Shown: positions 1-55,042 of the stretch, in pieces
How the letters are laid out: each line of letters opens with the position of its first letter
Numbering within the stretch: position 1 is the stretch's first letter
Virus record (IMG/VR): IMGVR_UViG_3300045988_114880
Source of the DNA: a virus
Length of the DNA: 55,042 nucleotides
Direction: 5' to 3' (one strand)
Translations under genes and position numbers: made by a program
The notes under the pieces: generated by a model
The model's input: the letters and a program-made list of their open reading frames with translations, nothing else
Database searches by the model: none
Told to the model about the DNA's origin: nothing

Positions 1-119
1 TTGAAATTGGAAACGAAAGGTTGAATTGTTTTTATAGGCATTTCATTTACAAAATCCGTAAATTCACTCCATGAAGAAAACGATTTTGTTCCCTTCGGAT
101 TTCCCAAAAGTTCTCCCAG
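1..119. repeat. Terminal inverted repeat, left copy (perfect reverse complement of 54924..55042)
   Basis: Direct comparison: 1-119 equals the reverse complement of 54924-55042 with no mismatch; identity ends at 120/54923. Confidence 0.97.
105..119 (-). repeat. 15-bp crossover core CTGGGAGAACTTTTG (minus strand), in front of silent cassette A
   Basis: Same 15-mer as 529..543 (minus) and 54924..54938 (plus); an in-frame TGA lies two codons upstream on the minus strand. Confidence 0.75.
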
Positions 120-135
120 CTCTCAACTTATGCTA

Positions 136-531
136 TTATTCTGTTGCAATTTGTTGCCAATCCCTTAATGGTTCTGTCGTTTCAATAACCGTTAAATCAT
201 CCATGGCTTTTATCTCCATAATGCCAGCTGAATTATCAGGGCATTCCAGCATGATGTCAAAATAATTAGCGCTATTCAACTTTTGATACAGCTTAAATTG
301 GATATCATTTCCACATATCAATTTAAAATGGGAAACTCCATTACGATACCCACTTAATGAAGCTACATAGCAAGACGATATTCCATTTCTTAGCACATAT
401 AGTAAGCATATTACAGGTTTATATACATATAGTTCCTCTTTATATGCTATCTTGTATAATTTGCCTTGAATTAAATCAAAATATGCTGTTCTCCTTGTTA
501 ATCCCTTATTAGTATTTGTCGAAAGTGGCAA
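136..531 (-). CDS. Start-less alternative C-terminal cassette B of the invertible receptor-binding gene (about 130 codons)
   Basis: The minus-strand reading frame continues from core LGELL (543..529) into PLSTNTNKGL...; the only 'start' is the TTG of the core; an in-frame TAA lies 6 codons upstream of the core. Confidence 0.6.
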   Translation of the reverse strand: MPLSTNTNKGLTRRTAYFDLIQGKLYKIAYKEELYVYKPVICLLYVLRNGISSCYVASLSGYRNGVSHFKLICGNDIQFKLYQKLNSANYFDIMLECPDNSAGIMEIKAMDDLTVIETTEPLRDWQQIATE

Positions 532-543
532 AAGTTCTCCCAG
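529..543 (-). repeat. 15-bp crossover core CTGGGAGAACTTTTG (minus strand), in front of cassette B
   Basis: Exact third copy of the core, in frame with cassette B. Confidence 0.75.
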
Positions 544-614
544 GTCGAGATTATAAGATTAATATTGTCGAATTTGATTATTTTGGAGGAAATAGCTAAA
601 TTTAAAATAAAAAT

Positions 615-1838
615 ATGCTAGAGAAGATACGATACAGGTTGGTCTTTAACCGCCAAAAGAAACTGAATAAGCAAGGCACGGCCCTTGTACAGATTGAAGC
701 TTATTTGAACCAAAGGAAAATCTACCTGAAGACCAATGTTTACCTCAAACCGGAATGCTGGAGCCGTGAGGGGGCACAAGTCATTAACCACCCCCAATCT
801 AACGAACTCAACACAATGCTCTATGAATACATCCTGTATCTGCAAGGCATAGAATTGGGGTATTGGAAGCGCGGAATACCTGCCACACTCTCACTACTGA
901 AGGATGCTGTCAAGAAGAAAAGTGCCGTGAATATCAGCTTCTCCACTTTCGCCAAATCAGCCATTGACAATTCGGACAAGAAGCAGTCCACCAAGGACAA
1001 CCTGCACTCGACACTGGCGGTCCTGCATGATTTCCGTTCCGGATTGGACTTCAAGGATCTTACCTATACATTCCTTCGTGATTTTGAGCAATACTTGAGA
1101 GAAAAGGGCAATGCGGTCAATACGATAGCCAAGCACATGAGACAGCTCCGTACCTTGGTCAATGAGGCAATCAACCAGGGATATATGCACGCCGACGCTT
1201 ATCCGTTCAGAAAGTACAAAATCAAACAGGAGAAAGGCAGACATGAGTTTCTTACCCCGGACGAGCTGAAGAAGCTGGAAACGGTCGAAGTGGAAGAGAA
1301 GTCCATGCGCCATGTGCTCGATGCCTTCCTGTTCTGCTGTTATACCGGATTGCGCTATTCTGACTTCTGCCAGCTCACACCTGAGAATTTCATTAGGATA
1401 AACGGCAAGCGGTGGCTGTACTTCAAATCCGTCAAGACAGGGGTGGAAATCCGTCTGCCGTTACATCTGCTGTTTGAAAGCAGGGCATTGGGCATTCTTG
1501 ACCGCTATCCGGATATCGGAAGTTTTGCCGCTTTGCCTTGTAACTCGGAAGTGAATAAGCAGCTTCGAAAGCTGGCCGGGTTATGTGGTATCAAAAAGCG
1601 GATAACCTACCATGTGAGCCGTCATACCTGTGCCACCCTGCTGATTCATCAGGGAGTGGCTATTACCACTGTGCAGAAACTGCTCGGACATACTTCCGTA
1701 AAGACCACACAGATTTATTCGGAGGTACTTTCCAGCACCATTGTGCGTGACTTGAAAAATGTTCAAAGGAAAAGGAAAAAAGTAAAGATGTTTCCCGATA
1801 AAGGCTTGAGAACATCTGATTTTATAGACAACCGGTAG
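615..1838 (+). CDS. Tyrosine site-specific recombinase, candidate shufflon invertase
   Basis: C-terminal HVSRHTCATLL...LLGHTSVKTTQIYSEV (R-H-R-Y catalytic signature); Bacteroides-type N-terminal arm-binding region; begins about 70 bp from core copy 2. Confidence 0.85.
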   Translation: MLEKIRYRLVFNRQKKLNKQGTALVQIEAYLNQRKIYLKTNVYLKPECWSREGAQVINHPQSNELNTMLYEYILYLQGIELGYWKRGIPATLSLLKDAVKKKSAVNISFSTFAKSAIDNSDKKQSTKDNLHSTLAVLHDFRSGLDFKDLTYTFLRDFEQYLREKGNAVNTIAKHMRQLRTLVNEAINQGYMHADAYPFRKYKIKQEKGRHEFLTPDELKKLETVEVEEKSMRHVLDAFLFCCYTGLRYSDFCQLTPENFIRINGKRWLYFKSVKTGVEIRLPLHLLFESRALGILDRYPDIGSFAALPCNSEVNKQLRKLAGLCGIKKRITYHVSRHTCATLLIHQGVAITTVQKLLGHTSVKTTQIYSEVLSSTIVRDLKNVQRKRKKVKMFPDKGLRTSDFIDNR

Positions 1839-2077
1839 ATTTCATGAATCCTATTTGTTTTCTATTAATATTGTGACTCTTTAATTTCTTCGGATAATCG
1901 AAATATTGCTCCTGATTATTTTTTTCAATATGAATTGAATATGGAATAGTTTTCACTATCTTTGCAGTGTAACCAGGAGCTTGATGGCAATAAATATTGT
2001 CATCAGGCTCTTTTTTATTGTCATATCGTGGCAATGGATTTAAGTAATTCTGCAACAATGACGTAAGTAAATAGACA

Positions 2078-2085
2078 TATCTTTG
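2078..2085 (+). promoter_or_regulatory. Bacteroides-type -7 promoter box TATCTTTG upstream of the lysis cassette
   Basis: Match to TAnnTTTG about 35 nt before ATG 2120; a second copy lies at 1957..1964. Confidence 0.4.
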
Positions 2086-2119
2086 AAGTAGTATTATAAT
2101 CAGATAAACAATAGACAGA

Positions 2120-2506
2120 ATGGAATTAAACGACTGGTTGGCTATAATCGGGGCTTTCGGAGGATTGGAGGCTGTCCGTTGGGGTGTCACGTTCTGGGTG
2201 AACCGCAAGACGAACGCACGGAAAGAGGATGCGTCCGCCGATTCAATGGAGGATGAGAACGAGCGCAAGCAGGTTGACTGGCTGGAAGAACGTATCGCCC
2301 AGCGTGACGCCAAGATTGATGCGTTATACGTTGAGCTTCGTAATGAACAGTCTGATAAGCTGGCATGGATTCATAAGTGCCACGAGCTGGAACTGCAATT
2401 GAAAGATGCCGAACATAACCGTTGTGACAGGCCCGACAGCGAATGCGGCCGTCGTATTCCACCACGCAGGGCTACATTAATTAAAGATAAGGAGGAAAAG
2501 AAATGA
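2120..2506 (+). CDS. Lysis-associated membrane protein (holin or spanin-like; N-terminal TM segment plus coiled coil)
   Basis: Hydrophobic WLAIIGAFGGLEAVRWGVTFWV followed by a charged helical region; ATGA overlap with the endolysin gene. Confidence 0.45.
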   Translation: MELNDWLAIIGAFGGLEAVRWGVTFWVNRKTNARKEDASADSMEDENERKQVDWLEERIAQRDAKIDALYVELRNEQSDKLAWIHKCHELELQLKDAEHNRCDRPDSECGRRIPPRRATLIKDKEEKK

Positions 2507-2901
2507 AGTTTTTTACGATTGCGGAACTCTGCAAGTCAACAACTGCTGACCGCTTGGGTATCAATAACAGATGCAGACAGGAGCATGTGACTGCTCTGAC
2601 TGCCTTGGTGGATAATGTGCTTGATCCGTTACGCACATGGTGGGGAAAGCCAATAACAGTAAACAGTGGCTATCGCTGTCTGGAACTTAATGCAGCTGTC
2701 AAGGGAAGCAAGACCTCGCAGCACATGAAGGGGGAAGCTGCTGATATTGACACTGGGGACAGACAGCAAAACAAGCTGTTATTTGAATATATCCGCAAGA
2801 ACCTGCCCTATGACCAGTTGATTGACGAGTCTAACTTCGCTTGGGTGCACGTCAGTTATCGGGCTGACGGAAATAACAGGATGCAAGTTTTGAAACTCTA
2901 A
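2503..2901 (+). CDS. Endolysin, peptidase M15 (D-Ala-D-Ala carboxypeptidase-like) family
   Basis: SGYRC...SQHMKGEAADI...WVHVS zinc-ligand pattern typical of Peptidase_M15_3 endolysins. Confidence 0.8.
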   Translation: MKFFTIAELCKSTTADRLGINNRCRQEHVTALTALVDNVLDPLRTWWGKPITVNSGYRCLELNAAVKGSKTSQHMKGEAADIDTGDRQQNKLLFEYIRKNLPYDQLIDESNFAWVHVSYRADGNNRMQVLKL

Positions 2902-3007
2902 AAACTGCAACTATGGAAAAAGAACCAGGATTTTTTGTGAAAGATACTGATAACTTGCGTGCCAGACTCATTATCACGAGTGAAACGGTTAAAAACTCTC
3001 GCCTTGA

Positions 3008-3610
3008 ATGGGCATGGAGAATTGGAATTACTGTCGCTGTGGCCGCTTCAATCATCATGCAGATTTTATGATGTGGTTATATAATAAGGTTATGAACTGG
3101 GTAAGCCGGCATATATTGCTGGCTCCTTTCATGTGTCTGTTCCTGCTGTTTGCCTGTGGCAGCTCGCATAAGGCTGTCAAATCCAACACAGAGATTATAA
3201 TGAAGGATAGTACACGTGAATCTGTCAACATCGTACACGACGGATCAAGCATCTCTTTGAGCGAACTCATTACCACTAATGGTAACTATGTGATTGATTT
3301 CCGTATCTATGATACCCGAAAACCGCCTGACAGCCTGACCGGGAAACCTCCGTTATTGGCGGACGGGCAAATAGAGGGAAGTTTCAATCAGGCAAAAGAC
3401 AAGAAAACGGTTATAACCGATGCTATAAAACTCAAAACCGACAAGAAATGTTCTTCTAATATCCATGAGAAAGGTCATACCGAAACGACGAAGGATAAAA
3501 GAAAATCCAATTTGCTTGAACAAATAGTTCTGGCATGTGTTAGTGTGGCAATTCTTGTTGTTATCGTACTGACAGCGGTCAGGCGACAACGTGGAAACGA
3601 TTTCTTATAA
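3008..3610 (+). CDS. Lipoprotein with a C-terminal TM anchor (unimolecular-spanin-like architecture); true start probably 3068 or 3092
   Basis: Lipobox LLFAC after MNWVSRHILLAPFMCLF; C-terminal ILVVIVLTAV followed by RRQR. Confidence 0.5.
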   Translation: MGMENWNYCRCGRFNHHADFMMWLYNKVMNWVSRHILLAPFMCLFLLFACGSSHKAVKSNTEIIMKDSTRESVNIVHDGSSISLSELITTNGNYVIDFRIYDTRKPPDSLTGKPPLLADGQIEGSFNQAKDKKTVITDAIKLKTDKKCSSNIHEKGHTETTKDKRKSNLLEQIVLACVSVAILVVIVLTAVRRQRGNDFL

Positions 3611-3614
3611 TAAG

Positions 3615-3671
3615 ACTTGAAATTTATGATTAAGACTTCCCTGCTTGTGATAAGTCGGGAAGTTTTTTTTT
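3615..3671 (+). terminator. Terminator-like hairpin with conserved GTGAT loop, copy 1, followed by a T9 run
   Basis: ACTTCCC...GGGAAGT outer stem; inner CCTGCTT-GTGAT-AAGTCGG. Confidence 0.6.
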
Positions 3672-3777
3672 ATTTCCATGAACAATTCGGTTTTGCCTGT
3701 GTTTGTGTAACCGTACTGATTATTGTTGCGCTGTTGGCGAAAAAAACATTGGCGTAATAATGATTCCTTATAATAAA

Positions 3778-3832
3778 ACTTGAAATTCATAAGTTGAATA
3801 CTCTGGCTCGTGATGAGTCGGGGTGTTTTTTA
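3778..3832 (+). terminator. Terminator-like hairpin with conserved GTGAT loop, copy 2
   Basis: CTGGCTC-GTGAT-GAGTCGG then a T run; shares the ACTTGAAATT(T/C)AT leader with copy 1. Confidence 0.5.
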
Positions 3833-4097
3833 TACAATTGTTATCGAAAATTATATAGCAAAAAATACAATTTTCCAATAGGATTTTGCGTATCTTTGGC
3901 CTGTGATTTTGGAGTAGAAGCCAATCTCATAATAAAAGTTTGGGAGGGGTGTCGTAATGCACGATGCCCCTCATTTTTTGTAATACGTAATAACGTGACA
4001 ACAAATATTTTTATAAATAGGCAAATCCATTTGAACAAACTCTTTATTGTTTTGTTCTTGAAAAATAAAGTAGATTGTCAAAACATAACTAATCTGA

Positions 4098-4136
4098 ACC
4101 GCTCCGGCTTGTGATAAGTAGGGACGGTTTTATTTT
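4098..4136 (+). terminator. Terminator-like hairpin with conserved GTGAT loop, copy 3
   Basis: CCGGCTT-GTGAT-AAGTAGG inside an ACCGCTCC/GGGACGGT stem, then TTTTATTTT. Confidence 0.5.
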
Positions 4137-4181
4137 GATAACATTTCTATTAAAAGATAACCCATGAATTATATGTTCCTT

Positions 4182-4189
4182 TATCTTTG
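4182..4189 (+). promoter_or_regulatory. -7 promoter box TATCTTTG for the 4217 moron gene
   Basis: Exact TAnnTTTG match about 28 nt before the ATG. Confidence 0.4.
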
Positions 4190-4216
4190 CACACTATTAA
4201 CATCAACTTATGTATC

Positions 4217-4459
4217 ATGGCTGAAAAAAAAGAATCTTATTCCGAAGAGGAATTGAATGAAATGATCGTATGGTTCAACAACCATGCTGATGAACTCCCC
4301 AAAGAAATGCAGATTAACAAAGCAGCTTTCACACCAAATTTGAAACTTACTGTTGAAAGTTGTATCATGCAGGCTAAGCAATGTCTGGGCAACTATAAGA
4401 TGGCCGGAGCTTTCCGGATGCTCCAACAAATCAGAGAGAACCTTGAAAACAATAAATGA
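4217..4459 (+). CDS. Hypothetical small protein (80 aa) with its own promoter; A8 tract in codons 3-5
   Basis: ATG 4217 downstream of the -7 box; the ORF-track TTG start at 4187 lies inside the promoter. Confidence 0.55.
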   Translation: MAEKKESYSEEELNEMIVWFNNHADELPKEMQINKAAFTPNLKLTVESCIMQAKQCLGNYKMAGAFRMLQQIRENLENNK

Positions 4460-4664
4460 TATCTTTAATTATTTAATAAGCAAATCAGGCTGTTTCTTCA
4501 TTGAAAAAATATAAAAGTGGCAACTTTAAAAAAAACAATTGTATAAATGATTAGTTCTCGGTATTTTTTATAATTTTTTTTCTTGTTCGGGCAAATATGG
4601 TGCAAATAATTATTATATAATATATAAAACATTGATTAATATATGATTATGAAATACTTTAATA

Positions 4665-4709
4665 AGCTTCCCAAGCTGAGGGTCGCGGGTTCGAGTCCCG
4701 TTTGCCGCT
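4665..4709 (+). other. attP core: 3' fragment of a class II tRNA (variable arm, T arm, 3' acceptor strand)
   Basis: AGCTT-CCC-AAGCT hairpin, GCGGG-TTCGAGT-CCCGT T arm and TTGCCGC acceptor strand; no matching 5' half upstream; integrase gene follows. Confidence 0.7.
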
Positions 4710-4721
4710 CTATTGAAAATC

Positions 4722-4755
4722 AAGTAGTTAGATTTATTTCTAACTACTTTTTTTA
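4722..4755 (+). terminator. Rho-independent terminator after the tRNA fragment
   Basis: 11-bp stem AAGTAGTTAGA/TCTAACTACTT followed by a T run. Confidence 0.7.
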
Positions 4756-4860
4756 TTTGTTAATTGATTATTCGTGTTGTTATTGGTGGTTATTGTGGGC
4801 TATTTCTTATATTTGCGGTGCAAATCAGGTGCAAATTTAAGCGGTTTGCACCGTAAATAA

Positions 4861-6081
4861 ATGACTATGGCTACCGTTAATTTCTATCTTGACACAAGAA
4901 GGGCAAAGGCTAACAATAAATACCCTATTAAGTTACGTATCCAGCATGAAAGCAAATTATTGCTTTCTACGGGGTTTGATTCTGCCATTGAAGCATGGGA
5001 TGGAAGTTGCTATAATAAGAAAGAACCAAATTATAAATATAAAAATGCAGCATTGCGCAATATCTTTGCCGCTGTAGAGAATGAACTTCTTGTCATGCAT
5101 TCTATGGGAAAGCTTAAAGTGATAACCGATAAGATGCTGAAATCTCACTTGGAAGAAATTATTAGCGGCAGGAAAAAGAGTGAAAAGTCATTCATTGATT
5201 ATTTGGATGAATTTGTTTCATTGAAGAATAATGCCGGCACAAAGATTGTTTATGAAACTACCCGAAACAAACTGCTGGCTTTTGACCCTAATTGTACATT
5301 CGATACTATGGACAGAAAATGGCTTGTGTCATTCGAGAATTGGATGAGTGGAAGCGGAATGAAGATAAATGCCTATGCTATTCATATTCGGAATATTCGT
5401 GCTGTTTTCAACTATGCCATTGATGAAGAGATAACCACATTATATCCATTTAGGAAATTCAAGATAAAGAAAGAAGAAACCCGAAAGCGTTCTCTCACCA
5501 TCGAGCAGATTAGAGTACTGAAAGCCTATCCATGCGAGGAATTTGAGGAGAGATACAGGGACTTATTTATGCTGTCGTTTTATTTGATCGGCATAAATAT
5601 AGGGGATATGCTTCTGCTGAAAGAGGAGAACATAGTCAACGGGCGGATTGAATATCATCGTCGAAAAACTGGAAAATTGTATTCAGTGAAGATAGAACCG
5701 GAAGCGCAGGGTATAATTGATCGATATAAGGGAAGGCAATATCTCTTGAATGTTTTGGACGAGTATTCTAATTACAAAGATTTTATCAGTCGGATAAACA
5801 AGGCACTGAAGAATATAGGGCCATTCGAGCGTAAAGGGCTGGGAGGAAAGAAGGTTCGCCAACCGTTATTTCCGGATCTGTCCACATATTGGGCCCGCCA
5901 TTCATGGGCTACATTGGCTGCGGAACTTGATATACCTAAAGAAACTATATCTGCCGGTTTAGGACATGAGATTGGTTCTGATGTTACTAGTATCTATATC
6001 AAATTCGATCAGAAGAAGGTGGACGATGCCAATAGGAGAGTGATTGACTATGTGTTTGGAAAAGAAAAAGCCGGGAAATGA
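4861..6081 (+). CDS. int: Phage integrase (tyrosine recombinase) adjacent to attP
   Basis: WARHSWATLA...GLGHEIGSDVTSIYIKF catalytic region; position next to the tRNA-derived att site. Confidence 0.88.
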   Translation: MTMATVNFYLDTRRAKANNKYPIKLRIQHESKLLLSTGFDSAIEAWDGSCYNKKEPNYKYKNAALRNIFAAVENELLVMHSMGKLKVITDKMLKSHLEEIISGRKKSEKSFIDYLDEFVSLKNNAGTKIVYETTRNKLLAFDPNCTFDTMDRKWLVSFENWMSGSGMKINAYAIHIRNIRAVFNYAIDEEITTLYPFRKFKIKKEETRKRSLTIEQIRVLKAYPCEEFEERYRDLFMLSFYLIGINIGDMLLLKEENIVNGRIEYHRRKTGKLYSVKIEPEAQGIIDRYKGRQYLLNVLDEYSNYKDFISRINKALKNIGPFERKGLGGKKVRQPLFPDLSTYWARHSWATLAAELDIPKETISAGLGHEIGSDVTSIYIKFDQKKVDDANRRVIDYVFGKEKAGK

Positions 6082-6284
6082 TGCCCGGCTTATATTGTTG
6101 GTTTAGAACCGCCACTTATTTTGGTTATAGCGTCATGCTCTGTGTTTTTTCTTTGTTTCTCATCCTCGTCTTTGAGATACTTGTTCCTTATATCTTTGAT
6201 GTCGTTTGTCATTCCCCATACTTTGAAGAAGAGAATAATTTGTAATACTCCGAATATTAGGAGTATGATTTAGGTGTAGTTGTA

Positions 6285-6320
6285 ACAAGCAGTGCATAAA
6301 AATAAATATGCACTGCTTGT
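6285..6320. terminator. Bidirectional terminator between convergent int and the 6325..7530 gene
   Basis: Perfect 14-bp inverted repeat ACAAGCAGTGCATA / TATGCACTGCTTGT. Confidence 0.7.
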
Positions 6321-6324
6321 TTGA

Positions 6325-7530
6325 TTAAAGTTTTTCGTTTTTTAATAATTCTGGATGGTCATATGTGTAATATACCTTGAAAATAAAAGTATATTCATTA
6401 ATAACATCTCTAATCTGGATGGGCAGCATTAATCTGATTTCGCCAGCTTCTTTTCCTATATATTTTTCAGGGAGCATGGAATGCTTTTTCCATCCATTTC
6501 CGATTGTGCTATAACCTATTTTTATACCATCGTCATAATAAACATTAGATGTCGGGGTTGCTAAATCTTCAATTTTGGCACCTTTTATGATTGTGGTAGC
6601 TGGTTGGTCTCCTTCTCGTTCGGAGAATTTTGTTCCAACATGCATAATTTTTGAGGATAAACCATCTAATCCTACAAATGCTGCTTCATTCCAAATGATT
6701 TTAAGAGAATGATCGGATACATTTTTTAGCATAAAGTTAAATTGCTCTGAAGTACCAAAAATTACAATGTCTATTATGCTGTCGTTATATGAATATTTAT
6801 CAATCCCATTGTCTTGTATGATTTTTGTGTTACCATATCGATTTGTTGCTTTTTCTGGCTTTTCAACTTTCAATAAAGCTGTCTTATAGCTTCCTTTGAG
6901 TGCCTTTTGAAAAGGCGTAGTTTTAACCATTGAATACGGACATTCTATAATTTCCCCAGTTCGTTTATTTTTAACTTTTACATTTATTTCTGCTGTCGCA
7001 TAATCTTTACCAACTCCCTTTCCTATAAATAGATCAATAATTTCATATTGATCTTTGACCATATCGTGTTGTATTATTTTTCCCATATGAAGTTGTTTGT
7101 ATTCCTCAAAAGGTTCAGTGAAAACAATGGGCATATACGAAATGAGTGGCCATTGTTTAACTCCACTCCATATACTAACTTTTACGGAAACTTCTTCATA
7201 CCCTTTAAATTTAATTTTTCTTTTAGACCCGTTTTCGATAGCAATGATAGAAATTTCTTTATTAGGCTTGTCGTTAAGAGTTATATTTTTAACTGTGACT
7301 TTTGATATAGTGTAAGTCTTGCCAATGTAAGATTCATTAAATTTAAATCCAGATTTATCCCATGTTTCTAATTGCCCATATGCGGGGCGCACCGTAAAGC
7401 ATTTTCCTACATATTGTTGGTATTCTTCTTCTGTCTTTTGTTGATTAAAGCCAAAGTTGGTACTAGTGTTAAAGGCGAAGGATGTAATATGGCTTACTAG
7501 TAGTCCAAGCAAAAATAAAATCTTCTTCAT
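6325..7530 (-). CDS. Secreted protein of unknown function (signal peptide), last gene of the lysogeny operon
   Basis: MKKILFLLGLLVSHITSFA signal sequence; beta-rich composition; lies 20 bp downstream of the CI gene on the same strand. Confidence 0.65.
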   Translation of the reverse strand: MKKILFLLGLLVSHITSFAFNTSTNFGFNQQKTEEEYQQYVGKCFTVRPAYGQLETWDKSGFKFNESYIGKTYTISKVTVKNITLNDKPNKEISIIAIENGSKRKIKFKGYEEVSVKVSIWSGVKQWPLISYMPIVFTEPFEEYKQLHMGKIIQHDMVKDQYEIIDLFIGKGVGKDYATAEINVKVKNKRTGEIIECPYSMVKTTPFQKALKGSYKTALLKVEKPEKATNRYGNTKIIQDNGIDKYSYNDSIIDIVIFGTSEQFNFMLKNVSDHSLKIIWNEAAFVGLDGLSSKIMHVGTKFSEREGDQPATTIIKGAKIEDLATPTSNVYYDDGIKIGYSTIGNGWKKHSMLPEKYIGKEAGEIRLMLPIQIRDVINEYTFIFKVYYTYDHPELLKNEKL

Positions 7531-7550
7531 AATCTTAATATATTTAGTTT

Positions 7551-8237
7551 CTAAAATCTCTTTACAGCTCCCAATACTTGAAATATAGTTCTAATCATTC
7601 TTGCTGGAAGTTGTTGTGGGGAATACTCTGGTGATTTATTGGATGGGATGAGCGTATATGAATCGTCAGTTTTCCCAGCTCCCAATCTTTTTATAGTGCG
7701 CATATCGTTTGTTGTAACGATGGCATACACTTCTCCAAGTGGAAGAAATGATTTATCTTCTATTTTCTTTAATGCTATTATATCTCCGTGATTGATTTCC
7801 GGTTCCATAGAATGACCTGTAACATTGCACCAGCAATCCGCATTATTGTATTTTTGAAAATCTATCATATATTCCGGATTTATAGTTTGGTCGTTTAGAA
7901 TCAGGTCAAAACCACCTATAAAATCTACATTATAATAGGGAACGCCTGTTGTATAGTTGATTTTAGGTTGTTCAGTACCATATTCCAAAATTGGCTCCAT
8001 TACAATATTCTCGTTATTTTCTTTACGAGACAACATCTCTCCTTCACCAGTAAGAAGCCAGTTTGCATTTACATCTGGGAATTTTGATAAAATTTTGTTG
8101 AGTACATTTTTACCAGCACCACGAGATACCCAATTACTTATTGTTTGTGGGCTTTCTTCCATTTTTCTTGCAAAATCAGCTTTTGATTCGCAGAAATGAG
8201 AAATAATATCAGAAATTCTTTCACCTTCTGTTTTCAT
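7551..8237 (-). CDS. CI-like repressor: XRE HTH plus S24 (LexA-like) autopeptidase domain
   Basis: N-terminal HTH (KADFARKMEESPQTISNWVS); C-terminal GHSMEP serine motif and a downstream IKRL lysine. Confidence 0.85.
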   Translation of the reverse strand: MKTEGERISDIISHFCESKADFARKMEESPQTISNWVSRGAGKNVLNKILSKFPDVNANWLLTGEGEMLSRKENNENIVMEPILEYGTEQPKINYTTGVPYYNVDFIGGFDLILNDQTINPEYMIDFQKYNNADCWCNVTGHSMEPEINHGDIIALKKIEDKSFLPLGEVYAIVTTNDMRTIKRLGAGKTDDSYTLIPSNKSPEYSPQQLPARMIRTIFQVLGAVKRF

Positions 8238-8511
8238 ATAAACAATTTTGTGTATATTTGTGTCGGAATCAAGTTGCGGATGATTTCAACTAATTTGTTT
8301 AACTATTCCCGTAAGGGACTATATAGGCGACTTAACTTCAAACCGCAACTTTGGAGTTGGTCGCTTTACTTTTATAGTTATGGTAATAATCAATCCTTTT
8401 CTATTTGAATCAATGAGAATGCAAATAGAAGAGTCATCTCATACGCCAAACAAAACAATCTGTAAGGATCCATTTAAAGAATCAAACAGGCTTGTTGATA
8501 ATGCAAAAGAA

Positions 8512-9054
8512 TCATACTTCAAGATCTTGAAGGAAGAGAAGCGCGCTATCAGAGAAAGTGCCAATCCTTCCGAGTTTAATCTTTAGTTTCCTTGTGAATG
8601 CATCGTCAAACAGTGTATATCCATATCGTGTTTTAAGTTCTTTCAACTGATTAATAACATAATCTATATCTTCCTTATCTTTAGTCTTTTCAGTGGTCTC
8701 AAGCATCATGTAAATAGATTGCCTTATATCTGCTATATTTTTTAATTTCATAGCCATGTGTAGCAGGCGTATCTCTATATACATCATAGTTTTTGCTGTA
8801 TGAATTACATGATGGTCACTTATGTCCTGTAATTTTTCTTCTATTTCATTTTTAAGGTCGTTTTTTAACCCAAAAATGTTATATCCAACCATTACGGCTA
8901 ATGCTCCTACAACGAAAGAAAGAAAAGCAATCATAGAATCGAATAGAGTCCATGTTACAGGCTCGTATTTGCATAGCCATAGCAATATTGCAATGACACT
9001 TAATCCCAGTGCTATCCGCGCTATCCAATTTCTATTTCTGTCTTCTTTCTTCAT
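8512..9054 (-). CDS. Two-TM membrane protein, first gene of the leftward lysogeny operon (possible superinfection exclusion)
   Basis: Two hydrophobic helices (IARIALGLSVIAILLWL and MIAFLSFVVGALAVMVGY) followed by a helical cytoplasmic part. Confidence 0.55.
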   Translation of the reverse strand: MKKEDRNRNWIARIALGLSVIAILLWLCKYEPVTWTLFDSMIAFLSFVVGALAVMVGYNIFGLKNDLKNEIEEKLQDISDHHVIHTAKTMMYIEIRLLHMAMKLKNIADIRQSIYMMLETTEKTKDKEDIDYVINQLKELKTRYGYTLFDDAFTRKLKIKLGRIGTFSDSALLFLQDLEV

Positions 9055-9131
9055 ATTATAATAAGGTATAATCTGCTTTAATAGTTAAATAGTGTTTATA
9101 TACACATATTTGTTTATATGCTATTTGTAGT

Positions 9132-9149
9132 ATACACAAAAACGTGTAT
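9132..9149. promoter_or_regulatory. Palindromic operator ATACAC-N6-GTGTAT overlapping the early rightward promoter
   Basis: Perfect 6+6 inverted repeat in the divergent CI/early intergenic region; overlaps the -7 box. Confidence 0.5.
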
Positions 9150-9154
9150 CTTTG
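9147..9154 (+). promoter_or_regulatory. -7 promoter box TATCTTTG of the rightward early operon
   Basis: Exact TAnnTTTG match about 80 nt upstream of ATG 9235. Confidence 0.45.
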
Positions 9155-9234
9155 CATTATCAAATTAAACTGATACAAAGAAACGAAGATTAATTCAGAT
9201 TTCAAATAGTATAAACATATTAAAATACACGATT

Positions 9235-9561
9235 ATGAGAACAAGAGAATTTTTACACGAAGTAATGAGCCTTGCTTGGCAGTTCGTTAAGCGTAATGGC
9301 TACACCATGAGCGAAGCAATGAAGGTCGCTTGGGCTAATTTGAAACTGAAAGGTGAGATGAAGAAGAAGATAGTGAAGTTCTACTTCAAAAAAGTGGACG
9401 GTTCTGTTCGTGAGGCATACGGTACACTAAATGAAAAGCTGATGCCTGCCATCACTGGTACTGACAATAGAAAGAAGAATGATACCGTCCAGACTTACTA
9501 TGATACTGAACGCCAAGAATTCAGATGCTTCAAAAAAGCTAATCTGATGTCAATCGCATAA
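9235..9561 (+). CDS. Early protein, DUF2693/SH3-barrel-like
   Basis: F.KVDGSVREAYGTL...YYDTERQEFRCFKKANL pattern, recalled from the Bacteroides DUF2693 family. Confidence 0.5.
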   Translation: MRTREFLHEVMSLAWQFVKRNGYTMSEAMKVAWANLKLKGEMKKKIVKFYFKKVDGSVREAYGTLNEKLMPAITGTDNRKKNDTVQTYYDTERQEFRCFKKANLMSIA

Positions 9562-9566
9562 AAGAT

Positions 9567-9818
9567 ATGGATATGAATGCTTACACGATTAACCAGCAGT
9601 TGGATAGCCTTTATAAAGATTTAGAGGCAGCTCACAACAACGATGAAAGGACTGTTTGCCTGATGTTCAATGCTGATAGCAAGAAAGAAGTTATCCAGTT
9701 GATAACGGATGAGATAGACAGTTTGGAAGATGCCTTAAAAGGTTTTGAAACTTGTGAAGATGATGGCATGGATTACGATGCTCTATGCCGGGTACAAGGT
9801 ATCAGCCGATACGCATAA
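9567..9818 (+). CDS. Hypothetical acidic early protein (83 aa)
   Basis: ORF tightly following the previous gene. Confidence 0.6.
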   Translation: MDMNAYTINQQLDSLYKDLEAAHNNDERTVCLMFNADSKKEVIQLITDEIDSLEDALKGFETCEDDGMDYDALCRVQGISRYA

Positions 9819-10169
9819 TACACGATTATGCAACGCACGACAGCCCTACGGACGGATTGAACGGCAACCGATAGCGAGAATCGGGTAGGGTACTATTGAT
9901 TAGTTCTTTGAAATTCTGTAAAAGCAATTACGGTGTAATTCATAAGCCGTTTTTGCCAACCAAAGATAACGAACGCACATAAGCAAGTTGGGGCTTGTGA
10001 GCTGTGCAATGTTTAACAATTAATAGAAAACACCGCAAAGAATCGTCTTTGAGCAGTGAGCATACGGGTTAGGCGTCCGTACTGTTTTCGACAATATAGC
10101 CTGTACTGAACTGAAATAAGGTTCTGCTATTCGATTAGGGTACAGGTACTTATTTAAATTTATACGATT

Positions 10170-10352
10170 ATGAAAACAATCCAATTCATTTTATCTATAT
10201 TGGTTAGTATATGTGCTGCCGGTATGCTTTACGGGGCTATCACTACTTACAGTCCTATGAAAATATTCTCTATCACTATAATGAGTGTTATATGTGTAGG
10301 GTGTGTGTCGCTCATGAGAATAACTTATAGAGAACTTAAAACAGACCGCTAA
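10170..10352 (+). CDS. Small two-TM membrane protein (60 aa)
   Basis: Two hydrophobic segments; start codon carries the ACGATTATG motif. Confidence 0.55.
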   Translation: MKTIQFILSILVSICAAGMLYGAITTYSPMKIFSITIMSVICVGCVSLMRITYRELKTDR

Positions 10353-10567
10353 AAGGTAGTCCTATAATCCGGCACAAGGCGCATGGGGATGAGTGCACAA
10401 TCACCTTGTAAACCAGCTGGGCGGTAATTTATGAAGTAGCATTGTTGGAATGCGTGTAAGCGATTAATTGTTGGTATTAACTTATATTCTAATTTATATA
10501 TTCATTTAGCTTACAAGAAGTAGGTTCGACTCCTACCTTTTTAACGACATTTTAAATTTATACGATT

Positions 10568-10753
10568 ATGACAGTGGAAGAATTAAGAGGCATGACGCAT
10601 GAAGATTTAGTAAGGCGTGTGCAGGAACTGGAAGAGGCTAACGAGAAATTAGCTGAAGAGAAAAATACATGGTATAAATCTTGGAGTGATTTGAACCGGA
10701 AGTTTGATCATTTCAAGAACGCGGTTAAAAGCATTGTTATGATAATAGATTAG
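10568..10753 (+). CDS. Hypothetical coiled-coil protein (61 aa)
   Basis: ACGATTATG start motif; a stem plus T6 terminator follows at about 10783-10818. Confidence 0.55.
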   Translation: MTVEELRGMTHEDLVRRVQELEEANEKLAEEKNTWYKSWSDLNRKFDHFKNAVKSIVMIID

Positions 10754-10821
10754 ATATTCGTGTTTTATATTGTGTTTGTACTGGGTGTGCCGTCCGTGAG
10801 GATAGTGCACCTTTTTTAATC

Positions 10822-10903
10822 GGATGGTTAGCTTATCGGTTAGAGCTTCGTGTTGCGCAAACAATTGGCACGATTGAGAGGGGTTCGATTCCCTTACCAT
10901 CCA
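10822..10903 (+). tRNA. tRNA-like gene with a 16-nt anticodon loop (non-canonical)
   Basis: 7-bp acceptor GGATGGT/ACCATCC, D arm GCTT/GAGC and T arm AGGGG-TTCGATT-CCCTT are canonical; the TCGTG/CACGA stem closes 16 nt. Confidence 0.5.
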
Positions 10904-10929
10904 CGAATCATTAATTAAATTTTACTTTT

Positions 10930-11157
10930 ATGGCAAAAGAACTGAAAGAAAGAACAGAAATCAAGAAAAAGCTGAAAAAGAAGAATGACAGAATCAGCTT
11001 TGACTTTAGCGACAAGCTTGCCGGACAGCTTCGCAGGTGTACCGCTGATCTTAACAGGCTGGCAAGGATTGACCGGATAATAGACAAGGAGCAAACTTTG
11101 TATTCGGTGGACACTAACAGGGAAGCCGGATATATTGAGGTTATCCGCAATTATTAA
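10930..11157 (+). CDS. Hypothetical basic protein (75 aa)
   Basis: ORF in the early operon. Confidence 0.55.
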   Translation: MAKELKERTEIKKKLKKKNDRISFDFSDKLAGQLRRCTADLNRLARIDRIIDKEQTLYSVDTNREAGYIEVIRNY

Positions 11158-11176
11158 TCAGCTGACTTGCACGATT

Positions 11177-11542
11177 ATGAAGAGAGTTTTTAATGAACTT
11201 ACACCTGAATGCGAGATTACGGCACGAATGTATGCACAAGGGTATGAGAAGAAGGAAATAGCCGATTTGAAATGCAGGGCTGTGAGCACGATAAACAACC
11301 AGTTGCAGAAGGCTTTTGAGATTCTTCATGTAAGAAATGGAAGAGAACTGGCGACCATGCTATATGAGCGTCTGGCTGGCATGAAATTCACTATGGATTT
11401 CCCACCAATAGCCCGTTCTGTTATCGCCTGTTGTTTATTATGTGTGTTTTCAATTACGTTTTATCAGGATTTCCATTCGGATATGCGTAGGGCAAGACGG
11501 ATTAGAGAAGAGAAAATAGAATTTCTGAAAGATATGATATGA
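11177..11542 (+). CDS. LuxR/GerE-type HTH regulator with a C-terminal TM anchor
   Basis: LTPECEITARMYAQGYEKKEIADLKCRAVSTINNQLQKAFEILHVRNGRELA fits the GerE HTH; SVIACCLLCVFSITFY is hydrophobic; ATG 11177 carries the start motif. Confidence 0.65.
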   Translation: MKRVFNELTPECEITARMYAQGYEKKEIADLKCRAVSTINNQLQKAFEILHVRNGRELATMLYERLAGMKFTMDFPPIARSVIACCLLCVFSITFYQDFHSDMRRARRIREEKIEFLKDMI

Positions 11543-11736
11543 AAAGAGGAAAGGTTGAATCCGTACAGAAACTTTGGCTTAATAAGGATGAAGCGATGGC
11601 TTATTTGGGGTGTAGCGTTGATTACCTTGATAAACTTAGGAATAACGCCCAGGTTTCATTTGCCAAAGATGGAAAAATGATTTGGTACAATTTGGAGTCG
11701 ATCAACAGATTTTTGAATAGAATGAAAGTAATATAA
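11539..11736 (+). CDS. Excisionase-family (MerR-like HTH_17) DNA-binding protein
   Basis: LNKDEAMAYLGCSVDYLDKLRNN...WYNLESINRFL pattern. Confidence 0.55.
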   Translation: MKRGKVESVQKLWLNKDEAMAYLGCSVDYLDKLRNNAQVSFAKDGKMIWYNLESINRFLNRMKVI

Positions 11737-11756
11737 ACCCTTTAAATTTTACGATT

Positions 11757-12686
11757 ATGAGTCTTATTAAAAAATCAAATGAATTAGTAATTCCTACCAC
11801 TGTAAAGATGATGATTTACGGTCAGGCTGGTATGGGAAAATCAACAGTGGCATTGAGCGCACCGAAACCGTTATTATTGGATTTCGATAATGGCGTTAAG
11901 CGTATGAATATGGCGCATTTGGAAAACATAGATACTGTACAGGTCACTTCATGGAGTGATGTTCAACAGGTCTTGCAGGAGGATTTGTCTGCCTATCAGA
12001 CAATCGTGGTAGATACCATTGGCAAGATGATGGATTTCATCATTACTTATAAATGTGGCAGCCGCCAACCGTCTATCAAGGATTGGAGCGGTATCAATGC
12101 GGAGTTTTCATGGATGACACGAACACTTTCGGGGCTTAACAAGCACATCATTTTCGTTGCCCATCGCGACACAAGAAAAGAAGGTGATGATACGGTGTTT
12201 ATCCCTGCCTTGCGTGAAAAATCCTACAACTCTATCGTTACTGAACTGGATTTGCTCGGTTATCTTGAAATGAAAAGCGAAAGAGGCGTCCAAAGACGTA
12301 CTATTACTTTTGACCCAACTTCAAGAAATGACGGTAAGAATACTTGCAATCTTCCTTCAGTGATGGAAGTTCCTACCATCCTTGACAAGAATGGTAATCC
12401 AACCGCAAAGAACGACTTTATCACCGCCAAGATAATCAATTCGTATTTGGGTATGCTTGCTGCCAAGAAAGAGGCACAGGAAAAGTATGATAAAGTTATT
12501 GAAGAGATAAAAGAACAGATCGAACTTATTACGGATGCGGAATCTGCCAATAATTTTATCGCGCAAATAGATAACTTTGAGCACGTTGGTTCTTCAAAGC
12601 AAATGGCGGCAAAGTTGGTAGCTAACAAAGCGAAGTCTTTGAATCTGAAACTTAATTCAGAAAAAAAATATGAACCAGCAGCCTAA
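11757..12686 (+). CDS. Sak4-like (AAA_24) RecA-fold recombination ATPase
   Basis: Walker A YGQAGMGKST and Walker B IVVDTIG; size and position typical of phage Sak4. Confidence 0.65.
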   Translation: MSLIKKSNELVIPTTVKMMIYGQAGMGKSTVALSAPKPLLLDFDNGVKRMNMAHLENIDTVQVTSWSDVQQVLQEDLSAYQTIVVDTIGKMMDFIITYKCGSRQPSIKDWSGINAEFSWMTRTLSGLNKHIIFVAHRDTRKEGDDTVFIPALREKSYNSIVTELDLLGYLEMKSERGVQRRTITFDPTSRNDGKNTCNLPSVMEVPTILDKNGNPTAKNDFITAKIINSYLGMLAAKKEAQEKYDKVIEEIKEQIELITDAESANNFIAQIDNFEHVGSSKQMAAKLVANKAKSLNLKLNSEKKYEPAA

Positions 12687-13500
12687 ATATCGTATTTACG
12701 CAACGCTTCTTGATGCCTTTGGGGCATATCTGAATAGTGATGTGATTTGGGATAAGTACTGGGGGTGGTCAGAAAATCCACCCCATACTCCCGAAGAATT
12801 TCACGAACAACAGTTTCAAGAACTGATAGACCGGATTAACCGCAAGCCATTCGACAGCGAAGCGGCAGACAAGGGAACAGCCTTTAATGAGGTTATTGAC
12901 TGTATGGTTGAAAATCGGAAATCCGAAATCGTGCAGGTTGAAAAGATATATAAGGTAATACGCGAAGGAGCTTGTGACGAAACAGGTAAACCTTTGTATT
13001 ACGATGAGGTTCAGACCAACGAGGTTATAGGTTTGAAAGCTACCTATAATAATCGTGTTTTTACTTTCCCAATCTCACTTTGCCGAGAGTTTTCCGGTTA
13101 CTTCAAAGGAGCATTAACCCAACAAAGAGTAGAAGCGATTCTTCCAACCGCATACGGCAATGTTTTGGTTTATGGTTTGATTGACGAACTGATGCCTACC
13201 AGTATTCACGACATCAAAACAACCGGTAGTTATACCGTGGGAAAGTTCAAAGATCACCACCAGCATTTAGTATATCCATACGCTTTAATGAAGAACGGTT
13301 CTGATGTACGGACATTTGAGTATAACATTGTGGAGTTCAACAAAGGCGGTTATGTGGTAGATACCTATACAGAAACATACGTTTTCAATCCTGAACGTGA
13401 TATACCAATCCTCACTAACCATTGTGAGGAGTTTATCCGGTTCTTGGAAGAAAACAGAGAACTTATAACCGATAAAAAGATTTTTGGAGGAGAAAATTAA
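12670..13500 (+). CDS. PD-(D/E)XK (RecB/Cas4-like) nuclease
   Basis: GLIDELMPTSIHDIKTTGSY fits a D...D-x-K motif; sits between the recombinase ATPase and SSB. Confidence 0.5.
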   Translation: MNQQPKYRIYATLLDAFGAYLNSDVIWDKYWGWSENPPHTPEEFHEQQFQELIDRINRKPFDSEAADKGTAFNEVIDCMVENRKSEIVQVEKIYKVIREGACDETGKPLYYDEVQTNEVIGLKATYNNRVFTFPISLCREFSGYFKGALTQQRVEAILPTAYGNVLVYGLIDELMPTSIHDIKTTGSYTVGKFKDHHQHLVYPYALMKNGSDVRTFEYNIVEFNKGGYVVDTYTETYVFNPERDIPILTNHCEEFIRFLEENRELITDKKIFGGEN

Positions 13501-13952
13501 TGGCAAACCAAATAACCGGACGGATAATCGAAATTGGACAAACCGTTCAAATACCATCCAAAAACGGTGGTTCCTCATTTACAAAACGGGAGTTTATTTT
13601 AGATGCTACTACTTACGACCCTTATACGGGAGAGCGTAGCGAGTATGAGAATGTTATTCCCTTAGAGTTTTCAGGCGATAAGTGTGCAGAACTTGACCGC
13701 TTTAATCAGGGTGATGTTGTTACTGTATCGTTTGTCTTACAAGGGCGTTCTTGGACGAATCAGGACGGAGAACTCAAACGTATGGCATCTATCCGGTGCT
13801 ACAAAATAGATGCGCGTGGTGGTGTATCGCAATCCCAACAAACAACATCGGTACAACAGCCAGCGCCACAGTCGACCTATCAGCAACAGCCACAGAATTT
13901 CCCGCCTCCGGTTGATGTTAATGGCAATGTAAAGGACGATTTGCCTTTTTAG
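13500..13952 (+). CDS. ssb: Single-stranded DNA-binding protein (DUF3127-type OB fold) with an acidic DDLPF tail
   Basis: N-terminal ITGRIIEIGQTVQIPSKNGG...REFILD pattern; Q/P-rich linker; C-terminal DDLPF. Confidence 0.65.
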   Translation: MANQITGRIIEIGQTVQIPSKNGGSSFTKREFILDATTYDPYTGERSEYENVIPLEFSGDKCAELDRFNQGDVVTVSFVLQGRSWTNQDGELKRMASIRCYKIDARGGVSQSQQTTSVQQPAPQSTYQQQPQNFPPPVDVNGNVKDDLPF

Positions 13953-13955
13953 CGT

Positions 13956-14594
13956 ATGTTGTTCGACTTGAAGAATGATATGGAAGAGATTTGGAAAACA
14001 GTAAAAGGGTATAATGGATATTATCAAGTTTCTAATACAGGTAAAGTTCGGAATCCTAATAAGGTGCTTACTCCAAATGTTGGAGTAAAGAACGGATATG
14101 TTTATGTTACTTTGAGAAAAGATAAAAGACTGTTACATCGAATTGTTGCAGAAACTTTTATCCCCAATCCATTTAATAAACCAGAGGTAGACCACATTAA
14201 TGGAATTAGAACGGATAATAATGTTTGTAATTTAAGGTGGGTAACTCGCACGGAAAACAATAATAATCCTATTACTAAAAGCCGTTTTAGTAAATCTGCT
14301 AAAGGTAAAGTTATCAATGCAGAAACTAAAAAACGAATGTCAATGAGCCGAAAAGGGGAAAAACATCCAATGTATAATAAAAAGCATTCAAGTTTTTCTA
14401 AAAGAAAGATGTCTATAACTCATTCAATTCCAGTTGTGCAATTTGGATTACAAATGAATTATATAGCTGAATTTGAAAGTGCAAAAGTGGCTTCTCTTGA
14501 AACACAAGTTGCTGCATCAAGTATCAATGCTTGTACGCTCGGCAAAAGGAAAACGGCTGGTGGCTATATTTGGAAAAAGAAAAATGATATTTAA
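13956..14594 (+). CDS. HNH homing endonuclease (NUMOD4 plus HNH_3)
   Basis: WKTVKGYNGYYQVSNTGKVRN and VDHINGIRTDNNVCNLRWVTRTENN. Confidence 0.8.
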   Translation: MLFDLKNDMEEIWKTVKGYNGYYQVSNTGKVRNPNKVLTPNVGVKNGYVYVTLRKDKRLLHRIVAETFIPNPFNKPEVDHINGIRTDNNVCNLRWVTRTENNNNPITKSRFSKSAKGKVINAETKKRMSMSRKGEKHPMYNKKHSSFSKRKMSITHSIPVVQFGLQMNYIAEFESAKVASLETQVAASSINACTLGKRKTAGGYIWKKKNDI

Positions 14595-15021
14595 TTTATC
14601 AAATCATTATGAAATACCCAAGTTCAAGGAGTATGTAAACAAGCTATTTAGTGAACGTGCGGTGGTGGAAGTGAAAAAGAAACTACCTAACCGCACGCTT
14701 GCCCAAAACAGCTACTTGCATCTTCTTTTAGGGTATTTCGGTGGTGAGTACGGTTGCAGTCTCGACGAAGCAAAAATTGACTTCTATAAGAGGACTTGCA
14801 ACCGTGATTTGTTTGAACGTAAGATGGTCAACAAGAAAGGCAATGAAGTAACCTATTTGCGCAGTTCTGCCGAGCTGACAACAGGTGAAATGACTTTGAG
14901 TATTGACCGTTTCCGAAATTGGAGTGCCTCAGTGGCAGGTATCTATCTGCCGGCTGCAAATGAACATCAAATGCTGATATACGCCCAGCAGGAAATACAA
15001 AGAAATCAAGAATTTATTTAG
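14584..15021 (+). CDS. NinB/Orf-like recombination protein (tentative)
   Basis: RTLAQNSYLHLLLG motif; ATG 14584 overlaps the previous stop; the upstream part of ORF 14473 overlaps the HNH gene. Confidence 0.4.
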   Translation: MIFNLSNHYEIPKFKEYVNKLFSERAVVEVKKKLPNRTLAQNSYLHLLLGYFGGEYGCSLDEAKIDFYKRTCNRDLFERKMVNKKGNEVTYLRSSAELTTGEMTLSIDRFRNWSASVAGIYLPAANEHQMLIYAQQEIQRNQEFI

Positions 15022-15023
15022 TT

Positions 15024-15440
15024 ATGAAAGCATTATTTAAAATGGACTTCGATTGCGGAAGAATGGGCAATCTTGAAGGAGTATTTATTGCAGATACAGA
15101 AGATGTCGAATACTTAGTGAATAGTAAAATCTGTGTTTACTTCGGTGAAGTACTTGGCAAACACTCTGAAATATCCGGGTGTGTGGCTGAAAGTGAAATC
15201 AAACAAATAACCACCGATGAAAATGTAATCAAGATAGTTGAAGAATATGGGCTCAACAGTGGGTATAATCCATTTGAATACACTCTTTGTACATCAGAAA
15301 CGGAAGATGTACCCGACAACGGAGTTGACTGGGATGATTGTATGGTACAGGAGTATATCGACTTTAAACGCAAAGGGATTATTCCTAGTTTCTATAAAGA
15401 AGAATATGAAGTATGGTTGAAGAATAATAACCAAAAGTAA
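15024..15440 (+). CDS. Hypothetical acidic protein (138 aa)
   Basis: ORF in tight operon spacing. Confidence 0.6.
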   Translation: MKALFKMDFDCGRMGNLEGVFIADTEDVEYLVNSKICVYFGEVLGKHSEISGCVAESEIKQITTDENVIKIVEEYGLNSGYNPFEYTLCTSETEDVPDNGVDWDDCMVQEYIDFKRKGIIPSFYKEEYEVWLKNNNQK

Positions 15441-15447
15441 AATATTT

Positions 15448-15879
15448 ATGGACAAATTTTTAGGTCAAGAAATCCTTGAACAGGAACGTTGGCAGTTCCT
15501 TCAGGATAATGCCGATGCAGTAGAGAAAATTGGTTATACCCACCGATTCACACCCGAAGAATTGGCGCAAAAGAAAGAAACATTAGCCGAGGTATCAATC
15601 ACCATCAATGATATTGAGATTGAAAAGAAAGAGGCTATGGAAGAGTTCAAAGAACGCCTGAAACCTTTGAATGAAGAAAAGCAGGAACTTCTGGACCACA
15701 TCAAGAGAGGTTCTGAGTTTGTGGAAAATGAAGAATGTGCCAAAATCCTTTACCATGAGGAAAAGATGGCAGGATTCTATAACAAGTTGGGTGAACTGGT
15801 TTACAGCCGCCCGATTATGCCGCAAGAAATGCAGAAGACAGTATTCAGTATTAACCGTAAAACAGGAACAGAATCATGA
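15448..15879 (+). CDS. Hypothetical coiled-coil protein (143 aa)
   Basis: ORF; ATGA overlap with the next gene. Confidence 0.6.
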   Translation: MDKFLGQEILEQERWQFLQDNADAVEKIGYTHRFTPEELAQKKETLAEVSITINDIEIEKKEAMEEFKERLKPLNEEKQELLDHIKRGSEFVENEECAKILYHEEKMAGFYNKLGELVYSRPIMPQEMQKTVFSINRKTGTES

Positions 15880-16613
15880 GCGAAAACAAATTAAACGTGA
15901 TTATACCGAAAGATTATAACGGTGCACCAATTGAAGTAGTATTGAGAGAGGGAGAAGCCCCCGTAGCACTCGACCCAAAAGAACCAGAAAGAGTAGTTAT
16001 CAATGGAACGATAGATGCACCTCTCAGATGGTTGGAAAAACGTGTCGAACTGATTAATCAGAAATCGACCAATATCATTGTAAATCGTGATAAGATGGGG
16101 TTAGCATTAACTATTGATGAAACCAACTACTATCAGACTGAAATCAACGGTATTTTGCAGCCTTCAAAAGAAATGCAGGAGTTTGGTATCAACGTTGAAA
16201 AGAAATGGGAACCCATCAAGTTATCTAAGTTCATCAAAATGCATCGTGCTTTCTTTACTGACAAGTCACAGAATATGATGCTTGTATCTACTTTGAAGAA
16301 TTTCAAAGCAAAGGTAAACCAAGACATTGAGCGCAGCAAGGAGGAAAACGGCAGCAAAGTTGACAACTACTCGCAGGTGGTTGATTCCAATTTGCCGAAA
16401 TCATTCAAACTGAACATCCCTCTTTTCAAAGGCTTTGCCTGTGAAGAAATCGAAGTTGAGATTTACGCTGATGTAGACGGTAGAGATGTTTCACTTTCTT
16501 TGGTTTCTGCTGGTGCGAATGAAACCATTGAGGAATACAAAAACAAGGTGATTGACGAACAGATTGAAGCAATCAAAGGTGTTGCACCTGACATCGTAAT
16601 CATCGAAGTATAA
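15876..16613 (+). CDS. Hypothetical protein (245 aa)
   Basis: ORF followed by the GCCCG/CGGGC hairpin at 16620-16635. Confidence 0.6.
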   Translation: MSENKLNVIIPKDYNGAPIEVVLREGEAPVALDPKEPERVVINGTIDAPLRWLEKRVELINQKSTNIIVNRDKMGLALTIDETNYYQTEINGILQPSKEMQEFGINVEKKWEPIKLSKFIKMHRAFFTDKSQNMMLVSTLKNFKAKVNQDIERSKEENGSKVDNYSQVVDSNLPKSFKLNIPLFKGFACEEIEVEIYADVDGRDVSLSLVSAGANETIEEYKNKVIDEQIEAIKGVAPDIVIIEV

Positions 16614-16639
16614 TTGACAGCCCGGAAAGACGGGCATCT

Positions 16640-16747
16640 GGTATCGTGGCGGAATTGGTAGACGCACGACGAGTACTGGAGCTTTACCCAGCCGGAAGGG
16701 TTACTCAAAGCAGAAAGCTCATGCAGGTTCGAATCCTGCCGATACCA
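16640..16747 (+). tRNA. Over-long (108 nt) tRNA-like gene with a non-canonical central region
   Basis: Acceptor GGTATCG/CGATACC, Leu/Tyr-like D arm GCGGAATTGGTAGACGC and T arm GCAGG-TTCGAAT-CCTGC; the 56-nt middle part does not fold as an anticodon arm plus variable arm. Confidence 0.45.
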
Positions 16748-16766
16748 CAAACTAAAACAATGAATT

Positions 16767-17243
16767 ATGCCGTATTACATCAAGAAGCCTAAGAAGAAAA
16801 AAGAAAAGCCTTTACCTCTGTTTGATAAAGCAGGGATAGCAGTAAAGAAGAAGCCGGATTTGAAAGCTAAGCTCGACAAGGAGTTTTCCCTTTTTATCCG
16901 GCTTCGTGATGCAATGCCAAACGGATATTTTAGATGTATCTCGTGCGGACAGATAAAGCCGTTTACACAAGCAGACTGCGGGCACTATTTCAGTCGTACA
17001 CATCTGGCGACCCGTTTTGATGAGAATAATTGCCATGCCGAATGCCGGCACTGCAATAGGTTCAAAGCCGACCATTTGGAAGGCTATCGGGTGAATCTAA
17101 TTACTAAAATCGGTCAACAGAAGTTTGATTTGCTGAAAGTCAAAGTTGCCAGCACTTCCAAAATGACTGATTTTGAGTACGAACAGCTAATCAAGTATTA
17201 CAAGGCCCTTAATAAGAAATTACGAAAGGAGAAAGGGCTATGA
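16767..17243 (+). CDS. ninG: NinG-like recombination protein
   Basis: FSLFIRLRD...CISCG...DCGHYFSR...NCHAECRHCN Cys/His pattern of lambda NinG. Confidence 0.7.
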   Translation: MPYYIKKPKKKKEKPLPLFDKAGIAVKKKPDLKAKLDKEFSLFIRLRDAMPNGYFRCISCGQIKPFTQADCGHYFSRTHLATRFDENNCHAECRHCNRFKADHLEGYRVNLITKIGQQKFDLLKVKVASTSKMTDFEYEQLIKYYKALNKKLRKEKGL

Positions 17244-17908
17244 GTTATAAAAAATCATGTAATAAGATGCCTGATTTGTCAGGACATAAGTTCGGTAGAT
17301 GGCTTGTATTGCATAAGGATTTGGATAGATTAGACCATAAAGGAATTAAATCTTATTATATCTGTCAATGTGATTGTGGTTCTATTCATTCTGTTAGTGC
17401 TTATGGATTACGAAATGGAACATCAAAAAGTTGTGGGTGTAAAACAAAAGATAGAATCACTAAGTATAATTATAGGCACGGTTTGTCAAGAACTGATATT
17501 TATAGGATTTTTAGATGTATGAAAGAACGATGCTATTCACCTAAACATTCAAGCTATAAAAATTATGGAGGCAGGGGAATAGGTATCTGTGAAGAATGGA
17601 AAAATAATCCTGAGTCGTTTGTTAATTGGGCTTTGAATAGTGGTTATCAAAAAGGGCTTACTATTGATAGAAAAGATGTAAACGGAAATTATTCTCCTGA
17701 AAACTGTAAATGGGCTACCAGAAAAGAGCAGGTTAGAAACCGAACTAATACTGTATATATACATATTGATGGCAATCGGTATTCTCTTTCTGAATTTTGC
17801 GAAAAGCATAATCTTAGTTATGGAGCCGCATGGCAGAACTTTAGGAGAAATAATAGAAATGAAGAATTATTAATCAAATACTTATTGAGAAAATGCAATT
17901 CCGTTTGA
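17240..17908 (+). CDS. Cys-rich DNA-binding, homing-endonuclease-like protein
   Basis: YGGRGIGICEEW...IDRKDVNGNYSPENCKWATRKEQ motif common in phage stand-alone endonuclease-like genes. Confidence 0.4.
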   Translation: MSYKKSCNKMPDLSGHKFGRWLVLHKDLDRLDHKGIKSYYICQCDCGSIHSVSAYGLRNGTSKSCGCKTKDRITKYNYRHGLSRTDIYRIFRCMKERCYSPKHSSYKNYGGRGIGICEEWKNNPESFVNWALNSGYQKGLTIDRKDVNGNYSPENCKWATRKEQVRNRTNTVYIHIDGNRYSLSEFCEKHNLSYGAAWQNFRRNNRNEELLIKYLLRKCNSV

Positions 17909-19065
17909 GAGATTACCAACAGAAAGCCTCTGATGCTGCCGTTTCTTTCTTCAATAACAAGGCGAAGAAAACAAATGCCATTATGGTGTTACCTACGGGC
18001 AGCGGAAAGTCGCTTATCATAGCGGATATAGCCGCAAGGCTTGACGGTCATACCTTGGTGTTCCAGCCCTCGAAGGAAATACTCGAACAGAATTTCAAGA
18101 AACTCTGTTCATACGGTATTCTTGATTGCAGTATCTATTCAGCATCCTTTAACTCAAAGGAGATAAGCCGGATAACATTTGCCACCATCGGCAGTGTGAA
18201 GAATCATCCCGAACTGTTTACCCACTTCAAGAACATCATTGTGGATGAATGTCATCTTGTAAACCCCAAAGAGGGAATGTACAAGGATTTTTTTGATGCA
18301 GTGAAGTGTAAGGTTCTTGGACTGACAGCAACGCCATACCGTTTAAGCTCTAGTCGTGATTTCGGTTCCATGCTGAAATTTATCACTCGGACAAAACCTC
18401 ATGTCTTTTCAGAGGTCATTTATCATGTACAGGTATCAACCCTATTAGATATGGGCTACTTGGCGAAGTTGGATTACTATTCAATGAATCCTTCAGGGTG
18501 GAATGAACTTAACTTGAAAGTAAATACTACTGGTGCCGACTATACGGATAGGTCAGTTCAAAAAGAATATGAACGGATAGACTTCTACGGTTATCTCGTT
18601 CATATCGTCCAAAGGCTGATGAATCCCAAAGCCGGAGGAAAACGGAAGGGTATTTTGGTCTTTACCCGTTTTTTGAAAGAAGCGGAACGGTTAACGATGT
18701 CAATACCCGGTTGCGCTATCGTTTCAGGTGATACTCCTAAGAAAGAACGTGAACATATTCTTGAGGCGTTCAAAGCTGGTGAAATTCCGGTAGTAGCTAA
18801 TGTGGGTGTACTTACGACTGGCTTTGACTATCCGGAACTTGATACGGTCGTTATGGCACGTCCTACAATGTCACTTGCCATGTGGTATCAGATAGTCGGT
18901 CGTGCCATCCGCCCGCATCCTTCTAAAGAATGTGGATGGATTGTGGATTTATGCGGTAACATCAAACGTTTCGGAGAGGTGTCGGATTTACGATTGTTTG
19001 ATAGCGGTAATGGTAAGTGGGCTGTATTTTCTAACGGAAGGAAATTAACTAACGTGAGATTCTAA
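17893..19065 (+). CDS. Superfamily-2 DEAD/DEAH-box DNA helicase
   Basis: LPTGSGKS (motif I), DECH (motif II), TATP (motif III), QIVGRAIR (motif VI). Confidence 0.8.
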   Translation: MQFRLRDYQQKASDAAVSFFNNKAKKTNAIMVLPTGSGKSLIIADIAARLDGHTLVFQPSKEILEQNFKKLCSYGILDCSIYSASFNSKEISRITFATIGSVKNHPELFTHFKNIIVDECHLVNPKEGMYKDFFDAVKCKVLGLTATPYRLSSSRDFGSMLKFITRTKPHVFSEVIYHVQVSTLLDMGYLAKLDYYSMNPSGWNELNLKVNTTGADYTDRSVQKEYERIDFYGYLVHIVQRLMNPKAGGKRKGILVFTRFLKEAERLTMSIPGCAIVSGDTPKKEREHILEAFKAGEIPVVANVGVLTTGFDYPELDTVVMARPTMSLAMWYQIVGRAIRPHPSKECGWIVDLCGNIKRFGEVSDLRLFDSGNGKWAVFSNGRKLTNVRF

Positions 19066-19069
19066 GACT

Positions 19070-20083
19070 ATGGACGAAGGATTTTTGAGGCTAAGCCGCA
19101 GGTTTTTCTCGAATGAAATGTGGAATGAAGCCCGTACTTTTAGCAGTTGCGAAGCGTGGTTAGACTTAATTCAGTCTGCACGATTTGAGGCAACGCCCCG
19201 AAAGGAGAGTATCGGAGGTCGAGAAATCTCTTATTCAAGAGGTCAATATCCTGCATCCATAAGATTTCTGTCACAGCGTTGGAAATGGTCTGAAAAGAAG
19301 GTGCGTTCCTTTCTTGTGCATCTTAGAAAGAAAGGTATGATAACTGTTGAGTGCAATCAAGGAATGAACCTTATAACCTTATGTAAATATGAAGAATATA
19401 ATCCAATGGGCACAACCAAGGGCACAAGTAAGGACACAGGTATTGAAAAGGAAATCAATGAATTAAGACACGAATGGGCACAACTAAGGGCACAACTTGG
19501 GGCACAGCCCATGAACAACAATCTACCGCAATCCGAACTTTTACAAAAATCAGGGCACACAGAGGGCACAAATACAAAGAAAGAAGAAAGAGAGTATATA
19601 GATATATCTCTACATCAAAAGAAAGAAAATACTCCTGACGGAGTATCAAAGAAAGCCAAGCTTTCTTCGCCATCCCCCTCTGAAAAGATTGATTACAGCG
19701 GATTGATGGAATACTATAATACCACATTCAAAGACAGACTCCAGCAGATAAGATCAATGACTGATGTGAGAAAAAAGGCTGTAAAAGCCCGGATAGCCCA
19801 ATATGGGAAAGAGTCAGTGAGGAGTGTTTTCAATCTCATTCTTCAATCCCCGTTCTTACTTGGAGCTAATGACCGCAATTGGAAATGCGACTTTGATTGG
19901 ATTTTCAAACAAGCAAACTTTACTAAAATATTGGAAGGAAACTATAATGGGACAAGACTTAGTAAAAATCAACAGGATAGCGAGCAGCGAAAACGTGATT
20001 CAGTTCTTGCAGTCGCTACAACCGTTAGAGAAGCTGCCGCAAAAAAGAGAAAGGAACTTGAAGCAGAGGGCGTTATTGAATAA
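19070..20083 (+). CDS. Replication initiator / replisome-organizer-like protein containing the iteron array
   Basis: N-terminal winged-helix-like region; internal GGGCACA iterons; position next to the helicase. Confidence 0.5.
   Translation: MDEGFLRLSRRFFSNEMWNEARTFSSCEAWLDLIQSARFEATPRKESIGGREISYSRGQYPASIRFLSQRWKWSEKKVRSFLVHLRKKGMITVECNQGMNLITLCKYEEYNPMGTTKGTSKDTGIEKEINELRHEWAQLRAQLGAQPMNNNLPQSELLQKSGHTEGTNTKKEEREYIDISLHQKKENTPDGVSKKAKLSSPSPSEKIDYSGLMEYYNTTFKDRLQQIRSMTDVRKKAVKARIAQYGKESVRSVFNLILQSPFLLGANDRNWKCDFDWIFKQANFTKILEGNYNGTRLSKNQQDSEQRKRDSVLAVATTVREAAAKKRKELEAEGVIE
19408..19573 (+). repeat. Iteron array (about 8 copies of GGGCACA/GGACACA): putative origin of replication
   Basis: atGGGCACAacc, aaGGGCACAagt, aaGGACACAggt, atGGGCACAact, aaGGGCACAact, tgGGGCACAgcc, caGGGCACAcag, gaGGGCACAaat within about 165 bp. 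Confidence 0.6.
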
Positions 20084-20639
20084 ATATCCCGATCCTGCAC
20101 AATTCATTCTTGATTACAACCCTGATTTGCAGTTCAAACTTGTCAGATGTAATGCAACCCATTCAGAACTGGCGTTGAATGACAGCATTCCGAGTTTAGG
20201 GCTATTGTCTTCTACTTATGGGGATGAAACACCGATAGAATGGCTAAAGATACAATTTGGCTCATTGAATGACTTTGCAGAAGTTTCAACCAAGATAGCG
20301 AAAGAGCAACTTTCTGAACTATCGGAGATATTCCTTTCGGAGTATTATTATATAAATGCCGCTGAAATCTGTTTTTTCATAGCACGGTTTAAGTCAGGGA
20401 AGTATGGGCGGTTCTACGGTTCAATAGATCCATTGAAAATAACAAGTGCGATGCTGGACTACGTTTCTGAACGTCGGAAAGATATTGAACGGAAAGAGCG
20501 TGAACGATACAGAAACCAACGTGAAAAAGAGATAGAGGAGCGTGGAGATAACAGAATCTCTTATGCTGAGTACATTGAAATCAAGCACCGTGCTGATGCA
20601 GGAGATGAGGAAGCTAGAAAAATGCTGATATCACCATGA
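20076..20639 (+). CDS. Hypothetical replication-module protein (start uncertain: TTG 20076 or ATG 19947)
   Basis: Long ORF in another frame overlapping the end of the initiator gene; basic, charged C-terminus. Confidence 0.5.
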   Translation: MNKYPDPAQFILDYNPDLQFKLVRCNATHSELALNDSIPSLGLLSSTYGDETPIEWLKIQFGSLNDFAEVSTKIAKEQLSELSEIFLSEYYYINAAEICFFIARFKSGKYGRFYGSIDPLKITSAMLDYVSERRKDIERKERERYRNQREKEIEERGDNRISYAEYIEIKHRADAGDEEARKMLISP

Positions 20640-20848
20640 GAATAACCGTTTACTGGGTAACAAGAAATCCGGATGTTATCGTAAGAATCCGGAAAAAGTT
20701 CAATATCCCAAGTTATACTTCCGTGAACTACGAAACAGAATGTGAAATCAAGAATGAAGACTTTCCACTGTTAGAAGAAACAGAACGAAGGGGATTCATT
20801 CGAATTAGAAATAAGAATACACGATTATGCAAGGAACAGACAAACTGA
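20636..20848 (+). CDS. Hypothetical protein (70 aa)
   Basis: ATGA-coupled ORF. Confidence 0.55.
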   Translation: MRITVYWVTRNPDVIVRIRKKFNIPSYTSVNYETECEIKNEDFPLLEETERRGFIRIRNKNTRLCKEQTN

Positions 20849-21219
20849 ATACGATAACCAACATCGTATTTGTCCTCACGGACGTTTTAGAAACCAACCT
20901 TCTAGAAATGCAGCAGCAATACAAGAAAGAAGGCTTTGAACTCAGACACGATTCAAAAAGAAACTTCAACACAGCCATAGCCGCGATAAAGAGATTGAAA
21001 AGTGATGTGAATCATTGCAGCGAATCCACTCAGGAAAACTTCGGCAATGATTCTGACATGGTGAACGCCATGTTGCTCACACTGATTGACAGATGCGGTG
21101 ATGATGACAACCTCGCTTATAAGATGTACGAATACATTAAATCTTTCCCGTCCAAACTGAATCTAGACTTGGATTTGGATAATGCGTTCAGCCACCTGTT
21201 TAAAAAGGAGAAGTTATGA
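20827..21219 (+). CDS. Hypothetical protein (130 aa)
   Basis: ORF whose start carries the ACGATTATG motif. Confidence 0.6.
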   Translation: MQGTDKLNTITNIVFVLTDVLETNLLEMQQQYKKEGFELRHDSKRNFNTAIAAIKRLKSDVNHCSESTQENFGNDSDMVNAMLLTLIDRCGDDDNLAYKMYEYIKSFPSKLNLDLDLDNAFSHLFKKEKL

Positions 21220-23045
21220 AATCGCAGAAAGACATCTTAAAATCCATTGAAGGTCTGTCCGATATAGAACTATTTGTTATTGATCTCTTTTGTGGCGCTG
21301 GTGGCTTATCCGAAGGTGTGGAAGCAGCACGATTGGATGGAAATAAATGTGCAAAAGTTGTTTGTTGTGTGAACCATGACAAGAATGCCATTCTTTCACA
21401 TGATGCCAATATCCCTGATGCACTTCACTTTATTGAGGATATCCGTACACTGGAACTTTCCCCGATAAGCACTATTGTAGAACGTATCCGTCAGCTATAC
21501 CCTGATGCCATGATAATGCTTCATGCCTCTTTGGAGTGTACTAACTTCTCGAAAGCCAAAGGCGGTCAGCCGAGAGATGCCGACAGCCGAACGTTGGCAG
21601 AACATCTCTTCCGTTATATTGATGTTATAGACCCTGACTACATTCAGATTGAAAATGTAGAAGAGTTTATGTCATGGGGAGATATGGATGAGAATGGGAA
21701 ACCTATCAGCATGGACAAAGGCCGGCTTTATCAAAAGTGGGTGCGCAATGTCAAGAAGTACGGTTACAACTTTGAGCACCGCATCTTAAATGCTGCCGAC
21801 TTCGGTGCCTACACCACAAGAAAACGCTTCTTCGGCATCTTTGCTAAAAAGAACTTGCCGATAGTATTCCCAGAACCGACCCACTGTAAAGGTGGTAGGC
21901 AAGATATGTTCTCGCGGCTGGAGAAGTGGAAGCCGGTAAAGGATGTGCTTGATTTCTCTGATGAAGGAACTACCATCTTCAGGGAAAAGCCTCTTGCAGA
22001 GAAAACGCTTGAACGTATCTATGCTGGACTTATCAAGTTTGTAGCCGGAGGAAAGGATGCTTTCCTTTCCCGTTACAATACGGTTCGCCCTCAAGACACA
22101 TGCAAATCAGTTGATGAACCATGCGGAGTGTTGACTACTGAAAACCGCTTTGCAAAGGTACAGGTAAGTTTCCTCTCCAAACAGTTCAGCGGACATCCCG
22201 AAAGCAAGAATGTGTCTGTAGAAGAACCGGCAGGTGCAATCACCTGCAAAGACCACCATGTTTTTGTTTCTGCTTATTATGGAAATGGACATAATCATTC
22301 GGTAGACCTTCCAGCTCCAACGGTCACAACGAAGGACAGGATGGCTTTAATTGAAAGCCGATTTATGTGTTCTTATAACTTTAAGGATACAGGAAAGGAT
22401 ATTAATCAGCCTTGTCCTACACTTCTGACTAAAGACAGACTTTCCCTTGTATCTCCATTTTTTATGAATCAATATTCTGGAGGTGGTCAGGTGTCTGATA
22501 TAAACTCGCCATGCCCCGCTGTTACCACAACACCGAAACAAAACTTGGTAACATGCCAGCCGTGGATAATGAATACTGCATTCTCAAATGTAGGTAGCAG
22601 TATAGAGGAACCCTCCCAGACCATTACCGCAAACAGGAAATGGCACTATCTGATGAATCCACAGTTCAACAGTGCTGGCGGCTCTGTTGATAGCCCCTGC
22701 TTCACATTAATAGCCCGCATGGATAAGATGCCGCCCTATCTGGTAGCAACAGAAAGCGGTCAGGTAGCGATTGAAATCTACGACAATGATAGTCCTATGA
22801 CCGTGAAGATAAAGGAGTTCATGGCACTGTATGGCATAGTGGATATTAAAATGCGGATGCTTCGCATTCCGGAACTCAAAAAGATTATGGGATTCCCTGA
22901 AGATTATGTTTTAATAGGCACACAAGCTGACCAAAAGAAATTTATCGGGAATGCGGTGGAGGTTACACAAGCGAGAAAAAATACTGAAGCACTTTGCAAA
23001 GTATTGAGAAAGTTGAGATTGAAGAAATCAAAAGAAATAGCTTAA
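21216..23045 (+). CDS. DNA (cytosine-5) methyltransferase with an expanded, seven-fold repeated target-recognition region
   Basis: FCGAGGLSEG (motif I), SLECTNFSKAKGG (motif IV-like), QIENVEEF (VI), TTRKRFFGIF (VIII), GNAVEV (X); seven approximately 30-aa P-x-x-T-(I/L/V)-T repeats between motifs VIII and IX. Confidence 0.8.
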   Translation: MKSQKDILKSIEGLSDIELFVIDLFCGAGGLSEGVEAARLDGNKCAKVVCCVNHDKNAILSHDANIPDALHFIEDIRTLELSPISTIVERIRQLYPDAMIMLHASLECTNFSKAKGGQPRDADSRTLAEHLFRYIDVIDPDYIQIENVEEFMSWGDMDENGKPISMDKGRLYQKWVRNVKKYGYNFEHRILNAADFGAYTTRKRFFGIFAKKNLPIVFPEPTHCKGGRQDMFSRLEKWKPVKDVLDFSDEGTTIFREKPLAEKTLERIYAGLIKFVAGGKDAFLSRYNTVRPQDTCKSVDEPCGVLTTENRFAKVQVSFLSKQFSGHPESKNVSVEEPAGAITCKDHHVFVSAYYGNGHNHSVDLPAPTVTTKDRMALIESRFMCSYNFKDTGKDINQPCPTLLTKDRLSLVSPFFMNQYSGGGQVSDINSPCPAVTTTPKQNLVTCQPWIMNTAFSNVGSSIEEPSQTITANRKWHYLMNPQFNSAGGSVDSPCFTLIARMDKMPPYLVATESGQVAIEIYDNDSPMTVKIKEFMALYGIVDIKMRMLRIPELKKIMGFPEDYVLIGTQADQKKFIGNAVEVTQARKNTEALCKVLRKLRLKKSKEIA

Positions 23046-23539
23046 TGGAAAATGGAAAACTTATATTAGATGCCTGTTGTGGCAGTAGAATGTTTTGGTT
23101 TGACAAATATAATCCTCTTGCCTTATTTGTTGACAAACGTTCGGAAACACTTACGGCCAAGGACAGGGGTAAGACAAGAATCATAGAAATAAAGCCGGAT
23201 GTAATAGCCGATTTCACCAACCTTCCATTTGAAGACAATTCTTTCTACATGGTGGTGTTCGACCCACCGCACCTGAAAACACTTGGTGCAACCTCATGGA
23301 TGGCTAAAAAGTACGGAAAACTGCCGAAAGACTGGCAGTCACTCATACACGATGGATTTACTGAGTGTATGCGCGTCTTGAAGCCTTACGGCACTCTTGT
23401 ATTCAAATGGAACGAGAGTGAAATAAAAACAGTGGATGTATTGTCTGTTATCCCTTTTAAACCTCTATTTGGGCATACCACTGGAAGACAGAGCAAGACA
23501 ATATGGATGTGTTTTATGAAACTGCCAATTAATTCATAA
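23045..23539 (+). CDS. SAM-dependent DNA methyltransferase (N6-adenine/N4-cytosine type, DPPH motif)
   Basis: LDACCGSRMFWF (SAM-binding loop) and VVFDPPH (motif IV); TAATG overlap with the preceding methyltransferase gene. Confidence 0.6.
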   Translation: MENGKLILDACCGSRMFWFDKYNPLALFVDKRSETLTAKDRGKTRIIEIKPDVIADFTNLPFEDNSFYMVVFDPPHLKTLGATSWMAKKYGKLPKDWQSLIHDGFTECMRVLKPYGTLVFKWNESEIKTVDVLSVIPFKPLFGHTTGRQSKTIWMCFMKLPINS

Positions 23540-23727
23540 CGATATAGAAAGGAGGTAAACCGAGCCTCTGAAAATCGGTAGTTGTTCTTTGACGTATTGG
23601 ATTTACCGATTAATTTTTTAGTTAAAATGTGACTTTATGGTTAATAATGTGCATAATCTTGGAAACAAAACATTTAATTTACTGTTTTATTTTTATATTT
23701 GCATTATAATTTAAATATGGAGGTAAT

Positions 23728-23961
23728 ATGTGCATATTAAAAGAAGTGGGACGTTTTATTAAAAATGGAGCTTCTACATTTCGTGATGCCTCTCAAGGGC
23801 ATTATAAGCAGAACTCCGAAGCTATTTCTGAAATTAGGAAAGAAATTCTAGAAAAAGACAGAAATAGGAATGATGATAAGAGAAATCTTATGGAAGACAG
23901 AAAAAATATTGAAGGGGATGTACGCAGATCTTTCAATGAAATTGCATTAAAAAATGGGTAA
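23728..23961 (+). CDS. Hypothetical charged protein (77 aa)
   Basis: ORF after an AT-rich promoter region (TATATTTG at about 23.69 kb) and a GGAGG-like element. Confidence 0.5.
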   Translation: MCILKEVGRFIKNGASTFRDASQGHYKQNSEAISEIRKEILEKDRNRNDDKRNLMEDRKNIEGDVRRSFNEIALKNG

Positions 23962-24400
23962 ACAAGAACTAAAACAGCGAGAAACACAAGTTGCAACAGG
24001 CGATGGAGTTGGAAAACAATTAGAGCAGACTTTTACTGTTGATGACAATTGCCTACCTTCACCTCAAGAATTAGCTGCATATAAGAGTATTGATCCTAGA
24101 ATTGTCGATTATCTTATTAATGCCTCTGTAAAAGAGCAAGCGCACCGACATAAAATGGATAGCAATAAATTGAATCTGATTAGAAAAGCTGATAGAAGAG
24201 ATGGAAGAATGAATTGGTGGGGAATGTTTTTCGCATTTCTAGCTATAGTTGTAATGATAGTTCTTGCTGGTTATGCTCTTTATTTAGACAAACCTTGGTT
24301 TGCTGGGATTATGGGTGCTAGTACACTTGTATCCGTAGCATCTATTTTTATTAAAAGTAATGATAATAAAAGCAAACCATATGGTAATACCAAGAAATAA
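23954..24400 (+). CDS. DUF2335-like membrane protein
   Basis: LPSPQELAAYKSIDPRIVDYLIN...HRH followed by two TM helices. Confidence 0.55.
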   Translation: MGKQELKQRETQVATGDGVGKQLEQTFTVDDNCLPSPQELAAYKSIDPRIVDYLINASVKEQAHRHKMDSNKLNLIRKADRRDGRMNWWGMFFAFLAIVVMIVLAGYALYLDKPWFAGIMGASTLVSVASIFIKSNDNKSKPYGNTKK

Positions 24401-24517
24401 TTAAAATTATTAAGACTAAAGTTAGGCGGTAAATTCAATTCTACCGCCTTTTTTGTGCCTGGGCGGATAGTTCAGGCATTTTTTATTTTAATCATAACTA
24501 ATAAAAAAAGGAATATT

Positions 24518-24796
24518 ATGGAAATGCCAGTACCATGCAGTAAATGCGGAGAATGGGTAGAATTAAATTCTACTCGTGAATCAGAATTGAATAAAGGCAA
24601 GATGCTATGTCCTGAATGTTACTCAACCGATGATTCAGTTAAAGATAAAATCGAAGAGATAAAGGATATTCAGCTCATGCTTGACAATAATGACCCGGAA
24701 GTTAAAGGAGATCGTCGGGGATGGAAACGTAATATCAATAAATTGAAACAGGAGATTATCGAATTAGGATATGATCCAGAAGAATATTTGTATTAA
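24518..24796 (+). CDS. Zinc-ribbon protein (92 aa)
   Basis: CSKCGEW...CPEC; ATG 24518 follows the terminator at 24421-24455. Confidence 0.55.
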   Translation: MEMPVPCSKCGEWVELNSTRESELNKGKMLCPECYSTDDSVKDKIEEIKDIQLMLDNNDPEVKGDRRGWKRNINKLKQEIIELGYDPEEYLY

Positions 24797-24812
24797 CGTA
24801 TAAGGAACAGAT

Positions 24813-25094
24813 ATGAACATAAAAATAAGCAAGGAGGCGTATGAGAAACTAATCAAAGAAGATTTATACTTTCTCAATGAGCATTGCCCAGATAGCCTAG
24901 AATTAGATCACATTAAAGTAATTATTTTTAGTTCTATCGACTGGTATTATCCTGATAAGAACACTTGTACAGCGTTGAAAAGAATAGAGAATAGGCTTAA
25001 AGTTGAACTTCAGAAGCAAAAGGACGCAGGTAAGCAATTTCTATCAGATCAGGAAATAGACGGCTTGATTGATAGCATACTGAAAGAAGAATAA
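24813..25094 (+). CDS. Hypothetical protein (93 aa)
   Basis: ORF. Confidence 0.55.
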   Translation: MNIKISKEAYEKLIKEDLYFLNEHCPDSLELDHIKVIIFSSIDWYYPDKNTCTALKRIENRLKVELQKQKDAGKQFLSDQEIDGLIDSILKEE

Positions 25095-25113
25095 CTCTCA
25101 AAACAAGATAGAA

Positions 25114-25869
25114 ATGAAGCAAAGCAAATTGACTCACGGCTCTCTGTTTAGTGGGATAGAAGGTTTCGGCTTGGGTGCAGCATTTGCTGGAATAAAAACA
25201 CTCTGGAGCTGCGAATATGAAGAGTATCAAGCAAGTATAATCAAAAAAAAATTTGGAGAAGACCATGGAATCAACAGAGATATTAGAACGTATTCAAATC
25301 CAACGTTTGTTGACATCATTAGCGGTGGATTCCCTTGCCAGGACATCAGCGTTGCTGGAAAAGGTGTCGGAATTGTCGGTGAAAGAAGTGGCTTATGGGC
25401 TGAGATGTATCGAGTTATACGGGAAGTTAGACCTAGATACATCATCATTGAAAACAGCCCAATGCTCCTTATTCGGGGATTTGAACGAGTCCTATGCAAC
25501 CTTTCCGAAATCGGGTATGATGCAGAATGGCAATGTTTATCAGGCACCGACTTTGGCATACAACAGGGTCGGGAACGGTTATATTGTATTGCCTACTCCC
25601 GTGAAAACAACAGCTCACGGTGCAGCCAGGGATCGGTATTTCGGAAGCCCTACCTATCGGGGCAACATACAAGAATATATCCGGGATGGAGAACAAGACA
25701 GTCAATACCCGCACCCCGCTTTGCTGGAAAACATAATGAGCTTCCCGATCGGGTGGACAGAACGGAGTGTATAGGTAATGCAGTACAACCTATCATTGCG
25801 CACTATTTATTTGAATGTATTAAAGAATTTGATAGGCAATTAGAGCAAACCGTGGGTGAAAATGAGTAA
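25114..25869 (+). CDS. Small DNA (cytosine-5) methyltransferase (251 aa)
   Basis: LFSGIEGFGLG (I), GGFPCQDISVAGK (IV), IIIENSP (VI), QQGRERLYCIAY (VIII), LPDRVDRTECIGNAVQP (IX-X). Confidence 0.8.
   Translation: MKQSKLTHGSLFSGIEGFGLGAAFAGIKTLWSCEYEEYQASIIKKKFGEDHGINRDIRTYSNPTFVDIISGGFPCQDISVAGKGVGIVGERSGLWAEMYRVIREVRPRYIIIENSPMLLIRGFERVLCNLSEIGYDAEWQCLSGTDFGIQQGRERLYCIAYSRENNSSRCSQGSVFRKPYLSGQHTRIYPGWRTRQSIPAPRFAGKHNELPDRVDRTECIGNAVQPIIAHYLFECIKEFDRQLEQTVGENE
25241..25774 (+). other. 178-codon open +1 frame embedded in the methyltransferase gene, beginning at the A9 tract
   Basis: No stop from 25241 to 25774; translation contains KSGMMQNG, LPTPVKTTAHG and SFPIGWTE, strings resembling C5-methyltransferase TRD and motif IX regions. 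Confidence 0.4.
25243..25251 (+). repeat. Homopolymeric A9 tract (codons KKK of the methyltransferase)
   Basis: tcAAAAAAAAAttt; losing one A moves translation into the embedded frame. Confidence 0.9.
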
Positions 25870-25921
25870 AACAACAATTTATTATCTATTCCTAGTAGTA
25901 ATGTATATGCTGCTAGGGTAG

Positions 25922-26182
25922 ATGGAAAGAAAAGATATGGATAAAGATAAATTTATAAGAGCAATAGAAATAAACAATAAAATAGAGGAATACAAAGATC
26001 ATAAGATGACACTTGAAAATTCTAACATAAAATATGGTGGTGGATTGATATTTACATACAACAGGATGCACAATGATGTACCATTAAAGGAAGAAATTTT
26101 TGGTAAAAATTTCTTTCAGTTATATATGTATGCTTTGGATAGTAAGATAAAAGAATTACAAAAAGAGTTTGACGAATTATGA
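25922..26182 (+). CDS. Hypothetical protein (86 aa)
   Basis: ORF. Confidence 0.55.
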   Translation: MERKDMDKDKFIRAIEINNKIEEYKDHKMTLENSNIKYGGGLIFTYNRMHNDVPLKEEIFGKNFFQLYMYALDSKIKELQKEFDEL

Positions 26183-26535
26183 TAAAGGAAGAAACCAAAC
26201 AGACAGCAGAAGAAGCGGCAAGGGGATATTCCAATGATTGCAGAAACAGGCAGCGTCATTGTGAACCGTACTGCATTGTTGACTTTATTTCTGGCGCACA
26301 ATGGCAGTCAAAGCAATCGCCTTGGATAAGTGTTAAGGAACGGTTGCCGGAAGAAGGACAAAAAGTTTTCGTTTTGACAATGTGTTGTGGTGTTTCACGC
26401 ATTCTAATTGAAAGGTTTTATAAAACAAATGCTTTTGATAAAGATAATAGATGGATTTTTGGAAATAGTATCGTGTTGGCATGGTTTCCTATTCCGTCTT
26501 TTGATGAGATATTAAAGAACAACAATAAAAAATGA
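26179..26535 (+). CDS. DUF551-like protein
   Basis: WISVKERLPEEGQKVFVLT pattern. Confidence 0.5.
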   Translation: MIKEETKQTAEEAARGYSNDCRNRQRHCEPYCIVDFISGAQWQSKQSPWISVKERLPEEGQKVFVLTMCCGVSRILIERFYKTNAFDKDNRWIFGNSIVLAWFPIPSFDEILKNNNKK

Positions 26536-27077
26536 AAGCAATAACCATAAAACAGCCGTGGGCCTCTTTGATAGTCCATGGTATTAAAGACATTGAGAAC
26601 CGTACTTGGAGCTGCCCTAAGAAATACTTAGGGCAGAGGGTACTGATTCATTCAAGCGGTAAACCTTTGAATTATGATAATTTCTATGATTCAATACTTA
26701 CCAATGAGCAGTTATTGGCATTACCGGAAAACAAAGAGTGGAAAGATTTTAGTTTTTGTACAGGCTCCATAATCGGAAGCGTCGAGATAATAGACTGTGT
26801 ACAAAACCATCCTTCCATCTGGGCAGAGAAAGGAGTTTATAACTGGGTACTAGCTAACCCTATTCTCTACGAAAATCCAATTGAGGACGTGAAAGGCAAA
26901 TTATCCTTTTGGGATTATCCCAGTATCAAAGAGGTAAAGATAGAATGTCCGGAATGTGGCAGTATAGAAATAGCTGTTGAGGACTATACAACGGCACCAT
27001 TCCCAACTTATTTGCATAGGTGTAATAAGTGTGAACATGTGATTATAGAAAGTGAGTGGAAGGAGGTAAAACTATGA
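26532..27077 (+). CDS. ASCH-domain protein with a C-terminal zinc ribbon
   Basis: MKAITIKQPWASLIVHGIKDIENRTW; CPECG...CNKCEH. Confidence 0.7.
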   Translation: MKAITIKQPWASLIVHGIKDIENRTWSCPKKYLGQRVLIHSSGKPLNYDNFYDSILTNEQLLALPENKEWKDFSFCTGSIIGSVEIIDCVQNHPSIWAEKGVYNWVLANPILYENPIEDVKGKLSFWDYPSIKEVKIECPECGSIEIAVEDYTTAPFPTYLHRCNKCEHVIIESEWKEVKL

Positions 27078-27190
27078 GAGATTTTTATGAACTGATAAAC
27101 CAATATCCATGGACTACTATTTTTCTTGCTATTTTCATTTATGAAGTGATTAAATGTGTGATGTCTAATTTGAAAAAGAAAAATCCATGA
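27074..27190 (+). CDS. Micro-ORF, 38-aa single-TM peptide
   Basis: ATGA overlap at both ends; hydrophobic TTIFLAIFIYEVI. Confidence 0.35.
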   Translation: MRDFYELINQYPWTTIFLAIFIYEVIKCVMSNLKKKNP

Positions 27191-27288
27191 GCAAACTATA
27201 CAAAGTAACCATTTTCGGGGAATCATTCTTAATCGGGTGGTTCCCTTTTTCTTCACGCTGGTATAACAAGCTAAAGATAATCAAATGA
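27187..27288 (+). CDS. Micro-ORF, 33 aa
   Basis: ATGA overlap at both ends. Confidence 0.3.
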   Translation: MSKLYKVTIFGESFLIGWFPFSSRWYNKLKIIK

Positions 27289-27467
27289 TAGTACGTCATT
27301 TTATAAGAGTTCCGGTTGGAAGTACTGTCTATTGCGACAATCAGCCGGTTAAAATACTAGAGAAAGGATATGCCCTTGCTCTATGTGATGTTAATGGGAA
27401 ACGGGTATATATCACTTGCTATGATTTGGAAAAGAAACCATTCGTCAGCACGAATGGGGAAAAATGA
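27285..27467 (+). CDS. Hypothetical protein (60 aa)
   Basis: ATGA-coupled ORF. Confidence 0.5.
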   Translation: MIVRHFIRVPVGSTVYCDNQPVKILEKGYALALCDVNGKRVYITCYDLEKKPFVSTNGEK

Positions 27468-27557
27468 AAAAGAGCCAACCCACGCACGACCATGAATCAG
27501 CTCTTCCTTACACGATTATGATGCAAATATACTATTTACTTTTAAAATAATCGTGTT

Positions 27558-27995
27558 ATGGAACTGGATTTTAACAAAATAATTCGCCTTAAAAAGATTA
27601 GAATTGAGAAATCAGAACTTTCAGAAGAAGAAAACGCCTTGACCACCCCAATTTTGAAAGACAAAAGCCTTATCCATGAAATCTACAAAATATTCGTTGA
27701 GTTGCTGAATGAGAGAGGATGTCCACCGAATATTGACAGTGTTACCCAGCGGAAGAAGTTCATCTTCATTATCCTGTACCTGTTTTCTCCAAGTTCGCTT
27801 GCCGGTGGGAAAATGACAGCTGGGTTACGCGAAGAGATGTCAAGGGTACTTGGGGTTCAGTCCAAGAGTACAATTTCCGACAACTGCGCTGATGTCGTGT
27901 TTCTCTATCAGAACTATGGGGATTTCAGCGGGGATATAGAGTATCTTTATACCGAAATCGTAAATCGGTTAAGAATCAAAGGGCTAATCAATTAA
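27558..27995 (+). CDS. Hypothetical protein (145 aa)
   Basis: ORF followed by the AGCCGGGG/CTCCGGCT terminator. Confidence 0.6.
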   Translation: MELDFNKIIRLKKIRIEKSELSEEENALTTPILKDKSLIHEIYKIFVELLNERGCPPNIDSVTQRKKFIFIILYLFSPSSLAGGKMTAGLREEMSRVLGVQSKSTISDNCADVVFLYQNYGDFSGDIEYLYTEIVNRLRIKGLIN

Positions 27996-28046
27996 TGAGC
28001 CGGGGCTTAGTGCTCCGGCTTTTGTTATGTGTACACGGTGTTAAAA

Positions 28047-28106
28047 GTAACAAATATGTTATTCCTTTCTTCATCTTTGCTTGTTTTATTGTAACAAATA
28101 TGTTAC
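28047..28106 (+). promoter_or_regulatory. hicAB promoter with two palindromic operators GTAACAAATATGTTA(C/T); the second overlaps the -7 box TACTTTTG
   Basis: Copies at 28047..28062 and 28091..28106; TAnnTTTG match at 28104..28111. Confidence 0.55.
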
Positions 28107-28126
28107 TTTTGTAGTGTCAATTAAAA

Positions 28127-28327
28127 ATGTTCTTTGATTTTATGAAGTATTCAGAGTTTTACAAATTGATTGAATCAGCTGGCTGGACAATCAAAAAGGG
28201 AAAGAAACATTATAAATATGTTCATCCCGACTTTGACTACTTTATTCCTGTTGGCAGACATCAGTCTCAAGAGATACCCAATGGTACTCTTGACAGTATG
28301 TTGAAAAAGGCAGGGTTAAAGAAGTGA
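28127..28327 (+). CDS. hicA: HicA-family mRNA interferase toxin
   Basis: YSEFYKLIESAGW...KKGKKHYKYVHP...IPVGRHQSQEIPNGTLDSMLKKAGL. Confidence 0.8.
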   Translation: MFFDFMKYSEFYKLIESAGWTIKKGKKHYKYVHPDFDYFIPVGRHQSQEIPNGTLDSMLKKAGLKK

Positions 28328-28383
28328 AAGGACTGCACCCACTTCGGTGGGTGCTTTAATTGACGAATTTAAAATACACGATT

Positions 28384-28788
28384 ATGAAGAAGATTAAGGC
28401 AATTATTGAAAAGGCGAATGATGGGGGTATTTCCGTATATTCGGAGGATGTGAACGGAGCGTACGGTTTTGGGCTTACAGAGCAGGAAGCGAAAGATGAT
28501 TTTATGTCCGTACTTGAAGAGCAGGCTGAATATTATAAAGAAAAACATGGAGACTTTCCTGTGTGGTATAAGTCTGGGTATTCTGTTGATTACGTATATG
28601 ATTTAAGCGGATTCTTCGAGGCATTTCCTTTCATAAATGCCAGTAAGTTTGCAAAGGAAATTGGCATGAATGAATCTGTCATGCGGAAATATAAGGGAAA
28701 GATTGTAACTGCTTCCGATAAACAAAGAGCTCTTATACAAGAGAGATATAATAATCTTCTCAGAAGAATGGAAGCTGTCAGATTCTGA
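28384..28788 (+). CDS. hicB: HicB-family antitoxin
   Basis: IEKANDGGISVYSEDVNGAYGFGLTEQEAKDDF (UPF0150/HicB N-domain pattern); directly downstream of hicA. Confidence 0.7.
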   Translation: MKKIKAIIEKANDGGISVYSEDVNGAYGFGLTEQEAKDDFMSVLEEQAEYYKEKHGDFPVWYKSGYSVDYVYDLSGFFEAFPFINASKFAKEIGMNESVMRKYKGKIVTASDKQRALIQERYNNLLRRMEAVRF

Positions 28789-28922
28789 TATTCTAGCCGT
28801 GAGGCTCTGATATAAAATCAAGAACTAATTGACAACAGAAGGCGCATCATTTTGGTGCGCTTTTATTGCTTTTAATGAGGTTATCAATGAGTAAGCCGGA
28901 GTTTAATGCTCTGGCTTTACTT

Positions 28923-29312
28923 TTAATCTTTCACATATTTTTGGTAATACTCTCTTGTATTACTTGTTGGTAAAACAAGTGGAATGGAAAACTTTATTTT
29001 ACTAACACTTTCATTTTGTATTGCATTTTCTGACGAAGTACCAACATTTATAATTTTGGCGATTCCTATTCCTGATTTATTACCTTCTTTTTCGGTAACG
29101 GAAATAGCTATGTCCATCTCTATATTTTGTACTTTGGTCTTTCGGTTATAATATTCATAATGAGATTCATTGTCAATATAATATTCTCCTTTTTCAGATT
29201 GAATATCATCGGGACAAATTAGGACATGTTTATCTTTGTATTTTTCTTGTGTTTCTGAAACAGCATCTATTATTTGACTAAGTGTTTCTTTTATAAAGTC
29301 TTTTAGTTCCAT
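28923..29312 (-). CDS. Hypothetical protein (129 aa), possibly trypco2-like
   Basis: Alternating beta pattern ...VQNIEMDIAISVTEKEGNKSGIGIAKIINVG...SKIKFSIPLVLP; weak recollection-level similarity only. Confidence 0.5.
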   Translation of the reverse strand: MELKDFIKETLSQIIDAVSETQEKYKDKHVLICPDDIQSEKGEYYIDNESHYEYYNRKTKVQNIEMDIAISVTEKEGNKSGIGIAKIINVGTSSENAIQNESVSKIKFSIPLVLPTSNTREYYQKYVKD

Positions 29313-29318
29313 ATTTTT

Positions 29319-29618
29319 TTATTTATAGTATTCTTTCCCTCGTATATTCTTGTGTTCCGGCATATGTGGTTCTCCGTCAAAATGTATTTTACCTCCACAG
29401 TGGGGGCAGGTGATGGTGTTGGCATCATCTTTTATATCCATATCATCAACAAAGAAGTCACCAACCTTGCATCCAATAACATCTGCTATCTTCTGTAATG
29501 TTCCTACTGTTGGATTTCTACTAAGGTTTTGGGCAAGTGTAACCCTTGTTATACCCATTTTTTTTGCAACGGATTCCATTGTGAAGCCTTTCTGCTTGAT
29601 TATTGTCTTTACTTCCAT
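29319..29618 (-). CDS. XRE-family HTH regulator with a C-terminal zinc-ribbon motif
   Basis: FTMESVAKKMGITRVTLAQNLSRNPTVGTLQKIADVIG; CPHCGG. Confidence 0.7.
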   Translation of the reverse strand: MEVKTIIKQKGFTMESVAKKMGITRVTLAQNLSRNPTVGTLQKIADVIGCKVGDFFVDDMDIKDDANTITCPHCGGKIHFDGEPHMPEHKNIRGKEYYK

Positions 29619-29622
29619 GTGT

Positions 29623-29813
29623 GTATGATTTTAATCAGATGCAAATATAGGGGTAAAAATCGAATAAACAAATTAAATCAGCTTGTTTTGATTGAATATA
29701 GTCATTTGTATTAAAATATATTTAGATTATAATCATACTTATGCTGTTTTGTTAATATATGATAATAATCATACAAATAGTATATTTATTTATTGTATGT
29801 ATGATTTTAATCA
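29623..29813. promoter_or_regulatory. Operator cluster in the divergent XRE promoter region
   Basis: GTATGATTTTAATCA at 29623..29637 and 29799..29813; the complementary AATCATAC at 29731..29738 and 29767..29774; palindrome GATTATAATC at 29725..29734. Confidence 0.55.
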
Positions 29814-29865
29814 TTACATTTGCATCATCAGAAACGAAGTAATAACAATTAAAAGATATACGATC

Positions 29866-30114
29866 ATGGCAACAAAGAAGATTGATGAAAAGAAAACATT
29901 GAAGTATGCAGTAGCATTCTACTTCTGTACATCAGGTAAGATAAACTTCATGTTAGGCAATAAAATGTATCAGCATATAAATACTGTTTATGACCAAAGA
30001 GAAGATGGTAGAGGTTTCAATACCTGTGAAGTCGTTTATAATTACAAGGTTCAAAAGTACGAGGTTCTGAATGTAGATACAGAGATAGGTAACAAAGAGA
30101 TTCAAATATTATAA
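29866..30114 (+). CDS. Hypothetical protein (82 aa)
   Basis: ATG preceded by the variant start motif TACGATCATG; the upstream part of ORF 29692 is AT-rich promoter DNA. Confidence 0.5.
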   Translation: MATKKIDEKKTLKYAVAFYFCTSGKINFMLGNKMYQHINTVYDQREDGRGFNTCEVVYNYKVQKYEVLNVDTEIGNKEIQIL

Positions 30115-30156
30115 GTTTAACCAGCAGGGCGTAAGCCCTGCGCAATATAGAAGAAT

Positions 30157-30414
30157 ATGAAAGAAAATATATTTTTAAAAGCAGTTATAGAAAAACCGTT
30201 ATTGAATAATGAACCAGAAGTTTTACACCTTTTCGTTCAAATTATCAATGAAATAACTTCTTGTATGTCAGAAGACGAGTTAAGAGGCTGTATGAACTCT
30301 TTAATAGTAAGATACCCTTATTTTAAACTGTTTTTCGATTATGGTTTCGGACATAATCATATGTGGGTGAAAGCATCAGGTTCTTTAGAAAGATTGATAT
30401 TGGTTGAGTTCTAA
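30157..30414 (+). CDS. Hypothetical protein (85 aa)
   Basis: ORF. Confidence 0.55.
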   Translation: MKENIFLKAVIEKPLLNNEPEVLHLFVQIINEITSCMSEDELRGCMNSLIVRYPYFKLFFDYGFGHNHMWVKASGSLERLILVEF

Positions 30415-30450
30415 TCCGGTAGCCTTATGGCTACCACAATACACACGATT

Positions 30451-30651
30451 ATGAAAGCGGATTTAGTTTTAGTTATCAGCCCTGAAGCCCCACTGATGAA
30501 GCAACTGGGCAAGGTATTGGGTAAGATGGTAACCCCTTATGACTTCTCTACTATAGAGAGGGGTGAAAAGTACATCACCATACAGCATGATGAAACTGGG
30601 CTTGTAGTGGCTTATACGAGTGAAGAAAGATTGAATGTGAAAATGAATTAA
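30451..30651 (+). CDS. Hypothetical protein (66 aa)
   Basis: ATG 30451 carries the ACGATTATG motif. Confidence 0.5.
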   Translation: MKADLVLVISPEAPLMKQLGKVLGKMVTPYDFSTIERGEKYITIQHDETGLVVAYTSEERLNVKMN

Positions 30652-30653
30652 GA

Positions 30654-30794
30654 ATGAAGAATGTATTAGAATCTTTGAAAGAAAGTGTCAAGAGTGGTAA
30701 AATCACAATCAGAGAGGCAGCTATAAAACTGCATAAAGCAGGGTGGACGAGTTTTATAGACGTGGATAAAACGAAACAATTACTTGAATTATGA
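30654..30794 (+). CDS. Micro-ORF (46 aa)
   Basis: ATG 3 nt after the previous stop; ATGA overlap with the next gene. Confidence 0.35.
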   Translation: MKNVLESLKESVKSGKITIREAAIKLHKAGWTSFIDVDKTKQLLEL

Positions 30795-30997
30795 ACTCAA
30801 TAAATGTAAACGGTTGCAGCGTATGTCAACCCGGTAAAGAAAATTACACCACCTACAACACCAGGTTGAGAGGTAAAAGAGTGAGAATGTACCAGTACGA
30901 TTACCGTACTGAAAGTGGTGAACTCTTTGCTTGTTGTGCGCCTACCTTAGAGGCGTGTAGAGAAAGACGGGATAAATGGCTTAGTTCACGACAATAA
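30791..30997 (+). CDS. DUF3873-like Cys-rich protein
   Basis: YQYDYRTESGELFACCAPTLEACRERRDKWL pattern. Confidence 0.5.
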   Translation: MNSINVNGCSVCQPGKENYTTYNTRLRGKRVRMYQYDYRTESGELFACCAPTLEACRERRDKWLSSRQ

Positions 30998-31010
30998 GCC
31001 GATTGTCGTG
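30987..31010 (+). promoter_or_regulatory. Conserved hairpin CACGACAAT-N6-ATTGTCGTG(TAT), copy 1
   Basis: 9-bp perfect stem; near-identical copies at 37278 and 48658. Confidence 0.6.
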
Positions 31011-31068
31011 TATAACGATTGAAGATATTTCGTTATCTTTGGTTGTGGTAGTACCTTTGGGGTACTAT

Positions 31069-31140
31069 CGCGGGGTGTAGCAGTGGTAGCTTTTCACTTT
31101 GACTTGGTGAAGGTCGGTTGTTCGATTCAGCCCCCCGCAA
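31069..31140 (+). tRNA. tRNA-like gene, putative anticodon GAC (Val), with atypical features
   Basis: Acceptor CGCGGGG/CCCCGCA with a C1.A72 mismatch, 3-bp D stem and T arm GGTTG-TTCGATT-CAGCC; anticodon loop TTGACTT (or a 9-nt loop). Confidence 0.5.
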
Positions 31141-31173
31141 CTATTGAGTATTAATTAAAAAAATGACACGATT

Positions 31174-31563
31174 ATGAATGTATTAACATTACAGATTAAA
31201 AAAGATAGTTTTCAATCTATCTTAAAAGGTGAACAAGACATAGAACATAGATATGTTTACCCCTCAAATGTTACAAGATATGTATATTTTGAACACGATG
31301 GCAAAAGATACAAACGGCAAGAAGATATACCAAATGATGATAAGGATGTGGATGTAGTACCAATAAAGTATGACGCTTTGGTTCTTATAAATGGCAGACG
31401 AAAAGATGCGCCACGTCTTACGGTGGAGGTTAAGAGTGCTGAATTTATCATTTTTACAGATGAAGATGGTAACGACCAAGTATTTGAAGAAAACGGCAAA
31501 GAATATCTTGTTTGCCAAGTATGGTATCATTTGGGTAAGATACTTAGTACAGATAATGTTTGA
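31174..31563 (+). CDS. ASCH/PUA-like domain protein
   Basis: LTLQIKKDSFQSILKGEQDIEHR resembles the ASCH N-terminus; ACGATTATG start motif. Confidence 0.45.
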   Translation: MNVLTLQIKKDSFQSILKGEQDIEHRYVYPSNVTRYVYFEHDGKRYKRQEDIPNDDKDVDVVPIKYDALVLINGRRKDAPRLTVEVKSAEFIIFTDEDGNDQVFEENGKEYLVCQVWYHLGKILSTDNV

Positions 31564-31624
31564 TTGTTTAATTTTAAAATTTATTAGCTGAGTCGGTAGT
31601 ACAAGGAGAAGAATTAACAGAACA

Positions 31625-31786
31625 ATGGGACCGCGCCGTAATATGAACGGTGCAGGGGCTGGTGGTAGATTGGTTGCCAGACGTGGCGGTGAAGCTGGTA
31701 CAACGCAGTTAGGAAATAGAGACCAAAGACGGTATGACTTACGTGTTGCCTTTGGGGTTCGTGGAGCAAATGGTTCAAATGGTTAG
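31625..31786 (+). CDS. Possible Gly/Arg-rich small basic protein (53 aa)
   Basis: ATG-to-TAG ORF filling the 31.56-31.79 kb gap; below the ORF-track size cutoff. Confidence 0.3.
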   Translation: MGPRRNMNGAGAGGRLVARRGGEAGTTQLGNRDQRRYDLRVAFGVRGANGSNG

Positions 31787-31789
31787 CCT

Positions 31790-32488
31790 ATGAACAAGTA
31801 TGCCCTTACAATGCAGATAATACGCAGTGTTCGTGATAAAACGGACACTGCTGTGTTGTTTTATTCAGCCGGTGGTAAAGACGGTATAGCTTTATTGGAT
31901 ATGCTTGCAGGTGTATTTGATAAGGTTATATGCTATTATATGTACCTCATACCAAATTTAGACCATGTGCAGCCTTATATCAAATGGGCAGAAAATCATT
32001 ACAAAAATGTAGAAGTACGCAAAATTAGACATTTTCAGCGTGACTATTACGATTTCTGGGGCTTTTTTCGTGAACCAGATAGTTCTATAAAGCCGAGAAA
32101 GATTGGTGAAATAGAACAATTTGTAAGAGAAGAGACAGGCGTCATGTACGGATTCAGCGGAATGAAAGGCGTAGATGGCTATATGAAACGGATGCGCTTA
32201 AAGAAGTTTGCTAAAACCGGCTATGTAACAGATAAAGGCATGGTTTATCCTCTTGCATTGTGGACAAACAAAGAAGTGCTTCAATATATTAGGCAAAGTG
32301 GATTGATACAACCTTTTATCTATGATGCAAACGCTATAAGTCAAGGATTTACTATTGATTTAAATACGATGCTATTAATGCGTAGTAAATATCCCAATGA
32401 TTATAAACGCATTTTGAAAGAGTTCCCATATTCCGAAAAATTAATATTCGATTATGAAAGAGAACAAAATAACTCAACCGGAAAGTAG
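31790..32488 (+). CDS. PAPS-reductase-family (adenine nucleotide alpha-hydrolase) protein
   Basis: VLFYSAGGKDGIALLDML PP-loop motif. Confidence 0.7.
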   Translation: MNKYALTMQIIRSVRDKTDTAVLFYSAGGKDGIALLDMLAGVFDKVICYYMYLIPNLDHVQPYIKWAENHYKNVEVRKIRHFQRDYYDFWGFFREPDSSIKPRKIGEIEQFVREETGVMYGFSGMKGVDGYMKRMRLKKFAKTGYVTDKGMVYPLALWTNKEVLQYIRQSGLIQPFIYDANAISQGFTIDLNTMLLMRSKYPNDYKRILKEFPYSEKLIFDYEREQNNSTGK

Positions 32489-33251
32489 AGAAATACAGCG
32501 GAGTGATATAAACTTCGCTAACTACAATCCTCGCAAAATAACACAAGAAGCAAGAAAGAACCTGAAAGCAAACCTAAAGCGTGTAGGGTTGCTTGGTGGT
32601 ATCGTATGGAATGAGGTTACTGGCAACCTTGTTTCTGGTCATCAACGTATTTCAGTGATAGATGAAGTAAATAAATACAATCCTGGCACGAGAACTAATG
32701 ATTATTTGATTCGTGTTGAAGTAGTTCACATGGACGAAAAAACTGAAAAAGAGCAGAATATCTTTATGAATAACAGAAGCGTACAAGGCGATTTTGATTC
32801 AGATATGTTAAAAGATATGCTTGATGGAATTGATTATAGCCTTGCCGGACTGAATGACTTCGATTTGAATATGCTTGGAATTGGTGATTTGGACTTTTCT
32901 ATTAACGATGATATTTGGAGAAAGGAAGATATATTGGACGATTCATTATCAGCCATAGATGAAGCTACTAAAGAAGGTAAAGAGAATAAAGACATTAACC
33001 GTTCCAATAATTTTTATGAGGATTCAAAAGAAAATCAAATTGTACGTCACAATGAAGTGCAAAAGATAAAAGACAGAATTAGCAACCAAAATAGCTTTGA
33101 AAAGGATAACGGAATGTTAAGCTATGTCGTGCTGTCTTTTAATAGCCCAACAGAAAGGGCTAATTTCATGAAGATGTTCGGTTATGGATTTGAAGAACGA
33201 TACATTGATGGAAAAGAATTTATGGATAGAATAGAATTTGGGGTAGAATAA
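32454..33251 (+). CDS. ParB-like nuclease-domain protein
   Basis: NYNPRKI...LKANLKRVGLLGGIVWN...LVSGHQRISV. Confidence 0.65.
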   Translation: MKENKITQPESREIQRSDINFANYNPRKITQEARKNLKANLKRVGLLGGIVWNEVTGNLVSGHQRISVIDEVNKYNPGTRTNDYLIRVEVVHMDEKTEKEQNIFMNNRSVQGDFDSDMLKDMLDGIDYSLAGLNDFDLNMLGIGDLDFSINDDIWRKEDILDDSLSAIDEATKEGKENKDINRSNNFYEDSKENQIVRHNEVQKIKDRISNQNSFEKDNGMLSYVVLSFNSPTERANFMKMFGYGFEERYIDGKEFMDRIEFGVE

Positions 33252-33628
33252 TGGCGAACGAACAGAATTTAACGCAGAAAGGCAAACGCATTAGCACAGA
33301 GAGAGCGCAGGAACTCGCAAGACTTTCGGCTGAATCGAGAAGACAGAAAAAGGAACTTGTGAAAACCGCAAGAGAGTTTGCCATTGCTGCGTTGAATGCT
33401 GAAACTACAGATGATAAAGGTCGGAAATACATTGTAAAGGATGCCATGATAAAAAAACTCATAGCGAAAGCTGTGGGTGATGCGGATTTGAACGCTATAA
33501 GGTATTTATTAGAACTTATCGGTGAATCTCCTGCTGATGAAAACCAAAAGATTGCAAATGCTGATATTCCAACAGACATAGAGCATGGCATCAACATTGA
33601 TTCCTGGATTAAAGACAAGCTAAAATGA
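33251..33628 (+). CDS. terS: Terminase small subunit (by position and basic helical N-terminus)
   Basis: 125-aa basic protein ATGA-coupled to terL. Confidence 0.55.
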   Translation: MANEQNLTQKGKRISTERAQELARLSAESRRQKKELVKTAREFAIAALNAETTDDKGRKYIVKDAMIKKLIAKAVGDADLNAIRYLLELIGESPADENQKIANADIPTDIEHGINIDSWIKDKLK

Positions 33629-34893
33629 TAGTACCCCAAGAAATTTACCATCCATTATATGAGGATAAGGAAAAATTTATAATTCTTATCACCGGTGGGC
33701 GTGGTAGCGGAAAGTCTTTCAATGCTTCTACTTTTATTGAGCGGTTGACTTTTGAAATGACTCCTGTAGAGAAAATAGTTCATCAGATTCTTTACACCCG
33801 TTACACGATGGTTTCTGCCGGTATGTCTATCATCCCCGAAATGATGGAGAAGATAGATTTGGACGGTACCACGAAATATTTCAAGACCACAAAGACGGAC
33901 ATAGTCAATAAGATGACTAAGAGCCGTATCATGTTCCGGGGTATCAAGACTTCTTCCGGGAACCAGACAGCAAAACTGAAATCCATTCAAGGCATTACGA
34001 CTTTCGTCTGCGATGAAGCGGAAGAGTGGACAAGCGAAGATGAGTTCGACAAGATAATGCTCTCCATTCGCAAGAAGGGTATTCAGAACCGGATTATCAT
34101 TATAATGAACCCATGCGATTCCAATCACTTCATCTACAAGAAATACATTGAGAAAACTCACAAGCTGGTAGAGATTGACGGTGTGCAGGTTCAGATTTCC
34201 ACTCATCCGAATGTGCTCCATATCCATACTACGTATTTTGATAACTTGGATAACCTTTCTCCTGAGTTCCTGAAAGAGGTGGAAGATATAAAGGTGAGTA
34301 ATCCTGAAAAGTATGCTCATGTGGTTATCGGCCGGTGGGCTGACGTTGCAGAAGGTGCTGTGTTCAAGAAGTGGGGAATTGTTGACGAGTTCCCGGCTTG
34401 GGCAAAGAAAATTGCTTTCGGGCAAGACTTCGGTTATACGCATGACCCGTCTGCTTCCATTCGTTGTGGTATCGTTGATAACGCCCTTTACTTGGATGAA
34501 GTGGATTACCGTACTGGATTGCTTTCTTCTGACATCATCAAGACTCTTCGCCCGTGGGGATTGAAAGTCATTGCTGACAGCGCAGACCCACGTTTGATTC
34601 AAGAGATACACAACGGAGGAATCAAGATATATGCCGTAGAGAAAGGTGCAGGCTCTATCAATGCCGGAATTGACAAAATGAAAGATATGGAGATTTATAT
34701 AACCAAACGCTCGTACAACTTGCAAAGCGAGTTCAGAAAGTATGTTTGGGCAAAGGATAAGGACGGGAACTATATCAACGAACCGGAAGACCATGACAAT
34801 CACGGAATAGATGCTGTACGTTACTATGTATTGGGTGAGCTTCTTGGTAAGATTCAGAAGCCGAAAGATTTAACAGGAATATTCACACATTAA
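33625..34893 (+). CDS. terL: Terminase large subunit
   Basis: Walker A ITGGRGSGKSF, Walker B-like TFVCDEAEEW, C-terminal nuclease Asp residues. Confidence 0.85.
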   Translation: MIVPQEIYHPLYEDKEKFIILITGGRGSGKSFNASTFIERLTFEMTPVEKIVHQILYTRYTMVSAGMSIIPEMMEKIDLDGTTKYFKTTKTDIVNKMTKSRIMFRGIKTSSGNQTAKLKSIQGITTFVCDEAEEWTSEDEFDKIMLSIRKKGIQNRIIIIMNPCDSNHFIYKKYIEKTHKLVEIDGVQVQISTHPNVLHIHTTYFDNLDNLSPEFLKEVEDIKVSNPEKYAHVVIGRWADVAEGAVFKKWGIVDEFPAWAKKIAFGQDFGYTHDPSASIRCGIVDNALYLDEVDYRTGLLSSDIIKTLRPWGLKVIADSADPRLIQEIHNGGIKIYAVEKGAGSINAGIDKMKDMEIYITKRSYNLQSEFRKYVWAKDKDGNYINEPEDHDNHGIDAVRYYVLGELLGKIQKPKDLTGIFTH

Positions 34894-34904
34894 AAATATA
34901 AACT

Positions 34905-36392
34905 ATGCCATTGAATTTAGAAGAAATATTAGCATTGCCTGACATCGGGCAGAAGATAAACTACCTGAAGAAAGGTAGGAAGACTGAACTTCCCGACCGT
35001 TGCAAACTTTGGGATGATTGGAATCCGGAACGACATGAAATCATGGTTGACAAAAAGAAATATCCGGACAGAAAGGTTCTTGAAAAAGAAGCAGAGAAGC
35101 ACTTCGATGAAAAAACTGGTAAGACTTATGAAATCGAAGCAAAGTATAAGACTGAACCGGTGAACCGTATTTCCATTCCATTGGAACAAGATATAGTGAA
35201 CATCCAAACTGCTTTCACGGTCGGCACAGAACCGTCTATGGATTGCATTCCGACTGATGATGATGAAAAGAAGCTGCTGGATGCGGTAAAGGCTGTATTT
35301 AAATCCAACAAAATCAAATACCAAAACAAGAAGATTGTCCGTGCCTGGCTCTCCGAACAAGAAGCGGCAGAATATTGGTATGTTACCGATGATGATTCGT
35401 TTTGGGCAAAGTTTTGGAAGAAAATAAAGACTTCTTTCGGTGGCAAGGTCAAGCCCACCAAGAAACTGAAAAGCGTGTTATGGTCTCCATTCAGAGGTGA
35501 TAAGCTATACCCGTTCTTTAACGACGAAGGTAAAATGATTGCTTTCTCACGTGAGTATAAAAAGAAGCTCATGGATGATTCGGAGGTCACCTGCTTTATG
35601 ACTATCACGGACAAAATGGTTTATCAATGGGATTTGTCTAAAGGGTATGAAGAAAGAACGCCTTTTGCTCATGGATTCCCAAAACTACCGGTTCTCTATG
35701 CTTATCGTCCTGAATCTTATTGCAAGAAGATAAAGACATTCCGTGTCCGGCTGGAAAAACTGTTATCTAATTATGCTGATTGTATAGACTACCATTTCTT
35801 CCCACTGCTGAAGCTAATTGGAGATGTAGAGGGTTTCATGGGTAAGGTTAAGGATAGAATGGTCAAACTTACAGGTGAAGGTGCGGATGCCCAGTATCTG
35901 ACGTGGAACCAAGTTCCGGATACGGTACGTTTTGAAGCAGAAACACTCACTAATATGGCTTATGATATGTCAAACACTCCAAGAATATCCTTTGAGACGT
36001 TGAAGGGGGTAGGCAAAGCATCAGGAACCGCTTTCCGCTTTATGTTCATGGGTGCACATATGGCGGTAGAAAATCACGGTGAGGTTATCGGTGAGTTCTT
36101 GCAGCGGAGAGTAAATTTCATTGTTTCCGCTTTAGGCTCTATCAATCCAACCGAGTTTAGCAAGGCATCGCAGACCATTGACATAGAAACAGAACTGGTT
36201 CCATATATGATTGATGATTTGAATGATAAGGTGACTACTGCCGTTTCCGCTGTCAGTGGTGGCATCTGGTCAACGCGTGAGGGAATCATGTTTGCCGGAA
36301 ATGCTGATAGGGTAGAAGAGGAACTTGCAGAAATCAAGGAGGAACAAGGGGCAAAGAATAGTAATGCAGCGTTTCCTAACTTCAAGGGATAA
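34905..36392 (+). CDS. Portal protein
   Basis: 495-aa ORF immediately after terL; SPP1-type size and position. Confidence 0.7.
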   Translation: MPLNLEEILALPDIGQKINYLKKGRKTELPDRCKLWDDWNPERHEIMVDKKKYPDRKVLEKEAEKHFDEKTGKTYEIEAKYKTEPVNRISIPLEQDIVNIQTAFTVGTEPSMDCIPTDDDEKKLLDAVKAVFKSNKIKYQNKKIVRAWLSEQEAAEYWYVTDDDSFWAKFWKKIKTSFGGKVKPTKKLKSVLWSPFRGDKLYPFFNDEGKMIAFSREYKKKLMDDSEVTCFMTITDKMVYQWDLSKGYEERTPFAHGFPKLPVLYAYRPESYCKKIKTFRVRLEKLLSNYADCIDYHFFPLLKLIGDVEGFMGKVKDRMVKLTGEGADAQYLTWNQVPDTVRFEAETLTNMAYDMSNTPRISFETLKGVGKASGTAFRFMFMGAHMAVENHGEVIGEFLQRRVNFIVSALGSINPTEFSKASQTIDIETELVPYMIDDLNDKVTTAVSAVSGGIWSTREGIMFAGNADRVEEELAEIKEEQGAKNSNAAFPNFKG

Positions 36393-36516
36393 TTCATTAC
36401 TTCATGTTTTTATAGTACTATTGAGCGGAGCTAATTTAGTTCCGCTTTTTTTATTGCTAAATTCTATATTATAGAATATATTTCTTGGAAAAATTTTATA
36501 ATTCAAAATTAATTCA

Positions 36517-36524
36517 TATTTTTG
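36517..36524 (+). promoter_or_regulatory. -7 promoter box TATTTTTG for higBA
   Basis: TAnnTTTG match 18 nt before ATG 36542; the terminator AGCGGA/TCCGCT plus T run lies just upstream. Confidence 0.45.
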
Positions 36525-36541
36525 CATCAAATAAATGAGAT

Positions 36542-36841
36542 ATGAGAATTGTATCACATAAGAAATTGAAAGAGTTCTACGAAACGAAAGGCTATGAAGA
36601 TTCACGCATAGCTTTAGAACGTTGGTATGATATAGCGGAAAAAGCTGAATGGAAGAACCTATCAGACATTAAAGTAGATTTTCCTGCTGCTGATTATGTA
36701 GGCAACCAGCACTATGTATTCAATATTAGAGGTAACAATTATCGACTGATAGTAGTTGTAAAGTTTACAATGGGCTATATTTTTATTCGGAAAGTGTGTA
36801 CCCATAAAGAATATGATAAAATAGATTGTTCAACCATTTAA
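36542..36841 (+). CDS. higB: HigB-family toxin (mRNA interferase)
   Basis: MRIVSHKKLKEFYE...WYDIAEKAEWKNLSDIK...NIRGNNYRLIVVVKF...IFIRKVCTHKEYDK. Confidence 0.8.
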   Translation: MRIVSHKKLKEFYETKGYEDSRIALERWYDIAEKAEWKNLSDIKVDFPAADYVGNQHYVFNIRGNNYRLIVVVKFTMGYIFIRKVCTHKEYDKIDCSTI

Positions 36842-36851
36842 GATACAGGAT

Positions 36852-37214
36852 ATGAATAAAGTTAGTAAAGAACAATATGAATTTGCTTTGGCAAGAGTAG
36901 AGGAACTTCTGCCATTGGTTGATGATAATACCCCTGCAAACGATAAAAATGCGGTGGAGCTTACAGTTATGTCCGATATTGTGATAGCATACGAAAAAGA
37001 ACATTATCCGATAGAAAAACCGACTGTTGCGGAATTGATAGAGCTATCTCTTGAAGAGAAAGGGATGAGTCAAAAGCAACTTGCTGGTGAGATTGGAATA
37101 AGTCCATCGCGTGTGAATGACTATATTTCTGGACGTTCGGAACCGACCCTCAAAATTGCGAGGTTGCTATGTCGAGTGTTGAATATACCTCCAGCCGCGA
37201 TGTTGGGTTTCTGA
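36852..37214 (+). CDS. higA: HigA-family antitoxin (XRE HTH)
   Basis: C-terminal HTH KGMSQKQLAGEIGISPSRVNDYISGRSEPTLKIARLL; follows higB. Confidence 0.8.
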   Translation: MNKVSKEQYEFALARVEELLPLVDDNTPANDKNAVELTVMSDIVIAYEKEHYPIEKPTVAELIELSLEEKGMSQKQLAGEIGISPSRVNDYISGRSEPTLKIARLLCRVLNIPPAAMLGF

Positions 37215-37236
37215 TTAGTTCATAAGAAGAATATTT

Positions 37237-37268
37237 AGGCGTGATTCATTCGGTTTCACGCCTTTTTT
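37237..37268 (+). terminator. Rho-independent terminator after higA
   Basis: AGGCGTGA/TCACGCCT stem followed by T6. Confidence 0.7.
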
Positions 37269-37277
37269 ATACCATTT

Positions 37278-37301
37278 TACGACAATCGTTTCATTGTCGT
37301 G
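37278..37301 (+). promoter_or_regulatory. Conserved hairpin ACGACAAT-N6-ATTGTCGT(GTAT), copy 2
   Basis: Same sequence family as 30987 and 48658; directly upstream of the head genes. Confidence 0.6.
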
Positions 37302-37337
37302 TATCACCTATCTGATAATTTCTCACATAGCTTATTA

Positions 37338-38030
37338 ATGCCGAAATTTACCGTAGAAATTTATAAATCAAATTCATACGGTATGACAATCTTAGAACAA
37401 ATCTTAGCAGGCCTTCAAACCAAGTTTTCTGGGGTGGATGCTGCTATTCTTGCCCGAATTGCCACTAAAAAGGCAGAGGGTGTAACGGACGCAGGCCAAG
37501 TACCTACCATTGTGGAGGGAATTAGCTTTTCGGACGTGCTAACAAATTATGGTGATTTCCGTGCCGGGGATGCTTCTTTCAAGTCAGTTCAGAACTACGA
37601 GAAGAAGCATAACCTTAAAGACGGTAAGCCAGTCGAGACTACCACTACTACCACAACCACCAAAGCGGAAGACAAGCCGGATGATATGGCTACCATCATT
37701 GCCAATGCAGTGAGTGCAGCCGTTAAACCGCTTTCTGACAAGCTCGCTCAGTTTGAAACGGAAAAGTCGCAAGCAACCCGGCAGGAGCAGATTATGGCAA
37801 AGGCAAAGGAGTATGGTATTCCCGAAAACTACGCCAAACGATGCGCCATTAAGGACGATGAGGACTTGGACGCATACTTCAAGGACTTGAAGCAGGAGTT
37901 TGCGAATGACGGCTTTAAGGGTGTAGTTCCTCCAGATACAGCAAAAAAAGAACTGGAGAATGAGACTCAGGCGTTTGCGAAAATGATTGCAGACGACACT
38001 AAAGAAATTGTAGAACAACAAAAACAGTGA
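37338..38030 (+). CDS. Scaffolding protein (start 37338 or 37383)
   Basis: Acidic helical protein with a T8 linker, between portal and capsid genes. Confidence 0.6.
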   Translation: MPKFTVEIYKSNSYGMTILEQILAGLQTKFSGVDAAILARIATKKAEGVTDAGQVPTIVEGISFSDVLTNYGDFRAGDASFKSVQNYEKKHNLKDGKPVETTTTTTTTKAEDKPDDMATIIANAVSAAVKPLSDKLAQFETEKSQATRQEQIMAKAKEYGIPENYAKRCAIKDDEDLDAYFKDLKQEFANDGFKGVVPPDTAKKELENETQAFAKMIADDTKEIVEQQKQ

Positions 38031-38034
38031 TTTT

Positions 38035-38886
38035 ATGGCAGCAGGATTTAAGTATAATCTTGAACCGGAAGTTGAGCAGGAAGAACGCTACGACGTAGAA
38101 ACCGGACGCAGACGCAGAGGTCCGTACAAGTTGGACACAACCAACCTCGTTGTCGGCTCGTACTTGCCCTCATTCACACCGATTGCAGCTGACTTGGTGA
38201 AGAAAACATCCCAAGTGGCTATCCGTGTGGAAGTATATGAGAAGTTTACAACAGGCTCCAATACCACATTGAAAATCAAGAAACGTTCTTTGGCTTACAA
38301 AGGTATGCACTTGGGTAACGGTGCGCATGGAGCGACAATCAACGCTATTGACAAGGCTGACAAAGCTTTTGATAAGCTGACGTTAGCGGCAGACTTTGGA
38401 GAAAATCTAGAAGCTGGAACAGTTCTTTACGAAGCGACAGCCGCAGATGGTACAACGCCCAAAGTTATCGCAAATTCAGCTCTGTATGAAAGGAAGCAGG
38501 TAGAGGATGGCATAGTATTGGTTTCCCTTTTGATGCGTGCGTTTGAAATCGAACCGACCAAGCTGGTAATGCCTTTCGCAGATATTGACAAGGCGAATAT
38601 GCCGCACTTCCAGTTTAATGCTCAGGATGTCAAACAAGAAAAAGACACTGTATCAATTCCTAAGGCTTCTTCTAGTCAGGACGGTTTGATGAGTAAGGAA
38701 GATAAAGCCAAATTGGATGGGGTTGCAGCACAAGCTAACAAGTATACTTTAACAGCAGCTACGCCTTCTGCTCTTGGAGGTGTAAATCAGGCAGCCAAAG
38801 TGAATGATGCATCTGGTACGGTGTCGGTAGAAAACTTTAACGGATTATTGACAGCGTTGAAAAACGCAGGTATAATGGCAAAATAA
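38035..38886 (+). CDS. Head decoration / head-fibre-like protein
   Basis: Position before the major capsid gene; C-terminal SSQDGLMSKEDKAKLDG fibre-type motif. Confidence 0.45.
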   Translation: MAAGFKYNLEPEVEQEERYDVETGRRRRGPYKLDTTNLVVGSYLPSFTPIAADLVKKTSQVAIRVEVYEKFTTGSNTTLKIKKRSLAYKGMHLGNGAHGATINAIDKADKAFDKLTLAADFGENLEAGTVLYEATAADGTTPKVIANSALYERKQVEDGIVLVSLLMRAFEIEPTKLVMPFADIDKANMPHFQFNAQDVKQEKDTVSIPKASSSQDGLMSKEDKAKLDGVAAQANKYTLTAATPSALGGVNQAAKVNDASGTVSVENFNGLLTALKNAGIMAK

Positions 38887-38904
38887 AGAAAGGAGGACTA
38901 ATAT

Positions 38905-39987
38905 ATGATGCTAACTATTCATACATTGTTTAATGACCCGAACATTGTAAATGCAGTGATTCAGCGTGTCCTCAAGACAAGAAAGGACACAATTTATTGG
39001 CAGCAGTATTTGGGCTTCCGTAGGACTACTACTCGTGTATTTAAAGACTACATCGGTCAGGTTACTGGCGTGATGGCTGGTTCCATCAACTCCCGTTATG
39101 GCGAAAAGCCTATCCGTGAACGCAGGAATATCGGTTCCGGATATGGTGAGATTGCCTATTTGGGTGACCGCTATCAAATCTCAATTGACCGTTTGTCTGA
39201 CTTGCAGGACTTGATAGATAAGTATAATGCCGCCAAACCGGAAGACCAGAAAGCAGCCATGCGTGACATCGTGGACTTCATCTATGACGATTACCGTCAG
39301 GTATTGCTGGCACCGCACAAGCGTATGGACATTATCGTAGGCTCTCTGTTGATGACTGGAGCAGCAAGCGTGAAGAACAAGGACGACAATGCCGGAGGAT
39401 TTGACTTATTGAACATCGACTTGCCGTTCAAGTTTATCAAGCCGGACACAGAGGATAAAAACTATTTCGTCACTTACTTGCAGCAGAAACTGAATGAGCT
39501 GAAATCTATTTACGGCACATTCCCCAAGATGATTATGAGCCGTGGCACATTCGTCAAGAACATCATCGGGTCAAGCGAGTTCGGTGATAAGTTCAAGATG
39601 CAGCTTACAGGTAATGAAATGTATATGTCTACCGGGCTTATCACCTCGCAACTGGCTTCTACCATTTTTACAGGTATCGGACTTCCGGCTATTGAAATCA
39701 AGGAAGATTATGTGGTAGACCAAACAGGTAAGAATATCCCCATTTATGCAGATGGTCGTATTTCCCTGCTTCCGCAGGATAAAATCGGTTATATGCGCTT
39801 CCACACTCCTTATGAAGCTGTGGATGGTGTACCGGGACGTAATTACACTCAGGCAGATGGCGATATGCTGATTTCAGGTTACAAGGACGGCAATGGTCGC
39901 TATCTGGAATACACAGCCGAATGGATTCCGCAGATTGCGAACCCGAACCTGATTGTGAACTTCGATTTGAGTGAGATGAACGCATGA
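38905..39987 (+). CDS. Major capsid protein (capsid-E-like)
   Basis: 360-aa ORF after scaffold and decoration genes; strong AGGAGG element upstream. Confidence 0.65.
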   Translation: MMLTIHTLFNDPNIVNAVIQRVLKTRKDTIYWQQYLGFRRTTTRVFKDYIGQVTGVMAGSINSRYGEKPIRERRNIGSGYGEIAYLGDRYQISIDRLSDLQDLIDKYNAAKPEDQKAAMRDIVDFIYDDYRQVLLAPHKRMDIIVGSLLMTGAASVKNKDDNAGGFDLLNIDLPFKFIKPDTEDKNYFVTYLQQKLNELKSIYGTFPKMIMSRGTFVKNIIGSSEFGDKFKMQLTGNEMYMSTGLITSQLASTIFTGIGLPAIEIKEDYVVDQTGKNIPIYADGRISLLPQDKIGYMRFHTPYEAVDGVPGRNYTQADGDMLISGYKDGNGRYLEYTAEWIPQIANPNLIVNFDLSEMNA

Positions 39988-40298
39988 CAGTAAACGATTA
40001 TATATTACAGAAGTTTCAGACCTTCGGCGTTAACTTGTCGGAGGCTGACCTTTTCGATATATGTCTGAACGCAAAGATAAGCGGAGGGGGTGAGATGAAC
40101 GAGGATTGCCAAACACGGGTGTCGGTGGCAATTGCGAAGTTCATCCCCTCTCTATTGCTTCGTGCCACTTCCATCAGCGAAAGCGGTTTTTCTATGTCTT
40201 GGAACATTCAAGGCATTAAGGATTACTATTCATTTCTGTGCAAGCGGTACGGTTTGAAAGACGAACTGGGTAACAAACCTAAAGTGACTTTCTTATGA
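39984..40298 (+). CDS. Head-tail connector protein (by position)
   Basis: ATGA-coupled 104-aa ORF after the capsid gene. Confidence 0.4.
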   Translation: MTVNDYILQKFQTFGVNLSEADLFDICLNAKISGGGEMNEDCQTRVSVAIAKFIPSLLLRATSISESGFSMSWNIQGIKDYYSFLCKRYGLKDELGNKPKVTFL

Positions 40299-40618
40299 TA
40301 TTCGCTCCACACATATTGCAGGTAAAAGTTATCACCCCGATGGATAAGGATGAGTTTGGCAGACCTATTCCCGGAACAGGTGGTGAAAGCTGGCAGGAGG
40401 TATGCAAGTGCCGTTGTGATGATAACACTACCAAAGAGTTTTCATCTGATAACGGCTCTGTGTATCGTCCGAATTATCATGTGGTATGCGAGAAGAGAAT
40501 TACTGTCAAGGCTGGTGATGAAGTACGTTGCATGGATGGTGATGGCGTAAGAGGTCAAGGCGAAGTTTATACAGTGAAGAGTACAAACTACTTTAACTAC
40601 TCGGAATTATGGATGTAG
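40295..40618 (+). CDS. Head-closure / head-tail joining protein (by position)
   Basis: Coupled 107-aa ORF. Confidence 0.4.
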   Translation: MIFAPHILQVKVITPMDKDEFGRPIPGTGGESWQEVCKCRCDDNTTKEFSSDNGSVYRPNYHVVCEKRITVKAGDEVRCMDGDGVRGQGEVYTVKSTNYFNYSELWM

Positions 40619-40908
40619 ATTTCGATTTCTCAGATGTCGACTCCTTTTTCGATGAAGGAGAATGGGAGGTCGAAAAGAAGATGATTGATGTAGGCGATGA
40701 AGCCGTGAAGTACGCAGAGGAACATGGGGATTATCAAGACCATACACTCACTTTGAGAACGTCCAATGATTACGATGTCAATAAAGACGGTTTGACATTG
40801 AAAAACGAAGCGGAATACGCATCATTCGTAGAATCTAAAGGGTATGATGTTTTGAGTAGTGCTGCTTTATTTGCGGAGAAACGATTAAAAGAAGAATTTG
40901 AAAAATGA
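40609..40908 (+). CDS. HK97 gp10-like neck protein
   Basis: GDYQDHTLTLRTSN...AEYASFVESKGY pattern. Confidence 0.5.
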   Translation: MDVDFDFSDVDSFFDEGEWEVEKKMIDVGDEAVKYAEEHGDYQDHTLTLRTSNDYDVNKDGLTLKNEAEYASFVESKGYDVLSSAALFAEKRLKEEFEK

Positions 40909-41618
40909 AAAAGTACATTGGAACAAAACAGATTGAAGCAGAACCTATGACAATGGGCGAGGCTTATGAAAGAGATTTATTACAAGTTGGCAGAGTGCCT
41001 GATGCAGAGTATGCAAAGCGCATGGGTTATCACGTTAAATATGCTGACGGGTACGAGAGTTGGTCGCCAGCGGAACCGTTTGAGGAGGCGTATAAACTCG
41101 CCGATACATCACTTGACCGTATGCAGATAGAAGCCGAAGAAGTCAATGGAAGATATGTAAAGTTAGCCGCTTTCATAGATTCAGGGAAAATGGATGAAGT
41201 CGTTAATGATATGTACAACAAGTGTTTACTGGAAATGCAGTGTTGTACAATGTTCGACTATATACGGCTTCTTGATACTCGCATACAGCGTATGCAAGGT
41301 TCTGATGGTGCAAAAGTAATAAAGATGAATTTTGGTATGGCTATTATGGCTCTCAAAGCAGGTTTTCCAATTCGTAGAAGCGGTTGGAACGGAAAAGGAT
41401 TAATGGTGTTCAAACAGGTCCCAGCACATATTGATAGTGATATTATCCCCAAGATGCAATCTATTCCGCAATCAGCAAAAGACCTTATTCTGAAAGGCAA
41501 GGGCTTTATTGACTACACAAGCCAGTGTCTTATTTACAATGAGAATACCGGACGCGCTGATTCATGGGTTCCGTCTATCAGTGATGTATTTGCAGAAGAT
41601 TGGGAGATTGTGGAATGA
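40905..41618 (+). CDS. Two-domain protein with a C-terminal DUF2829 (Tad2-like) domain
   Basis: FGMAIMALKAGFPIRRSGWNGKGLMVF ... WVPSISDVFAEDWEIVE, hallmark strings of DUF2829. Confidence 0.7.
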   Translation: MKKYIGTKQIEAEPMTMGEAYERDLLQVGRVPDAEYAKRMGYHVKYADGYESWSPAEPFEEAYKLADTSLDRMQIEAEEVNGRYVKLAAFIDSGKMDEVVNDMYNKCLLEMQCCTMFDYIRLLDTRIQRMQGSDGAKVIKMNFGMAIMALKAGFPIRRSGWNGKGLMVFKQVPAHIDSDIIPKMQSIPQSAKDLILKGKGFIDYTSQCLIYNENTGRADSWVPSISDVFAEDWEIVE

Positions 41619-42010
41619 TAGTAACTACCGACATAGGAAACATCCTCTACCGGGACTGCAAGGCTTTCGGAATAGATCTAGTGCCTGATGGTGAAACGCT
41701 GACGGGTGAATTGAAGTCCGAAAGGATTGTCATCCACACGAAGAAACAACAGCCGGGAAAGTATTGGAAGAAATCTTTCGCAGAAGTGAATCTATGTGTA
41801 CCCAATTTAAGCGAGAATGAAGCGAACACAATCCGGCTTAACGAACTCGAAAGAAAGGCTGGCAAGCTGCTTGATGATGTAGTAAGCACCTATGACGGTA
41901 CAACCTATCGTTATTCTATCGAATCAATTGGCACGGAAGCGGATACAGCTTTGAAATGCCATTACGTGAATGTGAGAATTTTATTTGAAGTAATAAATGT
42001 AAAACTATAA
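41615..42010 (+). CDS. Tail terminator / neck protein (by position)
   Basis: ATGA-coupled ORF before the major tail gene. Confidence 0.4.
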   Translation: MIVTTDIGNILYRDCKAFGIDLVPDGETLTGELKSERIVIHTKKQQPGKYWKKSFAEVNLCVPNLSENEANTIRLNELERKAGKLLDDVVSTYDGTTYRYSIESIGTEADTALKCHYVNVRILFEVINVKL

Positions 42011-42014
42011 GATT

Positions 42015-42569
42015 ATGATTTCAGCAGTAGGAATAAAAAGAATCTTGTTTGCCGACATTGATAAGGTAACGGCAGACATTACCCCCGAAATCGCAAAGAC
42101 TTTGATTCAAGCCGCTATCAAAGCGAAAGATGAGGTTTTGAATGTACACGGGGAAACGTGGCAGATTGAGGAAACGGAAGCCTCTGTCACCGGGTACAAG
42201 AACCAATTAACGGGAAAGAATTACCGTTACGATGATGTGCCGGGAGAAGTATCGCCCGCTTTCTCTATCGGACAATATGACTGGAAGACCAAGAAAGCGT
42301 TCATGGGTGGCGATGTTATTCAGGCAACATCTAAAGATGTAGGTTGGAAGCGTGCTTTGGATAAAGTTATTATCAACAAAGCATTGTTCTGTCTGACCGA
42401 TGATGATGTCTGGTTCATCTTCCCAAAATGCCGTATTGTTTCCCGTGAAGCCAATACGGATAAGGCAATTGCAATCGCTGTAAAAGGCTTGGTGCAGGAA
42501 CCGGGAATCGAAGGTGTTTCTTCTGAGTATAACTATGAAGAGGGGCAGATTAAAGCTTTGCAGGCATGA
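42015..42569 (+). CDS. Major tail protein (by position)
   Basis: 184-aa ORF immediately upstream of the chaperone/tape-measure genes. Confidence 0.55.
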   Translation: MISAVGIKRILFADIDKVTADITPEIAKTLIQAAIKAKDEVLNVHGETWQIEETEASVTGYKNQLTGKNYRYDDVPGEVSPAFSIGQYDWKTKKAFMGGDVIQATSKDVGWKRALDKVIINKALFCLTDDDVWFIFPKCRIVSREANTDKAIAIAVKGLVQEPGIEGVSSEYNYEEGQIKALQA

Positions 42570-42782
42570 ACTACAGTAACCATTGTACCTACTCCTTCCG
42601 ATGCGACCGTAAAGCTGGACGGTGTAACGGTCAAGTCAAAGCAGGTGAATGCTGGGGCTACCGTTCACTATGAAGTGTCGAAAGTGGGGTACGTCACTCA
42701 GTCAGGAGATATTAAAACCACTCCTTCTGAAGTTGATACCACTCTTAAAAAAGAGATAACATTGGTAAAAGCACAAGAGTGA
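42570..42782 (+). CDS. In-frame 70-codon extension behind the TGA of the major tail gene, encoding an Ig/PEGA-like beta-sandwich (putative readthrough product)
   Basis: No start codon; TTVTIVPTPSDATVKLDGVTVKSKQVNAGATVHYEVSKVGYVTQSGDIKT begins right after the TGA; a terminator follows. Confidence 0.5.
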   Translation, partial: TTVTIVPTPSDATVKLDGVTVKSKQVNAGATVHYEVSKVGYVTQSGDIKTTPSEVDTTLKKEITLVKAQE

Positions 42783-42787
42783 TAACC

Positions 42788-42817
42788 GGGGGATGGATAT
42801 ATACCATTCCCCCTTTT
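42788..42817 (+). terminator. Terminator after the tail-protein extension
   Basis: GGGGGATGG/CCATTCCCCC stem followed by TTTT. Confidence 0.6.
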
Positions 42818-42828
42818 AGTTTAAGAAT

Positions 42829-43215
42829 ATGAATCAAGCAGCAAAAACGGTTTCTGATGCTTTGTTAGGGCTGGATTTCATGAATGTGGAGATAGGAGGG
42901 ATGGTTTATACCATTAAACCTCCTACAATTAAAATTATCTGTCGTGCCATTCATCATTTTTCCAATATCGGCATGACTGGAGATAATGTCATGGAAGCTA
43001 TTAAAGAGCTTCCTGAAGCTACTGAAGATATGCTGAAAGGTATTTCATGCTTCATCTGCGGGAATGATAGTTTGGTCAAAGAATTGGAGAACGGCACTTT
43101 TGAAGAAGTCAAAGATGCCTTGGAAGTCTGTTTCTCTATGATGGATATTTCGGCTTTTCAGTGTGTCAGCTCGATGAGGAACGTGTCGATGCTGGCAGCA
43201 AGACCGAAACAGTAG
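42829..43215 (+). CDS. Tail assembly chaperone (G-like)
   Basis: Position directly before the tape-measure gene, with an overlapping -1 frame ORF. Confidence 0.6.
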   Translation: MNQAAKTVSDALLGLDFMNVEIGGMVYTIKPPTIKIICRAIHHFSNIGMTGDNVMEAIKELPEATEDMLKGISCFICGNDSLVKELENGTFEEVKDALEVCFSMMDISAFQCVSSMRNVSMLAARPKQ

Positions 43216-43409
43216 GAAACACAACGTTCTTCGGGCAGATAGCCCATTTGATTGACACGCTGCATCTGAGTTATACAGAAGTGTTTGAGATTATCCCTTA
43301 TCGGAATCTGCTGATGATGCAACGGGATAAATTACGCGCAGTATATGGTGGTCAGAAGGTGAATAGAATCAGTGGTAAGGAATTGGCTAATCGTAGGAAA
43401 AAGAAATAG
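43161..43409 (+). CDS. -1 frame extension of the tail assembly chaperone (GT-like frameshift product)
   Basis: ORF in the -1 frame relative to 42829..43215; candidate slip site GCTTTTC (T4 at 43155..43158). Confidence 0.5.
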   Translation: MCQLDEERVDAGSKTETVGNTTFFGQIAHLIDTLHLSYTEVFEIIPYRNLLMMQRDKLRAVYGGQKVNRISGKELANRRKKK

Positions 43410-43411
43410 AT

Positions 43412-46400
43412 ATGTCAAAATTATATTTTAAGATAGGTAGTGACTGGGAAGAAGTTGTAAGACTTCGTAATGAAATTGCAAAATTAAAGCAGGAGTTAAT
43501 GAGCATGGATGGCACGCAGACTCCTGCTGCTTTCAAGGCTTTGAATGCCCAACTTGCTGCATCCAACCAAAGATTGGATGAGTTGGTGACTAATGCAGCC
43601 AAAGCTGGAGCGGAGATGGAAACGGGATTCAAAAGGAAAATCTTCGATGCTTCTCAGGTCGTGAATGGATTGTCGGAAAAAATAACATTTCAACGTGGAA
43701 CTATCCAACAATTGAAAAATGAATTGTCCGGTCTTAAAGACAAGTATCGTGAAGCATTAAAACAGGATGGTGATACTTCTTCCTTAGAAGCTAAAATAAG
43801 GTCTACAAATGAAAAATTGAAAGAGCAAAAAAGTTCTTTATTTAACCTTACCCAGGAACAGGCTAACGCCCGCTTGTCAGTAAAGAAGCTCCGCGATGAA
43901 TATGCTTTGTATCGGCAAGATGGTGAAAAAAATGTAGATGTAACTAAGCAGGTGGAACAAGCCATGTCTAATATGGGTAAGAAACTGCTGGGAGGTTATT
44001 CAATCAAAGAATTCTTGTCAAGTATGATTCGTGTTCGTGGCGAATTTCAATCCATGCAGACCGCTATTGAGACTATGGTTGGAAAGGATATGGCAGGGCA
44101 ACTGATTCCGCAAATCAAGGAGCTGGCTAAGATTTCTCCACTTACTATGTCAGATATGGTTGGAGCAGAAAAGATGATGCTTGGATTTAACATACAAGCA
44201 GAAGACACTATCAAATACTTGAAAGCCATTAGTGATATTTCTATGGGGGAATCCAGTAAGTTCAATTCGCTAACTTTGGCATTTTCACAGATGTCAGCAG
44301 CGGGTAAACTTATGGGGCAGGATTTGAATCAAATGATAAACGCTGGATTCAACCCGTTACAGATTATCTCCGAAAAGACCGGAAAATCTATCGCAACTTT
44401 GAAAGATGAAATGTCCAAAGGTGCTGTTTCCGCTGAAATGGTTCAACAGGCATTCATTGATGCAACTTCCGCAGGTGGTAAGTTCTATAATATGTCTGAG
44501 AATGCCTCAAAGACTATCAATGGTCAGTTGTCTATGATGCAGGATGCTTTGGATTCCGTGTTTAACGAATTGGGAACAAAGTCGGAAAGTGTTATCATGG
44601 ACGGTATTCAAATGACAACTTCGTTGATTCAGAATTATGAAACAGTAGGTAAGATCTTGGCTGGATTAGTGGTTACTTATGGTACATACCGGACCGCAGT
44701 GATGCTTGTTACTGCTGCCGAAAGTAAACATACTCTTGTGGAGATTGGACTTACCAATGCCCGTTTATTGGCACGAAAAGCGCAGTTAGCTTTAAACGCT
44801 GCAATGCTTACCAATCCTTATGTGTTGTTGGCTACTGCTGTAGTAGGACTTGGAGTTGCAATGTTGGCTTTCCGCGATTCGGCAACAGAAGCAGAAAAGG
44901 CACAGAGAAGGTTTAATGAACAGCAAGAAGAAGCTAAAAAGCAAGAAGAAGAACACAAACAGAAGATTGATTCCCTCGTACAAAGTTCTCGTGATATAGC
45001 GTTGTCGGATTTACAAAGAGGTCGAAGTTTAGCGGAGTTAAGAAAAGAATACCCTAAGATATTCGCTCAATATGACATCGAAACCATTAAGTTGGCTGAT
45101 ATACTTAAACTAAAGCAACAGATAACGGAAGAAGATGCGAAACGTGCCGGAGAAAAGCAAACCAAGGAACTTTCTAACATTGAATCTGAAATCAAATATT
45201 ACGAGAATCTGCTGAAAACTCTTTCCGGTCAGCAAGGCGTTGATGGATATGTGAAGAAACTAAAAGAATTGCGTGCTATGCGTGATGTCATGCTGCAAGA
45301 AAAAGGCAAAGGCATCTCCGAACAGTTCATTTCCAATCTTAAAGATGTTAATACTAATGAGTTTGACCGCTACATCTCTGAGTTGGAGAAGCGTATCAGA
45401 GGAAAGGGGGGAAATGGAACTGTGAAACTTCGTTTGCCTATTGATATTAAGGGTACTTTGTCTGATGAAGCAATCTATAATGTGAAAGACATAAAAACAC
45501 TTATAGATACAGCAAAATCAGTCAAGCAAACCCGAATTGATTCAGAGAAGAATAAAACTACCTACAAGCAGGATTATGAGAAAGCGAAGAAAGACTGGGA
45601 TGATGCTAAGAAGAAACTTTCTGAAATAGAAAAGAATAAATCCAAGTTTACTTCAAAGCTGTATGAAGAAGCTAAGAAACGAGTAGAAACAACTGAAAAA
45701 GCCTATAAAAATTTGGGCGGTATTACTGGTAGTTCTTTGACCAAGCAGGAAAAAGCTGCTGAAAAGCAAAAAAAAGAACAAAAAAAGACAGCCGAACAAC
45801 TTCTTTCACTTCACCGTCAGAACCAACAGGATGAAATCAACCTGATGATAGAAGGCACGGAAAAGAAGTTGAAACAGATTGACCTTGATTATCAGAAACA
45901 GATTGATGCGATAAGAAAACAGGAGGAAGAATGGAGCAAAGCCGGTAACGGTAAGCTGACCGACAAGCAGGCACAGAAAATTTCAGAAGCTTATACCAAT
46001 GCCGAAAGTATGAGAGATAAAGATATTTCCGATGTAACTGAAGGACAGCTGAAAGCCGAACAACAGGCTTTGAACGACTACTTGAAAGAATATGGCACGT
46101 TCCAGCAGCAGAAATTGGCTATCGCCCAAGAGTATGCGGAAAAAATAAGGAAAGCACAGGAAGAAAACGGTGTTAATAGTGCACAAGTAAAGTTACTGGA
46201 GAAACAACGTGATGTTGCCATACAGAACAAGGAAACAGAAGCCATAAAAGCCAATATAGATTGGGTTACTGTGTTCGGTGAGTTTGGTTCCATGTTTTCC
46301 GACATGATAAAGCCCGCCTTGGACGAAGCGAAAAAATATGTACGGACTGACAAGTTCAAGAACTCCGATCAGGCAAGCCAGAAATCATTGATTGACGCCA

Positions 46401-48235
46401 TCAGCCAGATGGAAAAGTCTTTGGGTGGTACAAGTGGAGTCAACTTCAAGAAACTTGGAGAGGATGTAAAAGCCTATCAAATAGCAGAACAGAATCGTAT
46501 CAGTGCCATAGGGATTGAAACAGCTGCTTTGGAAAGACTAAAGAAATCACAGGATGATTACACCAAAGCGCAGAAGGGCGGAACGGAAAGTGAGAAACAA
46601 GCCGCAGCAAACGCTCTTGAAACAGCACGGCAGAATGCTGACATTGCATCCGCCAATGTGAAGACACAGACTGATATCGCCAATCAGGCCCAGCGTAATG
46701 TGACTGATACCGCCACCAGACTGAAAGCAAGCATGGAAAATTTGTTGGGAGGCTTGCAGCAGATTTCATCCGGTGGATTGTATAACGCATATAGCGGAAT
46801 TATCAAAACCGTGAACGGATTCAAGGATGTCATAGGAAAAACGTCAGAATCTCTTAAGGAGGTCCCCATCGTCGGATGGATTCTGTCCATCATTGACGTA
46901 CTCAAAGACGGATTAAGTGATCTTGTCGGTGGTCTGCTTGATGCTGTTCTGAACGCTGTCAGTGGAATTATCGGTGATGTCTTGTCAGGGGATTTGTTTG
47001 TCACAATCGGCAAGTCATTGAGGAACGGCATAGGAAACATCCTGAACGCAATCTCATTCGGAGGCTTCAACTCCTTGTTTGGAATAGGTGGAAACGCCAA
47101 GGAAGTACAGGAAACGATAGACAGGCTGACGGACAGGAATGAAACTTTGCAAACGGCCATCGAGGATCTGACTGACGAGATGAAGGCAAGCAAGGGAATG
47201 AAATCGGTTGAATCTTACAGGGAAGCTGTAAAGTATCAGGAGGAAGTCAATAAAAACTATCTGCAAATAGCAAAGGAGCAAGCCGGATATCATAAGAGCC
47301 ACGGCAGCTGGCAGCATTATCTGAAATGGACGGATGAAATGCTGGAACACGCAAGAAAAGCTACCGGCATGCAGGATTTCTCCGGCACCGATTCCTTGTG
47401 GAATCTGACCCCCGAACAGATGAAAGCTCTACGGTCGGACGTATGGTTATGGGATATCATGGAATCTTCCGGTAAGGGAGGTTACGGTGAGCGTGTTACC
47501 GACAAGCTGGATGATTATATAGAGCAGGCAGGAAAACTGGAAGAACTGACCGACAGTCTTTATGAGGGCCTGATCGGAATGTCATTCGATTCCATGTATG
47601 ACAGTTTTATAAGCAGTCTGATGGATATGGAGAAGAGTGCGGAGGATTTTGCTGATGACATATCCAAATATTTCATGCAGGCGATGCTGTCAAATGCCAT
47701 CGGTGAACAGTTTAGTGACAAACTGAGGACATGGTATGATAAATTCGGTGAAGCCATGAAGGATGATGGTACGCTTGACAATAATGAGCGTAAGGAGCTG
47801 ATGGATGAATACATGGGTTATGTGGACGAAGCCATGAAGCTCCGTGACGAGCTTGCCGCAGCAACCGGATATGATAAGATTTCGCAAGAATCCTATTCTC
47901 AATCTTCTTCATCAAGAGGGTTCGGCACTGAAATGACGCATGAAGATGCAGGAGAGTTGAACGGTAGGTTTACAGCATTGCAGATTACAGGAGAAGAGAT
48001 AAAGAATCAAAATATCATTCAATCTCAATCACTTAATCTACTGACAGTAAAAGCAGATGCTCTACTTTCCATAAATACGGAAACAAGAAATATTGCTGAT
48101 GATACGCGGGATTTGATAGCGCAATCCTATCTTGAATTGGTACAGATTTCAGAAAATACAGGGGCAATCGTCAAACCTATTCAACAGATGCAAAGAGATA
48201 TAGCAGAGGTTAAAAAGAATACAGCAAAATTATAG
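43412..48235 (+). CDS. Tape measure protein (1607 aa)
   Basis: Size, coiled-coil composition, central hydrophobic segments and position. Confidence 0.85.
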   Translation: MSKLYFKIGSDWEEVVRLRNEIAKLKQELMSMDGTQTPAAFKALNAQLAASNQRLDELVTNAAKAGAEMETGFKRKIFDASQVVNGLSEKITFQRGTIQQLKNELSGLKDKYREALKQDGDTSSLEAKIRSTNEKLKEQKSSLFNLTQEQANARLSVKKLRDEYALYRQDGEKNVDVTKQVEQAMSNMGKKLLGGYSIKEFLSSMIRVRGEFQSMQTAIETMVGKDMAGQLIPQIKELAKISPLTMSDMVGAEKMMLGFNIQAEDTIKYLKAISDISMGESSKFNSLTLAFSQMSAAGKLMGQDLNQMINAGFNPLQIISEKTGKSIATLKDEMSKGAVSAEMVQQAFIDATSAGGKFYNMSENASKTINGQLSMMQDALDSVFNELGTKSESVIMDGIQMTTSLIQNYETVGKILAGLVVTYGTYRTAVMLVTAAESKHTLVEIGLTNARLLARKAQLALNAAMLTNPYVLLATAVVGLGVAMLAFRDSATEAEKAQRRFNEQQEEAKKQEEEHKQKIDSLVQSSRDIALSDLQRGRSLAELRKEYPKIFAQYDIETIKLADILKLKQQITEEDAKRAGEKQTKELSNIESEIKYYENLLKTLSGQQGVDGYVKKLKELRAMRDVMLQEKGKGISEQFISNLKDVNTNEFDRYISELEKRIRGKGGNGTVKLRLPIDIKGTLSDEAIYNVKDIKTLIDTAKSVKQTRIDSEKNKTTYKQDYEKAKKDWDDAKKKLSEIEKNKSKFTSKLYEEAKKRVETTEKAYKNLGGITGSSLTKQEKAAEKQKKEQKKTAEQLLSLHRQNQQDEINLMIEGTEKKLKQIDLDYQKQIDAIRKQEEEWSKAGNGKLTDKQAQKISEAYTNAESMRDKDISDVTEGQLKAEQQALNDYLKEYGTFQQQKLAIAQEYAEKIRKAQEENGVNSAQVKLLEKQRDVAIQNKETEAIKANIDWVTVFGEFGSMFSDMIKPALDEAKKYVRTDKFKNSDQASQKSLIDAISQMEKSLGGTSGVNFKKLGEDVKAYQIAEQNRISAIGIETAALERLKKSQDDYTKAQKGGTESEKQAAANALETARQNADIASANVKTQTDIANQAQRNVTDTATRLKASMENLLGGLQQISSGGLYNAYSGIIKTVNGFKDVIGKTSESLKEVPIVGWILSIIDVLKDGLSDLVGGLLDAVLNAVSGIIGDVLSGDLFVTIGKSLRNGIGNILNAISFGGFNSLFGIGGNAKEVQETIDRLTDRNETLQTAIEDLTDEMKASKGMKSVESYREAVKYQEEVNKNYLQIAKEQAGYHKSHGSWQHYLKWTDEMLEHARKATGMQDFSGTDSLWNLTPEQMKALRSDVWLWDIMESSGKGGYGERVTDKLDDYIEQAGKLEELTDSLYEGLIGMSFDSMYDSFISSLMDMEKSAEDFADDISKYFMQAMLSNAIGEQFSDKLRTWYDKFGEAMKDDGTLDNNERKELMDEYMGYVDEAMKLRDELAAATGYDKISQESYSQSSSSRGFGTEMTHEDAGELNGRFTALQITGEEIKNQNIIQSQSLNLLTVKADALLSINTETRNIADDTRDLIAQSYLELVQISENTGAIVKPIQQMQRDIAEVKKNTAKL

Positions 48236-48238
48236 TTT

Positions 48239-48655
48239 ATGAATGAATTATTAATTAATGGCGAAAACGCTTATACAACATGGGGCGTGAGAATGGGAGA
48301 GGGGTTTCTTGATGTTATTGGGGCATCCGCTCCCATGAAGGATTTTATTGAGAACAAAAGCCGACTTGAACATGGGAAACGGGTAATAATCAATAATCCT
48401 AAAGTCGATGAGAGGGAAATAACTCTTTCGTTCACTATCGAGGGTAATTCTCAGTCTGACTATCAAGCAAAGAAGAAAGCTTTCTTTGATGAGCTGTATA
48501 AAGGTGTGGTTGATATTCAAGTTCCGGCTAACAGTAATGAGATTTATCATCTGATTTATCTTGGGAAAAGCGTTGCTTACGCACAGAGTTTAAACCGAAC
48601 TTTCGGAAAAATTTCAGCCAAGTTTAACGAGCCAAATCCGGCAAACAGAAGCTAA
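48239..48655 (+). CDS. Distal tail protein-like (by position)
   Basis: 138-aa ORF after the tape-measure gene. Confidence 0.45.
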   Translation: MNELLINGENAYTTWGVRMGEGFLDVIGASAPMKDFIENKSRLEHGKRVIINNPKVDEREITLSFTIEGNSQSDYQAKKKAFFDELYKGVVDIQVPANSNEIYHLIYLGKSVAYAQSLNRTFGKISAKFNEPNPANRS

Positions 48656-48657
48656 TT

Positions 48658-48681
48658 CACGACATTGGTTTTATTGTCGTG
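48658..48681 (+). promoter_or_regulatory. Conserved hairpin CACGACATT-N6-ATTGTCGTG(TAT), copy 3
   Basis: Same family as 30987 and 37278; upstream of the fibre gene. Confidence 0.6.
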
Positions 48682-48686
48682 TATGT

Positions 48687-48717
48687 GAGTGCTCAAAATT
48701 GGGCACTCTTTTTTTTA
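48687..48717 (+). terminator. Terminator/attenuator hairpin between the tail and fibre genes
   Basis: GAGTGCTC/GGGCACTC stem followed by T8. Confidence 0.55.
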
Positions 48718-48735
48718 TCCCCGAACTTTGAAGAC

Positions 48736-51700
48736 ATGGAACAAATCGACATCAAAGACATATCCGGTGCTATCCAGCTTACAACTTTGATCAATGAAGG
48801 CTGCAAGCGTAAGTTCACTCTGATGAAGGAGGACTACATCATGTTAAAGTTCTCCTTAGAGAATCCCATATATTTCAAACTTGGCTCATACGTGGAATGT
48901 AACTTCGGATTGTTCGAGGTGTGCGACTTGCAGAAGCCCGCATTCAACACCAATACCGCCGGCTACGACTATGAGCTTCAGCTTGACGCTTACTACTGGA
49001 AATGGAAAAACAAAATCTTCAAATATACCCCGGAGACGACCGGACAGGAGGCGTCCTGGAACCTGACCGCTCCGCTTGACGTACAAGTCGGTATAGTCCT
49101 TAGAAATCTGAAAGCTCTTGGTTACACATACAAAGGACAGGATTTTGTTTTCTCCATTGATTCCACAGTCGAAAACAAGTCCCAGTTGATGAGTTACGAC
49201 AACATCAACATCCTTGACGCTTGTTTTGAGATGGCGAAGAAATGGGATTGCGAATGTTGGGTGACTGAAAACATCATCCATTTCGGGCGTTGTGAGTCCG
49301 GTGACGCGGTGGATTTCGAGATCGGGAAAAACGTGCAGGAAATGTCACAGTCAGAATCCCAGTCCACCTATGCCACCCGTATCTACGCTTTTGGTTCCAC
49401 CCGTAACATACCGGCAGACTACCGCCCCATTGACGAGACCGTGGTTGTGAACGGCGTGGTGCAGCGCAGGCTGATGCTTCCCGAAGGCACTCCTTACATT
49501 GACGCTTATCCTGATATGACTACCGAGGAAGCCGTCGAGCAGGTGGTTATCTTCGATGAAGTCTATCCTCGAAGAACAGGCATCATGTCGGATGTCACCA
49601 CTATCGAAGTGACGGACAAGGTGGAGAATGAGGACGGCACAACCACCGAGGAAAAATGGAATGCCTACCGCTTTAGGGACACGGGTGTTAACTTTTCCGA
49701 GAAATATATCCTCCCCGGTCAGGAGCTGAGGATACGTTTCGCATCCGGGCTTCTCAACGGTTTGGAGTTTGCCGTGAAGTTCAATCCTGAGGGAAAGCCG
49801 GAGAAATTGGAGGATGGCGGATGGAACCCTGAGGCACAGCTTTGGGAGATAGTCAGGAATGAGGACTATGGCAGACCGCTTCCCGGTGATGTGCTCTTTC
49901 CCCAGGATGGAGATGAATATGTGCTTTCCGGCTGGGACAGTACGAAAATAACCGAGCTGGGGCTTGTGGGTACCGCCGAGCAGGAGTTGAAGGAAAAGAC
50001 TGAAAAGTACGCTGCCAAATCCAAGATAGACCCGAGTACCTATGGCTGCACGATGATGTCAAATGACGCATACCGTGAGGATGGCGTTCATAATTTCTAT
50101 AGCATCGGTCAAAAGGTCAACCTTATCAACAAGGCTTATTTCGAGAACGGAAGACAGTCAAGGGTTATCGGATTTGAATTCAATCTTGATTATTCCTTTG
50201 ACTCACCTGTTTATACTGTCGGGGAAACCGCCGCCTATTCCCGTATCGGGGAGCTGGAGGAAAAGGTTGAGAGCCTTACCCTGAAGGGACAGACCTATAC
50301 GGGCGGTGGTGGCAGCGGTGTGTATGTGATCGGAAGCCACGACTCCACCCCAGCAACAGACCATAACGTGTATTCCGCATTGCGCTCGCTGATCATGTTC
50401 ATGCGCAAGGATACGGAGGAACGCACCGGTTTCCTATTATCCCTGTTGGGCGGAACCGTCATCAAGAAATACGCCAAGTTCGGTGATTTCGTTACCGGCG
50501 TTTCTGGAGGTTACATCGGTGAGGACGCCCGTGCCGAGCTGGAGGCTTTGGTCCTGCGCAGCTCTCTGAGTGTACCAGAACTTCGTTTCAACCGTCAGAC
50601 CTATTTTGAAGGATATAATACTATAAGTCCCGGCGGAGGGCTGAAGATAAAAAGCTTTGTCGCCAATAGTGACGGCAGCTATACTGTCATCCCTGATCTG
50701 GAGGATGGTGTACCGCTGGGACAGAAGCCGGACGATATCCTCCTAGGCTTCTGGCATGACAAAAGCGTCACTACCGGTGACTTTATTGGTTTCCGGAAAA
50801 TACAGTACCGTATCACTTCCGCAGATTACGACGAGAAGACATTCGTGATGGTTCCGCGTCCCGGATATGAGTTCGTTCCCCATAACGAGATGCGTCTCGG
50901 ACAGACGGGGAACTTCACCGACAAGGAGCGTCAGACTTATATCATCATAGACGTGCGTGACGGTAACTGCTGCATCACCCTTGTTGACAATGCCAACACC
51001 TGGGACCCGGAGCCGGCACAGATGAAGAGCTGGTTCGGCAAGAAGAAGGGTATGACCATCAACGGGATCAACTGCGACAGGTTCTCGGCAGTATTGCAGG
51101 ATATCATCATGACGGGATTGATTTTTCAAATTGATGAAATTACCGGTAGCACAGTCCGCGTTCCTATCGACTTCCCTAGCTGGGAGCCGGGCAGGAAGTA
51201 TGCGTATTATTCCCGTGTGCCCCATAACGGTTCCACATGGTTGTGCGTCAATGACAAGGGCACTACTTCCGAGCCATCCGAAAACAATCCGGACTGGCTT
51301 GTATCAGCCGCCAAAGGTGACAAGGGTGATCCGGGACTGTCTGTAATAGGTGGCGGTCATTGGGAATCCTCTAAGACCCCATACGAGGTCAATACCATGG
51401 TCACTTTGGCGGGCTGTGTTTTTATCTCCAAGGTGAAAACATCCAATCCTCCGATTAAAATTGCAAGGTTCAGGAACGGCAATTATCGAAAGAAAAAGGA
51501 TGGCGGTTATATCCTTGCCGGGAAATCAGCCGACTGGACCGTGCATGAAGACTGGGAGATGCTGCTGGACGGTCGTGAACTTAAAGGTGAGAGTATCACC
51601 TTCTTGGGTGAGTTCGCATCCCATCCGTCCAATCCCAAGGAGGGTGACAGCTACCGAAATACGGCTGACCATTGTACTTACATATACCGGAATGGTTTGT

Positions 51701-53931
51701 GGATGGTCATGGTCAAAGACGGGACTGACGGTAAGGACGGCAAAGGTTACGAGTGGATCTACACCCGTACCAACATCATCGGCCTTACCCCTGACAAGCC
51801 GGATTCGAAGCAGCAGGATGATTATATACCGGAAGGCTGGACAGATGATTTTCTTGGCGTGGATGCAGACCATCAGGTGGAATGGGCGTGCAAACGTGTG
51901 AAGCGTGATGGAGTATGGAGTGAATGGAGCACTCCGGCCCCTGTGCACCGTTGGAGTAAGGACGGGGAGTCGAATATCATGGCCGACCTTGACAATGAGA
52001 TGGTGAGCGTCGCTCTTACCAGTACCGGTGTTACTACTTCCGCACAGTCATGGACTACCCATGTATCCATGTGGTACGGTACCGAGAAACTCACCCTTGA
52101 GACTTTAACAGTCAGCACGCCTGCCGGTTTCACGGCAAGCACAAGCAAGGCCACCGGAGCGGTGGCGATATCCGTCGCTGCCGGAAAGTCGGTTCCGGAA
52201 CAGAATACGGTCACCATCACACTGGCTGCAATGAAGAACGGGCAGCTCTATACCCGTGAACTGACTTTCAAGATAACCGGTGTCCGTGGCGGGGCGGACG
52301 GTTCCGATGCGGTAATTTATAGCCTTGTCACTTCGGCCACGATGGTCAGCAAGAACAAGAACGGCGGTTACAGTGTAGCTTCGGTATCCTGCCGGCGTAT
52401 GAAGACAGTCGGTGCGGTCACTACGGCCACAACGGACGGGGAGTTGAAGTACAGTCGTGACGGTGCGGCCGAGGTTCCCATCGGTGATGGTGTCGGGGTG
52501 GCTTCCGGTAATTTTACCAGTAGCTTGAAGTTCGTGTTCTACGTGAACGGTCAGGCGGTTGATGTCGAGACTGTCCCGATGGTTGTGGACGGCAGTGACG
52601 GAAAGGATGGTGAGAGCATCACAGCAGCCGGTCATTGGGAATCCGCCAATACTCCGTATGCCAAGAACAGTACAGTATCGTTTGCCGGAGGATCTTACTT
52701 AAGCAAGGTTGAAACCTCCAACCCTCCGATTAAAATCGCCAAGTTCAGAAACGGCAGACTCCGCAGGAAAAGAGACGGCGGATACATCCTCGCCGGCAGA
52801 TCTGCGAACCGGACGGTACATGCGGACTGGCAGGAGATGGTTGCTCCCGTCGGACCGTCGGCATCCTACTGGCTGGACAGTCCTGTCAGCGTGATCAACT
52901 TCACTTCAACAGGCACGCCATCCCCGTCTGGATTCCTTGTCACTTGCAAACAGAATGTGGCAGGCAATGTAAGCACGTGCAGCACGCTTTATCTGGCTGC
53001 ACGCAAATACAACGGAAGCTGGCTGGCTCATGTAGGTGCGACACTGAACAGCCAGATATCCGTACCTGCGACAGCCGGATACACCCAGTTTGCCGTCCGG
53101 GCTTATAAATCAGCTTCCGATGCTGCTGCTTGGAATGACAATTATGTGGCCGAGAAGGGTGTGGGTGTTGCAAATGATGGTTCCATAGGAGCAACAGGAG
53201 CTACGGGTGCGTTCCCTTATGACAGAGGTGTATGGGCTTCCGGACAGACATACGTATGGAATGCAAAACAGCGTGACAAGATCATTCACAAAATAGGTGA
53301 AGTTTATTACAATTTTCTTGTGCGCAACTATGGAAGTTCTGTATCAGCGGCTCCTACATCCGCTAACGGAGATTCCAACTGGGAAGCCATGCAGAAATAC
53401 AAAAGTCTGGTAACCGACATATTCCTTGCTGATAAGGCGAACATAGCCGGATTTATGTTCAAGTTGAACGGATACACATCGGACGGGGCACCTTACGGTA
53501 TCATGCAGTCACAGGACAGCACTAACGGCCAGCCTAATCTGAGGATGGACACAAAGACCGGAGAGATTCTTTGTCAGAAAGCGAATATCACCGGGACTAT
53601 CATAGCGACAAAGGGGACAATTGGCGGATTCAATATCGGTAATAATTTTATCGGCAGCACTAATATGTCGGCTGTAAATGTTGATAATTTGTTGCTGCAA
53701 TACGACAAATTTGAAATGAAATACGAACGGTTCCAGTCAATAGACGGACATTTATACCAAGGTATTTTGGATACAGTAATTAGAAGTGGAAGTATAACTG
53801 TATCATCAACCGGGGATGTTTCAACAGCGAATGATACTCTGTATGTAAGATGTGGAAGTTATATTTTTTCAGTCGGGCGAAACGGAATTCGCAAGTCAAC
53901 GAATGGAGGAAGTACCTGGGTGGATTTATAA
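48736..53931 (+). CDS. Giant tail fibre / host-specificity protein with repeated carbohydrate-binding-like modules
   Basis: About 1730 aa; GDKGDPG collagen-like tract; duplicated GHWES..TPY...SK(V)xTSNPPIKIA.FRNG...DGGYILAG module; the ATG 48736 start is preferred over GTG 48679, which lies in the hairpin. Confidence 0.75.
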   Translation: MEQIDIKDISGAIQLTTLINEGCKRKFTLMKEDYIMLKFSLENPIYFKLGSYVECNFGLFEVCDLQKPAFNTNTAGYDYELQLDAYYWKWKNKIFKYTPETTGQEASWNLTAPLDVQVGIVLRNLKALGYTYKGQDFVFSIDSTVENKSQLMSYDNINILDACFEMAKKWDCECWVTENIIHFGRCESGDAVDFEIGKNVQEMSQSESQSTYATRIYAFGSTRNIPADYRPIDETVVVNGVVQRRLMLPEGTPYIDAYPDMTTEEAVEQVVIFDEVYPRRTGIMSDVTTIEVTDKVENEDGTTTEEKWNAYRFRDTGVNFSEKYILPGQELRIRFASGLLNGLEFAVKFNPEGKPEKLEDGGWNPEAQLWEIVRNEDYGRPLPGDVLFPQDGDEYVLSGWDSTKITELGLVGTAEQELKEKTEKYAAKSKIDPSTYGCTMMSNDAYREDGVHNFYSIGQKVNLINKAYFENGRQSRVIGFEFNLDYSFDSPVYTVGETAAYSRIGELEEKVESLTLKGQTYTGGGGSGVYVIGSHDSTPATDHNVYSALRSLIMFMRKDTEERTGFLLSLLGGTVIKKYAKFGDFVTGVSGGYIGEDARAELEALVLRSSLSVPELRFNRQTYFEGYNTISPGGGLKIKSFVANSDGSYTVIPDLEDGVPLGQKPDDILLGFWHDKSVTTGDFIGFRKIQYRITSADYDEKTFVMVPRPGYEFVPHNEMRLGQTGNFTDKERQTYIIIDVRDGNCCITLVDNANTWDPEPAQMKSWFGKKKGMTINGINCDRFSAVLQDIIMTGLIFQIDEITGSTVRVPIDFPSWEPGRKYAYYSRVPHNGSTWLCVNDKGTTSEPSENNPDWLVSAAKGDKGDPGLSVIGGGHWESSKTPYEVNTMVTLAGCVFISKVKTSNPPIKIARFRNGNYRKKKDGGYILAGKSADWTVHEDWEMLLDGRELKGESITFLGEFASHPSNPKEGDSYRNTADHCTYIYRNGLWMVMVKDGTDGKDGKGYEWIYTRTNIIGLTPDKPDSKQQDDYIPEGWTDDFLGVDADHQVEWACKRVKRDGVWSEWSTPAPVHRWSKDGESNIMADLDNEMVSVALTSTGVTTSAQSWTTHVSMWYGTEKLTLETLTVSTPAGFTASTSKATGAVAISVAAGKSVPEQNTVTITLAAMKNGQLYTRELTFKITGVRGGADGSDAVIYSLVTSATMVSKNKNGGYSVASVSCRRMKTVGAVTTATTDGELKYSRDGAAEVPIGDGVGVASGNFTSSLKFVFYVNGQAVDVETVPMVVDGSDGKDGESITAAGHWESANTPYAKNSTVSFAGGSYLSKVETSNPPIKIAKFRNGRLRRKRDGGYILAGRSANRTVHADWQEMVAPVGPSASYWLDSPVSVINFTSTGTPSPSGFLVTCKQNVAGNVSTCSTLYLAARKYNGSWLAHVGATLNSQISVPATAGYTQFAVRAYKSASDAAAWNDNYVAEKGVGVANDGSIGATGATGAFPYDRGVWASGQTYVWNAKQRDKIIHKIGEVYYNFLVRNYGSSVSAAPTSANGDSNWEAMQKYKSLVTDIFLADKANIAGFMFKLNGYTSDGAPYGIMQSQDSTNGQPNLRMDTKTGEILCQKANITGTIIATKGTIGGFNIGNNFIGSTNMSAVNVDNLLLQYDKFEMKYERFQSIDGHLYQGILDTVIRSGSITVSSTGDVSTANDTLYVRCGSYIFSVGRNGIRKSTNGGSTWVDL

Positions 53932-53949
53932 CATTTAAAATATTAAAGT

Positions 53950-54243
53950 ATGAGAATAAATTTTGCACAATTTCCTATTTACGACGGGATTAAGAAAGAA
54001 AAACTGATAGCCAACAACATCACTGAGGCCTACGGTGACTGGATATACAAGAACGTAGCGGGTTTGAAGGCGCATCTCCTTGCTGAGAAGATATTCAAAT
54101 CTACTGCTGAAGGTGTCGAGATTGACGAAGAAGAGGTGGATATCATAAGACGCTCCACCTCCATGCTGCCCGGTCTGCTGGCTGATTCTTTGAATGATTA
54201 TTTAGATAAAAAGGAGGAACAACATGAAAAAGGTATATTGTAA
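53950..54243 (+). CDS. Hypothetical acidic protein (97 aa)
   Basis: ORF after the fibre gene. Confidence 0.55.
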   Translation: MRINFAQFPIYDGIKKEKLIANNITEAYGDWIYKNVAGLKAHLLAEKIFKSTAEGVEIDEEEVDIIRRSTSMLPGLLADSLNDYLDKKEEQHEKGIL

Positions 54244-54643
54244 CAACCTTCTGGCAAAGGTGCTGCTTGCGTTCAGTTCTTGCCATACGATAACAATCGG
54301 TCCGTTTGTTTTAAGCAAGCGACCGGAAGAGAAAATCACTCAGAAAGTGAGAAACCATGAGTGTACCCACGCCCGTCAATGGGTTGAGATGGCAGTTGCC
54401 ATCGGTACAGTTATCTGGATCTTGCTGTTGTGTTTTGACCTTTCCGCCTGGTGGCTGGTACTGGCCGGGCTGGCATTCTATCTCTGGTATGGTGTGGAGT
54501 GGCTGGTCAGGGCGGTACGGTTGAAGGATGCCGGCAGGGCGTATAAGACGGTATCGTTTGAGAGGGAGGCATATTCCAACGAGGATGATCCGAATTATAT
54601 TGAGAACAGTAATTATTTTGCATGGGTGAAGTATTTGTTTTAA
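54224..54643 (+). CDS. Two-TM membrane protein with an HExxH-like motif
   Basis: NHECTHARQW followed by two hydrophobic helices. Confidence 0.5.
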   Translation: MKKVYCNNLLAKVLLAFSSCHTITIGPFVLSKRPEEKITQKVRNHECTHARQWVEMAVAIGTVIWILLLCFDLSAWWLVLAGLAFYLWYGVEWLVRAVRLKDAGRAYKTVSFEREAYSNEDDPNYIENSNYFAWVKYLF

Positions 54644-54659
54644 TTTTAAAATTTGCATT

Positions 54660-55042
54660 ATGGACTTGAATAATATAGTTGGCTTCAAAGCTGTGGATAA
54701 AAACGGCAACGAACGACAGGTGACCGTCGATGAGATGACAGAATTAGTTTCCGCACGGATTGTTTCCGCTGCATCAGAAATATCAACATTTGCTGCCGCT
54801 GCGGCAGCCGGAACAGATGAGTTTGAGGACCAGTTGCCCCAGTCCGACACCTTCTCTTGGCTCCGTACTTTGGACGGTTCCAAGAACCCAACTTTGACAT
54901 CTTCTTCGGCTGCCGCGAAAGTCCTGGGAGAACTTTTGGGAAATCCGAAGGGAACAAAATCGTTTTCTTCATGGAGTGAATTTACGGATTTTGTAAATGA
55001 AATGCCTATAAAAACAATTCAACCTTTCGTTTCCAATTTCAA
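54660..55042 (+). CDS. Constant N-terminal part of the invertible receptor-binding/tail-tip gene fused to cassette A (partial, runs off the contig)
   Basis: ATG 54660, with no stop before the window end; the core CTGGGAGAACTTTTG occupies codons 89-93. Confidence 0.7.
   Translation, partial: MDLNNIVGFKAVDKNGNERQVTVDEMTELVSARIVSAASEISTFAAAAAAGTDEFEDQLPQSDTFSWLRTLDGSKNPTLTSSSAAAKVLGELLGNPKGTKSFSSWSEFTDFVNEMPIKTIQPFVSNF
54924..54938 (+). repeat. 15-bp crossover core CTGGGAGAACTTTTG, expressed copy
   Basis: Identical to the inverted copies at 105..119 and 529..543. Confidence 0.75.
54924..55042. repeat. Terminal inverted repeat, right copy
   Basis: Perfect reverse complement of 1..119. Confidence 0.97.

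Follow-up and report, generated by a model that had tools for sequence, protein, structure and literature searches.

The 55,042-nucleotide window, the whole stretch of viral DNA analysed here, very probably carries, at positions 1–543, 54660–55042 and 615–1838, the tail-fibre shufflon of a temperate siphovirus from the BV01-like group that infects Phocaeicola vulgatus. The window is a circular genome opened inside the cassette array, and the interior of the array is absent from it. A small gene that closes the tail module supplies a constant 88-codon N-terminal part ending in CTGGGAGRACT, and each cassette unit, which lacks a start, comprises a site, 85–140 codons for a variable C-terminal domain rich in beta structure, a stop codon and then a short tail. 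A forward block and then a reverse block of cassettes converge, with the tyrosine recombinase gene directly after them. In the proposed mechanism, the recombinase would pair a forward with a reverse site and invert the intervening DNA, and use of the forward site in the constant part would make a different cassette the expressed C-terminus. Such a change presumably alters the host surface structure recognised by the phage tail. In the window, cassette B is the recombinase-proximal silent cassette, and cassette A is seen in two contexts, joined to the constant part and, in silent form, beside B.

A search of the window locates the 15-nt core CTGGGAGAACTTTTG in three exact copies, at 105–119 (minus strand), 529–543 (minus strand) and 54924–54938 (plus strand), and detects no further copy with two or fewer mismatches; the expectation for any given 15-mer in 2 × 55 kb is ~1e-4. 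LGELL is read in frame at all three. The copy at 54924–54938 is the expression-site core, in frame with the constant ORF, and that at 105–119 lies ahead of silent cassette A. An inverted 15-bp core before both cassettes, as claimed in an earlier sequence-only reading, is thus confirmed. A family-wide site profile reduces the conserved site to 11 nt, CTGGGAGRACT (L-G-E/G-L), with a non-conserved 5’ side; identity in the window reaches 15 nt because cassettes A and B both go on with TTTG. Breakpoints fall within CTGGGAG(R)ACT: the base at −1 and those upstream track the upstream context, positions from +12 onward track the cassette, and position 8 mostly tracks the cassette. The exchange point appears to be the 7-bp CTGGGAG.

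Silent cassette B (139–543, minus strand; 135 codons including the core LGELL at 529–543) reads LGELLPLSTNTNKGL...IATE from position 543 and is terminated by TAA (136–138), then TAG. Its tail (120–138, minus strand) consists of TAA TAG and the spacer TAATAGCATAAGTTGAGAG to the next core. The predicted stop near 135 and 16-nt spacer correspond to the TAA at 136–138 and to positions 120–135. Exactly this tail is present in 36 of the 40 occurrences of B, and 23 different cassettes come after it; across arrays, of 352 adjacent cassette pairs, the stop-plus-spacer tail goes with the upstream member in 308 and with the downstream member in only 127. On its other side, B meets the fixed recombinase-proximal flank (544–614), which contains an in-frame TAA (559–561) upstream of the B core, then the S-Y-N-L-D codons and the recombinase leader. 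The string ‘*SYNLD’ precedes whichever cassette is last in L004, L088 and L122–L129, loci whose recombinases are 98–100% identical.

Cassette A is incomplete in the window. Its core at 119–105 reads LGELLGNPKGTKSF... and the cassette continues past the contig end; upstream of the core stand a TGA and then E. The first 104 nt after the core are present in two contexts: expressed, at 54939–55042 (plus strand), in frame with the constant part (GNPKGTKSF...) and leaving the contig, and silent and inverted, at 1–104 (minus strand), beside the B tail. The complete 187-aa constant+A protein is encoded in L003 and L004, where A is the expressed cassette. The contig carries a perfect inverted terminal repeat with arms 1–119 and 54924–55042; since this repeat runs from the initial base of the core to the contig end, its 119-bp extent is set by assembly, not biology. 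The 119-bp identity previously noted for A is therefore present, but it fails as a biological extent, being bounded by assembly with k = 119. Its interpretation as a longer recombination site for A is rejected, as the distance from the first base of the core to the contig end equals the MEGAHIT k; ENA contigs with an identical recombinase carry k119_* names. Most likely, A is one cassette caught in two inversion states rather than a second copy. The inverted terminal k-mer indicates that both states probably coexisted in the sequenced population, so that at either contig end the assembler would have halted after a single k-mer (119 nt) of A. Related contigs end in similar places: 28 of 80 terminate within ~40 codons of the core, and L128 and L129 begin 55 nt beyond a core. 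L128 also has the same <A <B recombinase order as the window. The two stacked cassettes described from the window are real, but the array in full is larger and these represent only its recombinase-proximal end.

The constant N-terminal part (54660–54923, plus strand; 88 codons) belongs to a small tail-fibre-like gene and is the putative expression site of the shufflon; its ORF starts with ATG at 54660, and the core begins exactly 88 codons on. The tail module, which includes a tape measure protein (43412–48235), a Dit-like protein (48239–48655) and a 1750-aa tail protein (48679–53931), ends with this gene. Among the 80 best IMG/VR loci, the constant part is 89–100% identical and divergence begins after the core; in all, 176 IMG/VR stretches carry it, and their sequences differ past about residue 90. 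It also varies among lineages: there are two types of N-terminus, and phage BS-TP2 has a 16-aa version. Searches of constant+A and constant+B against Pfam, NCBIfam and PHROGs match no family, and INPHARED phage records give no match to the constant-part region. A GTDB scan with the constant part returns at least one locus, for which the representative genome is Phocaeicola vulgatus.

Directly beyond the array flank lies a gene for a 407-aa tyrosine recombinase (615–1838, plus strand), the probable shufflon invertase, which contains Arm-DNA-bind_5, Phage_int_SAM_5 and Phage_integrase domains (Pfam), the last, catalytic domain with E = 4.7e-22. The earlier reading of the cassettes stands, although it left this adjacent recombinase unnamed. 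A homologue (50–99% identity) directly follows the array, on the strand of the constant ORF, in every locus where both genes are present (25 of 25, representing 19 distinct contigs), which suggests that the adjacent recombinase is the inverting enzyme. The protein is of a general Bacteroidota integrase type and not of a dedicated invertase family; the NCBIfam tyrosine-type DNA invertase model matches it weakly (25.9 bits, cutoff 221). No serine recombinase or Resolvase family is present among the best 25 of 36 Pfam families for the 65 window ORFs. A second tyrosine recombinase (4861–6081), 29% identical to the first, was considered as the invertase and rejected: it lies beside the repressor region, and another integrase replaces it in relatives with an identical shufflon recombinase. 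In the chromosomal loci L130 and L131, arrays abut apparent host genes, and the 10-kb loci contain no recombinase gene. Among INPHARED records, the sole match to the first 2 kb of the window is the recombinase gene of Bacteroides phage BS-TP2, whose array was located by motif rather than by similarity. Both termini of the BS-TP2 record lie inside its own array, with a duplicated end.

The system has already been described: a preprint (Research Square, 16 Sep 2026; PMC13596623) reports the same shufflon in BV01-like phages. That work describes a recombining region of 1.7 kb from a recombinase to the 3’ end of a tail-fibre gene, the motif TGGGAGAACT, reads that span all junction configurations, and three cassettes and six variants (PMC13596623). 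The directional 10-bp motif TGGGAGAACT has three exact copies here, inside the three CTGGGAGAACTTTTG cores. The closest comparison is L004, an IMG/VR prophage locus from an isolate genome that is likely BV01 itself, and to which the window is 96.7–100% identical at the nucleotide level across the tail gene, the constant part, cassette B and the recombinase. The L004 array likewise has a recombinase gene on one side and the 3’ end of a tail gene on the other, and it contains five sites and five single-ended cassettes; its first-to-last-site span of 1,702 bp compares with the published 1.7 kb, whereas five cassettes are counted here against the three cassettes and six variants of the preprint. 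The window differs from L004 in that B adjoins the recombinase, with A after B.

Comparisons among relatives provide evidence supporting activity of this inversion system. Arrays hold 3–12 cassettes, and every one follows the pattern >..><..<, in which forward-oriented cassettes come first, reverse-oriented ones next and the recombinase gene last (25 loci, 19 distinct contigs). In IMG/VR, about 55–60 C-terminal cassette families (clusters at 80% identity) are joined to the constant part, and most clusters have fused as well as silent members, in either orientation. Fusion of the cassettes to the constant part by inversion, as first proposed from the window, has comparative support: A is fused in L003 and L004, and L088 is an exact inversion of L004 from the first to the last site, in which only the two outer flanks are unchanged. 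It is very unlikely that the cassettes are instead static relics, dead fragments of past homologous recombination at the LGELL-coding stretch, with A truly duplicated in inverted orientation and nothing switching. The window alone would fit two copies of A as well as one copy in two states, and two arrays (L070 and L137) contain direct near-duplicates of cassettes; inverted duplicates of any cassette, however, number zero in 92 related loci. Static relics are also at odds with the strict convergent grammar and the recombinase gene adjacent in all 25 loci, with the reciprocity of the L004/L088 exchange, with cassette orders and contents that vary beside a 100% identical recombinase protein, with the intact ORF that every cassette retains in the frame of the core, and with the read-level junction heterogeneity of the preprint (PMC13596623).

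The chance that B, and A, are independent small genes, translated alone, for instance from the TTG of the core, as a tail or chaperone protein, is very small indeed. A TTG-started 131-aa ORF does appear in the mechanical ORF list, and public gene callers often split cassettes off in this way (e.g. P0120, 131 aa). The sole candidate start in B, however, is this TTG, which forms the final codon of the recombination core, and cassettes have in-frame stops 1–11 codons upstream. In the window, these are the TGA two codons upstream of A and the TAA six codons upstream of B, within the 2–6 codons given by the sequence-only reading; its statement that both cassettes lack an ATG likewise holds, with no ATG from stop to core. 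The cassettes have no fixed promoter or leader because their 5’ context changes with the upstream neighbour, and the same cassettes are fused in frame in many genomes. The proposed search for relatives joining B to the constant part retrieves in-frame fusions at the core in the IMG/VR contigs L012 and L044 and in the database proteins P0001 (226 aa, 139 member sequences), P0004, P0006 and P0019 (55 contigs, NCBI genomes among them). Recombinant junctions are thus observed, with both B and A fused in frame in other genomes. Apparent joins of B to other N-termini (P0100, P0107, P0110 and P0114; 256–376 aa) are rejected as read-through calls across 2–3 neighbouring cassettes, in which W stands where the DNA has TGA. 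L012 was also considered as a second, recombinase-less architecture; this is rejected, as the contig more likely joins two phages, either as a chimera or as an inverted dimer. The contig is an apparent head-to-head chimera of two phages with the array as the junction.

Switching could in principle also proceed by non-reciprocal gene conversion, in which silent cassettes are copied to the expression site and not inverted. In the Neisseria pilE/pilS system, silent donors feed the expression locus by copying, and start-less cassettes with a short conserved 5’ stretch in common with an expression locus look like donors of the pilS type. The L004/L088 exchange is nevertheless reciprocal and conserves all cassettes, expressed cassettes are not duplicated, a site-specific recombinase gene adjoins the array, nested inversions keep such an orientation grammar intact, and 11 nt of homology is too short for RecA-type conversion; gene conversion is therefore extremely improbable. 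Finally, the probability is negligible that the stacked cassettes and inverted ends are mis-joins of co-occurring phage strains: the contig ends of the window are assembler-defined, L012 is chimera-like and the BS-TP2 record ends inside its array with a duplicated end, but the same architecture is found inside megabase-scale isolate contigs, including the complete chromosome CP103067.1, and cassette B is 100% identical over 435 nt to that of the isolate-genome locus L004.

An inverting shufflon acting on a tail protein is compatible with the predicted structure of the cassette. The AlphaFold model of cassette B is a compact all-beta fold (beta-sandwich; mean pLDDT 88.9, pTM 0.81); in the full-length constant+B model, computed as a monomer, the N-terminal half is poorly predicted. 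Foldseek searches of the PDB with the full-length and cassette-only models give no match at E ≤ 1e-3. The best PDB matches of cassette B are the WceF tailspike-like N-terminal region, the KP1 baseplate protein and T4 gp9 (query-normalised TM 0.44–0.51, E = 2e-3 to 5e-2), and BFVD provides 32 matches with E ≤ 1e-3, annotated tail fibres among them. The cassettes may bind host receptors.

Several known systems share features with this locus. The Rin shufflon of Bifidobacterium prophages comprises an Rc N-terminus, Rv cassettes, an 11-bp asymmetric rix site and a tyrosine invertase, and its target is reported to be related to the RBP of lactococcal phage 1358 (Mavrich et al. 2018, PMC6109161). 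The window shows the same design, with a constant part, at least two start-less cassettes, a short asymmetric repeat and a tyrosine recombinase; however, the rix sequence TTCCCTAACCC is unrelated to CTGGGAGRACT, and the host phylum differs. As far as the comparison goes, the resemblance would be one of operation, not of family membership by descent. The R64/IncI1 shufflon uses the tyrosine recombinase Rci and 19-bp sfx repeats to rearrange mostly double-ended segments at pilV; the sfx sites are short and asymmetric, a single arm being conserved and exchange taking place in about 7 bp, and the C-termini of a surface adhesin are swapped. The window has in common with R64 a tyrosine recombinase beside multiple short asymmetric sites and swapped C-terminal segments. 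It differs in that the target is a phage tail-module gene rather than a conjugative pilus tip, the sfx consensus is absent, the cassettes form a single nest of single-ended units, and the recombinase bears a Bacteroidota arm-binding N-terminal domain.

Gin, Cin, Pin and Min (of Mu, P1, e14 and p15B) are serine invertases that act on gix-type sites with a Fis-dependent enhancer, and p15B Min has multiple crossover sites. These inversions join alternative C-terminal parts of tail fibres to a constant N-terminus and vary host range (PMC6109161). Here, in contrast, the adjacent enzyme is a tyrosine recombinase, the cassettes are much smaller (85–140 codons), and no separate assembly-chaperone gene is evident within the segments. 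Tyrosine-invertase shufflons of Bacteroidales and other bacteria, among them those of hsdS in Type I restriction-modification, those of SusC/SusD and those with Tsr-type invertases, have been surveyed, and such arrangements are common in gut Bacteroidales (PMC9881135). They likewise place a tyrosine recombinase near inverted repeats in coding sequence to generate protein variants but, unlike the window, involve chromosomal host genes with other targets and sites.

Instead of a closed switch of three segments, the shufflon may be a library that is open across the whole family. The roughly 55–60 interchangeable cassette modules are common to lineages that have diverged in the constant part and in the recombinase (the latter 50–100% identical), 3 to at least 12 of them are carried at a time, and the 11-nt site is almost unchanged in all lineages. 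A more speculative and rather unlikely extension is that the recombinase also trades cassettes in trans between co-resident phages or prophages. If true, phage-to-phage cassette trading would itself be programmed and site-specific, and inverted dimers or chromosomal rearrangements would be expected (cf. the head-to-head L012).

The locus also systematically breaks short-read assemblies, yielding contig ends one k-mer past a core, inverted terminal repeats and head-to-head chimeras; contig ends at such arrays should not be taken for genome termini. The cassette catalogue is a set of small, modular and confidently folding domains usable for engineering phage specificity. Phages of the BV01-like type are extremely common in metagenomes of the human gut, and the exact sequence of the 139-aa protein encoded beside the constant part is found in 19,101 blocks of a public assembly collection. 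A tail-tip switch among many alternatives would allow a single phage genotype to spread its bets against phase-variable Bacteroidaceae capsules and surface proteins, and it could account for a breadth of host range that is hard to reproduce in culture.

Three exact copies of the 15-nt recombination core CTGGGAGAACTTTTG occur in the window, at 105–119 (−), 529–543 (−) and 54924–54938 (+), and a search of the whole window with up to two mismatches returns no others. The ORF starting at the ATG at 54660 runs for exactly 88 codons, the constant part, before entering the plus-strand core, which is translated LGELL. On the minus strand, cassette B begins with the core at 543–529, reads LGELLPLSTNTNKGL...IATE and extends for 135 codons to a TAA at 138–136 (−) with a TAG directly next to it. 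After a 16-nt gap comes the core of cassette A at 119–105 (−); this cassette opens with LGELLGNPKGTKSF... and continues off the contig. In-frame stops lie six codons (TAA, cassette B) and two codons (TGA, cassette A) 5’ of the respective cores, and no ATG is present between upstream stop and core in either cassette. The 131-aa ORF in a mechanical ORF listing takes as its “TTG start” the final codon of the core. Window sequence and translation therefore bear out the sequence-only reading in describing two stacked cassettes behind the same core, each closed off upstream by an in-frame stop two to six codons away and neither with an ATG.

That reading also proposed that the cassettes would become in-frame fusions to the constant part after inversion at the core, and such fusions are found in relatives. 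The constant part is encoded in 176 IMG/VR stretches, the best 80 of which show 89–100% identity over residues 1–90 and complete divergence thereafter. In-frame joins of cassette B to the constant part occur in two related loci (L012 and L044) and in the database proteins P0001 (139 member sequences), P0004, P0006 and P0019 (55 contigs, NCBI genomes included); in loci L003 and L004 the expressed cassette is A, which completes a protein of 187 aa. Searching all fetched loci for CTGGGAGRACT, the family-wide conserved part of the core, with 60 or more open codons behind it yields 433 sites (overlapping loci not de-duplicated), which group at 80% identity into about 60 cassette clusters; most of these occur both silent and fused to the constant part, in both orientations. 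Four public gene calls of 256–376 aa (P0100, P0107, P0110 and P0114) span two to three adjacent cassettes, with W at the position of the cassette’s TGA stop in the DNA, and most likely reflect an alternative genetic code applied by the gene caller to short contigs.

The constant ORF and a homologue of the window’s recombinase (50–99% identity) occur together in 25 loci on 19 distinct contigs, with arrays of 3–12 cassettes over 1.5–4.6 kb. In all 25, a forward block is followed by a reverse block and then by the recombinase gene, which shares its strand with the constant ORF; this is exactly the grammar that nested inversions between forward and reverse sites preserve. Loci L088 and L004 carry the same five cassettes with order and orientation exactly reversed. 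Nothing but the two outer flanks stays in place, namely the constant part and, on the recombinase side, “*SYNLD”; compared as sequences, the two correspond to one inversion between the first and last site. Arrays vary in cassette order and content even where the recombinase protein is 100% identical, and one relative (L128) ends <A <B recombinase exactly as the window does. An assembly artefact is ruled out as the source of this architecture, since arrays of 5 to at least 12 cassettes lie inside megabase-scale contigs from isolates, one of them the complete chromosome CP103067.1.

Three loci depart from this layout. L012 (IMGVR_UViG_3300029535_000154, 6001–12279) has facing constant ORFs on both sides of its array and no recombinase gene between them; the second is of a different N-terminal type (MSNLNLENIVGF...AAKMTMQSLASK) with mirrored tail genes beyond. 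The locus may be two phages chimerically assembled through cassettes that they share, or a true inverted dimer produced by recombination in trans. In L130 (7892–10420; ERZ27273579, a megabase metagenome contig) and L131 (8732–10420; GCA_024789925.1, an isolate-genome contig) the arrays are followed by host-like genes, a DUF134 protein and a SusC-like TonB-dependent receptor, and no recombinase gene is present within either 10-kb locus. GCA_024789925.1 contains two such prophages ~330 kb apart in opposite orientations.

Breakpoint analysis of 280 distinct sites points to where exchange takes place. Bases at −1 and upstream are set by the upstream context and those at +12 and beyond by the cassette, positions 1–7 and 9–11 are almost invariant, and position 8 (A/G) mostly tracks the cassette. 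The stop-plus-spacer tail is fixed to the cassette that it ends in 308 of 352 adjacent pairs, whereas agreement with the downstream cassette is seen in just 127 of the 352; that of cassette B, TAATAGCATAAGTTGAGAG (window 138–120), accompanies it in 36 of 40 cases, with 23 different cassettes next. The base-position dependence and the tails staying with upstream cassettes together place exchange inside CTGGGAG(R)ACT, and by inference within the 7-bp CTGGGAG, a length typical of tyrosine recombinase overlaps. The site is asymmetric, conserved on the cassette side and not on the opposite side, as are rix of the Rin shufflon and sfx. Variant 7-mers occupy nearly all sites of two arrays: CTGGAAG at 5/5 sites in Bacteroides phage BS-TP2, and CTGGGGG at 6/7 sites in L136 (GCA_024790235.1, 5701–8052), where CTGGGAG is found only at the recombinase-proximal site. 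Such array-wide variants fit a need for matching overlaps, though the sample is small. L103 has a 5:4 mixture of CTGGGAG and CTGGGGG.

The BS-TP2 array (PQ571275.1; record 56724–57555 and 1–900; L001 1–900, L002 9700–10556) is homologous and unannotated. Its core is CTGGAAGRACT (LEEL/LEGL) at all five sites, its constant part has 16 aa only (gp85), and its recombinase gene shares 96% nucleotide identity with that of the window. Both ends of this “complete genome” record fall inside the array, with ~141 nt repeated at each end.

The window contig itself ends in a perfect inverted terminal repeat, 1–119 versus 54924–55042, which starts at the first base of the core, where the preceding base differs (gtc| versus gag|), and stops at the contig ends. 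This is the pattern left by a de Bruijn assembler, which halts a contig at the first shared k-mer where two left contexts converge on one sequence. ENA contigs with the identical recombinase protein are named k119_*, L128 (a NODE_* contig) and L129 (a scaffold) both start exactly 55 nt beyond a core, and 28 of 80 related IMG/VR contigs end within ~40 codons of the core. Site identity for cassette A does extend over 119 bp, as first read, but from the bounds of the repeat, the contig names and the contig ends near cores, this length marks an assembly limit and not the extent of the recombination site. Flanking sequence agrees with L004 on either side of the array, through the tail genes in one direction and the recombinase and lysis genes in the other, so the window is a circular phage genome opened within the array, whose interior is missing. 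No cassette is present twice in opposite orientations (at least 95% identity over 119 nt) in any of the 92 loci that have two or more sites, and direct near-duplicates occur in only two arrays. The simplest reading, given the lack of inverted duplicates, is that the window has caught a single cassette A in two inversion states, which would be constant>A ... <X <B recombinase and constant>X ... <A <B recombinase. In L070 (6264–9200) a three-cassette block recurs in tandem with a 1,629-nt period, the copies matching perfectly over each cassette’s first 119 nt; either a genuine duplication or an artefact of assembly could explain this.

The gene adjoining cassette B, divergently transcribed at 615–1838, encodes a 407-aa tyrosine recombinase with Arm-DNA-bind_5, Phage_int_SAM_5 and Phage_integrase domains (Pfam), and likely belongs with the array. 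The Pfam sweep of 65 window ORFs lists two tyrosine recombinases and, among the matches listed, no serine recombinase. The second (4861–6081, 406 aa) adjoins a 401-aa ORF and an S24 repressor-like gene on the other strand. It is probably the lysogeny integrase, since it is 29% identical to the 615–1838 product, lies in the S24 repressor region, and belongs to a module that relatives with a 100% identical shufflon recombinase have replaced by an nSTAND1/AAA gene and a different 391-aa integrase on the other strand.

The constant ORF is preceded by a tail module comprising a tape measure protein (43412–48235), a Dit-like protein (48239–48655), a 1750-aa tail protein (48679–53931) and two small ORFs. 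The constant-plus-cassette protein has no family match in Pfam, NCBIfam or PHROG, and only 125 matching clusters among 1.84 billion cluster representatives. For cassette B, which the sequence-only reading proposed to examine for a receptor-binding tip fold, AlphaFold predicts a confident, compact all-beta domain (pLDDT 90–97), and the best PDB matches are of baseplate or tailspike type (the WceF tailspike-like N-terminal region, Klebsiella phage KP1 baseplate protein and T4 gp9), at query-normalised TM-scores of 0.44–0.51 and none at E ≤ 1e-3. The constant part is modeled poorly as a monomer, and the full-length constant-plus-B model has 32 BFVD matches at E ≤ 1e-3, some annotated as tail fibres. 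These fold matches, the gene’s place at the tail module’s end and its hypervariable C-terminus support, short of proof, a tail-tip or receptor-recognition role.

Other features of the window include a 139-aa protein just upstream of the constant part (54224–54643) with an HExxH motif (NHECTHARQW) and a weak PHROG “protease” match; this exact sequence occurs in 19,101 indexed blocks of the public assembly collection, and the phage family is therefore extremely prevalent. The 1750-aa tail protein gene contains a 130-nt internal repeat (51429–51558 and 52704–52833; 75% identity, 1,275 nt apart). A hairpin-forming element, TTTACGACAAT...ATTGTCGTGTAT, is present at 30985–31013, 37276–37304 and 48656–48684, two copies being directly 5’ of GTG-initiated structural genes (37299 and 48679). 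The motif (A/T-rich)-ACACGATTATGA, whose ATG falls at gene starts, occurs at 9222–9239, 9815–9832, 10153–10173, 10551–10571 and 11740–11760, with further copies at 20814–20831, 28371–28388, 30438–30455 and 31161–31178, and resembles a promoter or leader shared by early and middle genes. Within ORF 19070–20083, positions 19405–19507 form a 12-nt periodic repeat (AAGGGCACAA-like), and Pfam matches among the 65 ORFs include a Tad2-like (Thoeris anti-defence) domain, a HigB toxin, two C-5 cytosine DNA methylases, a head-fibre protein and a crAss001_48-related protein.

A representative genome with the constant part is Phocaeicola vulgatus, and the window is 96.7–100% identical to L004 across tail gene, constant part, cassette B and recombinase. 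For BV01-like phages of P. vulgatus, the system is described in a Research Square preprint dated 16 September 2026 (PMC13596623), which reports a 1.7-kb recombining stretch from a recombinase to the tail-fibre gene’s 3’ end, directional 10-bp motifs TGGGAGAACT and viral-tagging data in which reads cross all junction configurations. The window’s system is this BV01-like system and is thus already known, from this very recent, non-peer-reviewed source only; the original BV01 paper does not mention it. The preprint reports “three cassettes, six variants”, whereas L004 has five cassettes, with 1,702 bp from first to last site. The design itself goes back to the Rin shufflon of Bifidobacterium prophages, known since 2018 (PMC6109161), which likewise pairs a constant RBP part with variable cassettes and has asymmetric 11-bp rix sites and a tyrosine invertase. 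The R64 Rci/sfx/pilV shufflon and the serine-invertase systems of Mu, P1 and p15B are analogues, not relatives.

The A and B fusions, the array grammar and the L004/L088 inversion support the original interpretation of C-terminal cassette switching by inversion. The adjacent tyrosine recombinase very probably inverts DNA at the 11-nt core and thereby swaps the C-terminal domain of the small tail protein. The system is real, previously described, and carried by a very prevalent gut phage. Added to the preprint here are its family-wide scale, with about 55–60 cassette families and arrays of up to 12 or more, its convergent single-ended grammar, breakpoint interval and variant core alleles, and the unannotated homologous array in the isolated phage BS-TP2.

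Follow-up and report, generated by a model that had tools for sequence, protein, structure and literature searches.

The window, a 55,042-nucleotide viral sequence (IMG/VR record IMGVR_UViG_3300045988_114880), carries on its plus strand a small C5-cytosine methyltransferase gene at 25114–25869, hereafter alpha, whose 251-aa product is a catalytic subunit with motifs I–VIII and X. Indeed, alpha matched Pfam PF00145 (E=5e-39 over residues 9–170, i.e., profile positions 4–169 of 324, corresponding to motifs I–VIII), PHROG family phrog_363 (E=3e-56, residues 3–247) and NCBIfam TIGR00675 (E=5e-32, 111.8 bits for a cutoff of 100.65). The translation and an alignment of 12 alpha proteins located all the catalytic motifs I (FxGxG), IV (PCQ), VI (ENV/ENS) and VIII (QxRxR): the AdoMet-binding motif I is FSGIEGFG (25147–25170, upstream of the overlap with the second gene, beta), motif IV is GGFPCQ with the catalytic Cys (25324–25341, DNA that in the beta frame encodes a poorly ordered N-terminal region), motif VI is ENSP (25450–25461) and motif VIII is QQGRER (25561–25578), all on the plus strand, as is motif X, GNAV (25774–25785), whose first base doubles as the final base of the beta stop. 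From motif VIII to motif X runs a linker of ~58 residues, where conservation in alpha is lowest (22% mean identity); its chief requirement appears to be staying open, the sequence itself being weakly conserved. Since no convincing target-recognition domain (TRD) or motif IX was found in frame 1, where the Pfam alignment ends at profile position 169/324, the frame-1 protein is, judged from its sequence, not the ‘complete’ C5-methyltransferase of the original prediction.

The beta gene (25265–25774, plus strand, 169 aa) lies wholly within alpha, on the same strand and in the +1 frame, starting at ATG 25265 (alternative TTG 25253) and ending with TAG 25772–25774. The +1 frame is free of stops over 25241–25771, i.e., 177 sense codons, or 178 codons with the TAG. 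The preceding +1 stop is TAA 25238–25240, and the frame therefore opens at a run of nine A (25243–25251, plus strand, the alpha KKK codons) located 14–22 nt upstream of the beta ATG, where relatives carry A8T4, AAAAAGAA or AAAGAAAAAC of equal length. The original prediction had described the methyltransferase ORF, a +1 frame open over 25241–25774 and the A9 run, and all three were confirmed in the sequence, as was its remark that ELPDRVDR in frame 1 and SFPIGWTE in the +1 frame are read from the same bases (about 25740–25765). The position of the beta ATG is conserved, the codon being formed from alpha (Y/H)(G/D/E) codons directly 5′ of the alpha ‘DIR’ motif, and 6 nt upstream of it a GGAG (25255–25258, plus strand), kept in the five closest sequences, may act as a Shine-Dalgarno-like element. 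Further downstream on the plus strand, beta displays a conserved block, FPKSGMMQNGNVY (25502–25540), whose DNA also encodes alpha motifs VII–VIII, with P81, G84 and G89 nearly invariant, an LPTP block (25589–25600), with T111 and P112 nearly invariant, at the start of region B, and a motif-IX-like block, PALLENIMSFPIGWTE (25715–25762), which overlaps alpha ...HNELPDRVDRT and in which P151, E155, M158, P161 and T165 are nearly invariant. Region B (25597–25771, plus strand) comprises the alpha ‘linker’ and the conserved C-terminal domain of beta (beta pLDDT 85–95). Beta-specific peptide stretches include SGMMQNGNVYQAPTLAYNR and YFGSPTYR. Note that the exact alpha protein of the window was found on at least 1000 contigs and the exact beta protein was called on 656; such recurrence of both exact sequences, over hundreds of independent contigs, rules out a pair of compensating sequencing errors.

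When codons were shuffled synonymously with the frame-1 protein kept, none of 2000 shuffles reached the 177 codons of the +1 frame (null mean 74, maximum 150), and the openness of the +2 frame was ordinary in the same test (P=0.32). Against synonymous shuffles, the long +1 frame was significant in 7/7 homologues (P<0.0005 to 0.02) and the +2 frame was not. With five further lineages added to these seven, the +1 frame was found open in all 12 divergent homologues, which span a GC content of 43 to 61% and include Bacteroides, Porphyromonas, Paenibacillus, Stenotrophomonas, Mycobacterium, Salmonella, Vibrio and Sulfitobacter phages. In addition, the similarity of beta proteins went beyond the constraint imposed by alpha, with pairwise z values of 17.8 (window and Paenibacillus phage Lily), 16.5 (window and homologue S72) and 15.9 (Lily and S72), while the +2 frame gave a z of about 0 in the most divergent pairs. 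The upstream part of the overlap (region A) reached z=14 and region B z=33, and in region B beta is better conserved than alpha (scores of 2191 vs 1371). Among close relatives, alpha third-position divergence was 0.29–0.59 per site outside the overlap and 0.12–0.17 inside (2–5-fold lower), and within region B alpha position 1, which is beta position 3, was the most variable. The alpha frame in turn stays open through region B in 10/10 lineages (joint probability about 2e-8). Altogether, these results identify the +1 frame as a real coding sequence under selection and show purifying selection on both frames, an arrangement kept across phyla and a conserved beta start.

The beta family is unexpectedly large and mostly unannotated. 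An exhaustive profile search identified 17,064 beta-like cluster representatives at E≤1e-3 (clusters at 50% identity), spanning phages of Bacteroidota, Bacillota, Actinomycetota, Pseudomonadota and cyanobacteria with overlaps of 500–1080 nt, and no Pfam domain of their own was found in the roughly 150 of these representatives that were listed or scanned. PHROG 1008 is the beta family, as matched by the betas of Zerg (E=4e-54), of Lily (E=6e-44) and of the window (E=2e-14). In the Lily record, this ORF is annotated gp63, ‘g62 internal gene’; PGAP left beta unannotated in 4/4 E. coli prophages examined, and most of the phage records examined omit it. Our literature searches turned up no account of a nested ORF in phage methyltransferases, no stated function for it and no link to M.EcoHK31I.

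The original prediction had held that the +1 translation is not junk-like, and this stood: beta has its phrog_1008 match and is uninterrupted in all homologues examined, with 12/12 frames open. It had also noted a resemblance to the TRD and GFPxGWT region of longer phage enzymes, and the PTP and MGFPxGWT blocks are indeed present, without support from profiles or folds. Searching both frames with profiles, as it had suggested, gave PF00145 in frame 1 and phrog_1008 in the +1 frame, whereas Pfam and NCBIfam returned no matches for beta. Nor did Pfam match anything past motif VIII in a hand-made ‘repaired’ chimera (alpha I–VIII, beta region B, alpha X), or match the long beta′ proteins bearing motifs IX and X; in neither frame does the Pfam profile extend past motif VIII. 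The beta profile gave a single chance match among PDB sequences (E=0.78), and hhalign against E. coli Dcm gave a probability of 0.4%. An AlphaFold model of beta from a 44-sequence alignment was unusable (pLDDT 38), and one from 150 diverse sequences reached pLDDT 70, with 85–95 for residues 110–169 and below 50 for residues 1–46; Foldseek searches with the latter found no match in PDB and, in BFVD (predicted viral structures), other beta-like proteins only, with TM-scores below 0.31. The motif-like stretches of beta are LPTP and an L-N-P...E..MGFP.GWT block that resembles motif IX and whose place on the DNA, between VIII and X, is that of motif IX in canonical enzymes. As an example, E. coli Dcm LTPRECARLMGF and the beta consensus LNPxWVEWLMGWP have the pattern L-[TN]-P-x7-G-[FWY]-P in common. 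The resemblance of beta to a motif IX/TRD segment is one of pattern and position.

We consider it likely that this dual-coding locus specifies a C5-cytosine methyltransferase made of two polypeptides, of the same type as M.EcoHK31I. Alpha would supply the catalytic large domain (motifs I, IV, VI, VIII and X), and we infer that beta would be translated independently from ATG 25265, preceded by GGAG and an A-rich stretch, would assemble with alpha into the active enzyme and would act as its specificity/motif-IX subunit. In this context, the C-terminal half of beta (LPTP ... G..RDRYFGS ... P....E..MSFPIGWTE) may represent the displaced target-recognition and motif-IX part, a segment that would keep its canonical place on the DNA, after VIII and before X, with its frame shifted by one base. 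The N-terminal half, overprinted on alpha motifs IV–VIII and predicted to be disordered alone, probably tethers beta to alpha. The assembled enzyme would serve a gut Bacteroides/Phocaeicola phage or prophage as an orphan methyltransferase, methylating the phage DNA against restriction. On balance, beta is most likely the DNA-recognition subunit that alpha is missing. A fossil of frame-shift evolution, one of the explanations offered originally, agrees with a TRD/IX-like segment lying at the canonical position one base out of frame, but purifying selection marks the +1 frame as a living gene.

If a +1 ribosomal frameshift were programmed to follow motif VIII, the product would be a single canonical chain from motifs I–VIII into TRD and IX, with a shift back needed to reach X and with the upstream part of the +1 ORF not translated by itself. 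Region B is the best conserved part of the +1 frame and lies where canonical enzymes encode the TRD and motif IX, and some long relatives have IX and X together in the beta frame, all of which would fit such a chain. Nevertheless, we regard it as improbable: M.EcoHK31I, according to PMC2836561, needs two separate polypeptides, which suffice. Moreover, the +1 frame is open for 100–170 codons upstream of motif VIII in AT-rich genomes, this upstream part is conserved beyond the null (region A), the ORF begins at a conserved ATG, and the alpha frame stays open through region B to motif X. In reading the sequences, we noticed no slippery site where motif VIII meets the TRD.

Beta could also be a real protein unrelated to methylation, such as an anti-defence or regulatory protein overprinted on a methyltransferase gene. 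Overprinted viral proteins often have accessory roles, and no profile or fold ties beta to a characterised domain. However, beta is strictly coupled to one methyltransferase family in 12/12 lineages, alpha is without TRD and motif IX, and the L-N-P...E..MGFP.GW block of beta resembles motif IX at the canonical DNA position, continuing in long variants into motif X in the same frame. Together with the precedent of M.EcoHK31I, these observations make an unrelated function unlikely.

The original prediction had put forward homopolymer phase variation or transcriptional or ribosomal slippage at the A9 run, as a switch from the methyltransferase to a protein in which alpha residues 1–45 are fused to the +1 frame, and back, which we now regard as highly improbable. 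Runs of nine A can slip, and the prediction was correct, as a statement about sequence, that losing one A would join these residues to the +1 frame (I-K-K-N-L-E-K-T-M-E-S...). Two fusion proteins from relatives, P0009 and P0115, do have their junction at the A/T tract. However, both are singleton clusters among about 17 frame-fusion proteins in the database, the others having junctions over at least six other positions that are as frequently used, and the unfused A9 allele occurs on at least 1000 contigs. The tract is unconserved, four close relatives carrying A8T4, AAAAAGAATTTT or AAAGAAAAACTTT that differ by substitution at identical length, and other clades have no tract, or a beta that starts 4 nt after alpha. 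Indeed, in the Salmonella/Vibrio clade the +1 ORF begins 4 nt after the alpha start, and therefore no N-terminal piece exists to be fused. Beta has its own conserved internal ATG, and the fusion product (peptide across IIKKNLEKTMESTE; junction IIKKNLEK) would be without motifs IV–VIII. We read the A9 run as incidental, an allele that replaces N by K in alpha and may at most form part of the A-rich translation-initiation region of beta. Finally, a non-functional shadow ORF is refuted, for although the amino-acid and codon composition of alpha already makes the longest +1 run of the null long (mean about 74 codons), no shuffle in 2000 attains the observed length, the frame recurs in 12/12 lineages from 43 to 61% GC, protein similarity reaches z=33, and it is only within the overlap that synonymous sites of alpha are suppressed.

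For the window, the two-polypeptide reading means that a phase-variation or recoding hypothesis is no longer needed. We lean, by a modest degree, towards extending it to the whole phrog_363-type family of small (about 240–360 aa) C5-methyltransferases in phages and prophages, which would be obligate two-polypeptide enzymes with their specificity/motif-IX subunit in the +1 frame and, if so, would rank in size and age with the foremost long nested gene pairs that prokaryotic viruses carry on one strand. Thousands of phage ‘small C5-methyltransferases’ may then be mis-annotated as single-subunit enzymes; anyone cloning the annotated alpha protein as a recoded gene would leave out beta, and with it probably the activity, and specificity prediction (REBASE-style) for such enzymes should consider the nested frame. 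The locus is also an unusually clean natural case of long dual coding, with selection measurable on both frames, and could be used to benchmark methods that detect overlapping genes. It further suggests a route by which overprinting of an upstream N-terminal extension can rescue a frameshifted gene segment.

Canonical single-chain enzymes (PF00145, e.g., M.HhaI and E. coli Dcm) have the same DNA order as the window, i.e., I, IV, VI, VIII, variable region, IX and X, whereas in the window the putative variable region and motif IX lie one base out of frame, in a separate polypeptide with an added N-terminal extension. Direct homologues are gp62 and gp63 of Lily, gp63 being in the +1 frame of the C5-methyltransferase gp62, and members of PHROG families 363 and 1008, which are matched by the window alpha and beta, respectively; both pairs are known as annotations only. 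In the papers describing Lily, gp63 is given as a second ‘DNA-cytosine methyltransferase’ without comment. M.AquI is naturally split into an N-terminal subunit with the catalytic motifs and a C-terminal subunit with motif IX, which must associate; the two are encoded essentially one after the other, and its beta has both IX and X. Its consecutive genes differ from the nested pair of the window, and its beta is nearer to the long beta′ variants (L016, P0258 and P0290), which have IX and X together in the beta frame, than to the window beta. M.AquI, a two-subunit C5-methyltransferase, is mentioned in PMC3404938.

M.EcoHK31I comes from E. coli HK31 (Lee, Kam & Shaw 1995; Fung et al. 2006; via PMC2836561). 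According to PMC2836561 (citing PMID 7870574 and 16740121), its beta is nested out of frame in alpha, alpha holds motifs I–VIII plus X while beta holds motif IX, both polypeptides are required, and two separate polypeptides are necessary and sufficient; association, and not catalysis, requires the N-terminus of beta, and the TRD is reported in alpha. As described there, it resembles the window in architecture, i.e., a C5-cytosine methyltransferase with a beta ORF inside the alpha gene in another frame, and the association role of its beta N-terminus fits the overprinted N-terminal half of the window beta, predicted to be disordered. In contrast, M.EcoHK31I belongs to a restriction-modification system (YGGCCR), whereas the gene in the window stands as an orphan within the replication/early region of a phage. 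Moreover, the TRD placed in its alpha would find no room in the window alpha, and because the latter has just the ~58-residue, weakly conserved VIII–X linker, recognition probably lies in beta.

Direct reading of the sequence and the ORF listing both place the C5-cytosine methyltransferase gene (alpha, frame 1) at 25114-25869 (+), as originally predicted. In its +1 frame, a TAA at 25238-25240 is followed by a stop-free run from 25241 to a TAG at 25772-25774 (177 sense codons); the tract of nine A residues (A9, 25243-25251) indeed lies at the 5′ boundary of this frame, and frame-1 ELPDRVDR and +1-frame SFPIGWTE come from the same bases. When synonymous codons were permuted within the gene, holding the frame-1 protein and codon usage, such a run was reached in 0 of 2000 shuffles (null mean 74, maximum 150), and the +2 frame displayed ordinary openness (P=0.32). 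By the same test, the +1 openness was significant (P from <0.0005 to 0.02) in six other homologues, those of Paenibacillus phage Lily, Stenotrophomonas phage S72, Mycobacterium phage Zerg, Salmonella phage S9-5 and Bacteroides phages BF1-TP2 and BU730P1. Five more small homologues (Vibrio phage ZQ26, virus Rctr197k, a Manatee Spring myovirus, Sulfitobacter phage phiGT1 and Porphyromonas phage 030a) also carry the +1 ORF, which is significantly long in four (P<0.001-0.016) and without significance in GC-rich Rctr197k (P=0.10). The original prediction had named stops in homologues as evidence that would speak against the second frame; the nested ORF was instead open in 12 of 12 lineages examined (GC 43 to 61%), always in the +1 frame of the methyltransferase. 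Note that the dual-coding region also holds a 110-codon antisense ORF (25227-25559, − strand), which is likely a by-product of the fewer stop codons under two sense frames.

The +1 translation is conserved as a protein. Using tblastn, it was recovered in 75 phage records, down to ~30% identity over ~95% of its length (E=1e-11 for Lily, 3e-11 for Stenotrophomonas phages). Against a null in which both partners of each pair were synonymously shuffled, +1-frame alignment scores reached z=17.8 (window-Lily), 16.5 (window-S72) and 15.9 (Lily-S72), and +2-frame values were ~0 in these most divergent pairs and up to ~5 in some others. The regional test covered 45 pairs from 10 divergent homologues: in region A, which extends from PCQ through motif VIII, the +1 frame gave z=14 and the +2 frame z=4.2, and in region B, which extends from there to GNAV, the +1 frame gave z=33, with a score above that of the methyltransferase frame itself (2191 vs 1371). 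Conversely, with the +1 protein fixed and its synonymous codons shuffled, the methyltransferase frame in region B retained a weak extra similarity (z=4.5), and it carried no stop in 10 of 10 lineages, compared with 0.7-1.8 expected (joint probability ~2e-8). In close relatives sharing 81-87% protein identity, third positions of frame 1 diverged by 0.29-0.59 per site outside the overlap and by 0.12-0.17 inside, and the most variable site of region B was frame-1 position 1, that is, +1-frame position 3. Both frames are therefore under purifying selection, as indicated by the shuffle z-scores, the stop-free frame 1 and the codon-position divergence; in region B, constraint comes mainly from the +1 frame, and the requirement on frame 1 is mostly to remain open. 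The description of the +1 translation as not junk-like holds, with a match to phrog_1008 and conservation far above the shuffle null. The second frame is thus real and functional, and its product would be translated and be needed for methylation.

The first ATG of the open frame (25265, MESTEILER...) defines a nested protein of 169 aa (beta), preceded by GGAG at 25255-25258 and by an A/T-rich stretch 14-22 nt upstream. GGAG and ATG are kept in the five closest sequences, and the ATG holds the same place relative to frame 1 in nine lineages, being built from the last two bases of a Tyr/His codon and the G of the next, ahead of the conserved methyltransferase 'DIR'; the N-termini include MESTE, MESSQ, METSE, MRTSK, MTTSE and MDSLE. 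In the Salmonella P22-like, Vibrio and Manatee Spring clade, the two ORFs are almost co-extensive and their starts lie only 4 nt apart (ATGAATGAG; (A/G)TGAATGAG at L004 1059-1066, L011 404-411 and L013 416-423), and therefore one ribosome-binding site may serve both frames. The overlap reaches ~1080 nt in a metagenomic relative (L018) with ORFs of 362 and 359 codons. In S9-5, a dam-like adenine methylase gene lies upstream, its stop directly followed by the beta ATG, and the database contains a fusion of Dam with beta (P0143, 430 aa, PF05869).

The original prediction had proposed homopolymer phase variation or slippage at A9, which our results do not bear out, since the tract varies by base and not by length and fusion junctions are scattered. 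Relatives carry A8T4 (near-identical phages L009 and L010), AAAAAGAATTTT (MT837905) or AAAGAAAAACTTT (MT835900), all of equal length; the A9 allele is a T-to-A substitution that changes N to K in alpha. Other clades are without an A/T tract, and nothing supports programmed switching at this site. Databases do contain frame-fusion proteins, as a product of ~219 aa results from any single frameshift inside the overlap; their junctions fall at at least 7 positions, and only P0009 and P0115, from other relatives and on one contig each, are joined at the A/T tract. One fusion is clearly real: in a near-identical 55,076-bp phage, found in at least two samples, a CC insertion between 25499 and 25500 (CC to CCCC) joins the first 128 residues of alpha to the C-terminal half of beta (P0072, 220 aa; 1501-2163 in L009 and L010). 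Neither product would survive this insertion intact, and the allele is probably a null one. Bacteroidetes prefer A-rich, unstructured leaders over Shine-Dalgarno pairing, and the A-rich stretch at most helps initiation of beta translation.

Alpha (251 aa) matched PF00145 (E=5e-39; residues 9-170, profile positions 4-169 of 324), phrog_363 (E=3e-56, residues 3-247) and TIGR00675. It carries motifs I (25147-25170), IV (25324-25341), VI (25450-25461), VIII (25561-25578) and X (GNAV, 25774-25785), all on the + strand, but no recognisable target-recognition region (TRD) or motif IX between VIII and X, so that the frame-1 protein, previously described as complete, lacks both. Beta displays the conserved blocks FPKSGMMxNG, LPTP, G..(K/R)(D/N)R(Y/F)xGS and (N)P....E..M(G/S)FP.GWT(E/D), and its stop codon ends on the base that opens the Gly codon of GNAV. 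Its consensus LNPxWVEWLMGWP shares the Pro-to-Gly spacing of the motif-IX pattern of E. coli Dcm (LTPRECARLMGF). The predicted TRD and GFPxGWT likeness thus stands for the LPTP and MGFP.GWT-type blocks but not for profile or fold, as Pfam, NCBIfam, PDB sequence search, hhalign against Dcm and Foldseek gave no statistical support for a motif-IX/TRD identity. In the profile searches on both frames, PF00145 matched frame 1 and phrog_1008 the +1 frame, which had no Pfam match. AlphaFold returned no fold for beta with 44 sequences (pLDDT 38), and with 150 diverse sequences gave pLDDT 85-95 for residues 110-169, 62-85 for 50-110 and <50 for 1-46. The N-terminal half, which is less conserved and shares its DNA with alpha motifs IV-VIII, comes out as disordered in the prediction and would therefore fit a tether expected to fold on its partner.

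The only terminator-like hairpin nearby (24455-24479 (+), a 10-bp stem then a T-run) lies ~650 nt upstream of the methyltransferase, which may belong to a transcription unit starting after it. Because the hairpin sits at the annotated GTG start of ORF 24455-24796, this start is doubtful. Directly upstream of alpha are only small ORFs in the window (24455-25094) and a PAPS-reductase-like gene in L009 and L010; downstream in the window is a DUF551-like ORF, and the neighbours (26179-27077; L009 and L010) are typical phage early or DNA-metabolism genes. The methyltransferase has no restriction endonuclease next to it and is therefore an orphan.

Exact beta was found on 656 contigs and exact alpha on at least 1000, the contigs reaching 443-543 kb; given also the named cluster members (Phocaeicola vulgatus, Bacteroides ovatus and B. 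fragilis), the element is a common gut Bacteroidales phage or prophage. A profile search for beta gave at least 4117 clusters in a 90%-clustered database, and an exhaustive HMMER scan over 1.84 billion representatives found 17,064 proteins at E<=1e-3 (9,052 at E<=1e-10). Among the 120 matches listed and 8 long members scanned, no Pfam domain belonged to beta itself, PF00145 and PF05869 occurring on fusion proteins only. Its PHROGs family, phrog_1008, is labelled 'DNA methyltransferase' (E=4e-54 for Zerg beta, 6e-44 for Lily beta, 2e-14 for window beta). A few members were looked up by name, and they had no name or read 'hypothetical protein', except Lily gp63, annotated as 'g62 internal gene' and entered in the Lily phage paper as a second cytosine methyltransferase, with no comment. 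PGAP annotated the methyltransferase and omitted the nested ORF in four homologue-bearing E. coli prophages, and the papers found do not mention the nested ORF of phage methyltransferases.

The arrangement probably derives from a gene of canonical order (I-VIII / TRD-IX / X) whose TRD-IX segment slipped one base out of frame and was rescued as a separate polypeptide, its frame being lengthened upstream as far as a new start; across this segment the old frame would have stayed open, so that motif X remained joined to the catalytic domain. In about 10% of the top 145 representatives, the beta frame continues past motif IX and includes motif X (GNGQVP). In a long relative (L016), motif X is likewise read in the beta frame, the alpha frame having ended after motif VIII, an arrangement that resembles the split enzyme M.AquI. 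An insertion between motifs IX and X of L016 (2534-2908, in the long beta variant, beta′, ORF 1501-3006) resembles the 'ShiLan' hidden-HNH homing element of actinophage methylases (PMC11855218). Another beta′ protein (P0231, 442 aa) bears the motif-IX block in tandem (GQLNPDWVEWLMGWP[VI]GWTDLAPLP...STPRVT twice), and (W/F)PTP is repeated 3-6 times in other long members; both recall the tandem TRDs of multispecific phage methyltransferases.

Altogether, by architecture and not by demonstrated homology, the gene is most likely a nested two-polypeptide C5-methyltransferase of the M.EcoHK31I kind. This kind is already known, if rarely cited; the unexpected point is the scale, with a nested gene in every small homologue examined, over several bacterial phyla, and no Pfam family. 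According to the account of M.EcoHK31I by Meister et al. (PMC2836561; citing Lee, Kam & Shaw 1995, PMID 7870574, and Fung et al. 2006, PMID 16740121), association of its alpha and beta chains is required for activity, alpha holding motifs I-VIII plus X and beta motif IX, and N-terminal deletions of beta weaken binding to alpha. The published description places the TRD in alpha, for which window alpha, in contrast, has no room. As in M.EcoHK31I, window alpha holds motifs I-VIII and X, the end of beta coincides exactly with the start of motif X, and a beta block fitting the motif-IX pattern is a candidate for the motif carried by the M.EcoHK31I beta chain.

What the first reader, a model, noticed from the sequence alone, without database searches (positions are those of the whole stretch)
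42015..42817. Ig/PEGA-like domain encoded in frame directly behind the TGA stop of the major tail protein gene
The major tail ORF ends ...LQA-TGA at 42567..42569. The same frame then stays open for 70 codons (42570..42779) and ends TGA TAA, followed by a strong terminator (42788..42817). The extension has no ATG/GTG/TTG near its 5' end. The beta-sandwich-like sequence (TVTIVPTPSDATVKLDGVTVKSKQVNAGATVHYEVSKVGYVTQSGDIKT) starts right at the stop codon. Ig-like domains on phage tail and capsid proteins are well known but are usually appended by programmed frameshifting. An in-frame UGA suggests partial stop-codon readthrough, giving short and decorated tail-tube subunits. It could alternatively reflect local recoding.
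Basis: partly seen in the sequence, partly recalled or inferred. Interest (0 to 1): 0.65.

Follow-up and report, generated by a model that had tools for sequence, protein, structure and literature searches.

The report
Leaky stop decorates phage tail tube
A common human-gut Bacteroides phage keeps a leaky TGA stop codon at the end of its tail-tube gene, so a minority of tube subunits probably carry an extra surface domain; DNA phages normally make such two-form proteins by frameshifting.

Summary
The 184-codon tail-tube ORF (42015..42566) ends at TGA 42567..42569. The same frame stays open for 70 codons (42570..42779) and ends TGA TAA before a terminator hairpin.

- **The extension is a real domain.** It matches Pfam PF25641 (E 1.6e-14) and the exposed part of the crAss001 head-fibre protein gp29 (E 1.7e-8).
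- **The arrangement is conserved.** At least six tube lineages, only 27-51% identical to each other, have the same "A TGA AC" junction followed in frame by this domain. That is 164 of 165 loci. The extension has dN/dS of 0.03-0.25 with saturated dS.
- **The stop type is specific.** Tube genes without the domain mostly end in TAA.
- **Sense-codon variants exist.** A few natural variants carry TGG (Trp) or Leu at the stop position.
- **Other mechanisms are unsupported.** TGA is an ordinary stop elsewhere in the genome. I found no suppressor tRNA, no SECIS-like element and no conserved start codon.

Best reading: low-level UGA readthrough, most likely by tRNA-Trp, gives a mixed tail tube of 20.4-kDa and 27.9-kDa subunits. 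It works like SPP1 gp17.1/gp17.1* but through Qβ-A1-type readthrough. No protein data exist, and my literature searches found no earlier description.

The parts
42015..42566 (+). Major tail (tube) protein coding sequence, 184 codons, 20.4 kDa; the product of normal termination.
   Evidence: ORF. It matches phrog_14600 (E 1.8e-45). It lies between head-tail joining genes and the chaperone and tape-measure genes. Foldseek hits of the AF2 model are Bxb1, Douge, T5 and Chi tail tube proteins and BFVD 'major tail protein' entries. Mass.
42566..42571 (+). Readthrough site: A TGA AC (stop codon 42567..42569). The -1 A and the +4/+5 AC are invariant in all lineages that carry the extension.
   Evidence: The last sense codon is GCA, ACA, GTA, AAA or GAA, and always ends in A. 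The next codon is always ACN, with all four third bases seen. Only 1 of 12 conserved four-fold sites in the extension is invariant across the same sequences. Natural variants carry TGG (L083) or Leu (P0126).
42570..42779 (+). In-frame extension of 70 codons encoding one HFD-like beta-sandwich domain. Readthrough product: 255 aa, 27.9 kDa.
   Evidence: Pfam PF25641 E 1.6e-14. crAss001 head fibre dimer protein gp29 residues 58-108, E 1.7e-8. dN/dS is 0.03-0.25 with dS 1-3 between lineages. The domain is a widespread tandem repeat in large proteins.
42780..42785 (+). Tandem stop TGA TAA that ends the extension, a back-up against a second readthrough. Other lineages end the extension with TAA or TAG.
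   Evidence: The SPP1 genome paper describes UGAUAA tandems as ensuring termination (PMC6316719).
42788..42817 (+). Intrinsic-terminator-like hairpin plus T-run. It lies after the extension, not after the first TGA.
   Evidence: stem 42788..42812, 9 pairs. Close relatives without the extension have their own, different hairpin directly after their TAA.

Best explanation
**Mechanism proposed.** The tail-tube gene ends in a deliberately retained, leak-prone UGA in the context A-UGA-AC. Most ribosomes terminate there and make the 184-aa (20.4 kDa) tube subunit. A minority decode UGA with a near-cognate tRNA, most likely tRNA-Trp(CCA). They continue for 70 codons and make a 255-aa (27.9 kDa) subunit with a C-terminal HFD-like beta-sandwich domain. 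Both forms co-assemble around the tape measure, so each tail exposes some of these domains.

**Expected numbers (inferred).** The 1607-aa tape measure implies a tail of about 240 nm, or roughly 56 hexameric rings and about 340 subunits. Readthrough of 1-7% would then give about 3-25 decorated subunits per tail.

**Likely role (inferred).** The domains probably act as weak adhesins for host surface polysaccharide or gut mucus. This rests only on analogy with SPP1 gp17.1* and other phage Ig-like domains.

**What is shown:** the sequence anatomy, domain homology, conservation of the TGA and its context, purifying selection on the extension, cassette-like gain and loss, and natural sense-codon variants.

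**What is inferred:** that readthrough occurs, its efficiency, Trp as the inserted residue, and the adhesive role.
For: 1. **Anatomy.** TGA at 42567..42569, 70 open in-frame codons with no usable start, then TGA TAA and a terminator.
2. **Real domain.** The extension is a virion-surface domain: PF25641 at E 1.6e-14 and crAss001 gp29 residues 58-108 at E 1.7e-8.
3. **Conservation across lineages.** Six tube lineages, 27-51% identical in the tube protein, all have NNA-TGA-ACN followed in frame by this domain. That is 164 of 165 domain-bearing loci and 80 of 80 metagenome contigs.
4. **Selection on the extension.** dN/dS is 0.03-0.25 while dS is 1-3. The frame is therefore translated, and the TGA has survived saturation of synonymous sites.
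5. **Stop-codon choice.** TGA in 6 of 6 lineages with the extension, against 4 of 24 tube genes without it (17 TAA, 3 TAG). Fisher p = 3.5e-4.
6. **Sense-codon variants.** Natural TGG variants occur on several haplotypes (P0001/L083, P0127, P0129, P0131, P0133, P0134), and one Leu variant (P0126). The fusion is therefore viable and Trp is tolerated. These variants are rare: no sense codon in the 160 sampled contigs, and six TGG plus one Leu protein among the members listed, against a cluster of 2874 short-form sequences.
7. **No dedicated recoding.** TGA is a normal stop for many genes here, including the major head protein. There is no suppressor tRNA or tRNA-Trp in the window or in the rest of BS-TP2.
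8. **Precedent.** UGA is read by Trp-tRNA-Trp in competition with RF2 at 1e-3 to 1e-2 in E. coli (PMC10570021) and at about 1/15 in Qβ A1 (PMC8067240). A 3' A favouring UGA leakiness (Engelberg-Kulka 1981) is from my own knowledge; I saw the reference listed but could not read the paper.
Against: - There is no protein-level evidence of any kind. The efficiency and the inserted amino acid are unknown.
- UGA readthrough has not, to my knowledge, been measured in Bacteroidales.
- No strong RNA stimulator lies next to the stop: z = -0.66 and no Rfam match. Readthrough may therefore be no higher than background.
- Some lineages have an in-frame start-like codon early in the extension: ATT in this window, ATG at codon 4 in L192-type loci, GTG in L122/L208. 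Separate initiation cannot be excluded in those.
- A rare 1-nt-deletion variant (P0130) would express the domain on its own from the overlapping ATG.
- The six 'lineages' share one cassette ancestor, so they are not fully independent samples.
Confidence: 0.8

Rival explanations
1. The extension is a separate small gene. After termination at TGA, ribosomes re-initiate, or initiate independently, at a nearby non-canonical or canonical start and make a free domain of about 66-70 aa.
For: - NCBI records call a 66-aa 'HFD-like domain-containing protein' from the ATT at codon 5 (P0121, P0122).
- L192-type loci have ATG at codon 4, and L122/L208 have GTG at codon 3 or 6.
- ATGA stop-start overlaps are common in this genome.
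- Variant P0130 puts the overlapping ATG in frame with the domain.
Against: - No start-like codon is conserved. Lineages B, C and E (L106, L107, L121, L135) have none in the first 10 codons.
- The frame relation to the tube gene is invariant, always 0, and the domain starts exactly at the stop. A separate gene would not need either.
- The ATG-frame ORF is not conserved (ATG AAC TGA in L122).
- A free 7-kDa domain has no evident way to attach to the virion. In crAss001 gp29 the homologous domain hangs on a capsid-binding N-terminus (PMC10172136).
- The TGG fusion variants are viable.
Confidence: 0.07
2. The extension is normally silent. It is expressed only in rare TGA-to-TGG (or other sense) mutants, as a population-level polymorphism, and readthrough itself is irrelevant.
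For: TGG and Leu variants occur on several haplotypes at low frequency. No stimulatory RNA element was found at the stop.
Against: - A silent sequence would not keep dN/dS at 0.03-0.25 through dS of 1-3.
- TGA rather than TAA/TAG is kept in all six lineages, and the -1 A and +4 A are invariant. Those features matter only if the stop is decoded.
- Point-mutational switching is too slow and too irreversible to maintain a cassette in six lineages.
Confidence: 0.05
3. Dedicated recoding: TGA is read here by a suppressor tRNA, as selenocysteine, or under a reassigned code (TGA = Trp or Gly), as in recoded gut phages.
For: Gut phages with TGA or TAG reassignment are known (own knowledge). P0125 and P0128 were called by a gene finder under code 4 and end '...AQEW'.
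Against: - TGA terminates many well-bounded genes in the window, and no other gene needs an in-frame TGA.
- The only tRNAs are Arg(gcg) and Val(gac) in the window, and none in the remainder of BS-TP2.
- No SECIS or other Rfam match and no hairpin next to the UGA.
- Natural replacements are Trp and Leu, not Cys.
Confidence: 0.03
4. Decaying remnant: a once-fused tube-plus-domain gene that acquired a nonsense mutation, leaving the downstream sequence untranslated.
For: Fused tube-plus-decoration-domain proteins are common in other siphophages; the full-length Foldseek matches are to tail proteins of 265-300 residues. The BS-TP2 record leaves the stretch unannotated.
Against: There are no frameshifts or stops in 29 distinct sequences of six lineages, with strong purifying selection. 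The same stop codon sits at the same position in all of them. The terminator is placed after the extension.
Confidence: 0.02

Closest known systems
Bacillus phage SPP1 tail tube proteins gp17.1 / gp17.1* (also Listeria phages PSA, A118, A500 and Lactobacillus phage A2 major tail and capsid proteins)
   Same: One tail-tube gene gives a short form and a C-terminally extended form: 177 and 264 aa in SPP1, 184 and 255 aa here. The extension is a non-essential, surface-exposed beta-sandwich thought to aid adhesion. Both forms build one tube, at 3:1 in SPP1 (PMC6316719; PMC5009743).
   Different: Those phages use a programmed +1 or -1 frameshift into another frame (CCC_UAA in SPP1). Here the extension is in the same frame behind a UGA and no slippery site is needed. 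The domain family also differs: FN3/Ig there, PF25641 HFD-like here.
RNA coliphage Qβ readthrough protein A1
   Same: A structural-protein gene ends in a leaky UGA. tRNA-Trp misreads it at a low rate (about 1/15), giving a minor, extended virion subunit that is incorporated with the major form (PMC8067240). From my own knowledge, the base after the UGA is A in both.
   Different: Qβ is a 4.2-kb ssRNA levivirus of E. coli, and its extension is a 196-aa unrelated domain on the capsid. Here it is a ~57-kb dsDNA temperate siphophage of Bacteroidales, and the extension is a 70-aa HFD-like domain on the tail tube. The Qβ case is proven at the protein level; this one is not.
ΦcrAss001 head fibre dimeric protein gp29 (PF25641)
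   Same: The domain is homologous: gp29 residues 58-108 match extension residues 2-51 at E 1.7e-8. Both are exposed virion decorations of phages infecting Bacteroidales (PMC10172136).
   Different: gp29 is a stand-alone protein whose residues 1-58 anchor it in capsid hexons. Here the domain has no anchor of its own and hangs on the tail-tube subunit through a stop codon.
Tail tube proteins with a constitutively fused C-terminal decoration domain (mycobacteriophage Bxb1; also λ gpV and T5 pb6, from own knowledge)
   Same: The two-part layout is the same: a tube-fold N-terminal part and a C-terminal decoration domain. Bxb1 chains are the best PDB matches to the model of the TGG fusion variant.
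   Different: In those phages every subunit carries the domain. Here the stop codon is conserved, so only a fraction should.

Membership tests
Programmed stop-codon (UGA) readthrough, Qβ-A1 type | An ORF continues in the same frame directly behind the stop, with no start codon of its own. | tested here: met
   There are 70 open codons, and the first ATG/GTG/TTG is at codon 26. No start-like codon is conserved among lineages.
Programmed stop-codon (UGA) readthrough, Qβ-A1 type | The downstream frame evolves as protein-coding sequence. | tested here: met
   dN/dS is 0.03-0.25 with dS 1-3 in pairwise comparisons of 8 representatives. No stops or frame-breaking indels in 29 distinct sequences.
Programmed stop-codon (UGA) readthrough, Qβ-A1 type | The stop codon, its type and its immediate context are conserved among relatives. 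| tested here: met
   TGA in 164 of 165 loci and in six lineages. 'A TGA AC' is invariant. Tube genes without the extension mostly use TAA; Fisher p = 3.5e-4.
Programmed stop-codon (UGA) readthrough, Qβ-A1 type | Two protein products sharing an N-terminus, and the identity of the residue inserted at the stop. | not testable with these tools
   This needs mass spectrometry or immunoblots of BS-TP2 virions. Natural TGG variants are only indirect support for Trp.
Programmed stop-codon (UGA) readthrough, Qβ-A1 type | A stimulatory RNA structure 3' of the stop (present in many eukaryotic-virus cases; not known to be required in Qβ). | tested here: inconclusive
   No significant local fold (z = -0.66) and no Rfam hit. 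A candidate hairpin with covarying pairs starts 52 nt downstream. That is too far for a classical stimulator, and it is unproven.
Frameshift-generated two-form major tail proteins (SPP1 gp17.1*, PSA/A118 Tsh) | The extension is encoded in the +1 or -1 frame and reached through a slippery or shift-prone site at the end of the tube gene. | tested here: not met
   The extension is in frame 0 in every lineage. This works like that family but is not a member of it.
Frameshift-generated two-form major tail proteins (SPP1 gp17.1*, PSA/A118 Tsh) | An N-terminal tail-tube protein followed by a small C-terminal beta-sandwich decoration. | tested here: met
   Synteny. Foldseek hits to tail tube and major tail proteins at prob up to 0.99-1.00 but modest E-values, from a model with pLDDT 66.8. 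PF25641 for the extension.
Pfam PF25641 Head_fiber_dimeric (HFD-like) domain | Score above the curated gathering threshold, and homology to crAss001 gp29. | tested here: met
   53.8 bits against a cut-off of 30, E 1.6e-14. Chain 7qof_j, E 1.7e-8.
   PF25641 was the only Pfam family reported at E <= 1.
Stop-codon reassignment in phages (TGA = Trp with a suppressor tRNA) | Many genes interrupted by in-frame TGA, together with a phage-encoded suppressor tRNA. | tested here: not met
   TGA is a regular stop and no other interrupted genes were found. Only tRNA-Arg(gcg) and tRNA-Val(gac) are present.
Bacterial selenocysteine insertion | A SECIS hairpin immediately 3' of the UGA, with Cys in homologues at that position. 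| tested here: not met
   No Rfam match and no local hairpin. The variants carry Trp or Leu.

The most novel reading that the evidence does not exclude
This would be the first programmed stop-codon readthrough signal described for a dsDNA phage, and for Bacteroidales translation. The signal would be a mobile cassette of 'A-UGA-AC + HFD-like domain (+ an internal conserved hairpin at 42621..42669) + terminator' that moves between unrelated tail-tube genes. Its efficiency would be set above background by the conserved context or RNA element. It might also vary with host physiology (tRNA-Trp and RF2 levels, or variant 4-bp-anticodon-stem tRNA-Trp genes reported in some Bacteroides; PMC13092985). 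The number of adhesin domains per tail would then be tuned to growth conditions.
Probability: 0.25. Interest if true: 0.85.

Novelty: new variant of a known kind. Interest (0 to 1): 0.68.

Why it matters
- **Rarity.** Functional stop-codon readthrough is very rare in bacteria and their DNA phages; the textbook case is the RNA phage Qβ. Phage Ig-like decorations are described as being added by +1/-1 frameshifting or by direct fusion (PMC5009743).
- **A third route with strong comparative support.** An in-frame leaky UGA would be that route. It is backed here by six tube lineages and several hundred contigs.
- **A tractable, relevant system.** BS-TP2 is a cultured temperate phage found in 33.5% of 930 Chinese gut viromes (PMC12694917).
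- **An annotation error.** Current records miss the extension (BS-TP2) or call it as a separate 66-aa gene (Phocaeicola and Bacteroides genomes).
- **A natural reporter.** The junction could be used to measure termination fidelity in Bacteroides. It also offers a simple way to display proteins at low copy on a gut-phage tail.

Tried and rejected
- **Global or local code change:** rejected. TGA is a normal stop in many genes, and no other long ORF is followed by a coding in-frame continuation; the candidate at 6082..6270 looks non-coding.
- **Suppressor tRNA:** none in the window or in the remaining 2.5 kb of BS-TP2.
- **SECIS or known recoding RNA:** no Rfam match in 41900..43500 at E <= 1.
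- **Stimulatory structure at the stop:** the MFE of 42555..42680 is not different from shuffles (z = -0.66). The alifold structure starts 30-52 nt downstream, and its covariation is only suggestive.
- **ORF starting at the overlapping ATG (42566):** 35 codons here, 15 in L106 and 2 in L122, so it is not conserved.
- **Stop-hopping:** there is no matching landing codon for GCA/ACA/GTA/AAA/GAA near the stop (read directly from the sequence).
- **Tube protein against Pfam:** no hit for the tube protein.
- **Tube alignment against PDB sequences:** only two hits, both with E about 0.4. The tube assignment therefore rests on synteny and fold search.
- **Metagenome pattern scan for junction variants:** 80 contigs read, all TGA.
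- **Engelberg-Kulka 1981 (PMC326727):** could not be read.
- **Literature:** five full-text searches for readthrough in phage tail or structural genes found only frameshift cases. This does not prove that no report exists.
Full report
**1. The observation**

The window is 98.6% identical over the tested stretch to Bacteroides phage BS-TP2 (PQ571275), a temperate phage of B. salyersiae.

- The ORF 42015..42569 encodes 184 aa and ends ...IKALQA-TGA at 42567..42569.
- The same frame runs on for 70 codons (42570..42779; TTVTIVPTPSDATVKLDGVTVKSKQVNAGATVHYEVSKVGYVTQSGDIKTTPSEVDTTLKKEITLVKAQE) and ends TGA TAA.
- The first ATG/GTG/TTG in that frame is a GTG at codon 26, in the middle of the domain.
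- A hairpin at 42788..42812 followed by a T-run comes next.
- The BS-TP2 record annotates the 184-aa 'tail protein' and leaves the next 259 bases empty.

**2. What the two parts are**

The 184-aa protein has no Pfam match and belongs to phrog_14600, a family of unknown function. Three lines support its identity as the major tail (tube) protein.

- **Position.** It lies after the major head, adaptor, HK97-gp10-like and DUF3168-like genes. It lies before a 128-aa ORF with an overlapping -1-frame ORF and a 1607-aa tape measure gene.
- **PDB fold search.** An AlphaFold model of a natural full-length fusion variant (P0001; mean pLDDT 66.8, pTM 0.66) finds mycobacteriophage Bxb1 and Douge, T5 pb6 and phage Chi tail proteins (prob up to 0.99).
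- **BFVD fold search.** The hits are almost exclusively 'major tail protein' or 'tail tube protein' entries.

The E-values are modest, so this is good but not decisive support.

The 70-aa extension is clearer.

- It scores 53.8 bits (E 1.6e-14; cut-off 30) against Pfam PF25641, 'Head fiber dimeric protein-like domain'.
- It aligns to residues 58-108 of the ΦcrAss001 head fibre dimer protein gp29 (E 1.7e-8).
- In that virion, residues 1-58 of gp29 anchor the protein in capsid hexons and the rest projects outward (PMC10172136).
- An exhaustive profile search shows the same domain as a tandem repeat, up to 17 matched stretches, in many large proteins.

It is therefore a promiscuous surface beta-sandwich module.

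**3. Relatives**

This was the key test.

*Within the window's own lineage.* 80 of 81 IMG/VR loci with a ~100% identical tube gene have GCA TGA ACT; the other has a 1-nt deletion. Another 80 of 80 metagenome contigs matching a pattern with NNN at the stop have TGA.

*Across the tube family.* A genome scan with a tube alignment gave 27 loci, from 99% down to 27% identity.

- Those at 92-93% identity (L085, L086) and most others have no extension. They end in TAA with only a few in-frame codons behind. An alignment shows that the extension plus its terminator is a replaced cassette between the conserved tube core and the conserved chaperone gene.
- Paraprevotella prophages (L106, L107) and MT838188 (L002) have tube proteins only 28-29% identical to the window's. 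Yet they have GCA/ACA TGA ACA/ACT followed in frame by a 70-codon domain 66-69% identical to the window's.

*Searching with the domain.* This added more tube lineages: L121, L122/L208, L135 and L192/L204.

In all, 164 of 165 loci that carry the domain behind a tube gene have TGA exactly at the domain start, always in frame. One (L083) has TGG. The tube proteins of the six lineages are 27-51% identical to each other, whereas the extensions are 58-79% identical.

**4. Selection**

- **The extension is translated.** Between lineages it has dN/dS of 0.03-0.25 with dS about 1-3, which is saturated. No stops or frame-breaking indels occur in 29 distinct sequences.
- **All three bases of the stop are constrained.** TGA has been kept through that divergence, although seven of its nine single-base neighbours are sense codons and one is TAA.
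- **TGA is a specific choice.** Tube genes of the same family without the extension use TAA 17 times, TAG 3 times and TGA 4 times, against TGA in 6 of 6 lineages with it (Fisher p = 3.5e-4).
- **The flanking bases are conserved.** The last sense codon is GCA, ACA, GTA, AAA or GAA: five codons and five amino acids, always ending in A. The next codon is always ACN with all four third bases. Only 1 of 12 conserved four-fold-degenerate sites in the extension is invariant across the same 12 sequences. The constrained string is A-UGA-AC.
- **The extension's own stop fits the picture.** In the window's lineage the extension ends with UGA backed by UAA. In the others it ends with UAA or UAG. That fits a genome in which UGA is treated as leaky. 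The SPP1 genome paper makes the same point about UGAUAA tandems (PMC6316719).

**5. Natural sense-codon variants**

The protein database holds 255-aa proteins with Trp at position 185 that still end ...AQE, so they are not code-4 gene calls.

- These are P0001, P0127, P0129, P0131, P0133 and P0134. They sit on different haplotypes, and one (P0131) is otherwise identical to the window's protein.
- P0126 has Leu at that position.
- The DNA of P0001 reads GCA TGG ACT.

The all-extended form is therefore viable and Trp is accepted at the junction. It stays rare: the short-form cluster P0003 has 2874 member sequences, and none of the 160 contigs sampled had a sense codon. That pattern is expected if a mixture of forms is favoured.

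**6. Mechanism**

*Alternatives examined:*

- **Code change or dedicated suppressor.** TGA ends many well-bounded genes here, including the major head protein. No other gene has a coding in-frame continuation. The only tRNAs are Arg(gcg) and Val(gac), with none in the rest of BS-TP2.
- **Selenocysteine.** There is no SECIS or other Rfam match and no hairpin next to the UGA. The replacements are Trp and Leu, not Cys.
- **Separate initiation.** NCBI records call a 66-aa ORF from the ATT at codon 5, and three lineages have an early ATT, ATG or GTG. Three have none. A separate gene would not require the invariant frame-0 relation.
- **The overlapping ATG (42566).** It opens a frame that is not conserved (ATG AAC TGA in L122).
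- **Hopping.** It lacks a landing codon.

*What remains.* Near-cognate decoding of UGA is left.

- In E. coli, Trp-tRNA-Trp competes with RF2 at UGA at about 1e-3 to 1e-2 (PMC10570021).
- In Qβ the coat-protein UGA is read as Trp about 1 time in 15 (PMC8067240).
- B. subtilis also reads UGA as Trp at low efficiency (Lovett 1991, cited in PMC6316719).
- That a 3' A makes UGA leaky (Engelberg-Kulka 1981; Poole 1995) is from my own knowledge. I could not read the paper.

*Consequence (inferred).* The 1607-aa tape measure implies a tail of about 240 nm and roughly 340 tube subunits (using 0.15 nm per residue and a 4.3-nm ring rise, both from own knowledge). Readthrough of 1-7% would then display about 3-25 domains per tail.

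*Function (inferred).* By analogy with SPP1 gp17.1* (non-essential, FN3, thought to aid adhesion) and with the exposed fibre domain of crAss001 gp29, the likely role is weak binding to host surface glycans or mucus. This step is inference only.

**7. A possible RNA element**

RNAalifold on eight representatives predicts a structure inside the extension. Its main stem-loop corresponds to window 42621..42669.

- Several pairs covary. Pair 63/107 shows U-A, C-G, G-C and U-G and is paired in 29 of 29 distinct sequences.
- Pairs 81/92 and 82/91 each show two Watson-Crick types and are paired in 29 of 29.
- The covariation score exceeds 499 of 500 column shuffles.

Against this, the sequences are related, the structure was derived from the same alignment, the single-sequence fold is not unusual, and the stem starts 52 nt after the stop. 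I leave it as unexplained.

**8. Comparison with what is known**

- **It works like SPP1 gp17.1/gp17.1*** and the Listeria and Lactobacillus phage cases: one tube gene, two products, and a C-terminal beta-sandwich on a fraction of subunits.
- **It fails their defining feature,** a +1 or -1 frameshift into another frame.
- **The decoding event is of the Qβ-A1 type,** but in a dsDNA siphophage of Bacteroidales and with an unrelated domain.
- **The main review** describes Ig-like extensions as arising by +1 or -1 frameshifting or by in-frame fusion, and does not list a stop-readthrough case (PMC5009743).
- **My five literature searches** found none either. This is absence from a limited library, not proof.

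I rate it a new variant of a known kind.

**9. Verdict**

- The mechanism, UGA readthrough most likely inserting Trp, is inferred with confidence of about 0.8.
- The efficiency, the inserted residue, any stimulatory element and the biological role remain untested.
- BS-TP2 is cultured, so the decisive experiments are straightforward.

Noticed in passing
window 42829..43215 and 43161..43409: A 128-aa ORF and an overlapping ORF in the -1 frame lie just upstream of the 1607-aa tape measure gene (43412..48235). This is the layout of the lambda G/GT tail chaperone frameshift pair. The ORFs match phrog_13669 and phrog_14740, both of unknown function. I did not find an obvious XXXYYYZ slippery site, and the BS-TP2 record annotates only the first ORF.
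   Followed up: partly
window 42582..42779 (ATT at 42582); proteins P0121, P0122, P0123: NCBI and UniRef records for Phocaeicola vulgatus, Bacteroides sp. and B. finegoldii genomes call the extension as a separate 66-68-aa 'HFD-like domain-containing protein' or 'hypothetical protein' with a non-canonical start. This is probably a mis-annotation of the readthrough extension.
   Followed up: partly
window 42621..42669 (alignment A5 columns 61-109): A candidate conserved stem-loop lies inside the extension coding sequence. Its covarying pairs link synonymous and non-synonymous sites, for example GGU/CAC, GGC/CGC and GGG/UCC. It starts 52 nt 3' of the TGA, and its function, if any, is unknown.
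   Followed up: partly
protein P0130 (2 contigs); locus L070: Rare indel variants occur at the junction. P0130 (MNYSTIVPTPSD...) fits a 1-nt deletion that puts the ATG of the ATGA overlap in frame with the domain, which would express it as a free 71-aa protein. L070 has a 1-nt deletion just before the TGA (GGC TGA). I did not check whether these are real or assembly errors.
   Followed up: no
loci L192-L200 and L204 (junction at ~2471..2495): One tube lineage with the same TGA junction has an in-frame ATG at codon 4 of the extension (TTVMVTPTPSD). Separate initiation and readthrough are both possible there.
   Followed up: no
loci L085 and L086 compared with window 42540..42830: Tube genes 92-93% identical to the window's lack the whole TGA-domain-terminator cassette. 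They carry a different short C-terminus, TAA and a different terminator hairpin, while the flanking tube core and chaperone gene are conserved. This is a clean example of module replacement.
   Followed up: yes
loci L189-L191, L201, L203, L205: The same HFD-like domain sits inside ordinary ORFs of 268-699 codons (MAQLKSMIR... proteins), mostly on large (72-142 kb) viral contigs. The module is therefore shared among very different gut phages.
   Followed up: no
window 10822..10904 and 31069..31141: Two phage-borne tRNA genes, Arg(gcg) and Val(gac). Neither can read UGA.
   Followed up: partly
window 4861..6081 and 6082..6270: A 406-aa ORF ends in TGA and is followed by 63 open in-frame codons. 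Their translation (CPAYIVGLEPPLILVIASCSVFFLCF...) looks non-coding, so this is probably chance.
   Followed up: partly
PMC13092985 (literature lead): A 2026 survey reports tRNA-Trp(CCA) genes with a 4-bp anticodon stem that raise UGA readthrough. It lists Bacteroides oleiciplenus among the few genomes carrying both the 4-bp and 5-bp forms. I did not check whether hosts of these phages carry such a tRNA.
   Followed up: no

Follow-up and report, generated by a model that had tools for sequence, protein, structure and literature searches.

The stretch analysed here (the window, 55,042 nt of viral DNA) ends inside a small gene that follows the distal tail genes, and a short sequence within that gene recurs in inverted orientation near the opposite end. 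The question raised by this locus is whether the open-ended gene is the constant 5' part of a receptor-binding gene whose 3' part is exchanged by DNA inversion. The evidence gathered below makes it very probable that a small phage tail-fibre gene is here subject to a multiple-inversion system (shufflon). The reading frame opened by the ATG at 54660 extends over 127 codons and is free of stops up to 55040, as the initial annotation had stated, and LGELL does occupy codons 89–93 (CTG GGA GAA CTT TTG, 54924–54938). The corresponding 15-mer, CTGGGAGAACTTTTG, is present in exactly three copies in the window compared with 0.00 in shuffled sequence, and exact search placed its two inverted recurrences at 105–119 and 529–543, where they had been described. 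The looser motif CTGGGRGRACT identifies the same three sites against an expectation of 0.04, and the 10-bp motif TGGGAGAACT is located at 54925–54934 (+), 109–118 (-) and 533–542 (-). The window thus displays one forward and two reverse sites, as is characteristic of a shufflon. The portion of the expressed-gene site that is conserved throughout the family is CTGGGAGAACT (54924–54934). Both inverted copies are in frame with the segment that follows them, as had been proposed; the further claim that each copy precedes a different segment holds only for 529–543, since the copy at 105–119 is followed by the same 104 nt into which the ORF extends at the right end. The features of the locus and its surroundings are listed in Table 1.

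Table 1 Coordinates of the features of the 55,042-nt window that are discussed in the text.
Feature	Coordinates	Strand	Basis or position
Same 104 nt of cassette A, silent inverted position	1..104	-	Exact reverse complement of 54939-55042
Recombination site ahead of silent cassette A	105..119	-	15-mer search; repeat comparison
Silent cassette B (PLSTNTNKGLTRR...QQIATE), stop 138-136	136..528	-	In frame with its site; found fused elsewhere
Terminal recombination site, ahead of cassette B	529..543	-	15-mer search
Spacer between terminal site and recombinase gene, 71 nt	544..614		Coordinates
Tyrosine recombinase, 407 aa, candidate shufflon invertase	615..1838	+	Arm-DNA-bind_5, SAM_5, Phage_integrase
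Second tyrosine recombinase (29% identity with the first; atypical catalytic positions)	4861..6081	+	Context
Tape measure	43412-48235		Upstream of distal tail protein
Dit-like protein	48239-48655		Between tape measure and 1750-aa tail protein
Large distal tail protein, 1750 aa	48679..53931	+	Context
Two small ORFs (97 and 139 aa)	53950-54243, 54224-54643		Between 1750-aa protein and fibre gene
Constant 5' part of small tail-fibre gene (codons 1-88, MDLNN...AAAKV)	54660..54923	+	ORF; database protein matches
Recombination site within expressed gene (codons 89-93, LGELL)	54924..54938	+	15-mer search
Start of cassette A in expressed position, 104 nt, cut by contig end	54939..55042	+	ORF; related proteins

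The two ends of the contig carry the same DNA. Window positions 1–119 are the exact reverse complement of 54924–55042, with identity stopping at the inner edge of the core, and the cassette at the left end (cassette A) is therefore the DNA in which the ORF continues at the right end. Positions 1–104 form the left arm of this 119-nt terminal inverted repeat. Within the window cassette A borders on the constant part at the right contig end and on the 3' end of cassette B at the left. The full cassette A comprises 94 codons after LGELL and results in a 187-aa protein (P0001–P0005; L001). Cassette B contributes 126 codons after the core and lacks a start codon of its own, the upstream stop being located five codons before the site. 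The gene architecture is thus that of a shufflon, with a constant part ending in a site and start-less, in-frame cassettes that bear their own stop. The junction between the constant part and cassette B, which the initial annotation had proposed to look for, was found in other assemblies (P0102/L002, P0071, L016 and L089). In one of these, L002, the expressed cassette B (2530–2540) displays a point change, TAATTGATT in place of the TAATTATTT found at about position 250 of the window, which introduces an early TGA stop and leaves a tip of 88 rather than 126 residues after LGELL. The junction formed by the tail of cassette B, the site and cassette A was recovered by exact search of IMG/VR in one other contig only (L078/L086), the source of the window itself not being among the matches. 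A further contig of 55,811 nt (L093) ends in reverse cassette A, reverse cassette B and the recombinase gene, the same as the left end of the window, and its recombinase is identical. The window contains only a fragment of the locus, the remainder of cassette A and any further cassettes having been lost at the assembly break.

A protein search with the 127-aa product matched 1193 database proteins. In the best 120 of these the first 88–92 residues are 97–100% identical to the query and divergence begins exactly after LGEL, from where at least 25 unrelated tails extend the proteins to a total length of mostly 172–220 aa. Similarly, about 90 related contigs share the 88-codon constant part, to which more than 50 unrelated tips are attached at CTGGGRGRACT. 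This set draws on eighty IMG/VR loci and several ENA/NCBI contigs; it also contains one contig labelled P. vulgatus ATCC 8482, in which the constant part is present at 97% identity. The cassettes comprise 84–144 codons each, begin in frame at CTGGGAGRACT, end with their own stop and have no start codon. Complete loci display a single order, in which the constant part and its site are followed by up to eight forward cassettes, a gap of 48–176 nt, up to seven reverse cassettes, the last site and the recombinase gene. Related loci hold up to 12 sites, and the two-cassette switch suggested by the initial annotation gives way to a multi-cassette shufflon. Clustering of the cassettes of 84 loci at 70% identity resulted in 56 clusters. 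Searches of the constant part and of cassettes A and B against Pfam, PHROGs and NCBIfam returned nothing. Cassette A was found twice in the expressed position, four times silent and forward and 11 times silent and reverse, and cassette B three, three and seven times, respectively; the appearance of the same cassettes in all three states supports the model of one constant part with alternative 3' parts. Irregular loci were also observed. In L009 a block of three cassettes (6265–9500; clusters 1, 2 and 0) is present as a same-strand tandem duplicate, the only duplication among 46 multi-cassette loci, which may be real or may result from misassembly. Remnant mini-cassettes are found in L065, where a cassette is truncated to 30 codons (at 7018), and in P0083, where the reading frame passes from one LGEL site through a short segment without a stop and enters a second site and its cassette.

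If cassettes were moved by inversion only, all forward cassettes should lie to the left of all reverse ones, and the central convergent pair should remain intact and be found in either orientation. The forward-before-reverse order shows no violation in the 32 loci that contain both orientations. The central pair (4,7) occurs in seven loci with an identical gap of 106 nt, its orientations split 4/3, and the pair (11,15), again in seven loci, has a 94-nt gap and a 5/2 split. The order in these 32 loci and the conserved central pairs thus conform to inversion with retention of cassettes, as in a shufflon. Eight contigs with 100% identical recombinases carry an overlapping set of cassettes in differently permuted orders, and in this group four different cassettes are found after the 3' end of cassette B. 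The joining of one constant 5' part to alternative 3' parts by inversion, which had been put forward from the window, is supported by the divergence after LGEL, by the fusions of the constant part to cassette B and by these orientation rules. The site at 529–543 marks the fixed boundary of the shufflon. The context upstream of it (NQIRQY*SYNLD) is common to all eight loci with the identical recombinase, and the recombinase gene starts 72 nt beyond the outer base of the site; in 10 of 12 related loci the homologous gene starts 67–72 nt past the last site, and in the loci so compared a homologue was always found beside the shufflon. Across the gene family the form of the site that extends the 11-mer is CTGGGAGRACT(NNT), in which position 14 is T in 98% of cases, and the sequence upstream of the sites is not conserved in the related loci. 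In the linkage analysis positions 12–18 of the site go with the downstream cassette and position 8 (A/G) is linked to it loosely, which locates the crossover to the conserved 11-mer or to its 5' side, the finest resolution that linkage provides.

The product of the gene next to the terminal site contains the Pfam domains PF00589, PF13102 and PF17293, so that a recombinase adjoins the locus as in a shufflon. Its canonical catalytic set is intact (R247, K274, H333-x-x-R336, H359 and Y368), and domains and catalytic residues together bear out the tyrosine recombinase that had been noted beside the locus. In NCBIfam this protein hit Xer and integron models below threshold only, with no curated invertase family above threshold, and the tyrosine-type DNA invertase model NF007370 reached 25.9 bits compared with a cut-off of 221. 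Position and catalytic chemistry suggest that this protein is the shufflon enzyme. The first 88 codons of the gene are fixed and end in a site, and a bank of promoter-less and start-less 3' cassettes lies downstream, those near the gene facing forward and those near the recombinase facing backward. In the mechanism proposed, the recombinase would exchange strands between the expressed site and any oppositely oriented site, thus flipping the intervening DNA, so that codon 93 is followed by a new cassette. A given virion lineage would then display one of many fibre tips, whose receptor specificities on Phocaeicola surfaces probably differ.

The repeat at the ends of the window is explained by the way in which such a locus is assembled. 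Twenty-three of 83 related contigs stop at most 120 nt past the constant part, and several end at a distance of exactly 55, 77, 99 or 119 nt, counted from where the site begins. These lengths are typical k-mer sizes of assemblers, and sibling contigs in ENA carry names of the form k119_*. A contig terminates at the first k-mer contained entirely in the site and the cassette if the reads offer two different predecessors for it. The 119-nt repeat is thus the signature of an assembly graph, cassette A having followed the constant part as well as cassette B in the sample. The assembler would have halted at the first 119-mer common to the two contexts, leaving the shufflon split over the contig ends, with constant part, site and cassette A at the right and reverse A, site, reverse B, site and recombinase at the left. 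The locus breaks short-read assemblies and yields contigs with inverted terminal repeats, which completeness tools that accept such repeats could call complete linear genomes although part of the shufflon is missing.

The presence of cassette A in two contexts could result from inversion in one population or from two co-resident strains. In the latter case the shufflon of the family would be real, but the repeat in the window would reflect two co-existing strains with fixed arrangements, and the locus may be frozen, with rearrangement taking place only over evolutionary time. Several related Phocaeicola prophages are often contained in one metagenome, and two phage lineages can become linked by common cassettes in a chimeric contig, as possibly in L016. 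Against a frozen locus, the recombinase is intact with its catalytic residues present, the arrangement varies among genomes with an identical recombinase, and junction reads reveal all configurations within populations of BV01-like phages (PMC13596623); the explanation by strains is judged unlikely. Still less probable, to the point of being very doubtful, is that the 119-nt repeat stems from a single molecule in which cassette A is truly present twice in inverted orientation, once expressed and once silent. At a genuine inverted repeat of 119 nt or more the contigs of a de Bruijn assembler would end in the same manner, and the duplication in L009 shows that cassettes can duplicate. However, the same cassette was found on both strands in none of the 46 multi-cassette loci (239 cassettes), which makes an inverted duplicate of cassette A unlikely, and the sole duplication is tandem and on the same strand; two arrangements in the sample are the better reading. 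Finally, the notion that the repeats are due to chance or are an assembly artefact, as the match between the length of the contig ends and an assembler k-mer size might suggest, and that the small reverse-strand ORFs are independent genes, has a negligible probability and was rejected on the chance counts (0 copies of the 15-mer expected), the start-less cassettes that begin in frame exactly at the site, their fusions to the constant part in other assemblies, the recurrence of the architecture in about 90 independent contigs and the order of orientations.

Structure prediction provides a view of the protein on which inversion would act. The AlphaFold model of the constant part joined to cassette A is poor (pLDDT 55), and a PDB sequence search with the same product gave chance-level hits only. 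The tail-fibre fold was obtained with another cassette type, P0078, and not with the constant part and cassette A of the window: the variable domain of P0078 (residues 100–180) is modelled as a small beta-sandwich with pLDDT of 77–89. At E<=1e-3 this model has 33 matches among viral predicted structures, and those that carry a name are mostly tail-fibre, tail-collar-fibre, BppU or baseplate proteins. A PDB fold search with it was weak, its best match, at E=0.012, being a phi812 baseplate chain. The fold predicted for P0078, together with the position of the gene after the distal tail genes, supports a role of the fibre protein as a putative receptor-binding tip. Immediately upstream of the fibre gene, the last 55 residues of the 139-aa ORF match PHROG 15610 ('protease'), and an identical 139-aa protein is found on more than 1000 Bacteroidales contigs; this ORF possibly encodes a fibre chaperone or assembly factor. 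The second tyrosine recombinase of the window is probably the phage integrase and stands outside the shufflon. Its catalytic domain falls below the Pfam threshold, and in the pairwise alignment with the first recombinase the first Arg is opposite Asn and the His of HxxR is opposite Tyr, a pattern which we take to resemble that of atypical IntDOT-type Bacteroides integrases. Several integrase-domain genes, one of them the proven integrase, have also been reported for phage BV01. The contig runs through the region of this second gene with phage genes on both sides, and the window may thus represent an excised circular form.

The same cassettes are used by a second constant part, which is 52% identical to the first. 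In L016 (8624–9217, -, and downstream) the last reverse cassette is fused to this second constant part (MSNLNLENIVGFKAVDKDGNEQ...), which is located in a different tail module reading in the opposite direction, and L016 is either a chimeric assembly of two phages via common cassettes or a face-to-face arrangement. Four other contigs (L039, L042, L050 and L067) likewise have no recombinase downstream. In L087–L090 an identical recombinase and a near-identical constant part are found behind a different tail module, with proteins of 1249 and 165 aa, where the window encodes proteins of 1750, 97 and 139 aa. It appears that the shufflon module moves from one phage lineage to another. A blastn search of 53900–55042 against the INPHARED phage collection gave no match, and the terminase/portal region was the only part of the window that matched a relative. 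This relative, Bacteroides phage BS-TP2 (L084/L085, PQ571275.1), is an isolated phage of B. salyersiae; its terminase/portal region is 97% identical to that of the window and its distal tail genes differ. BS-TP2 displays a variant site, CTGGAAGRACT, in gp85 (about position 56772 of the record), with inverted copies upstream of the 'integrase' gp3 (about 570–900), and probably carries an unannotated shufflon of the same family. The balance tilts slightly towards the view that the more than 50 tip families constitute a common pool, served by one recombinase and site system and shared by several Phocaeicola and Bacteroides phage lineages that differ in their tail modules and have at least two diverged constant parts; the system would then be far larger and more modular than the one described in PMC13596623. 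Such a pool would represent a community-wide, exchangeable library of host-range determinants aimed at the phase-variable surfaces of gut Bacteroidales. These bacteria vary their surface by inverting capsule promoters, and a phage that inverts among many fibre tips would make the matching counter-move. Switching of fibre tips bears on host range, on the persistence of phages and on the design of phage therapy.

The logic of the locus is shared with several known systems. In the Mu G (Gin), P1 C (Cin) and p15B Min systems, serine invertases act with an enhancer and Fis on two to six crossover sites. As proposed here, the C-terminal part of a tail fibre is inverted in these systems, which changes the host range, and p15B Min is likewise a multi-site system. 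In contrast, the enzyme adjoining the locus in the window is a tyrosine recombinase and not a serine invertase. The initial annotation had regarded a tyrosine enzyme as a departure from the systems that it named, but one of these, the R64 shufflon, already uses the tyrosine recombinase Rci, which acts on asymmetric sfx sites (PMC11852207). Thus, the R64/IncI shufflon (Rci, pilV) resembles the present locus in its multiple inversion run by a tyrosine recombinase and in the joining of a constant N-terminus to alternative C-termini. One side of sfx is conserved and the other is variable, an asymmetry proposed to restrict Rci to inversions (PMC11852207); the present sites display the same asymmetry, and only inversion-type arrangements were observed. 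R64 differs in its target, a pilus adhesin, and in its four segments and seven 31-bp sfx sites, and in contrast to Rci the recombinase of the window has an architecture of the Bacteroidota integrase type.

The initial annotation knew of no description of this exact arrangement, yet two reports precede the present analysis. Rin, in prophages of Bifidobacterium, was in 2018 the first phage-encoded tyrosine-invertase shufflon acting on a receptor-binding protein (PMC6109161). In both systems a phage tyrosine recombinase adjoins the constant 5' part of a receptor-binding-protein gene (Rc) (Mavrich et al. 2018, PMC6109161), and start-less variable 3' cassettes (Rv) each follow a short asymmetric site, which measures 11 bp. 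Compared by description, Rin differs in the phylum of its host, in having five cassettes and in its unrelated site, TTCCCTAACCC in place of CTGGGAGRACT. The closest system, and the one that makes the present locus already known, was described in September 2026 for BV01-like Phocaeicola vulgatus phages (PMC13596623); the 2020 paper on BV01 does not mention a shufflon. The Research Square preprint of 16 Sep 2026 reports an "active multi-cassette shufflon" that overlaps the tail-fibre gene's distal end, is flanked by a recombinase and contains directional 10-bp motifs, TGGGAGAACT (PMC13596623). Junction-spanning reads reveal all its configurations, so that inversion is active, and the 1.7-kb region comprises three cassettes that form six variants, with four extra sequences in an external cohort (PMC13596623). 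The likeness to the window, drawn from the motif and the layout given in the preprint, is close: TGGGAGAACT lies inside the CTGGGAGAACT of the window, and the distal end of a tail-fibre gene, the cassettes and the flanking recombinase are found in both. The host group is also the same, the proteins of the window being named from P. vulgatus and P. dorei, and the 58.9 kb of BV01, a prophage of P. vulgatus ATCC 8482, compare with the 55 kb of the window plus the missing shufflon. The present locus differs from that description in its family-wide extent, with up to 12 sites, 56 cassette clusters, several tail modules and no fewer than two families of constant part. What the present analysis adds to the known system is thus the scale and modularity of its repertoire of fibre tips.
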